Assembly: GCA_051530055.1 (NCBI GenBank)
Contig: JBMGUZ010000023.1
Location: 1-35,166, forward strand
DNA: 35,166 nucleotides
Direction: 5' to 3'
From: Neoechinorhynchus agilis
Taxonomy: Eukaryota > Animalia > Acanthocephala
Shown here: positions 1 through 35,166 of the stretch, one piece after another
How the letters are laid out: every line of letters starts with the position of its first letter
Position numbering within the stretch: the first letter of the stretch is position 1
Notes under the pieces: generated by a model
Seen by the model: only the letters and a program-made list of their open reading frames with translations
What the model was told of the DNA's origin: nothing
Databases searched by the model: none
Made by a program: the position numbers and the translations under genes

Positions 1-876
1 ATTCTCAACTTTCGGACGAATTGACGTCATTGAAACCATATCGATTATATAACGTTATGTTTTTTGATGTTTTGTGCGTGCGCGATATATATTAAAAAAA
101 CCTAGATATTCATGTAACCTCAAAAACGTTCCTTTTTCGATCCCTACGTTGTCTGGGATAAGCGTGATCATCATACCCACGCCTTTGCCGCATGTGTCAA
201 TTCTCTTATCTCGCAAAACCGCTCTACCATCTTTGGCCCGACCCCTCGATTGCAATGGGCTCTTTGTTAAATCTAATAGAATTTGCGATGAAGGCCTCCA
301 TGGTTCTCGCCTCTTCTATGAAGAAGCCTTCCAAGTTAATGAATTAGACTACCATTCTGGTACAATTGAGACGGATTCTTTTCAGTCGGAGAGGTTGATA
401 GATCCGACAAAATCAGGCATAGGCGATCAACTGTTATATGATAGAATGTGGTTTTGGAGAAAATTCTCAACTTTCGGACGAATTGACGTCATTGAAACCA
501 TATCGATTATATAACGTTATGTGTTTTGATGTGTTGTTCGTGCGCGATATATATTAAAAAACCTAGATATTCATGTAACCTCAAAAACGTTCCTTTTTCG
601 ATCCCTACGTTGTCTGGGATAAGCGTGATCATCATACCCACGCCTTTGCCGCATGTGTCAATTCTCTTATCGCGCAAAACCGCTCTACCATCTTTGGCCC
701 GACCCCTCGATTGCAATGGGCTCTTTGTTAAATCTAATAGAATTTGCGATGAAGGCCTCCATGGTTCTCGCCTCTTCTATGAAGAAGCCTTCCAAGTTAA
801 TTAATTAGGCTACCATTCTGGTACAATTGAGAAGGATTCTTTTCAGTCGGAGAGGTTGATAGATCCGACAAAATCA
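1..876. repeat. Direct tandem duplication, period ~462 bp, ~1.9 copies, cut by window start
   Basis: attctcaactttcggacg occurs at 1 and 463. The copies stay near-identical until gatccgacaaaatca at ~876. The ORFs over it (74-514, 526-804) have no family I recognise. Confidence 0.95.
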
Positions 877-1170
877 ATAATAAAAAGCTTAAATGAACAT
901 TTTAAGCTCCAAGAGTTAGTTTTTGCTATTGAAGTTAAAAAATATTTTTGACGCAGACTCATATAATTCACAGTGTAATTTATATTCATTACAAGGTAAC
1001 AGAGGAAAAAGCAAAATAAAATGCGAAATGTAGTATGAACCGATTGTTTTAAAGTTGCAGTCTTTTGAAGACGAATAATTACTTGGGAACCGTAATTATC
1101 AGAAAATGCAACTTGCTAAAGTTTGGGATTTGTAATCTCAGCTAATAATTAAACTGTTGCAGCTGATTGA

Positions 1171-1344
1171 AGAATAGTAGTTGAGCGCCGATGTTCAATT
1201 GTACGATTTTATTTTGATGGAAAACGATGCGGGCAATTTTTTTATGAGGAATTTAAAGGGAACAGCAACAATTTTATAACCAAGAAGGAATGTAAGCTTA
1301 ATTGTCACTTGGGATTTATGAAGGGCGGTTATGACTTTTCATAA
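1171..1344 (+). CDS. Kunitz/BPTI-like domain, probable last exon (too short for the ORF track); upstream exons unresolved
   Basis: Frame reads RIVVERRCSIVRFYFDGKRCGQFFYEEFKGNSNNFITKKECKLNCHLGFMKGGYDFS*. This matches the Kunitz pattern R-F-Y-F...C..F.Y...GN.NNF.T..EC...C. An in-frame TGA at 1168-1170 means a splice acceptor or a lesion is needed upstream. Confidence 0.65.
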   Translation, partial: RIVVERRCSIVRFYFDGKRCGQFFYEEFKGNSNNFITKKECKLNCHLGFMKGGYDFS

Positions 1345-1429
1345 AGGAGCTTTATTAATATTCTTGCTGTTTCCGATTTTACGAAGAAATCGAGAAATGG
1401 GCAATGGTTATGAAGAACGTGAGAAAAAA

Positions 1430-2003
1430 TCACCAGCGTCCGCAAAATCTTAGCTTCTCTCCTCCCTCGGCTATTGCTACAACGCTAGCAGGATTGCCTC
1501 GTTGTACAGCGAGCGAGATATTTTGTCGCAGGAATACAACTGCTCGTGCGTCGCCGGTCGTTTCTCTCAATATCTTCGAGAGATCCTGGAGCAGAGTGAG
1601 TGCCGAGCTGTCAAGCGCTCCATACGTCTCTACACCAAAGGGGACAAAATAGTGGGCCCTTACTGAATCCCTATATTTTCGTACCTTCCTCGCTTCTGCT
1701 GCACTGGCTGCACCTCCATCGATTTCGAGAGAATAGGGAATGTTGCTTACTGCGAGGGACGTAGCGTCCCAAAGAAGGCACCTGCCTTCCCGCCACGAAA
1801 AGACCGAAATTCCGTCAGGTCGACGACGGTCTAGTCGACAAAGATGGACGGGTTCCAAGATGTTGGGGAAGTTCGCCGTTCTCAACGTCGGAGAAATTAC
1901 GCTATTGATCCCAGAATGGCATGAAAACCTTCATCCTGACTTTCGGCAAACGAGACCGTGCCGCCGGAAAGCATCAACCAAAGACCCATATTGACAGCGA
2001 CGG
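1430..2003 (-). mobile_element. 3' fragment of a CRE-clade-like non-LTR retrotransposon (zinc knuckle + restriction-like endonuclease), no RT, decayed
   Basis: RC.YGSLVDAFRRHGLVCRKSG*RFSCH followed by ...RRPDGISVFSWREGRCLLWDAT...YFVPFGVETYG...LRQNISLAVQRGN, the typical RLE C-terminus. One in-frame stop. Clearly homologous to 23425-24158. Confidence 0.85.
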
Positions 2004-2155
2004 GGCCATCGCGCCCGTTCGATCGATAACGGGCGAACAGGTGTGTGTGTCGTCATTTCAGATCTACCATTCTTTCGTGTTTACTCTCATTTGTACGCTC
2101 GCTGCTTTACTTGAAGTGTGCGGACGCGAGCCAATAAAAGTTACTTTTGTCTTCC

Positions 2156-2612
2156 TCACAAAACAAGAATCGATGGCGAGTCAGGTTGTAACCACTGGTG
2201 GCGGCGGTGGGATGCTCGACAAAATAATTCTTGTCGTTTCTGGCTAAGCTTCTTCAATAAATTAACGCGCTCTTCTTTGAGGCCACAAAGATCTTTTCCC
2301 ATTTCTTGGAGATCATCAACAAAACATGCAACTTTATTTTCATGAATCTTTATAAGATTTAAAACGGGACTTATTAAATTTTTCGATAAGTTGGTTTTTA
2401 TTTGATTTGTCTTCAAAAGATGACATTAATTTCTCTTCTACTTCGGAATAAATCTCTTTCGTTATTTTGTTCCTCTCCTCAAATTCCTTCAGTTTCTTTT
2501 CTAGTGCCTTAAATCGCTCGTCTATTTTCGTCCTATCGTCATTATCCACTCGCTTCTCAAATCGATTCGGGAATCTTGGTGATGTTCTGTGGAAGTCGTT
2601 CTCAGTCAGCAT
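2156..2612 (-). CDS. Coiled-coil protein of unknown family, two overlapping frames (frameshift or pseudogene)
   Basis: ORFs 2340-2612 and 2156-2416 overlap and are K/E/L-rich. The ATG is preceded by ttttag with a GT 41-46 nt upstream, so an upstream exon is possible. Confidence 0.4.
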
Positions 2613-4063
2613 CTAAAATTAAAATGACAAATTTTGTGATCTATAATTTTTACAACACGTTTCTTTGATGGAATAGAAGAAGTTCGTGACTTTAAGACAG
2701 CAATGAAATTATTATTTCAACATTGCAGTGGCACGTTTCACATTTCTATATGAATTTGGCAGCAATCGAAAAAAAATTGACCTTAAAAATCAATTTAGTT
2801 TGTCGAACAAGTCATTTTTGTTGTCCAATTTTTTGTCGTTCAATTTTACCGGAAATTGTTTCTAAAAATAGAAATAACTCTAATTTAGGCGGATTTCTTG
2901 TAATATTCAAAAATTCGAAGCCTGGAGTTGCTTTAAATAACTTTTGTACTATTTTCGAGTTTTAATTTAGTTTTTTTCGTCTAACCTGCTCATTTCGATA
3001 AAAAAATTATTTTGAACCAGCGATATTCGAGCAGTAGGAATTATTCAAAAGGCTTTTGAGATGATGCTCAATTTTTTATAATGCTTAGAGAAAATAACAA
3101 TAACAGTTAAATCGGAGGTACAAAAATTTTTATTCCGTAGGTTAGAATTTCTCTTTAGGACTGAATTTTCTCTGCTTCCTTTCAAACCTTTATTCCGCTA
3201 AGATCTTCATTGGATTTTGTGGAATATTCTTTTGGTCTGAATCACGAATTATTGGGCGAAAGTCTAGCGTAAAAAATCGAACAGAAATTGAACAATTTAA
3301 ATGAGGAGTCTTTTAAAAAAGATGAAATATTCCATCAGCAACTATTGAGGAGAGAAAAATTGATTAAACAATTACATTTTTCTATCTAACGTTTTTAATG
3401 ATCTATGCCTTAAACATAAATATGTTTTCGATAATTATTTTTTGTCTCAACTTCAATTTAATTGTTTATTTCGCTCAAAAAAGTAGCAATATCAAGATTA
3501 TCACTAAATTGTATTACTTCTCATCATTTTTTATTCCATTAGATCGTCTCCTTTTATTACTTTACTTCATGTTCACACGAAAACTGTAAAATTTTCGACA
3601 AAAGTCGATGACATACGAAATATTCAAAAACCTTGGTAAAGACAGGAGCGAAATTACCATTTCGATATGTTCTTGATTAGTGCATTTATTCAAGATCGAA
3701 GATACAACGAAATTTTTTTGATTTGTTTAAGCAAAACAATCTTATTTGTTAATAACGCATAAATATTAAAGCAGTGAGTTCTAAACATTTGGAATGGACA
3801 TAATGAAAGCCATTAATTTTTTTATTTACCGTTCCAATGGACGTTCGCCTTCAACGATTAAAATGCTACTAAAACCCGCTGATCAATAAACAGGCACTCA
3901 ATAGTCATTTTATTCACAAGAATTTATTTTCCTTGGCAGTCTTAAAAATGAGGATTCAATTTTCCTGCGTTATTCTTTTTCTCGAAGTCAAAAGTAATTT
4001 CGTTCAAATTATTTCAAATTTATTCGGTCAATTTCAAACCTATTTATTAATTCTCTACATTCA

Positions 4064-4755
4064 ATGTCTACGGAGCCTTCCTTTTCCTGTCGACTTCCTC
4101 GTCCACAGGAGCCGATCTTTTCCGCGGTTTTGTGTGACCAAAAGAATATTAAACTGCCGCATTCGATTATATTAGAAGGCACTTCGGTTTCCGCCAATGA
4201 GAGAAACGGAGAACCATAAATAGCATCGTGCATTGGGCATTATTCTGAACAGCAAGCGCGGAGTGTTATGGAAAAACTGCGCTTTTGCTCTAAACGAAGA
4301 AATTTTTGTTTTTAAAAGTCCCGATTTTTGTAGCGAAGAGCATGTAAGAAATTTAAACCATCTTGGATAAAATGGAAGCTCAATCGGTATTTGTTTTAGA
4401 GTAATCTTTGAAATGGTTTTAAGTTTATGAGTGCTGTGAACTCGAGTTGTAGGCAAAAAATCTGTTCTTGATTCGTTACAAAATCAGTAATAAAAATTTG
4501 AATAATAATCGAAATGCCGCAGCGCTCAGAGATATCCGAGAAGGGCCATCCGAAGAAGTTGTTGATAAAGAGCAAGGATTTTATGAACAATGTTACAATG
4601 TTTTTCACAAAAAGGCGTTCCCATTCTATGAAACAATCGACTATATGCGGGATTTTTGCAATATAATTGGAATTCAAGCCAGAAAAACTTTCCTGATTTC
4701 AAGGAAACACTCGACGAATTGTTGCGGCGAAAGTGTGATTGTTAATGCGATTTAG
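4064..4755 (+). pseudogene. Coding-like sequence of unknown family, interrupted by stops or unresolved introns
   Basis: ATG 4064 reads MSTEPSFSCRLPRPQEPIF...GEP* and continues in a protein-like frame. ORF 4468-4755 follows. No recognisable motif. Confidence 0.25.
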
Positions 4756-5539
4756 AAACAATTGAAACGGGGAAAACAAGGGAGCAAACTTATATGAGCT
4801 TTTATATTTACATTCAAGCGATAGGAAGACCAAATCTGTGTTTATAAGTAAAAATTAGATGTTTCAAAGAATCTAAAAATAAATGTATAAGCATTTTGTA
4901 TCGAAAATAGACAAGTCTTGATTTTCAGAGGCTACGAGGTTAAGAAAAAATTAACTGGACGGAACATGGATTTGTAACGAACAAATTTAAACAAAGCATT
5001 GCAATCGCTTTAATCGGTGTCGCCGAAACGTGATTTCTGTCTGGTGCTCTGAATGTTAAAGTGAAGAAACTCATTGAGGCGCAAGGAAACGACGGACGTA
5101 ATTATGAATTTCTCAGCAGCTTTGCGATATGGTCATGCTCTCCCTAAAAATTCCTTTCTGTGATGGGACCCTTCAATCAAATCCTCAACGAGAGAATAAG
5201 CGAAATTTTCAAAATGCTTGGTTTGTACTTTTGGTAAAATTCAACGTTTTTAAATGTTCATACAAATTTCATCGTCGCACTTTAATTTTTTAATCATTTT
5301 AAAGATTTCAAACTCTCTGAAATAATCTGCCTGTTGATTATCAAGAACATAATAATCGAAATTATAGCAGCGATTTTATATTTATGAGGCGCTAAAACGG
5401 AATAAAAACATGTAATTAAAGCCAGAATTCGATAATCCAACTTTAACGTAAGACTCAAAACTGTGTAATAATTTTATTTACAGAAAACACAGAAACTCTT
5501 GCAGCGTTTTAAGCAGCATTAAAAATCGAACAAACTCGC

Positions 5540-6711
5540 CTAGTTGTTCAGTTGCGAGTCGTCCATTGTATTGGCGTCTTCGCCATTTTGTTCATTCGTT
5601 GTATCCACTGATTCTTCGTTTGATTTTTCAAAGACCAACAAATGCGATAAAGATTTTTCCAATGGTTTCAATCCATACGACTTTTTAATCGATAGCTTCA
5701 CCACAAATGATTGTCGCGAAACGTCGTAGCCAATAATCTTTGCGATTAGTCGTTCCTTTTGTGCGAATCGAGTGTCCATTTGCCGAAACCGATACTCTAA
5801 CGGTCCTTGAGCCATTTCTTTAGTTGAACATCCATCCAAATGACACTTAAAAATCGTCTTTCGAATAGCGAGTATCGATGGGGAAGCAACGTAGCACATT
5901 AATTTAGAAACAAACCGTATCTTTCCGGAATCTACTTCTTCGACAAGAAATCTATGACCCTGGTCCTCCAGGATCTTTACTCTTTTGAATGATTTATCGG
6001 AATCTTTGACGAGACAATAATGGCCAGGATAAAGTTCTCTCGATACCTCCTCAGCATGACGTCCATTTAAATTAATCAATTCTCGATTCAGATAAGTTCG
6101 CCATTCCTGGACCATTGGGTTATAAAAATATTTTCAATGTTGCAGAAGTGCACCAGCTTATAAATAATTTCGATATTAATCAAATATTTGCCGTCCTCGT
6201 CCTTTCTTATAAAATCACAAAAGACAGTCCCTTCAAATGCTGCCTCAGGAACTTGTGAGTGGTTTTGATTTGCAAGTACGGAATTGCCATCTTGGTTTTC
6301 CAATTTCAGTTTACATGGAAGGGCCAGCCTTGGAATGGAGTTGAAGATTCTTTTAACCGGTCGTAGATTTACTAATGGAAGCCACTCTTGGTGACCGTAA
6401 TCAATGTAAAAGACTTTGAATGAAGATGTCAGAATATTCACTTCTGTAATTTGACCTCGGTACCACTTTCCGTCCACAAGGGACTTGCCAATACATTTGG
6501 AATTAAGACCATACACAAGAAATTGATTGAAACGAAGAGATTCATAAACATTTCGTAGACCGATCTCAAGATCCAATCGATTTTTGAAGATTAAATTTGG
6601 TAGAAGGTAAATATTTTGAGTATTATCCATGTAACTGACTTGACAATAGACTGAATCTTGTAGAGAAACTATAAACTGCGGGTAATCCGCTGGAGGTACA
6701 AAAGTGCTCAT
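5540..6711 (-). CDS. Two-domain extended-Tudor (TDRD-like) protein, copy A, with a net -1 frameshift near 6113
   Basis: DGKWYRGQI...KVFYIDYGHQE...IPRLALPCKL is an extended Tudor signature, and a second degenerate Tudor follows. CAATGGTCCAG here versus CAATTTGTCCAG in copy B splits it into ORFs 6088-6711 and 5540-6115. Confidence 0.85.
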
Positions 6712-6851
6712 TATTGATGATTTTCTGTAAGAATAATTTTAGTCAAGAAGCCGATCTAACTGTATACTTTCAAAGATAGAAGCAATATAAAGCTTTTGAG
6801 TGAAAAGAATTAGGGGGGTACTCTATCTTGCTAAGCGTTATAAAATTTCAG

Positions 6852-6859
6852 CCAATCAG
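6852..6859. promoter_or_regulatory. CCAAT box (CCAATCAG) upstream of the Tudor gene; same element at 9184-9191 in copy B
   Basis: Exact CCAATCAG ~140 nt upstream of the ATG. The same 8-mer lies upstream of Six (29985-29992, reverse) and of the dynein gene (32763, 33102). NF-Y role is inferred. Confidence 0.5.
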
Positions 6860-7869
6860 CGTGTGCATAACAGCGGGGCACCGGTATAAAATAGGAAATA
6901 AACCCTAAAAATAATTAATCATCACGTGCCGCTTTTTTTAACCGTGTAATGGACGCTTTATCTTTGAATTTAATTATATATTTTGTTTGAATTACTAATT
7001 TGTTTTACACCCTTTGGATTTTTATATCATCACCAGGTTGTTATTTTAAGCGATTTCTGTAGAAGTTATTTAAATTATCATTTTATTTAATTATTTGCTC
7101 AAATGGTGCATATAAATTGCTTTCTTTATTTTTAAGGGTAAGTATCAATTTCAATAGTGAGAATAAATGGCATGAGACTCTTATCTTAAATGTGTGATTT
7201 TGTTTCTCATTTTTAAAACGGTCTCCAGCTGTGAATTGCATGCTGATTGGCTTAATTTTCAATATGGCAAGCAATAATCCTCAAAAAAAATTAACTGGAC
7301 GAAACATGGATTTGTAACGAACAAATTTAAAAGCATTGCGATAGCTTTAATCGGTGTCGCCGAAACGTGATTTCTGTCTGGTGCTCTGAAGTGAAGAAAC
7401 TCATTGAGGCGCAAGGAAACGACGGACGTAATTATGAATTTCTCAGCAGCTTTGCGATATGGTCCTGCTCTCCCTAAAAATTCCTTTCTGTGATGGGACC
7501 CTTCAATCAAATCCTCAACGAGAGAATAAGCGAAATTTTCAAAATGCTTGGTTTGTGCTTTTGGTAAAATTCAACGTTTTTAAATGTTCATACAAGTTTC
7601 ATCGTCGCTCTCTAATTTTTTAATCATTTTAAAGATTTCAAACTCTCTGAAATAATCTGCCTGTTGATTATCAAGAACATAATAATCGAAATTATAGCAG
7701 CGATTTTATATTTATGAGGCGCTAAAACGGAATAAAAACATGTAATTAAAGCCAGAATTCGATAATCCAACTTTAACGTAAGACTCAAAACTGTGTAATA
7801 ATTTTATTTACAGAAAACACAGAAACTCTTGCAGCGTTTTAAGCAGCATTAAAACTCGAACAAACTCGC

Positions 7870-9043
7870 CTAGTTGTTCAGTTGCGAGTCGTCCATTGTA
7901 TTGGCGTCTTCGCCATTTTGTTCATTCGTTGTATCCACTGATTCTTCGTTTGATTTTTCAAAGACCAACAAATGCGATAAAGATTTTTCCAATGGTTTCA
8001 ATCCATACGACTTTTTAATCGATAGCTTCACCACAAATGATTGTCGCGAAACGTCGTAGCCAATAATCTATGGCGATTAGTCGTTCCTTTTGTGCGAATC
8101 GAGTGTCCATTTGCCGAAACCGATACTCTAACGGTCCTTGAGCCATTTCTTTAGTTGAACACCCATCCAAATGACACTTAAAAATCGTCTTTCGAATAGC
8201 GAGTATCGATGGAGAAGCAACGTAGCATATTAATTTAGAAACAAACCGTATCTTTCCGGAATCTACTTCTTCGACAAGAAATCTATGACCCTGGTCCTCC
8301 AGGATCTTTACTCTTTTGAATGATTTATCGGAATCTTTGACGAGACAATAATGGCCAGGATAAAGTTCTCTCGATACCTCCTCAGCGTGACGTCCATTTG
8401 AATTAATTAATTCTCGATTCAGATAAGTTCGCCATTCCTGGACAAATTGGGTTATAAAAATATTTTCAATGTTGCAGAAGTGAACCAGCTTATAAATAAT
8501 TTCGATATTAATCAAATATTTGCCGTCCTCGTCCTTTCTCATAAAATCACAAAAGACATTCCCTTCAAACGCTGCCTCGGGAACTTGTGAGTAGTTTTGA
8601 TTTGCAAGTACGGAATTGCCATCTTGGTTTTCCAATTTCAATTTACATGGAAGGGCCAGCCTTGGAATGGAGTTGAAGATTCTTTTAACCGGTCGTAGAT
8701 TTACCAATGGAAGCCACTCTTGGTGACCGTAATCAATGTAAAAGACTTTGAATGAAGATGTCAGAATATTCACTTCTGTAATTTGACCCCGGTACCACTG
8801 TCCGTCCACAAGGGACTTGCCAATACATTTGGAATTAAGACCATACACAAGAAATTGATTGAAACGAAGAGATTCATAAACATTTCGTAGACCGATCTCA
8901 AGATCCAATCGATTTTTGAAGATTAAATTTGGTAGAAGGTAAATATTTTGAGTATTATCCATGTAACTGACTTGACAATAGACTGAATCTTGTAGAGAAA
9001 CTATAAACTGCGGGTAATCCGCTGGAGGTACAAAAGTGCTCAT
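7870..9043 (-). CDS. Two-domain extended-Tudor (TDRD-like) protein, copy B, with a +1 frameshift near 8072
   Basis: 342-aa ORF 8015-9043 covers both Tudor domains. GCCATAGATT versus GCAAAGATT in copy A shifts the C-terminus. The corrected CDS is 1173 nt (390 aa), ending at TAG 7870-7872. Confidence 0.87.
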
Positions 9044-10094
9044 TATTGATGATTTTCTGTAGGAATAATTTTAGTCAAGAAGCCGATCTAACTGTATACT
9101 TTCAAAGATAGAAGCAATATAAAGCTTTTGAGTGAAAAGAATAAAGGGGATACTTTATCTTGCTAAGCGTTATAAAATTTCAGCCAATCAGCGTGTGCAT
9201 TGCAGCGGAGCACAGGTGTAAAATAGGAAATAAACCCTAAAGATAATTAATCATCACGTGCCGCTTTTTTTAACAGTGTAATGGACGCTTTATCTTTGAA
9301 TTTAATTATATATTTTGTTTGAATTGCTAATTTGTTTTACACCCTTTGGATTTTTATATCATCACCAGGTTGTTATTTTAAGCGATTTCTGTAGAAGTTA
9401 TTTAAATTATCATTTTATTTAATTATTTGCTAAAATGGTGCGTATAAATTGCTTTCTTTATTTTTAAGGGTAAGTATCAATTTCAATAGTGAGAATAAAT
9501 GGCATGAGACTCTTATCTTAAATGTGTGATTTTGTTTCTCATTCTTAAAACGGCATCCAGCTGTGAATTGCATGCTGATTGGCTTAATTTTCAATATGGC
9601 ATGCAATAATCCTCAAAAAAAAATTAACTGGACGAAACATGGATTTGTAACGAACAAATTTAAAAGAAGCATTGCGATAGCTTTAATCGGTGTCGCCGAA
9701 ACGTGATTTCTGTCTGGTGCTCTGAATGTTAAAGTGAAGAAACTCATTGAACGTTAGGAAACGATGCTGCTCCGAGACTTAGACTTTCGAGGAAGATAAA
9801 AGAAGTCTCGCTAAATTACGACACTTCAAACTCACGAAAAAATAGAGAAACTCAACGTCGCAATGTACGAAATAAAGAGAAGACTTTATATAAATGATTA
9901 TTACGTTTGATGAAGTTCAAATCAAAGTGATTTTGGAAACATTTTAACGCTGAAAAACTTTGTGAGTGGATTTCGATGTTTTCGCCGCAACAAAACTAAA
10001 AAAGTGACTAACAGCTTTAAGCCGAAGACAGCGATTAAGTTCGTTACAAATCGCGCAAGTTGATGGCCATAACATCCAATAAACACTGTGAGCT

Positions 10095-12222
10095 TTAGTA
10101 TTTATTTCGCAAAACCGCCGGTACGGTGAGTTCTTCGCCCGCTAACAAATCTTGAACGGTGAAAAGAGCCAATGTTTGCCTTTCCGTTCCATTAGATTTA
10201 AAGTGAACCTTCTGAACGAACAAATTGGGATTGCTCTGAGAGCGATGAAAAATATGAGACACGTTGGTGATCGACGCTACGTTTCCATTTCTCTCCTTAT
10301 CGCTGTCCAGTTGACAAACAAAATAACCCTTTGGAAGATCGTGGTTCACACGGACACCCAATCTTTTAGTTCTATGAACAAATACCTCCAAATAAGCTCG
10401 AATTCCTTGGCTGACCAATGTGTTTGGACAGTGCCCTGGACATTTACACGCATCGCCACATTCTTGAACTCCTCGTGGAATTCCACCTTCGGGCAATCTC
10501 AAATATTCGTAAGTATTTTGCTTCGAAGTCAGTGTGTTTTCTAAACTAAAATGCTCGCAAACCGGAGAAATGTAATGTAAATGAAGCATACGAAAAACTC
10601 GAATATGGATCTGTGAATTTAAGATTTAAATAATCAATCTTTACGATTGCTTTACGTAGATCCTTTTTTAGTTTAGGTAAAATATCTTAGATTCTACGAT
10701 AAAAAAACGAATTTCATTCTTAAATAGATCTGTAAATTTTCTGAAGGTATCAATTATTGCATTTTAGTATCCGGCAATTCTTCAAAATTAACGTAGAATT
10801 CAATGGGAAGTTTAATCCATGGTGCGAATTGCATTTGTTTAGACTAAACGCCACTCTTTTAAACTCGCCTAACGCCAACATTTGAGAGCATTTCTAGGTA
10901 TCAAATTTGGCGAAACTTGCGAGGATCCTGGTAGACGATAGAAAACATTCACATCAAAATGACAACGATGCTCATTGCAGAGTGGAATTTCTTTTCTTTC
11001 CAGACCATTCGAAATATCTTTATCCACGACATTTTTCCCGCTTCCAGCGTACTCATAATCGATGTCCACATTTTCTTGGAAAGTAAATAAATCGATCGAT
11101 AAATGTGACCTTGTCGTTTCCAACTGTTCGAAAACTTGACGGATTTTGTAGAATGATCGAAAACAAGGCGATACGTAGACAACTTTTTTGGTCGTCCCGG
11201 TTCGATTTATCATGCGTTTCCAACCGTAGATTAAAAGGAATGTGAAACGGATTGAATGGTCGTCTGTCGTTCAATAGATCAATAACACCAGGTCGTCCGT
11301 CCGTATAGATCAAATCAATCAATGGAGCGCATTTAAAGGAGCAGATATGGTCGTTTGATTTTATTCTTGCTTCCGGAAACATCATTCTATGCCGGGCGCC
11401 TAATCGTTTCAATGTATCAACATAATCAAATCTCACTCTGGATGAAGAAAGCTCTGATCGATGCCTCGGTTTCGGCAACAAATTCTCGTTTGTTGGTTTA
11501 CAAGGATCGTCCATAATGCAAACACAGTCAGTAGAAGTTTCGCTTTCATTCAAACTTTGTTGGTCGGAAAGCGGAAACATAATTTCTTCTTTTTTGCTTT
11601 TGAATAATGATTGAATCATTCGTATTCTATGGGAACCACGAAACACCCAAACCGGAGTTTCATTCTCAACACTAACCAGCATCATTGATCCATCAACTTC
11701 ATTCACAATGGCATTTCTCCATTGATCCGATTGCTCAGCCATGAATTCTAATTTAGAACCAATTGTAACTGCGATCAGTAGACGATTTTGAGTGAAATAC
11801 AGACTAAGGAATATCTCGAATTCATCAGGTAGGCGCGATAAGTGAACCGGAATTCTCATTTTTCCACAGCACGTCCTAATTTGGGAGACGTGGACGTATT
11901 TGGCGAATCCATTAAGGAAAAAAACCAAATATCGATAACTATTCAGGGCGTTTGGGAGTTCCGCAATAACTGCATCGCCCATTTCATTGTATTCATCCGT
12001 TTGAACAACACAGCGAGTCTCATGACTGTGCTGTGGCCATGATTCGTCAGTTGGAACGTTTATCTGATCAACTGCAACAAGAACATTACTTACCCGAATA
12101 TCACAATGCTTCTTGTAATTTGGAAGGATACTCAAGACCTCTGACCCCTTGAAAGTGCACTTAAAGTCCACGTCGTAATCCGTCATTATCATCGGATCAA
12201 ATGGTCGCTTAGATGACATCAT
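10095..12222 (-). CDS. SETDB1: SETDB1/eggless-like protein (Tudor domains, MBD, partial pre-SET, degenerate SET)
   Basis: AELPNALNSYRYLVFFLNGFAKYV and EVDGSMM...WVFRGSHRI match the SETDB1 Tudor region. GWKRM..VYVSPC..IDLFTF is an MBD. DISNGLE is the pre-SET start. ECGDACKC..CPNTLVSQG..LEVF..GVR..DLPKGYFVC..PNLFVQ..LAGEELT is a SET domain. One extra T in run 11233-11236 breaks PLIYGW. Structure at 10610-10870 is unresolved. Confidence 0.9.
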
Positions 12223-12474
12223 CTATAAAATATGAGATGAAGGGTTTTTTAAGCGTTGGTGGTTAATAAGTGGCTATCTTATTCTTGGACTCTTATTCTT
12301 TTGATTTTTTTGATAATTTCTGCAAATTGCATTCTAAGAAAAACAACCAATAAAAAGCGATCTCACAGAAACCAAAACCACGTCGCATTTACAAATAATT
12401 TTTCGTTAAACAAAAAATTGTTAATAAAATCCAAGTTCTGCTTGATTAGTTAAATTCACTTTGCAGCGGCCACC

Positions 12475-12986
12475 ATGTTTTCTTTTCGAAAACAGTCGCC
12501 AAAAATAGCAGCCAATTACGATGTACGTGATTTTTCACTAATCAAATCGGGCATCATTCGACATTACAGTCGAGGATCCTCATGTTCCTGCCTTGGGAAG
12601 CCACCTTCGAGGACCCATTCGGCAATCAATGAGCCGGAAAATGGTACACCTACGATCCAGCCAATGAAAATTTGACTGCATAACGGGACCTTCTAGAACA
12701 GAACGTTCGTTAAACCGCGAGACCTTTGACAAAACTAGGAAATTTGATCATGGAGGTTAGCGATGACCATCTCGACGAAATCCCGTGGACACTCCTTCTC
12801 GAGTTCGCTATCCGCGACGCAACCTACAACCTCTTTAGGCTCTGTAGGCTCCAAAAGTCCTCCAGGTAAGCGCTCGAAAGACGGAGACGCTCAAAAGCCG
12901 AAAAGTTCGACTGCTTGCATATTGTGGTAAGCTCCATTGTCCGGACAATGCTCCGTGATATACAGCCGGAAAGGAGAGGTTTGTGA
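12475..12986 (+). pseudogene. GC-richer coding-like segment with a candidate 47-nt intron and several in-frame stops; identity unknown
   Basis: ATG 12475 and GTACGT...TTACAG at 12523-12569 (47 nt). The spliced frame reads ...MFLPWEATFEDPFGNQ*AGKWYTYDP...MEVSDDHLDEIPWTLLLEF with four stops. Confidence 0.25.
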
Positions 12987-13031
12987 CCATTCATTCAAGT
13001 TTCCGACCATTCTCCATAGTGGCTACTTTAT

Positions 13032-15343
13032 TTAACCCCAGGGATGCTGTTTTTTCAATCCGTTAAATATCAGTCTTTCAATTTCCTTATCAAGTTCCTT
13101 GCTTCGCCTTTTGTTTGCCTTTATGGCCGTCACAGTTTCCACGTAATTCTGGAAATAAAGAATTTTACAGCGCTATCAAGAGAATGTAGCAAACCTTTCG
13201 AACTGCTTCGGTATACACAGTGAGCATTTCCTTTGTGTTCAACTCTGATAGCTCTTCAGCAGTCATTTTATCGATCTGATCAGCTTTGATTGGACTCTCG
13301 GCAGTAACCAACTCCTTCAATATCAATCTTAGATGTGAACAGAGACCATCTCGTTTTCTTAGAAAGTCATCGTAATCGCTTTGGGTTTCTCCATTTGATG
13401 CATTGGCGGATTCCTCGGGTTTATGATCAACAATTTGTTGTTCAGACACCCTTGGTTCACTTTTGACCGCAATAATTTCCTTCTTTGGTACTACTTCCAC
13501 TTTCTTTTTTGATGGGGACCTTTTAGCCGGTGCTTCCTTATCCTTTTCATTCTTCTTATGAGCAATTAAACCACGTTGGATATCCATCCCGATAGTCATT
13601 GCATTACAGTTCGCTTGGCGTGGATCTGGATGCATTCTACATTCCCAATCGATCGAAAGTCTTTCATTTAGATCCAGTGAACCTAATGGAAGTACACGCC
13701 ACTTTAAACATTTATCACATTGAACCGCAATCTTCAGCTTCTTATTTCTTCGTTCCACAAACTCGGGTTCGTTTCTTGGCTCCAATTCTCTACTCCAATC
13801 ATTGTTCAAACAATATCCATATCGCTGCCAAAACATATTCTGATCTTCTTTATAGTATCCAATATCAGTTACATAACTGGTCATAAAGTCATAGAGAACT
13901 TTAAGAAGATATCGATACTCTCGCCCATGAGCAAAATTCTGTTTATTATGCATCGGTTCAATAATGGTCGGTGGAAGGTTTACGACAGCGACCACGCCGG
14001 GGAACGAGATATTGCAAGTGTTTGAACCTGGATAAGACCTTTCGTACATACGAATCAATCGATTAGCATTGTAAACAAACGCACCGTCTCGTCTTCTATT
14101 CTGGATATTAACACCGAAATGAAATTTAATCTCCATTGGGCAATTCAATATTGTCTGACGCTGTTCAACTTGCATTCTACAAGATACTCTGGCTCATGAA
14201 GACTAGCTCAGAATTTCTTTTTACGTTTTAAGACTACTTTTTGTTGATCATCTAGTAATAGTTTTAATTTGCCCGTCTCAAAGGACAAATCTTCCTTATT
14301 CGCTTCATTTTGATTTAACTCATCTATTTTCTTTTCGGTATCAAGAGCTCGTTCCTCGGCGAGTTTCAATTCATTCTTAGCAAAATACAACTCCTTTTCA
14401 GCTCTTTTCCGAAATCTATCGGAATTGTAGATGTATTCACGGGGTTCATAGAGAGTATAGATGATTCGTGTACTCCTTACTTTCTTTCCTTGAATTGTCA
14501 GTCTCATTGATGGATTGTAGTAGAGAATAGAGACATAATGTCGAAGAGATCGTCGTTCAGGACAAAGTGCCAAATCTTCTAACGTATTACCTGGATTTGC
14601 AATTAAAATATCATTCTTTTGCGAACTAATGTCAAGCTCAGTGGTTCCGGTTGAAACGAGTTTAAGATTGTAGACAACAATCAAAGTCCCGGAACTTCCT
14701 TGTATTTTGTCGAATTGAGCCATAAAATTCGTTGTGTCATAAGGGCTATATTGGTAAATTATGTTCATTTCAAAGTTGTGAATAAGAAGCGATTTTCCAT
14801 CATTGAGTACGGGTTGAAGTGTCGATGCATCGAAAACTGGAAGAGGAACAACTACTTGTTCAATTCCTTCACTCTCATGGAACGTTCGAGAAAGCATCAG
14901 ACAAGACAGTAACCCGTCTTTTTTGGTGAACAATAACATATCGTTACCTATCCTCATCGTGCCTGATTTAAGACCATTTCCATATTGACCGATTGCTTGC
15001 AAGTTCGTTGAACGTTTTGTTGATTTACCGAACGATACAACTCCCATTGTCTCCGATGGGTTCATTCCACATCCATTGTCAAGAAAACACAAGGAAAAAC
15101 CTCCTCTTACCGAACAATGCAACTCAGTGTAAATGTGAAGGTCGGTAGATTGAGCATCCAGAGAATTATCTATCAGCTCAGCCATGGCACCAAATAAAAA
15201 CTCATGAGTTGTCCTGTAAATCAAAATATTATAAAACATTTTCAGAGTTTAGAGACCTACGAGTTTGAATGAAGGTATTCTATGGTCAATTGAGCTTTGT
15301 GAAGCATTGCATATCGGTCTCGAATTCGAAATTTTGACTCCAT
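13032..15343 (-). CDS. MORC2: MORC1/2-type GHKL ATPase with coiled-coil insertion and CW zinc finger; 4 exons
   Basis: Exon 1 15261-15343 reads MESKFRIRDRYAMLHKAQLTIEYLHSNS. A 47-nt intron (15214-15260) joins it to TTHEFLFGAMAELIDNSLDA. GHKL motifs DNGCGM, GQYGNGLKSG and GTLIVVYNL are intact. CW finger QCDKCLKWR..W.C.MHPDP..C. A 46-nt intron (13149-13194) leads to a last exon ending TAA 13032-13034 overlapping AATAAA. The junction at 14161-14237 is ambiguous. Confidence 0.95.
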
Positions 15344-15375
15344 TCCCTAAGTCTAGAAAAAATGAATTAAGGTCT

Positions 15376-18300
15376 CGACTTCCAGTTTTGCCATGGGGCC
15401 GAGATCCGGGATTAGGCGACCGGATCTCGTCGGTAACACTCGAAGGGGTCCTCATCCAGACGAATCCGAGGCGGTCAATGTCAGCGATTTAAATAGACTT
15501 TCCCGTTGTGGAAAACTCTAAAATAGCTAACATGCCAGTTGGGATTTCGAGATTCCTTACGCCCTGAACTTTAGTAAGCGAAAAAAGGGGAACTTTGGTG
15601 GTAGTCCTCAACGGTGATCCAGAATCCACCGAGATTGGGACCACCGCAACCGTCAATCTCCACCATCTTTCGAACTTCCAGTTTTGCCATGGGGCCGAGA
15701 TCTGAGATTAGGCGACAGGATCTCGTCGGTAACACTCGAAGGGGTCCTCATCCAGACGAATCCGAGGCGGTCAATGTCAGCGATTTAAATAGACTTTCCC
15801 GTTGTGGAAAACTCTAAAATAGCTAACATGCCAGTTGGGATTTCGAGATTCCTTACGCCCTGAACTTTAGTAAGCGAAAAAAAGGGGAACTTTGGTGGTA
15901 GTCCTCAACGGTGATCCAGAATCCACCGAGATTGGGACCACCGCAACCGTCAATCTCCACCATCTTTCGAACTTCCAGTTTTGCCATGGGGCCGAGATCT
16001 GGGATTAGGCGACCGGATCTCGTCGGTAACACTCGAAGGGGTCCTCATCCAGACGAATCCGAGGCGGTCAATGTCAGCGATTTAAATAGACTTTCCCGTT
16101 GTGGAAAACTCTAAAATAGCTAACATGCCAGTTGGGATTTCGAGATTCCTTACGCCCTGAACTTTAGTAAGCGAAAAAAGGGGAACTTTGGTGGTAGTCC
16201 TCAACGGTGATCCAGAATCCACCGAGATTGGGACCACCGCAACCGTCAATCTCCACCATCTTTCGAACTTCCATTTTGCCATGGGGCCGAGATCTGAGAT
16301 TAGGCGACCGGATCTCGTCGGTAACACTCGAAGGGGTCCTCATCCAGACGAATCCGAGGCGGTCAATGTCAGCGATTTAAATAGACTTTCCCGTTGTGGA
16401 AAACTCTAAAATAGCTAACATGCCAGTTGGGATTTCGAGATTCCTTACGCCCTGAACTTTAGTAAGCGAAAAAAGGGGAACTTTGGTGGTAGTCCTCAAC
16501 GGTGATCCAGAATCCACCGAGATTGGGACCACCGCAACCGTCAATCTCCACCATCTTTCGAACTTCCAGTTTTGCCATGGGGCCGAGATCTGGGATTAGG
16601 CGACCGGATCTCGTCGGTAACACTCGAAGGGGTCCTCATCCAGACGAATCCGAGGCGGTCAATGTCAGCGATTTAAATAGACTTTCCCGTTGTGGAAAAC
16701 TCTAAAATAGCTAACATGCCAGTTGGGATTTCGAGATTCCTTACGCCCTGAACTTTAGTAAGCGAAAAAAGGGGAACTTTGGTGGATCCTCAACGGTGAT
16801 CCAGAATCCACCGAGATTGGGACCACCGCAACCGTCAATCTCCACCATCTTTCGAACTTCCAGTTTTGCCATGGGGCCGAGATCTGGAATTAGGCGACAG
16901 GATCTCGTCGGTAACACTCGAAGGGGTCCTCATCCAGACGAATCCGAGGCGGTCAATGTCAGCGATTTAAATAGACTTTCCCGTTGTGGAAAACTCTAAA
17001 ATAGCTAACATGCCAGTTGGGATTTCGAGATTCCTTACGCCCTGAACTTTAGTAAGCGAAAAAAAGGGAACTTTGGTGGTAGTCCTCAACGGTGATCCAG
17101 AATCCACCGAGATTGGGACCACCGCAACCGTCAATCTCCACCATCTTTCGAACTTCCATTTTGCCACGGGGCCGAGATCTGAGATTAGGCGACAGGATCT
17201 CGTCGGTAACACTCGAAGGGGTCCTCATCCAGACGAATCCGAGGCGGTCAATGTCAGCGATTTAAATCAACTTTCCCGTTGTGGAAAACTCTAAAATAGC
17301 TAACATGCCAGTTGGGATTTCGAGATTCCTACGCCCTGAACTTTAGTAAGCGAAAAAAGGGGAACTTTGGTGGTAGTCCTCAACGGTGATCCAGAATCCA
17401 CCGAGATTGGGACCACCGCAACCGTCAATCTCCACCATCTTTCGAACTTCCAGTTTTGCCATGGGGCCGAGATCTGAGATTAGGCGACCGGATCTCGTCG
17501 GTAACACTCGAAGGGGTCCTCATCCAGACGAATCGAGGCGGTCAATGTCAGCGATTTAAATAGACTTTCCCGTTGTGGAAAACTCTAAAATAGCTAACAT
17601 GCCAGTTGGGATTTCGAGATTCCTTACGCCCTGAACTTTAGTAAGCGAAAAAAGGGGAACTTTGGTGGTAGTCCTCAACGGTGATCCAGAATCCACCGAG
17701 ATTGGGACCACCGCAACCGTCAATCTCCACCATCTTTCGAACTTCCATTTTGCCACGGGGCCGAGATCTGAGATTAGGCGACCGAATCTCGTCGGTAACA
17801 CTCGAAGGGGTCCTCATCCAGACGAATCCGAGGCGGTCAATGTCAGCGATTTAAATAGACTTTCCCGTTGTGGAAAACTCTAAAATAGCTAACATGCCAG
17901 TTGGGATTTCGAGATTCCTTACGCCCTGAACTTTAGTAAGCGAAAAAAGGGGAACTTTGGTGGTAGTCCTCAACGGTGATCCAGAATCCACCGAGATTGG
18001 GACCACCGCAACCGTCAATCTCCACCATCTTTCGAACTTCCAGTTTTGCCATGGGGCCGAGATCTGGGATTAGGCGACAGGATCTCGTCGGTAACACTCG
18101 AAGGGGTCCTCATCCAGACGAATCCGAGGCGGTCAATGTCAGCGATTTAAATAGACTTTCCCGTTGTGGAAAACTCTAAAATAGCTAACATGCCAGTTGG
18201 GATTTCGAGATTCCTTACGCCCTGAACTTTAGTAAGCGAAAAAAGGGGAACTTTGGTGGTAGTCCTCAACGGTGATCCAGAATCCACCGAGATTGGGACC

Positions 18301-21300
18301 ACCGCAACCGTCAATCTCCACCATCTTTCGAACTTCCAGTTTTGCCATGGGGCCGAGATCTGGGATTAGGCGACGGATCTCGTCGGTAACAATCCAGACG
18401 AATCCGAGGCGGTCAATGTCAGCGATTTAAATAGACTTTCCCGTTGTGGAAAACTCTAAAATAGCTAACATGCCAGTTGGGATTTCGAGATTCCTTACGC
18501 CCTGAACTTTAGTAAGCGAAAAAAGGGGAACTTTGGTGGTAGTCCTCAACGGTGATCCAGAATCCACCGAGATTGGGACCACCGCAACCGTCAATCTCCA
18601 CCATCTTTCGAACTTCCAGTTTTGCCATGGGGCCGAGATCTGGAATTAGGGGACAGGATCTCGTCGGTAACACTCGAAGGGGTCCTCATCCAGACGAATC
18701 CGAGGCGGTCAATGTCAGCGATTTAAATAGACTTTCCCGTTGTGGAAAACTCTAAAATAGCTAACATGCCAGTTGGGATTTCGAGATTCCTTACGCCCTG
18801 AACTTTAGTAAGCGAAAAAAAGGGAACTTTGGTGGTAGTCCTCAACGGTGATCCAGAATCCACCGAGATTGGGACCACCGCAACCGTCAATCTCCACCAT
18901 CTTTCGAACTTCCAGTTTTGCCATGGGGCCGAGATCTGAGATTAGGCGACAGGATCTCGTCGGTAACACTCGAAGGGGTCCTCATCCAGACGAATCCGAG
19001 GCGGTCAATGTCAGCGATTTAAATCAACTTTCCCGTTGTGGAAAACTCTAAAATAGCTAACATGCCAGTTGGGATTTCGAGATTCCTTACGCCCTGAACT
19101 TAGTAAGCGAAAAAAAGGGAACTTTGGTGGTAGTCCTCAACGGTGATCCAGAATCCACCGAGATTGGGACCACCGCAACCGTCAATCTCCACCATCTTGA
19201 ACAGTTTTGCCATGGGGCCGAGATCTGAGATTAGGGGACGAATCTCGTCGGTAACAATCCAGACGAATCCGAGGCGGTCAATGTCAGCGATTTAAATAGA
19301 CTTTCCCGTTGTGGAAAACTCTAAAATAGCTAACATGCCAGTTGGGATTTCGAGATTCCTTACGCCCTGAACTTTAGTAAGCGAAAAAGGAACTTTGGTG
19401 GTAGTCCTCAACGGTGATCCAGAATCCACCGAGATTGGGACCACCGCAACCGTCAATCTCCACCATCTTTCGAACTTCCAGTTTAGCCACGGGGCCGAGA
19501 TCTGAGATTAGGCGACGAATCTCGTCGGTAACAATCCAGACGAATCCGAGGCGGTCAATGTCAGCGATTTAAATAGACTTTCCCGTTGTGGAAAACTCTA
19601 AAATAGCTAACATGCCAGTTGGGATTTCGAGATTCCTTACGCCCTGAACTTTAGTAAGCGAAAAAAGGGGAACTTTGGTGGTAGTCCTCAACGGTGATCC
19701 AGAATCCACCGAGATTGGGACCACCGCAACCGTCAATCTCCACCATCTTTCGAACTTCCAGTTTTGCCATGGGGCCGAGATCTGGGATTAGGCGACAGGA
19801 TCTCGTCGGTAACACTCGAAGGGGTCCTCATCCAGACGAATCCGAGGCGGTCAATGTCACGATTTAAATAGACTTTCCCGTTGTGGAAAACTCTAAAATA
19901 GCTAACATGCCAGTTGGGATTTCGAGATTCCTTACGCCCTGAACTTTAGTAAGCGAAAAAAAGGGAACTTTGGTGGTAGTCCTCAACGGTGATCCAGAAT
20001 CCACCGAGATTGGGACCACCGCAACCGTCAATCTCCACCATCTTTCGAACTTCCAGTTTTGCCATGGGGCCGAGATCTGGAATTGGGGACAGGATCTCGT
20101 CGGTAACACTCGAAGGGTCCTCATCAGACGAATCCGAGGCGGTCAATGTCAGCGATTTAAATAGACTTTCCCGTTGTGGAAAACTCTAAAAAAACATGCC
20201 AGTTGGGATTTCGAGATTCCTTACGCCCTGAACTTTAGTAAGCGAAAAAAGGGGAACTTTGGTGGTAGTCCTCAACGGTGATCCAGAATCCACCGAGATT
20301 GGGACCACCGCAACCGTCAATCTCCACCATCTTTCGAACTTCCAGTTTTGCCACGGGGCCGAGATCTGAGATTAGGCGACCGAATCTCGTCGGTAACACT
20401 CGAAGGGGTCCTCATCCAGACGAATCCGAGGCGGTCAATGTCAGCGATTTAAATAGACTTTCCCGTTGTGGAAAACTCTAAAATAGCTAACATGCCAGTT
20501 GGGATTTCGAGATTCCTTACGCCCTGAACTTTAGTAAGCGAAAAAAAGGGGAACTTTGGTGGTAGTCCTCAACGGTGATCCAGAATCCACCGAGATTGGG
20601 ACCACCGCAACCGTCAATCTCCACCATCTTTCGAACTTCCAGTTTTGCCACGGGGCCGAGATCTGAGATTAGGCGACCGAATCTCGTCGGTAACACTCGA
20701 AGGGGTCCTCATCCAGACGAATCCGAGGCGGTCAATGTCAGCGATTTAAATAGACTTTCCCGTTGTGGAAAACTCTAAAATAGCTAACATGCCAGTTGGG
20801 ATTTCGAGATTCCTTACGCCCTGAACTTTAGTAAGCGAAAAAAGGGGAACTTTGGTGGTAGTCCTCAACGGTGATCCAGAATCCACCGAGATTGGGACCA
20901 CCGCAACCGTCAATCTCCACCATCTTTCGAACTTCCAGTTTTGCCATGGGGCCGAGATCTGGAATTAGGGGACAGGATCTCGTCGGTAACACTCGAAGGG
21001 GTCCTCATCCAGACGAATCCGAGGCGGTCAATGTCAGCGATTTAAATAGACTTTCCCGTTGTGGAAAACTCTAAAATAGCTAACATGCCAGTTGGGATTT
21101 GGAGATTCCTTACGCCCTGAACTTTAGTAAGCGAAAAAAGGGGAACTTTGGTGGTAGTCCTCAACGGTGATCCAGAATCCACCGAGATTGGGACCACCGC
21201 AACCGTCAATCTCCACCATCTTTCGAACTTCCAGTTTTGCCATGGGGCCGAGATCTGAGATTAGGCGACGAATCTCGTCGGTAACAATCCAGACGAATCC

Positions 21301-22110
21301 GAGGCGGTCAATGTCAGCGATTTAAATAGACTTTCCCGTTGTGGAAAACTAAAATAGCTAACATGCCAGTTGGGATTTCGAGATTCCTTACGCCCTGAAC
21401 TTTAGTAAGCGAAAAAAAGGGAACTTTGGTGGTAGTCCTCAACGGTGATCCAGAATCCACCGAGATTGGGACCACCGCAACCGTCAATCTCCACCATCTT
21501 TCGAACTTCCAGTTTTGCCACGGGGCCGAGATCTGAGATTAGGCGACGAATCTCGTCGGTAACAATCCAGACGAATCCGAGGCGGTCAATGTCAGCGATT
21601 TAAATCAACTTTCCCGTTGTGGAAAACTCTAAAATAGCTAACATGCCAGTTGGGATTTCGAGATTCCTTACGCCCTGAACTTTAGTAAGCGAAAAAAGGG
21701 AACTTTGGTGGTAGTCCTCAACGTGATCCAGAATCCACCGAGATTGGGACCACCGCAACCGTCAATCTCCACCATCTTTCGAACTTCCAGTTTGCCAGGG
21801 GCCGAGATCTGAGATTAGGCGACGATCTCGTCGGTAACAATCCAGACGAATCCGAGGCGGTCAATGTCAGCGATTTAAATAACTTTCCCGTTGTGGAAAA
21901 CTCTAAAATAGCTAACATGCCAGTTGGGATTTGGAGATTCCTTACGCCCTGAACTTTAGTAAGCGAAAAAAGGGGAACTTTGGTGGTAGTCCTCAACGGT
22001 GATCCAGAATCCACCGAGATTGGGACCACCGCAACCGTCAATCTCCACCATCTTTCGAACTTCCAGTTTTGCCACGGGGCCGAGATCTGAGATTAGGGGA
22101 CCGAATCTCG
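15376..22110. repeat. Tandem satellite-like array, ~296 bp unit (a ~280 bp deletion subfamily also present), ~23 units
   Basis: The gcca(t/c)gggg anchor recurs 24 times from ~15390 to ~22070. Units are near-identical, differing mainly in an A/G run, a few SNPs and a 16-nt deletion variant. GC content is visibly higher than the flanks. Confidence 0.99.
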
Positions 22111-22918
22111 AGGGCTTAGAATCCTAATTTTCAGCTTTTCAATGATGAAAAGGGTATATAAAGAATCAAATCGGATTGATTGCTCACTCCGGGAAAACAA
22201 CAAAACCCTGACGAATCCGAAGCTGACAACGAATATCTATACAACTCTCGAACGAATAATCGCGCCCTTTATTAAGACTTAAATGAAAAATATTGGAATT
22301 TGTTGTCGATGCAATTTGACGATTCAAGTTTTAATGGATTTATAGAAGACGAAATGAATTTTTTTCCCAAAGTCATGAGAATTTGCAAAAGAAATCCAAC
22401 GATTTTCGAAGTGAAACAGAAAAATTGGTGCAAAAACGAGGAAAATTTAAGTAAGACTTTCCTTTTGTGTGAAACGCATTTAAAGCAATCCGAGAAAAGG
22501 AAAAATTAGAAAAACTTAAATCCAAGAAAACCACTTTCGCTGTTCAAGACGAATAGACAAACCAACGTTTTAAATTTAGATCAATGCCGGAATGGAAAAC
22601 ATTAACGCATCATTGTGATCGAAATATTACAAAATTTTAAACACGGAAGAATCAATGTGAAAGTGGGGAAAAATTATATATCCAGAATCACTTTAATTGA
22701 AATATTTCTCCAGGGAGGTTTTTTCAACTTTAGGGAATAATCTGTCTTGTTTCCCTCGAAAGTATTGGTACCAATAAATATCCGTCGTTAATATCGATTT
22801 TATGACCCGATATGTGGACGACACATTTGGACAAAGCTAAATGACAGCGTTGGAAAGCTTTAGGAGTCAAAAGCATCGAATTCTATTTATGACGTTCGCC
22901 AAAAGGCTTCTAATGTAC

Positions 22919-23347
22919 AATTCTAAACAAATAAAGGTGTTGCAATTATTAACTGTCCAAAAAAACAAAGTCGGATTTCAGGATATTGATTGTTGTGGCA
23001 ACTTTTCTCTTAACCTCCCCGATATTGATTTAATGTAAATTTTAGGTGCCACAGCAATCAATATCCTGAAGGTGACATATAGGGATTGATTAGTTATTGC
23101 CCTTTCACATGAATTTTTATTGAAATCGATAATTTCAGATTTTATAAAAGAAATTACGGCAATAGAGAATCCGCGCTAAATATTAGTTTAATCTTTGGTC
23201 TCTATTCAAGTTGCTCTACTTACCAGGATTATGGCTAATTGCCGATTGACATTCTCTTTCAGTGTAATCAAATTGTGGTTATATTTTTTATCCGTCTTTG
23301 TTTTTTTGGACAGTTAATAATTGCAACACCTTTATTTGTTTAGAATT
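22919..23347. repeat. Nested inverted repeats, MITE-like
   Basis: 57-bp inverted repeat 22919-22975 / 23291-23347 (1 mismatch) encloses a 24-bp inverted repeat 22977-23000 / 23047-23070 (1 mismatch). No clear TSD. Confidence 0.8.
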
Positions 23348-23424
23348 CTCATACAAATTAACTTTTTTATTGTATTTTTTGGAAATGTGAAATCTACGAA
23401 TCTTAAAAACTTCTTTGGAGATGA

Positions 23425-24199
23425 ATGTCTCGCGATGGGGTCGTCCGAGCTGGACTGTTGGCAGTTTCAACACGAGAATCTGGGGCGTGGTTGGAGGCTG
23501 TTCCTCTGGCATCAGTGGGAACTCTTCTTACTGACGAGGTAACGAGGATCGCAGTATCCTTAAGACTCGGTCTCCCGATATGCACGTCCCATCGCTGTCG
23601 ATGTGGGTCTTTGGTTGATGCTTTCGGGCGACACGGTCTCGTCTGCAGAAGGTCAGCAGGAAGGTTTTCACGCCATTCTGAAATCAATAACGCAATTTCT
23701 CGGGCGTTGAGAACGGCGAACTTCCCCAACATCTTGGAACCCGGAAATCTTTGTCGACTAGACGACCGTAGGCCCGACGGAATTCCGGTCTTCCCGTTGC
23801 GGGAGGGCAAATGCCTTCTCTAGGACGCCACGTCCCTCGCAGCCAGCAACATCCGCCACTCCCTCGAAATCGCCGGTGGTGCCGCCAGTGCAGCGGAAGG
23901 GAGGAAAATACGGAAATATCTTCACTTATCGAGGGCTCACTATTTTGTCCCCTTTGGGGTAGAGACGTATGGAGCGCTCGGCAGCTCGGCACTCTGCTCC
24001 AGGATCTCTCGAAGAAATTGAGAGAGGCAACCGGAGACTCAAGAGCATGCGTATTCCTTCGAAAAAATATCTTGCTGGCAGTACAAAGAGGCAATGCTGC
24101 CAGCGTGATGGCGACGGTCGAGGAAGGACAAAAGCTGGAATTCGGCGGGAGGTGGTGAGTGTGTTAATTGTCGAGAAATGAAGATTGATTGAAAAAAAA
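23425..24199 (+). mobile_element. 3' fragment of a CRE-clade-like non-LTR retrotransposon (post-RT region, zinc knuckle, RLE), short A tail
   Basis: GAWLEAVP..LRLGLPIC..HRCRCG..DAFGRHGLVC..GRFSRHSEIN..RRPDG..KCLL*DAT..YFVPFGVETYG..LAVQRGN. A W-to-stop change at 23821 and a later frameshift. A8 at 24192-24199. Confidence 0.9.
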
Positions 24200-24366
24200 G
24201 ATAGGTAAACCAATAATCAAACGAGGTTTCTAGAGGCCATGTATGAAGACTAATTAAAATTAGATGGGATCAATAATCTTTTTAATAAATGGATTGTCAA
24301 GAACAACACTAAATTGATTTGTGAATTTGCTTAAGTATTAAATTGCTCAATGTAACACTTTAATAA

Positions 24367-24922
24367 TCACCGCTGGTGCAAAGGACTAAGCACGGGGAGC
24401 GAAGAGCCGTGGTTCCTTTGAAGGCAATCGCTGAGCAATCCCGTAAATGCTATGGCGACCAGATATCGCGCACCATTAGGGATCCGTTTCAGGACGTTCC
24501 TGGGCAGAAACCGCACGATATCAGGTATCGAAATAAAATCAGCGGTGATCTGAGGGGTCTCAGGCACAAAAAGGTTCGGTTAATTATGGTGGAGAACCAG
24601 ACCCACTACAGCGGAGATCCCGGGGACCATGGACAAACAAAACCCCCAAATTGGTTAATTTAAAAGACCTACCGCAAACCGGACACAAACCAGTAGAAAC
24701 GCAAGGGAGCCCGCCATCGTTGGTCTTCTCTTCAGCAGCGTCGATTGTAGGCGATTTGAACACATTGTGACGTAATTTGGAATTTCGGCAAAACCTATCC
24801 GATGCTGAGATCGTCCTGAGCCTTCTTGGAGGTATAGGGCTGGGACGTGAATCTGATCCGTCGCAATATCCATCGTCGCGTTTAAAAGAATTGATTGATT
24901 CCGATTGGTTTCGAAGGCACAA
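24367..24922 (-). mobile_element. 5' fragment of a CRE-like element (N-terminal zinc finger and pre-RT region), decayed
   Basis: CPVCGRSFKLT..LFVHGPRDLRCSGSG zinc finger, then a shifted frame with VLKRIPNGARYLVA, a motif I recall preceding the RT in this group. Breaks off before the RT. Confidence 0.65.
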
Positions 24923-25133
24923 CCTTTTACGCCGTTAAGATTGTTTAAGTGTTTTATTCACAGAAAAGTTCATATTTCTTTGTTATTCCGTATTTTCTCG
25001 TTTTTATTGCTTCCGTTCATCTGAGAAGATCCTCTAACGCTAAGAATATGGCTACCGGGTTCAATTATTGGCATTCGGCATCTTCAAAAGCTCTTTTCAG
25101 AGAAGCGCTGGAGTATTGAAAGCATTCAACCAA

Positions 25134-25818
25134 ATGTTGGAAGGGAACGCATCTTTATTGACAAAAACGATGCGATCAATTGCCATTCGATCGATTTTCT
25201 TCAACTCGATCAATGTTTCTTTTCATCGCTCGTCCAGTTATTACGGGCGATCAAAGTACTTTCGACCGGAGGTGGTTCCCGTTAATGATTCAAATTCCCA
25301 TCTTATAGTTGATCTTCTTAAAGGAATCGAACCTTCAGCTGAAGTCTTGGGTTGTACACTTGTTGGAATGGTTCTTATTTAAGGGAATCAACCACAGAAC
25401 CACTCCCGTCAACAATATGAGTCTTTCACAAGCTAGAAATTTTCAAATAAAACATTTCCCCGACTTAAAGTTGGTGTTGGTCGACGAAAAGTGCTCGCCA
25501 GTCAGATTCGCCCTATTAACCGGCAACGAATTGTATTCGCTACAAAAACAATTTCGAGGATGTCAAAAGAAACGAGCTGGCGATGTTGGCGGAAGTTCTT
25601 ACAAAATCATTTACCTTAAAGGAAATATCGCAATGGCTGATTTAAATTGTAAGCTTCAATCGCTTAATGTGCGCAGTAAGTACAGAATCGAAATTAAGGA
25701 CAAAGACGGAGATATCAAAGATGTTCTAGAGAGGGTTAAAAGCTTTTTGGACGAAAAGGAAGTTAAGTTTAGTATCTGCAAAGATGAAAATACTCATGTG
25801 ATTCTGCTTACAAAATAG
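25134..25818 (+). CDS. MTIF3: Mitochondrial translation initiation factor IF3-like
   Basis: R/S-rich N-terminus (MRSIAIRSIFF...) resembling a targeting peptide. MSLSQA..DLKLVLV..PV..L.TGNEL and KGNIAMADLNCKL match IF3-mt. A candidate 40-nt phase-0 intron 25344-25383 joins the two ORFs. Confidence 0.65.
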
Positions 25819-26089
25819 ACTATCGTCTAACTGCAAACTTTTTTTAATCTTTAAGAACGATCAAAGATCGATGTGATCGTTAGGATGTTTTAACAGTTTA
25901 GATTTTCTTTGTCAAAAGGCAAAATGTCAAGAATTCGAGATGTTCATTTATGGGCTTTTATCATTTTTTACTATTATTTCCATTGGCTAATCGAGAACAT
26001 TGCTTATTCGAATTTATCTCATTCAGAATCTTTGACCTACTTATTGTGCAGGTTTGGCAATTGACGAAAATTGAATTTTAATTTACAAA

Positions 26090-26778
26090 TCTCTCAGGAG
26101 CATTTGGAGGCATGCAATTGAGAATTTGTTTTGAGCTTTCCTCAGAAGAGTCATCTGAATTCCTTTTCCGGAATATTTTTGTACCGGAAGAGAAATTCGG
26201 CCGAAACAATTCATTGAGAATTTCAGGCTTGTTTTCGTGCTTGTTTTTTTTATAAAAGTAGCCGTAATTATTTTTTAAAGCGTGACTTTGCAAGTTTCTA
26301 GCTAAAGAAATGTCTTATTATCTCCAGGGAGCATTTGGAAACCTGCAATTGACAATTTGTTTCGAGCTTTCCTCAGAAGAGTCATCTGAATTCATTCTCC
26401 GGAATATTTTTGTACCGGAAGAGAAATTCGGCCGAAACAATTCATTGAGAATTTCAGGCTTGTTTTCGTGCTTGTTTTTTTATAAAAGTAGCCGTAATTA
26501 TTTTTTAAAACGTGACTTTGCAAGTTTCTAGCTAAAGAAATGTCTTATTATCTCCAGGGAGCATTTGGAAACCTGCAATTGACAATTTGTTTCACGTGAT
26601 TTGCAAGTTTCTACTAAGAAATGTCTTATTATCTCCAGGGAGCATTTGGAAACCTGCAATTGACAATTTGTTTCGAGCTTTCCTCAGAAGAGTCATCTGA
26701 ATTCATTCTCCGGAATATTTTTGTACCGGAAGAGAAATTCGGCCGTAACAATTCATTGAGAATTTCAGGCTTGTTTTC
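26090..26778. repeat. Tandem repeat, ~231 bp unit: 2 full, 1 internally deleted and 1 partial copy
   Basis: tctc(tc/c)aggga anchor at ~26090, 26321, 26551 and 26632. On the minus strand it duplicates a coding-like stretch (ENKPEILNELFRPNFSSGTKIF..SDDSSEESS). Confidence 0.92.
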
Positions 26779-27137
26779 ATATATTTTATGTTGTGATTGG
26801 GAAAATAGAGATTAATTTCATTAAATCAATATCGCGTAAGTCCCGCCGGACAGGTATCTTGTAAAAAAATTTAACTATGAATGTCAAAAGCGTGAATCTG
26901 CAAAAGTTAAAACCCAATTTTGGTTCGGTAGAAGGAACAAATTCTAAATTTGATCTTAGAGCTCGATAGTCAATATAATGGTCATAGAACAAAAAACTAG
27001 ATTGAAATACGTACTTTCCATTCTTTATTAACAATGTGATATTCTTGTTTTTTACTAAATGGGTCATCCATTGTTGGTTAATATTGGTTTTAAATTGTGT
27101 AAAACGCAAATATTTTTTGGAGTTCGTCTAATTTCAG

Positions 27138-27431
27138 ATGTCTCAAAGTTCAGAGATCGAGCTTTCTTTAAAGCGGATATTATCTAACAAGGAAGTAGAA
27201 GGATATGTTATTTTAAACAACGAAGGATTTGTAATAAAAACATCATTCCCAGCTCATATAGCTCAGCAATACTCGGAGATGATGATTAAACTCAAGCAAG
27301 ATTCTATTGAATCCATTAAGGAAATCGATCCACTTAATGACCTCAGCTTTATAAGACTAAGAACCAAACGGCATGAAGTATTGATTGCTCCTGATACAGC
27401 GTTTAATTTATTAGTTGTACAACGACTATGA
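27138..27431 (+). CDS. DYNLRB: Dynein light chain, roadblock/LC7 type
   Basis: 97 aa: EIELSLKRILSNKEVEGYVILNNEG..IKT..IDPLNDLSFIRLRTKRHEVLIAPD..LLVVQ is the canonical roadblock sequence. Confidence 0.95.
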   Translation: MSQSSEIELSLKRILSNKEVEGYVILNNEGFVIKTSFPAHIAQQYSEMMIKLKQDSIESIKEIDPLNDLSFIRLRTKRHEVLIAPDTAFNLLVVQRL

Positions 27432-28973
27432 ATTACTCATCATTTGTACGTGTGAATGAGCTGAGTATGATAATTGCTTTGTTGAAAGTCAATATATGCA
27501 AATGAAATCCCCATGGATTTTTGTTTGCCTTCACCACTCTGGCGACTTATTTGCCCATTAGACTCTACTTTTTCGGCTTAAATGCTTTGTTTCTCGATAT
27601 CGATTTATTTTTGAAGCTGTTATGGAGCCAGTTGGATTTTTGAGAATTAGTTATGGGCAATTGAAGTCGTCTTATTCTTATGAGTTCAAGGTTATGAATG
27701 ATTTTTTTGATTAACATTAATATTCATTTTTGGGCATAAAAAGATAAGTCTAAACAATCGTTTATCGTTTTCATGCTTAAAAATATACGCTAAATGGACT
27801 TTTTTGGTCTAGATGTAAAGTTCAACTCGAATTTTGGCCAAAATTAAATCAAAATTAATTGAGAATTTATCTAATGAAAATAATGGTGGGAGGTTTTTAC
27901 GTGGTCCTTTGATGATGAACTTTTTGGGTTCGTTGGTTTCGAAACGATTATTGACATTTTTATCAACATTCCTGAAGATTTATCGGGCAAATGTAATTTG
28001 TTATTGAAGGTAAAAGGTATCACTAATATCCTAATGAATCATACTCGCAATTAAGTTTTAATTTAGAAAAATCTTGTTTTGCGATCATCATTTGTTATTA
28101 TTGGATGCACGAAAAAACGACAACGAAACGTAGAACCTTAGAAATAATAATTAACGTTGAATTCTGAATGGTTTTAATCGATATTTGCAGTTGTTCTAAA
28201 TCCCAGTTAAGGCTCAACTGGTTTGAATCGATGAACACGGTCGAATGGACACACAGTCCTCCGATTTCGGTCGGTGAAGCGCTGGTCTGAGCTCAATGCC
28301 CCAAGACCACCGCCGATGACGCACTACCAAAGGGGACGAAATACCTTGTTGAAGGGAGGAAGCTCACTGATGAGTCCCGCCTCCTCCTCGGGAGGTATCT
28401 GGGAATCCGGAGAGATGTACAAACTCTTTACCGGATGGTTCAATGTATTGAGTGATTCAATCACTTCTCTGATGTAAAACATAAAATTCGACCACCGAAA
28501 GTGCTAATAATTCATATAAAAATAAAAAGAAACTTTGGCATACAAAGGCAGCTTATTCGCTTTTGTGGAAATACAATCAAATCATCGGTTAATTGGCTCA
28601 AGGACCAAAAAGAACCGAAATTTAGGACCTGTTCGTGTAATCGCACAAGTTGAGAAATCGCGTCTTGGTGTAGTACATTCAACCGGATTTTTTTACTAAC
28701 ATCGTCGATCAAATGTATTTGCTACTTTAAAGAAATTAAAATTTGTTCGGTTGCCAAAGGCGCATACCGGCAAAAATAAACCTGGATAATACTTGAAATA
28801 CATTAATAATGTTGAATATTGTTTTTGAGGCTAAAAATAAAGATATTTATAGTCAAATATAAATTTATAAACAAAACATTGCGTTTAATTCTATCCAATT
28901 ATTCCTTCGACTGGGCTGAGGCCTTGAAAATTTGCAATGAAGAGTTCAATAATAAAGCTCGAGCGTGCAATAA

Positions 28974-29359
28974 TTCGCCATTGAGAATTGCGTTTAATGG
29001 TTAGATATCGAAAAATTTATGCGTCGATTTTTAGAAAGCCTCCCTCTAAATATTTTTATTGGTTTAAACTAATTTTTTTCAAAACAAACGAATATAACAT
29101 TTATTTCATTTAACCTAAGGAAATATTACAAAGAGTTTCTTTTTTAAATATTTTTCAATTCGTTAATTTGATTTTTTCGCCATTGAGAATTGCGTTTAAT
29201 GGTTAGATATCGAAAAATTATGCGTCGATTTTTAGAATGCCTCCATCTAAATATTTTTATTGGTTTAAAGTAATTTTTTTACAAAACAAACAAATATAAC
29301 ATTTATTTCATTTAACCTAAGGAAATATTACAAAGAGTTTCTAAATATTTTTCAATTCG
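28974..29359. repeat. Direct duplication, period ~202 bp, non-coding
   Basis: ttcgccattgagaattgcg at 28974 and 29176. The copies match to caattcg. Confidence 0.93.
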
Positions 29360-30068
29360 ATCAGGATGCAACAATTTCGTTCAAATGAAAGACCGATTTT
29401 TCGAATATGATCACTAATAAAAAAATTTAGTTTACATTCCAATTAAATTGTGTGCATGTTTCAAATTTCTTCCTTTCATCCATATCATCGATTCGATAAT
29501 TTCTCGTTAAAGCGCGTGTCAACTGGTATTTAAATGCAAATCGCGAATAATTTAATTCCGACTGAAACTAGTGAAACCGCGGCAAACAAGGTATAAAAAT
29601 TCAGAAAAAAAAGAGCATGCCTTAATTGTTATCAAATACGGCGATCTCAAAATCAACTCCTTTTTCAAACAAATGCGGCTTTATCGATCAAATGTGGGGC
29701 AAAGATGGCCCGCGAGCGGCGCTTTAATCAAGAGCAAGGATTCGCCTACTCGTTCACGGTTCTCACATCAAGTGGACGCAATTTAAAAACCTTTAAAGAT
29801 TTGCAGGTAATTTGAGTAACTATTTACATGAGAAACTATAAGAACACTTTTCAATTGACCGCCACAAAAATTTATGTGGGCATTAAAGACATTTTAGATT
29901 CTTTAACGTTACAAGTTTTGTGTAATTGGGCATTTAACTGGACGCGATAGGAAATCAAAGAGTTGCTCGGTTACACCGCGCATTCTGATTGGCTGTAGAA
30001 AGGAGATAAGCAATGGACTAAACGAGCCTAAAGGGTTTAGTGTTGTAAATAAGAATTGTTGGTGCGGA

Positions 30069-30737
30069 ATGAAACACGAAATGCGGTATCGGATTCTCGC
30101 GTCAAATGGACAACCCATGGAATTGACTATTTCTCAAATTCAATGTATATGCGACGTTCTCATTAAATCAAAGCAATATCAAAAGCTATCCGTTATCGTA
30201 AATGAACTACCACATGAATCAGCATTTGTCGACGTTGATTTGTTGAGGAAATGTAATGCTTACATCGCATTTGGAAGAAAGCAATATGATATTACTTTGA
30301 GGATTTTAAGTAAATACCAGTTTGAGGCAAAACATCATGCTCAATTGCAAGAACTTTACTATGAAGCTCACTATAAAAAATCAGAAGAACAGAAGGATAG
30401 AGATTTAAGTGCGGTTGAAAAATATAGAATTCGGAAAAGAAATAAATTGCCTCAGACAATATGGGATGGTGATGAAGTATTATATTACTTTAAACAAAAA
30501 TCAAGGAAGATGCTGATCGAAAGTTATGAATCGAATAGGTATCCAACCAATGAGGAAAAAAATAGACTCATTGAAATTACCGGACTTTCGATGACTCAGA
30601 TAAGCAATTGGTTCAAAAATAGACGACAACGCGATAGAACTAAGGAGGCTTTAGCGGACAGAATTGAAGGAAATCAATACTCAAATGTACATTGGGCTCA
30701 CAATGAATACTACAATGATTATTACATCAGAGGGTAG
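30069..30737 (+). CDS. SIX4: SIX-class homeobox protein, Six4/5-like, intronless CDS
   Basis: Six domain ([30 protein letters not shown]) plus homeodomain NRYPT..EK..L...[20 protein letters not shown] (K50). NRYPT and the xxxY tetrapeptide (EVLY) favour Six4/5. The family is certain; the subfamily is inferred. Confidence 0.88.
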
Positions 30738-30810
30738 AAAAATGCGCAATTGATTGATCAATTATTGCCTTTTTGGTCTTTTGTGTACGCTCTAACATTT
30801 AATATATGCA

Positions 30811-31608
30811 TCTCTGTAGTAAAACATTTTTAAGCGAATAAGTTTTTTAATTTTCCACGAAGGGAGAGCATTTGATTTATTTTTCAAACTCGCTACGGGC
30901 ACTGAATTAATCGCTGATTATTAAATGGCTATTTTTCGAAATCAATTTTAATTTCTTTATGTACGTTTTAATCTCTGTAGTAAAAATTTTTAAACGAATA
31001 AGTTTTTTCAATTTTCCACGAAGGGAGAGCATTTGATTTATTTTGAAAACTCGCTACGGGCACTAAATTAATCGCTGATTATTAAATGGCTATTTTTCGA
31101 AATCAATTTTAATTTCTTTATGCACGTTTTAAGATTTAATAAATTCATCCCTATAGTAAAATTTTCTTAAACGAATAAGTTTTTTAAATTTTCCACGAAA
31201 GGAGAGCATTTGATTTATTTTGCAAACTCGCTACGGGCACTGAATTAATCGCTGATTATTAAATGGCTATTTTTCGAAATCAATTTTAATTTCTTTATGC
31301 ACGTTTCAAGATTTAATAAATTCATCCCTATAGTAAAATTTTCTTAAACGAATAAGTTTTTTAAATTTTCCACGAAAGGAGAGCATTTGATTTATTTTGC
31401 AAACTCGCTACGGGCACTGAATTAATCGCTGATTATTAAATGGCTATTTTTCGAAATCAATTTTAATTTCTTTATGCACGTTTTAAGATTTAATAAATTC
31501 ATCTCTGTAGTCAAAAAATTTAAACAAATAGATTTTTTAATTTTCAACGAAAGGAGAGCATTTGATTTATTTTGCAAACTCGCTACGGGCACTGAATTAA
31601 TCGCTGAT
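30811..31608. repeat. AT-rich tandem repeat, 161-177 bp unit, ~4.6 copies, immediately 3' of Six
   Basis: Unit starts at 30811, 30972, 31148, 31325 and 31502, with shared core aactcgctacgggcactgaattaatcgctgat. Confidence 0.95.
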
Positions 31609-32520
31609 GCAATTCAAGAACTTAATGTTAAATTGCCAAGTTGAAATGAGCGGCATTTATTGTTTTTGCTTTAATACTTGCATTAAAAGAAAAATTATGT
31701 TAACATCACTTTGGTCCACGCACCCTTGGGGTTCAAAGAGAAATTCCTTTAAAGTAAGCGGCTGATAAAAATTATGGAGTTTCGTATTTCTCGAATTAAA
31801 GAATCACATTTCGCAAATTAAACCATATTAAAATTGCATTTCGATAATCAGATAGAGAAGAACATGTTATGTGAGGAGCGCAAAGAATAAACTTAAATCA
31901 AATGTGACAGAAAATGGTAACTAAATCTGAATGTTTAATAGCTATTCTTAATCATTGAAAAATCTTAATACCAATAAAAGAAATTATAGAATATTTCTTT
32001 TAGAAAATTAGTTATGGCCGAAAACCGAGAAATTCAGACTAATAAGTAATATCAGGATCGGGTCTAAAAATTAATTCTATTTTAAATTAAATACATTTTA
32101 ATGACTCAGAAAAATGAGTATAAAAATCACAGTTCTAAAAATATTAATGTTTAACAAGTGATTTGTTGAACGAGGAAAACTTTTTTTATTTTTAAGCGCC
32201 CAGCAGAACTATTTTATCGGAATTAAGGAATTACAAGCACAAAAAATGATTTTAATGGATTTCTATTCCTTATCTATAAATTAAATCGTAGTTGAAATGC
32301 GGGAAACATTTCCTTGTCCAGAAAAAATTTAAATTAACGGAATTGTCTTTGTTCGAACTAAAAGATTAAGTATAAAATCAAATTCGCGAGCAATTCAAAG
32401 AGCTCGAAACTATCTTAATTCCGAGTTTTCTTTGGTCTTTTAATTTCGGCCACTTTCCAAGTAATTAAAGTTTATGCTTTAGAATGTACACGATATGAAA
32501 TAATAACAAAATCCAAAAAA

Positions 32521-33188
32521 TAAAATAAAACATTACGAACGTTTTGTTTAAAAGAACTTTTGCCTTTTTTTACGTCTTTTAAAAAGAAACCGACGAGTCC
32601 AAATCGCTGATGGTAGAGTTGAGTCAACGGTTAATTTCGAAGACCTGATTTTTCCTTTCAACCTTTTATTGACTTTTATGAGTGATCTAAATTTTAATAA
32701 CCACTTAAAAGTTTAATTAGAATTGCACATTTTTGCTATCCCAATAAGGGTTTCTAAGACAACCAATCAGAAAAAAATTAATTTTTTTATCCATTTGATC
32801 AACGAATCAGACAAAAGATTGAGACATAACCCGTCGCAAAAACGTAATTCACGAAAAAGCTAAAATAAAACATTACCAACGTTTTGTTTAAAAGAACTTT
32901 TGCCTTTTTGACGTCTTTTAAAAAGAAACCGACGGGTCCAAATCGCTGATGGTAGAGTTGAGTCAACGGTTAATCTTGAAGACCTGATTTTTCCTTTCAA
33001 CCTTTTATTGACTTTTATGAGTGATCTAAATTTTAATAACCACTTAAAAGTTTAATTAGAATTGCACATTTTTGCTATCCCAATAAGGGTTTCTAAGACA
33101 ACCAATCAGAAAAAAATTAATTATTTTATCCATTTGATCAACGAATCAGACAAAAGATTGAGACATAACCCGTCGCAAAAACGTAATT
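32521..33188. repeat. Direct duplication, period 340 bp, covering the putative dynein promoter
   Basis: taaaataaaacattac at 32521 and 32861. Each copy has cccaataagg and ccaatcag. Confidence 0.95.
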
Positions 33189-33289
33189 GACGAGACGAGC
33201 TTCTCAATTCACTGCATCGGTAATCATGAAAACTTGAAAATATATTGAAAACACTTTATAGCAGACAAAAAAACACAGTTTCTATGGAG

Positions 33290-35166
33290 ACCCGTTTATT
33301 TTTAAAATCCTATAACCTAAAAAATCACGCTTGTCTTTTTAGTGAAAGTGTACAAATCATGAGAAGAGAAATTATAGCAGATGAAGAAATACACTCTAGA
33401 GATAATGAAAGGAATTTATCGCAAGTTTCTACGAACTCAAGCCAGGGACTACAAAAAGTGATTTGTTATTCAATCGCCCCTGAAAGGTATCTACAAAAGC
33501 TTTATTAACCTCAATTTTAGCATTGAATTTAGATTTCGAAATGCATGCTTGTCTCAAGATATTTCACGAATGATTAATGCTCATGTTTCTCCTGGTAGTC
33601 TGGAGCACCTTTTCGATGAATACGATCTCGAAGCCAACGTTCCCATGTTTGTCTTTTACAATACTGAACTGAATAATAAATCATCTGAGCAATTGCTGGA
33701 AATTATGGAGCAAGGCGGTAAAAGAAATCCGTTACATTGTAGCGCATTGCTAAAAATAAATGGTCACTAACAATCTCATTGATAGAATCACAAGTAAAAT
33801 TTTAGGCAAACTAGAATGGATCGACTCAATGGCGTTTGATCATGACAAGGAGGCTAATACGTGGCTGGTGTCTCCTATAGAACATTTAGAAAAAGCTGAA
33901 AAAGAATGGATTCACCGGATTCGAATCTATTTCTCGGTTGAAGATCCAATGAAATTCGTTCAAAGATTCTGTTTCGCAGTTGAACATAAAAAAATCGCTG
34001 AAGATTCTATGAGAATTCACAACTCATTGCGTACCGTCGAGTTGAATCGAGAGGATTTGGAATGTATCGATAGGATCACTAAAGTTTGCATGCAACAGTT
34101 GACAAAAAAAGAGTAAGCATTCTCAATCGAAATCACTCAAATTTCGTTTAATTTTTTTTATTTAAATTAAATCATGATATTGCAATTTATTTGGAATTCT
34201 CCTTTTATTCTTTGTAAAAGTTCCGCTTGAATTCGCAATTGCGATTTCTATTCAATAAAAAAAATTAGATGAGACTGAACTTTTAGTGCCGACAATAATT
34301 CTGAAGTTGTACATTCCATGATGAGATATACATTAGTCAATTTAGCAAGATTAATCGCTCAGGATATAAAAACTCCAAATATTGTTACAAACCTTTACCA
34401 GCCAATAAAGTGTAAGTCATCGCCGTTTGAAAAAACATAAAAAGAATTTTTTTTTGAAAGGTAAACAACAATCTGATTCGTTCAATGTTAAAAACCAAGT
34501 CTTATATCTTTCTCATAACACTTTATTTAATAAGATTGCATTTCACAAAATTAAGGAAGCCGTGGTTGAAGCGTGCATCACTTTAGAAAGTAATATCAAA
34601 ATAATAAATTTCTTTGACGATGAACATGCACTTCCATTGGAAGAAATGAGAGACAGATCAAAAATTAATTCGGAAGAGGTTTAATTTTAAGCTTTTTTAG
34701 TGCTAAAACAAATTTAATGAAATTTAGGCTAAAAATTATATAATGAACGTTTGGCGACCTGCCCTTCTTGATCGCTTACTTTATACATTTTCACGAAGCC
34801 GATATTTTATAACATCAATAAACGTTGCTGATATGGAATCTTTCCGTCGATCGGAGATGCCGATTGTTCTTCAAACTACTCGACAAATAATTCAAGTATG
34901 TTGATTTTTAACTTAAACACGTCGATATATTGTTAGGAATATTTTATGGGATTATTTAAGCGAGATTGTAAAATGACATTGGAATGGTTGAGTCGGAAAT
35001 TTGAAGTGTCGGTTCTTAAAAGGTGAGTGAAATTTCCTTAAGAAACCATTTTAGTTTTTTAAAAGCGAGCCTGTATTTATTCTAAACATAATATTGGATG
35101 ATTTGAATTTAAAACCCGAAAAGAAAATGGAAAACGTAATTGCTGAAGTGAAATCAATATTGATTG
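33290..35166 (+). CDS. DNAH1: 5' part of a divergent axonemal inner-arm dynein heavy chain (DNAH1-like), multi-exon, runs off the window; start codon uncertain
   Basis: Splicing 46-, 43-, ~175-, 49-, 49- and 41-nt GT-AG introns joins the ORFs into one frame. VPMFVFYNTEL..SSEQLL, LEW....FDHDKE.NTWLV..WIHRIRIYFSVEDPMKFVQR and YIMNVWRP resemble the DNAH1 N-terminal stem (PLHLFDNEDF.., WVPRIQLLFCAEDP.MFAQR). The motor domain is not in the window. Confidence 0.72.

Follow-up and report, generated by a model that had tools for sequence, protein, structure and literature searches.

A MORC2-like gene adjoins a probable copy of a lineage-specific, segmentally duplicated SETDB1-like and Tudor cassette in the acanthocephalan Neoechinorhynchus agilis

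The block of genes described here is probably one copy of a lineage-specific cassette that was segmentally duplicated within the genome of the acanthocephalan Neoechinorhynchus agilis, and the locus can be regarded as a lineage-specific, co-duplicated cluster with a putative role in silencing. The window, that is the whole stretch of DNA analysed, was an entire unplaced contig (C23) of 35,166 nucleotides (35 kb) from a hybrid assembly (MaSuRCA/Flye) of ~50 pooled worms; an ordinary SIX homeobox gene was also encoded on this contig. Four minus strand genes of chromatin or silencing families had been described between 5540 bp and 15343 bp, and Pfam and PDB matches upheld these family calls (one MORC, one SETDB1-like and two Tudor genes). 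As the Tudor pair arose by one recent tandem duplication, the block represents three independent families, not four. The features were as follows:

4071–4133, minus strand: remnant (21 codons) of the fourth cassette gene, from its 3′-end (tblastn, 90% identity)
4942–9750, no strand: Tudor unit of 2.33 kb duplicated in tandem, copies 97–99% identical
5540–6711, minus strand: Tudor gene copy 1 (Pfam TUDOR 4e-15)
7870–9043, minus strand: Tudor gene copy 2, encoding an extended Tudor and a second, weak Tudor (Pfam TUDOR 5e-19)
10095–12222, minus strand: whole SETDB1-like gene (Pfam; SETDB1/Eggless Tudor structures)
10095–10610, minus strand: last exon of the SETDB1-like gene, pre-SET tail and compact SET (Pfam SET 23.1 bits; acceptor ...ttcacag at 10611)
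10872–11231, minus strand: MBD-like exon part of the SETDB1-like gene in the ancestral frame (Pfam; 99% amino acid identity to the C13 copy)
11233–11236, minus strand: run of four T with a +1 insertion, three T in paralogues (seven-copy alignment)
11053–12222, minus strand: SETDB1-like N-terminal ORF of 389 codons, triple-Tudor, annotated protein P0005 (Pfam, structure matches)
12223–13031, minus strand: spacer of 809 nt from the MORC stop to the SETDB1-like ATG, inside which the cassette ends (~12458)
13032–15307, minus strand: MORC2-like GHKL ATPase gene, ~701 codons (Pfam, PDB MORC2, open exons)
15378–22110, no strand: 296-bp satellite, ~23 copies, upstream of MORC at 71 nt from its ATG

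Comparison of the window with the remainder of the assembly revealed that 4332 bp–12458 bp is a member of a segmental-duplication family. The region between 4332 bp and 11236 bp matched contig C13 (97–98%), that between 7664 bp and 10471 bp matched C26 and C2 at 7.347 Mb (96%), and that between 9615 bp and 12266 bp matched C2 at 11.706 Mb (91%). The co-oriented order SETDB1-like, Tudor, AGO, variously truncated, was found on C13, C26 and C28 and on C2 at 7.315, 7.34–7.35 and 11.70–11.72 Mb. It is possible that C13 and C23 are allelic structural variants and not separate loci. The suggestion of a co-inherited locus was borne out for the SETDB1-like and Tudor genes, followed elsewhere by the Argonaute, which segmental duplication has placed as a unit at five or more further sites; it did not extend to MORC, which lay outside the duplicating unit. 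The cassette Argonaute was intronless and AGO-clade, not PIWI, with an RG-rich N-terminus; its intact copies had 980 codons (Piwi domain 1e-76), and copies were present at at least eight loci at 58–95% identity. Beside it in other copies lay the fourth cassette gene, encoding a 494-aa protein with only faint Pfam matches to Med26 (E 0.23–4). The Argonaute was missing from the window, and no copy united all four families, the window having MORC and lacking the Argonaute. The full cassette would accordingly read, in order, dead-SET SETDB1 paralogue, extended-Tudor gene, intronless AGO-clade Argonaute and 494-aa protein; the window copy would have kept the most complete SETDB1-like gene, duplicated its Tudor unit in tandem and lost the Argonaute, and would abut an intact single-copy MORC2-like paralogue.

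The MORC gene was resolved into exons at 15307–15261, 15213–14238, 14160–13195 and 13148–13032, each of which translated openly. The introns (47, 77 and 46 nt) were GT-AG and of compatible phases, the exons having been analysed singly, giving an uninterrupted coding sequence. Pfam identified HATPase_c_3 (3.9e-22), Morc6_S5 (5e-9 and 1e-5) and zf-CW (5.8e-13), and both the S5-fold transducer domain and the CW-type zinc finger were present. Human MORC2 structures in the PDB were matched at 4e-92, with 52% identity to human MORC2 across the ATPase module, coiled-coil insert included. The N-box, G1 and G2 ATP motifs (ELIDN, DNGCGM and GQYGNGLKSG) aligned to human MORC2; the alignment entered CC1 (query 280–308) and the insert reached residue ~325 of exon 2. 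No DNA duplicate of MORC was found in the N. agilis genome; its sole paralogue, on C2 at 14.97 Mb, shared 53–56% amino acid identity. Paralogue status, raised in the preliminary description, was addressed for MORC by a phylogeny in which the two N. agilis genes were sisters (support 94/93), in agreement with a lineage-specific block. MORC and 0.6 kb below it were single-copy, just outside the duplicated block, and no genome match was found above 12458 bp within the MORC/SETDB1-like spacer. The window MORC is an intact, old MORC2-like paralogue and no part of the duplicating unit.

The SETDB1-like triple Tudor scored 32.1 bits for Tudor_5 (cut-off 31) and 23.3 bits for Tudor_4 (cut-off 25.8), and the Tudor modules of human SETDB1 and fly Eggless were matched at 3e-11 and 1e-7. 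Relative to four other copies there was one additional T at 11233–11236, which split the Tudor part from the MBD/SET part such that a continuous Tudor-to-SET frame was absent in the assembly; residues 330–389 of the N-terminal ORF were an out-of-frame tail, and the annotated product ended at 389 aa. Without the additional T, the frame ran on uninterrupted to reach the MBD at its GW.R start, and the MBD's GW.R...Y.SPC pattern was readable in the ancestral frame at a weak score (17.7 bits, under the cut-off of 21). The pre-SET zinc cluster was incomplete, only its last CxC...C segment being retained (17.1 bits, cut-off 29.1). Alignment to SETMAR, EHMT1 and SUV39H2 showed degenerate SET motifs (GWG to RLG, NHSC to RSQS and ELxFDY to ELTVPA), and there were no post-SET cysteines, the ORF ending 6 codons past ELTVPA. 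Judged from its sequence, this SET domain is catalytically dead. The dN/dS of the SETDB1-like gene was 0.3 in old comparisons and 0.46–0.84 in recent ones. Other copies were mostly pseudogenes or fragments with stops and indels; the window held the most complete gene, and no other copy in the genome had an open N-terminal ORF.

The extended Tudor domain (PF00567) was matched over its full length (profile positions 7–120/121, E 5e-19), the second Tudor domain of copy 2 gave E 0.034, and PDB matches comprised SND1, fly Tudor, TDRD1 and TDRKH. In the SND1 alignment, where four aromatics and an Asn would be expected of an sDMA reader, three aromatic cage positions were kept, the first was occupied by Leu, and His stood in place of the Asn in the GN pair. 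Three ~136-nt repeats bounded the Tudor units (4942–5077, ~7272–7407 and 9615–9750); this repeat was also present in the copy on C2 at 11.70 Mb, from which Tudor was absent. At least seven recent Tudor copies and four older paralogues (~40% identity) were found in N. agilis. An extra C at 8070 altered the last ~65 codons of copy 2 in comparison with intact 399-codon copies, and copy 1 lacked one T after 6112, leaving ORFs of 207 and 191 codons. With the SETDB1-like insertion, 1-nt frameshifts were therefore present in three of the four genes, and all were private to the window copies when compared with the paralogous copies of this assembly. They may be real lesions or consensus errors of the hybrid pooled-worm assembly. 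Tudor copies showed purifying selection (dN/dS 0.13–0.6), and the window pair differed by 10 synonymous and 6 non-synonymous changes (P = 5e-4, dN/dS 0.16). As this selection is seen between two frameshifted copies, the frameshifts would be either very recent lesions or errors.

Word-limited searches outside N. agilis for relatives of the Tudor, SETDB1-like and Argonaute genes returned nothing but one weak Tudor match, in a mayfly (29% identity over 27% of the query, E 6e-6), which supports the earlier proposal of a lineage-specific block. Conserved microsynteny was not observed in the one relative compared: across 72 kb at the only MORC locus of Pomphorhynchus laevis, tblastn detected no SETDB1-like, Tudor or AGO gene, and the only neighbour was an MFS transporter.

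Under the duplicated-cassette reading, the genes would be linked because fast-evolving silencing paralogues arose and co-amplified in a duplication-prone region. The domains suggest functions for the proteins: Tudor and Argonaute, with the SETDB1-like protein as reader or scaffold, would act in a nuclear RNAi-like pathway in which small RNAs guide heterochromatin silencing, and the Tudor protein might dock on methylated RG motifs of the adjacent Argonaute. N. agilis keeps small-RNA silencing, with PIWI and ping-pong piRNAs, and has no DNMT1/3 (PMC12256650). The case for a piRNA role of the block is weakened, because the cassette-linked Argonaute is not of the PIWI clade. Like nematode WAGOs and the AGO/RdRP expansions of bdelloids, N. 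agilis has multiple recent AGO and Tudor copies; unlike them, it duplicates a block made up of several non-homologous partner genes, not individual genes.

A functional, co-regulated supergene is an unlikely explanation. It would link paralogues of one small-RNA-to-heterochromatin chain (Argonaute, eTudor, SETDB1-like H3K9me reader/scaffold and MORC2-like compaction ATPase), for example as a germline, anti-transposon arms-race module. MORC-1, MET-2/SETDB1 and HRDE-1, a nuclear Argonaute, share a pathway in C. elegans; N. agilis has the same three families and a non-PIWI Argonaute of the AGO clade, but its paralogues are clustered and co-duplicated with functions suggested by sequence, whereas the C. 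elegans genes are, to our knowledge, dispersed. In mammals, MORC2 and SETDB1 work with HUSH. As in that system, compared here for MORC2 and SETDB1, a MORC2-type ATPase is paired with a SETDB1-family triple-Tudor protein; unlike mammalian SETDB1, the N. agilis protein lacks NHSC, the Tyr, most pre-SET cysteines and the post-SET, and we know of no linkage among the mammalian genes. A supergene would agree with four functionally connected families being adjacent and co-oriented, with Tudor and AGO copies that are constrained or intact, with an intact MORC bearing ATPase motifs, and with an RG-rich AGO tail adjoining the eTudor gene. Additionally, a MORC, SETDB1-family and Tudor run was very unlikely under a naive random gene-order null (~1e-6 to 7e-6, for a single post hoc event). 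However, the MORC–cassette linkage is confined to this window, and this adjacency is a single event. In each family the older paralogues show no linkage, the canonical MORC and canonical SETDB1 of N. agilis have no such neighbours, and the SETDB1-like gene is dead and frameshifted here and mostly decayed elsewhere. The P. laevis MORC, without synteny, also argues against a supergene.

It is similarly doubtful that the block is a decaying, non-functional array in satellite-rich heterochromatin, acting at most as a small-RNA template. Three private frameshifts within ~4.5 kb of coding sequence, where indels are otherwise rare, would agree with decay, as would the deletion of the Argonaute and fourth gene from the window copy, the 6.7-kb satellite and repeats flanking the block, and the interruption of some other copies by LINE insertions or their fusion to neighbours. 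Against this stand an intact, single-copy MORC, the sole SETDB1-like N-terminal ORF still open in the genome, a loss in Tudor copy 2 that is confined to its C-terminal tail, and constraint between the window Tudor copies.

That the MORC–cassette junction is chance or a chimeric join is improbable. The contig is unplaced, short and repeat-rich, and comes from pooled worms, but the junction interval (12459–13031) was unique and, with the nearest shared segment at only 81% identity to its paralogue, no repeat is similar enough to have produced a false join; the SIX gene on the same contig also speaks against an artefact.

An operon-like locus had also been proposed, in which one precursor carrying all four genes would be trans-spliced to a spliced leader (SL) at acceptor-like sites upstream of each ATG. 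The tttatag said to precede the SETDB1-like ATG was indeed found, and pyrimidine-rich ...AG motifs lay 0–15 nt upstream of the SETDB1-like, Tudor and cassette AGO ATGs; these motifs equally fit ordinary 5′UTR introns or chance in AT-rich DNA. Spacers between the four genes were 809, 1051 and 1158 nt, and AATAAA overlapped the MORC stop and lay at or just after the Tudor stops. Nematode operon spacers are roughly 100–400 nt. Like nematode SL operons, the N. agilis genes are co-oriented with an acceptor-like motif ahead of the ATG; unlike them, they have spacers several times longer and poly(A) signals, and no rotiferan SL gene was found. Trans-splicing is known in bdelloid rotifers, relatives of acanthocephalans (PMC1925144, PMC3795323), but the bdelloid SL exon was absent from the N. 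agilis genome at ≤3 mismatches, a search that a divergent SL would escape. A monogonont EST survey was likewise without SL, and the open-access literature searched contained no spliced leaders for Acanthocephala save an incidental co-occurrence. An operon is thus very improbable, and the genes of the block, with 0.8–1.2 kb spacers and poly(A) signals of their own, look like separate transcription units.

Of the satellite and retroelement debris noted beside the block, the satellite was confirmed (15378 bp–22110 bp, 296 bp × 23 copies), and the debris was confirmed only modestly, 24415 bp–24706 bp matching the ORF that follows an RVT_1 gene at another genomic location. The 296-bp satellite occurred elsewhere only on C2, at 6.55 and 6.61 Mb, and the block probably belongs to the repeat-rich central part of chromosome C2, the shared satellite being the sole basis for this placement.

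Domain searches and reading of the sequence placed four genes on the minus strand, at the positions reported for them in the preliminary description:

5540-6711, minus strand: Tudor1
7870-9043, minus strand: Tudor2
10095-12222, minus strand: SETDB1-like gene
13032-15307, minus strand: MORC gene

The block was found to be one copy of a cassette of silencing-family paralogues that is specific to this lineage and has multiplied by segmental duplication; this copy adjoins a unique MORC2-like gene. The window corresponds to contig C23 in full (35,166 bp). The N. agilis assembly totals 46.2 Mb, in the chromosome-size scaffolds C1 (19.4 Mb), C2 (16.4 Mb) and C3 (7.8 Mb) and 99 small contigs; it is a hybrid assembly, made with MaSuRCA from Illumina and ONT data on ~50 pooled worms and scaffolded by Hi-C (PMC12690905). 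A genome DNA search, together with blastn and tblastn over 190 kb of paralogous loci, gave the following duplication map:

4332-11236: matches contig C13, 97-98% identity
7664-10471: matches contig C26 and C2:7.347 Mb, 96% identity
9615-12266: matches C2:11.706 Mb, 91% identity
smaller window pieces: match contig C28, C2:7.30, 7.32 and 7.337 Mb, C3:4.168 Mb and C2:1.47 Mb, 75-99% identity

The recurring, co-oriented order was SETDB1-like (mostly its 3′ part only), Tudor, Argonaute and a 494-codon ORF without a family assignment. Pfam returned nothing significant for this fourth gene or for three other co-duplicated ORFs, the only matches being faint ones to Med26/TFIIS-N (E 0.23-4). Damage varied between copies: the Tudor at C2:7.32 Mb was cut by a LINE insertion and, on C26, the Argonaute N-terminus was fused to the 494-codon ORF. 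The Argonaute was missing from the window copy and the fourth gene was reduced to a 21-codon remnant at 4071-4133. At two loci the Argonaute was intact and intronless (Piwi domain 1e-76):

L017:6615-9557 (C13:16615-19557), minus strand: intact Argonaute, 980 codons
L030:5810-8752 (C2:11715810-11718752, at C2:11.716 Mb), plus strand: intact Argonaute, 980 codons

It belonged to the AGO clade, matching human AGO1-4 at ~1e-66 versus 1e-35 for PIWI, and opened with an RG/RGG-rich N-terminal tail. The family occupied at least 8 loci in the genome, one of them on contig C36 with 58% identity, and word- and length-limited searches outside the genome returned no relatives.

Two chimeric frames, products of rearrangement, were read at the damaged copies. 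The first, L024:4949-5575 on the minus strand (C2:7319949-7320575), joined a LINE endonuclease-like N-terminus to the C-terminal half of Tudor and is probably the annotated ACOME3_006343, judged by its contig and by a 96% match that covers 36% of the Tudor query. The second, L020:6545-8447 on the minus strand of C26, joined the Argonaute N-domain to the 494-codon gene. The gene models of this genome, in which proteins carry the locus-tag prefix ACOME3_, should be used with caution as they include truncated and chimeric products from cassette copies.

The first ORF of the SETDB1-like gene (11053-12222, 389 codons) matched Tudor_5 and Tudor_4 in Pfam, as well as the Tudor-module structures of human SETDB1 (3e-11) and of fly Eggless (1e-7). 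A weak MBD match (17.7 bits) followed in a second frame, and the last exon (10610-10095) encoded the final stretch of pre-SET together with a compact SET domain (23 bits). The catalytic signatures were gone when compared to SETMAR, EHMT1 and SUV39H2 (GWG to RLG, NHSC to RSQS and ELxFDY to ELTVPA), and the protein ended without a post-SET. In the window copy, positions 11233-11236 are a run of T4, against T3 in four other copies; with the extra T removed the frame was continuous from the Tudor module into the MBD, and this frameshift is why the public annotation of the gene (P0005) ends at 389 residues. An open N-terminal ORF was found in the window copy only, and the copy at C2:11.706 Mb contained at least 6 stops. 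The dN/dS was 0.30-0.35 against the old C3 copy (dS ~0.4) and 0.46-0.84 among recent copies: past constraint on the gene has mostly given way to decay. No relatives outside the N. agilis genome were recovered by word- and length-limited searches.

Both Tudor genes matched PF00567 over nearly the full length of the profile (5e-19 and 4e-15) and resembled the eTudor domains of SND1, fly Tudor, TDRD1 and TDRKH. Their C-terminal half may hold another, degenerate Tudor, for which the match was weak (E 0.034; E 0.72 in self-comparison). The two genes represent a single 2.33-kb tandem duplication, 97-99% identical. Compared to the intact 399-codon copies on C13, on C26 and at C2:7.348 Mb, Tudor1 lacked one T after 6112 and Tudor2 had an extra C at 8070. 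Between them there were 10 synonymous and 6 non-synonymous changes (dN/dS 0.16, P = 5e-4), a purifying signal which implies that the frameshifts are either very recent or consensus errors. Indels elsewhere in the paralogue alignments were rare (2 in 3.1 kb and 6 in 3.9 kb), so the contig does not appear to be error-riddled. Among all Tudor copies dN/dS was 0.13-0.6, so the family is functional now or was until recently. The only relative outside the genome in word- and length-limited searches was one weak mayfly match.

The MORC gene was resolved by sequence reading and per-exon translation into exons at 15307-15261, 15213-14238, 14160-13195 and 13148-13032 on the minus strand, totalling ~701 codons, with GT-AG introns of 47, 77 and 46 nt in compatible phases. 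Its exons were searched separately. Exon 2 contained HATPase_c_3 (3.9e-22) and the beginning of Morc6_S5, and exon 3 the remainder of S5 and zf-CW (5.8e-13), all from Pfam. An alignment of exon 2 with human MORC2 structures (4e-92) showed that all ATP-binding motifs and the start of the coiled-coil insert were conserved.

The MORC side of the block (12459-15400) had no DNA match elsewhere in the genome. The sole other MORC, which we refer to as the canonical one, is at C2:14.97 Mb and shared 53-56% identity in the ATPase part; no cassette genes were present within 10 kb on its 5′-end side or ~6.6 kb on the other. As the window MORC is single-copy at the DNA level and cassette genes are absent near the other MORC loci, contact with the cassette is made only here, just beyond the cassette boundary at ~12458. 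Similarly, the canonical SETDB1 (C1:10.514-10.516 Mb), 31-39% identical to the SETDB1-like gene, had no MORC, Tudor or AGO within ~4.5 kb on either side. A 57-codon Argonaute-like match at C1:10563058-10563228, 47 kb from this SETDB1 (C1:10514454-10515956), may belong to a canonical AGO gene as one of its exons. A 21-row tree built on the ATPase region, using 20 of the 150 listed matches (the ten named top ones and a selection across the unnamed ones), paired the two N. agilis MORCs as sisters with support of 94/93, which suggests that they duplicated after their lineage and Pomphorhynchus had separated. The linkage put forward in the preliminary description did not extend to the relative compared: tblastn with SETDB1-like, Tudor and AGO found nothing in the P. 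laevis MORC locus (72 kb, the only locus used for microsynteny). P. laevis has one MORC, in a gene of 52 kb whose sole called neighbour is an MFS transporter.

Chance had been left in the preliminary description as a possible account of the clustering. Under random gene order, a run of MORC, a SETDB1-family gene and Tudor is expected at ~1e-6 to 7e-6, and the probability of a MORC within 5 kb of any of ~20 cassette-type places is ~0.9%; these low expectations make a random juxtaposition of MORC and cassette unlikely. Even so, the juxtaposition is one event, noted post hoc among the many windows scanned, and the recurring gene orders elsewhere count as copies, not as independent cases.

An operon-like arrangement, as had been suggested for the block, was not borne out. 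The spacers were 809, 1051 and 1158 nt, which is ordinary for N. agilis since locus-tag numbers imply 10,600 or more annotated genes across 46 Mb, or ~4 kb per gene. AATAAA signals were present, overlapping the MORC stop and 61 nt past each Tudor stop, and the rotiferan leader (PMC3795323) was absent from the N. agilis genome when sought with up to 3 mismatches. The members of the block look like separate genes with no obvious polycistron. Pyrimidine-rich AG acceptor-like motifs were found 0-15 nt upstream of the ATGs of the SETDB1-like gene, both Tudors and the cassette AGO, and one also lies upstream of the ATG of the canonical MORC:

12223-12240: upstream of the SETDB1-like ATG
9044-9070: upstream of the Tudor2 ATG
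6712-6740: upstream of the Tudor1 ATG
L017:9558-9580: upstream of the Argonaute ATG on C13
L031:9401-9430: upstream of the canonical MORC ATG on C2

These motifs could reflect 5′UTR introns, which they suit equally well, or an undescribed acanthocephalan spliced leader. Trans-splicing occurs in bdelloid rotifers (PMC1925144, PMC3795323) and a monogonont EST survey found no leader (PMC1925144); an open-access literature search returned no paper treating the question in Acanthocephala. The N. agilis transcriptome paper and one supplementary text (~16 kb) made no mention of MORC, SETDB1, Tudor or Argonaute.

The satellite reported beside the block was confirmed as a 296-bp unit with ~23 copies at 15378-22110. 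The retroelement debris also reported there was modest, with 24415-24706 matching the ORF located after an RVT_1 gene at another place in the genome. Outside the window, a genome search located the satellite only in two short arrays with 97-99% identity:

C2:6549906-6551275 (6.55 Mb): satellite array
C2:6611378-6612956 (6.61 Mb): satellite array

This sharing suggests that the contig, C23, derives from mid-C2, and it probably belongs to the repeat-rich region there, near other cassette copies; multiple copies were found at C2:7.30-7.35 Mb and C2:7.93-7.95 Mb.

The linkage is likely to have a structural origin, in which fast-evolving silencing paralogues arose and were amplified together where the DNA is prone to duplication. 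It is unlikely that the gene products act together. Were they to do so, the eTudor protein would recognise methylated RG motifs in the adjacent AGO, the SETDB1 derivative with its dead SET would be an H3K9me/K14ac reader or scaffold and the MORC2-like ATPase would compact targets, a joint action like that of C. elegans nuclear RNAi or mammalian HUSH/MORC2/SETDB1. More doubtful still is a linked, co-amplifying 'silencing supergene' built from divergent paralogues (an AGO-clade Argonaute with an RG tail and its eTudor partner, plus a chromatin reader derived from SETDB1 that is catalytically dead and a MORC2-like ATPase) whose linkage would be kept by co-evolution against transposons; if true, it would be one of few animal clusters formed by non-homologous genes of one pathway.

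To our knowledge, clustering of genes from one pathway is rare in animals, tandem duplicates excepted. Here, non-homologous small-RNA and heterochromatin silencing partners co-duplicate as a block, and the parasite that carries them has retained piRNAs in spite of its very reduced genome. Co-expression of the copies would make them a natural system for the co-evolution of Argonaute-Tudor pairs and pseudo-enzyme SETDB1 derivatives with transposons, and would also test whether linkage aids arms-race modules. Otherwise, the block is a textbook case of birth-and-death evolution among silencing-gene duplicates in repeat-rich DNA. N. agilis has kept PIWI genes and ping-pong piRNAs and lacks DNMT1/3 (PMC12256650).

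Outside its genes, contig C23 was highly repetitive, and an Rfam search of the window gave no match. An ordinary SIX-class homeobox ORF (SIX1_SD 1e-27 and a homeodomain) was directly followed by one of the tandem repeats:

1-876: tandem repeat, period 461 bp
26089-26674: tandem repeat, periods 231/81 bp
28974-29342: tandem repeat, period 202 bp
30069-30737, plus strand: SIX-class homeobox ORF
30810-31608: tandem repeat, 177 bp x 4.7
32521-33193: tandem repeat, period 339 bp

A ~95-nt interspersed repeat at ~9658-9752, also contained in 4942-5077 and ~7272-7407, had at least 30 copies with 84-88% identity on C1-C4 and a MITE- or SINE-like look; it sits within the repeat bounding the Tudor tandem unit. 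Another repeat family, 83-87% identical, was present at 1428-2006 (minus strand), at 23429-24157 (plus strand) and at L031:3472-4215, which on C2 lies 3 kb downstream from the canonical MORC. This family encoded an ORF resembling L017:4765-5679 on C13, which itself had no Pfam match.

Follow-up and report, generated by a model that had tools for sequence, protein, structure and literature searches.

In Caenorhabditis elegans genes that are trans-spliced to SL1, the outron, that is, the stretch between the transcription start and the acceptor, is discarded. In dinoflagellates, "mRNA recycling" leaves relic spliced leaders (SLs) in genomic retrocopies. Tandem repeats at the 5′ ends of genes form a separate set of described systems, in which MORC or related GHKL ATPases help to silence the promoter repeats, as AtMORC1/6 do at SDC and FWA in Arabidopsis and SMCHD1 does at human D4Z4. 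Acanthocephalans are close relatives of the bdelloids. SL trans-splicing is known in bdelloids, whereas ESTs of Brachionus gave no sign of it (PMC1925144), and the bdelloid SL is a sequence of 23 nt (GGCTTATTACAACTTACCAAGAG; Pouchkina-Stantcheva and Tunnacliffe 2005, as quoted in PMC1925144 and PMC3795323).

The locus described here comes from the acanthocephalan Neoechinorhynchus agilis and lies in a window of 35,166 nt, the whole stretch of DNA that was analyzed (assembly GCA_051530055.1, contig JBMGUZ010000023.1, positions 1 to 35,166), in which a tandem array stands directly upstream of a MORC gene. The coding sequence occupies 13032–15343 on the minus strand (stop TAA at 13034–13032) and, as delimited by RNA contig joints, Pfam, and alignment, consists of four coding exons that specify 724 amino acids. 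Coding exon 1 covers 15261–15343 according to the RNA contigs, and its ATG (15343–15341) is supported by N-terminal alignment with other MORC2-like proteins. The same contigs define the three introns, which measure 47 nt (15214–15260, GT..AG), 44 nt (14178–14221, with no GT..AG in any register), and 46 nt (13149–13194). Both HATPase_c_3 (3.9e-22) and zf-CW (5.8e-13) pass their Pfam cut-offs on the MORC open reading frames (ORFs), and for Morc6_S5 the second ORF exceeds the cut-off (36.7 vs. 26.2 bits) and the first falls just short of it (26.0). With a GHKL ATPase, an S5 fold, and a CW zinc finger, the product is a MORC ATPase of the MORC2-like type. Once spliced, it shares 48% identity with P0004 (ACOME3_008233), a second MORC of N. 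agilis, and 42–45% with Pomphorhynchus laevis MORC and a MORC2-like protein of Tubulanus (45% for the latter). A comparison of the ATPase exon with representative proteins brought up the paralogue P0004 and otherwise just MORCs of greater distance; a protein search with P0004 did not return the MORC of the window, and this expressed paralogue was not found among public N. agilis proteins.

The structure of the MORC mRNA emerges from reads and contigs of DNA and RNA runs, which were compared with one 2691-nt stretch of the window. One RNA contig of 2775 nt (run X2, record 9; k-mer depth 127) and another of 2295 nt (run X4, record 13; k-mer depth 141) both skip the introns of 46, 44, and 47 nt. 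The reading of this locus made earlier from the DNA letters alone (hereafter the sequence-only reading) had allowed that this MORC copy might be silent; at these depths in two RNA runs, MORC is spliced and well expressed. In both contigs the genomic match breaks off at 15352, directly next to the AG of an acceptor, ttttttctag, which ends with its G at 15353. The sequence-only reading had placed the ATG at 15343 and this acceptor 9 nt upstream of it, and both coordinates are exact. The 9 nt between them (15344–15352, minus strand; ACTTAGGGA) constitute the genomic part of the MORC 5′ UTR, which in the X2 contig is joined to a leader. The X4 contig ends at 15352 and so shows the break at the acceptor only, and the 28 nt by which the X2 contig extends further (AACTAGAATATTTAAAAACTTACAAGCA) are known from this one contig of one RNA run. 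The 5′ sequence of the MORC mRNA is thus not colinear with the genome above an AG acceptor, which is one hallmark of an SL trans-spliced mRNA. The acceptor and its polypyrimidine tract lie in a unique spacer between the array and the exon (15353–15377, minus strand), which the sequence and the RNA contigs together mark as the probable trans-splice site; the unique sequence between acceptor and array amounts to just 24 nt, and the array begins 34 nt upstream of the ATG.

According to the sequence-only reading, either the transcription start and any 5′ exon lie in or beyond the array or the mRNA is trans-spliced, and no good donor lies at the 40–49 nt spacing typical of this DNA. This dichotomy was sound. 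The RNA contigs favor trans-splicing, and none of them contains a joint from the acceptor into array sequence or makes use of a cis donor. Because the units of the array are nearly identical to one another, the lack of any such joint argues against a cis-spliced 5′ exon in any unit. The array was therefore rejected as a source either of a cis 5′ exon or of the leader, which does not occur in it. Indeed, a search of both strands of the whole window that tolerated as many as 3 mismatches, and searches with shorter cores, did not find the leader, which hence is not encoded within the 19.8 kb upstream of MORC. Besides the array, this span contains plus-strand genes and a fragment of a retroelement, so that the genes nearest to MORC on this side are on the opposite strand.

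The leader does recur elsewhere. In ~87 kb of other N. agilis DNA, searched with the leader of this one mRNA, its 3′ 17–21 nt precede two unrelated sequences, and the boundary is identical in each case. At one locus (L002, CM121342.1) a copy is found on the minus strand at 9599 (ATATTTAAAAACTCACAAGCA followed by ATCGCTGAAG; 20/21 positions match the leader) and another on the plus strand at 9635 (TTAAATACTTACAAGCA followed by ATCGCTGAAG; 16/17). These stand at the inner ends of one 94-nt inverted repeat and, as the arms of a single repeat, count as one event. At a second locus (L003), on the minus strand at 20606, TTTAAAAACATACAAGTA is followed by AAAGATTG, with a match of 16/18 (2 mismatches), directly before the 5′ end of a retroelement that has a relative in the window at 24367–24930. 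The sequence after the leader in L002 reads ATCG rather than GT, and there is no GT donor in the L003 copy either, so these copies are not SL RNA genes; nor was an SL RNA gene, with leader, GT donor, and Sm site, found in the window or in the ~87 kb from other loci. Instead, the copies look like leader-capped RNAs that were reverse transcribed. In this they resemble the relic SLs of dinoflagellates, in that the leader stands in DNA directly before unrelated sequences, which points to reverse transcription of trans-spliced RNAs. In contrast to the dinoflagellate relics, only two independent genomic cases are seen in N. agilis, one of them at the 5′ end of a retroelement.

It could be argued that the 28-nt leader is a remote first exon joined to MORC in cis, supplied for example by a transposon promoter, and located either at a distance of >19.8 kb upstream or in a part of the genome that is not assembled. 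The leader was seen on one mRNA only, and its copies in L002 and L003 adjoin repeat or retroelement sequence, as might be expected of such an exon. However, a gene whose introns measure 44–47 nt would then require an additional intron of >19.8 kb that crosses several opposite-strand genes. Furthermore, the genomic copies of the leader lack the GT donor that a cis-spliced exon should carry, an identical boundary is found before three unrelated sequences, and the leader resembles a known SL. On balance we consider a remote cis exon unlikely.

The resemblance is to the SL of bdelloids. The leader aligns with GGCTTATTACAACTTACCAAGAG with a local score of 17 over almost the whole of the bdelloid SL, a score that was reached in 316 of 20,000 shuffles (~0.016, modestly significant), and SLs of other phyla score 8–12. 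Both leaders are short, A/T-rich, and placed at an AG acceptor a few nucleotides before an ATG, and the core TATT..A(A/C)AACTTAC(C)AAG is common to the two. They are nevertheless not the same sequence: the N. agilis leader is at least 28 nt long, has GCA in place of the terminal GAG, and departs from the bdelloid SL at several positions. Moreover, it is known from an mRNA and from genomic copies rather than from an SL RNA gene. Acceptors are also located 0–15 nt before the ATGs of the neighboring SETDB1-like and Tudor genes. Taken together, the break at the leader, its absence from the window, its recurrence, its likeness to the bdelloid SL, and the acceptors close to ATGs make SL trans-splicing the best reading of these data, and we conclude that the MORC mRNA is most likely SL trans-spliced. 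We infer that the leader derives from an SL RNA. No earlier report of SL trans-splicing in Acanthocephala was found in the literature searched, and the MORC leader represents the first direct sign of this process in thorny-headed worms.

Based on these observations, we propose the following course of events. The MORC pre-mRNA would start upstream of the AG at 15353, within the array or beyond it. The outron, that is, the part upstream of the acceptor, would be removed. In its place, the acceptor, which stands 9 nt before the ATG, would receive by trans-splicing a spliced leader of at least 28 nt whose source lies elsewhere in the genome. The array would then occupy promoter and outron space and add nothing to the mature MORC mRNA. 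As a whole, this account of a locus-specific array upstream of an expressed MORC2-like paralogue, with the outron discarded and a leader from elsewhere attached at the acceptor, seems to us highly probable. Trans-splicing still needs a promoter upstream of the acceptor, and so the array keeps its place in the promoter/outron zone. In addition, MORC is the first gene of a minus-strand block, which implies that its pre-mRNA starts in the array or beyond and that the array is wholly or partly outron. The sequence-only reading had assigned the array to the promoter/5′ UTR position of MORC. The first half of this assignment survives, in the form of a promoter/outron zone, and the second does not, given that the mature mRNA has no array sequence and the array therefore is not in the 5′ UTR. 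As in the SL1 trans-spliced genes of C. elegans, promoter-proximal DNA is missing from the mRNA; unlike those genes, MORC would have its outron and promoter zone filled by a 6.7-kb tandem array.

The array itself extends over 15378–22110 and has no coding function. Tandem Repeats Finder (TRF) reports it as a single array (period 296, 23.2 copies, 96% matches, score 12139), and a second repeat search reproduced the same register. The 6.7-kb array that the sequence-only reading had placed directly upstream of MORC is thus borne out, with its start refined to 15378. Split at the unit boundary, it resolves into 23 full units of 275–297 nt each, arranged head to tail, and a truncated last unit of 52 bp (22059–22110), which was delimited by the unit alignment and by DNA reads and forms the distal junction. 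The mean pairwise identity of the units is 98.3% (range 96.2–100). Most substitutions cluster within 50 nt of the unit's start, and 6 units, mainly distal ones, share a deletion of 15 bp. The GC content is 49%, as compared with ~35% in the flanking sequence, and the observed/expected ratio of CpG is 1.06, which matches the rest of the window and gives no indication of CpG decay. The longest ORF in the array has 107 aa, no ORF spans units, and 296 is not a multiple of 3, so the unit cannot encode a repeat protein. A cluster of structured RNA genes (SL RNA, snRNA, 5S, or tRNA) was also considered and rejected. At the gathering score, no Rfam family was found in the window (best E = 1.6), and a permissive Rfam scan of 15300–16300 gave matches at chance level only (snoR64 at 19 bits, where the cut-off is 45). 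ARAGORN found no tRNA in the array, neither strand of the unit folds with more energy than expected (z = −0.15 and −1.8), and the leader does not occur in the array. Searches for relatives of the unit yielded only E ~1 in the rest of the window (nhmmer with a unit profile) and no blastn match in four other N. agilis loci (L001–L004). The array is a young or homogenized tandem repeat that is specific to this locus.

Could the junction between the array and MORC, or the length of the array, be an artefact of assembly? The assembly is a hybrid one built from pooled individuals (PMC12690905), which makes such errors conceivable, and the window locus was not matched among the GCA_051530055.1 loci that were compared: L001 (JBMGUZ010000013.1) matches the window at 4128–11236 only and diverges thereafter, and L002, L003, and L004 are other loci. 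The sequence-only reading had wanted the junction confirmed by spanning reads, and both ends of the array now have such support. A DNA contig (run X1, record 2) that covers 14248–15406 crosses the proximal junction and reaches 29 nt into the array, where it ends at the first variable position, and at the other end 11 reads of DNA run X8 have a loose end with the sequence of the distal junction (AGGGCTTAGAATCC...). X8 apparently stems from the project that published the genome and so may not count as evidence independent of the assembly. Its depth is 17.8 where the sequence is single-copy (MORC) and 460 in the array; the ratio, 25.9, compares with 22.7 assembled unit-equivalents and corresponds to ~26 unit copies genome-wide. 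No competing loose end at 15353–15377 is among the loose ends listed. An assembly artefact is therefore extremely improbable. The closeness of the two copy estimates further implies that the local array holds essentially the whole family and that the repeat is not an abundant satellite. The term "satellite" used in the sequence-only reading thus fits insofar as the units are near-identical, non-coding, and arranged head to tail, as in any tandem array; with ~26 copies genome-wide, rather than a high copy number at many loci, the family is not a satellite in the strict sense. A few extra array junctions are present; 15–16 X8 reads each have loose ends at 15543 and at 15643. A unit variant seen in X8 is missing from all 23 assembled units (45 vs. 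197 unit–unit joints), which shows that some copies are elsewhere or in other individuals and hints at variation of the array among individuals or loci.

With regard to the promoter, the proximal unit contains a candidate core-promoter element, TATTTAAA (15488–15495, minus strand), which was recognized by reading the sequence and lies ~140 nt upstream of the acceptor. The promoter may accordingly reside in the proximal unit or units, and a start in unit 1 would give an outron of ~110 nt. In a more far-reaching version, the units are an amplified promoter/outron, transcription starts in proximal or in many units, and the chromatin of the array sets MORC output. Several features are compatible with this possibility: MORC heads the minus-strand block and the genes beyond the array are on the plus strand, there are only 24 unique nt between acceptor and array, TATTTAAA is present on the MORC strand in every array unit, and array sequence is found in both RNA runs. 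The last of these consists of a depth of 15–26 summed over ~26 copies and could be DNA carry-over. On the other hand, no RNA contig bridges 15353–15377, the TATA-like TATTTAAA, an AT-rich palindrome of eight letters, may occur by chance, and the observations are equally compatible with an outron of 6.8 kb and a promoter on the far side of the array. We therefore regard the amplified promoter as a tentative possibility, somewhat doubtful as it stands. It is a mechanistic sub-variant of the trans-splicing account given above, and it is also the minimum that any feedback between array and gene would need.

Such a feedback had been suggested in the sequence-only reading, in which silencing or copy-number change of the array, dependent on MORC, tunes the expression of MORC itself. 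MORC proteins silence repeats in other organisms, and the position of the array is suggestive, since it lies upstream of a MORC gene that adjoins a SETDB1-like gene and two Tudor genes; the unassembled unit variant also hints at variation in the array. In an elaborated form, the units would carry the MORC promoter and the MORC/SETDB1-like/Tudor cluster would heterochromatinize the array, so that MORC output would follow the chromatin state or copy number of the repeats it targets and the whole would act as a self-limiting repeat sensor. The likeness to SDC/FWA and D4Z4 is that of a tandem array at the 5′ end of a gene, with a MORC-type ATPase as the kind of factor that acts there. In those systems, however, the ATPase gene is elsewhere and silencing has been demonstrated, whereas in N. 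agilis the downstream gene is MORC itself, it is expressed, and the case is known from sequence and RNA contigs. The evidence at hand leaves the feedback unsupported. Despite the array, both RNA runs show good expression of MORC; at the locus of the second N. agilis MORC an acceptor likewise precedes the ATG, by 11 nt, and there is no array; and the family is small, with no CpG decay. In addition, syndermatans are without Dnmt1/3 and retain piRNAs (PMC12256650), so that a methylation read-out is unlikely to apply and any silencing would be histone- or piRNA-based. We consider both the feedback and the self-limiting sensor very improbable, and nothing indicates a regulatory role of the array on MORC.

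The layout of array beside MORC is thus real and, at present, that of an ordinary promoter-proximal tandem repeat. A useful by-product of its analysis is a concrete candidate SL sequence for an acanthocephalan. If confirmed, this sequence would extend SL trans-splicing beyond the bdelloids to the parasites related to them, make the ancestry of the SL in the bdelloid–acanthocephalan clade directly testable, and explain the leader-capped retroelement copies in the N. agilis genome. It would also warn annotators that 5′ ends and promoters in N. agilis are not readable from the mRNA.

Finally, the surroundings of MORC deserve brief mention. The plus-strand genes upstream include a putative Roadblock/LC7-like ORF and a SIX-type homeobox ORF, both named from their translations; an exact look-up and a homology search with the Roadblock ORF returned nothing, as did an exact look-up of the SET ORF. 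The neighbors of MORC are, according to Pfam, a SETDB1-like gene and two Tudor genes, and a Tudor ORF of the window is 98% identical to N. agilis ACOME3_010472.

The MORC2-like gene on the minus strand of the window, a 724-aa expressed paralogue of P0004 (ACOME3_008233) encoded at 13032-15343, was not returned when the public N. agilis proteins were queried with P0004, and its annotation in GCA_051530055.1 is apparently missing or broken into fragments. RNA contigs from two runs show that exactly 44 nt are spliced out at its intron 2 (14177-14224, minus strand). No register at this length gives a GT..AG pair, the best being GTAAAA...TATCTT, and the canonical GT..AG pair at this site spans 48 nt, with which the frame would be lost. 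No indel is present here in the DNA runs. The acceptor is possibly non-canonical.

MORC is co-oriented with a SETDB1-like gene and a Tudor gene, and we suggest that this block may form an operon. At 12223 (minus strand), ttttatag stands immediately against the ATG of the SETDB1-like gene, and at 9058 (minus strand), ttcctacag lies 15 nt upstream of the ATG of the Tudor gene. The MORC contig of RNA run X2 extends ~530 nt beyond position 13000 in the direction of the SETDB1-like gene. When window 4332-11236 is compared with contig JBMGUZ010000013.1 of the same assembly (GCA_051530055.1), the Tudor gene block is found to be tandemly duplicated in the window (7285-9762 and 4940-7419), and the contig diverges from the window at 11236, within the SETDB1-like gene and behind a ~30-bp minisatellite. 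This discrepancy indicates a segmental duplication or a haplotype difference.

Within the array upstream of MORC, the unit variant ...GGGGCCGAGATCATGGA... accounts for ~18% of the unit-to-unit joints in DNA reads of run X8 on 15378-15690 and is found in none of the 23 assembled units. It is, however, present in the array contig from RNA run X2.

Sequence resembling the MORC leader also occurs in genomic repeats. Locus L002 (CM121342.1) holds, at 9522-9727, an inverted repeat of 94 nt with 97.9% identity and a spacer of 18 nt. The 3' 17-21 nt of the leader are found at its inner ends, and the repeat looks like a palindromic retrocopy pair derived from leader-capped RNA. A dispersed non-LTR retroelement is represented by fragments at window 23428-24163 (plus strand), 24367-24960 (minus strand) and 1426-2006, which share 81-92% identity with copies in L002 and L003, another N. 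agilis locus. A zinc-finger ORF opens the minus-strand fragment near 24930, and in front of this fragment lies a degenerate stretch resembling the leader; the leader-like cap is clearer on the L003 relative.
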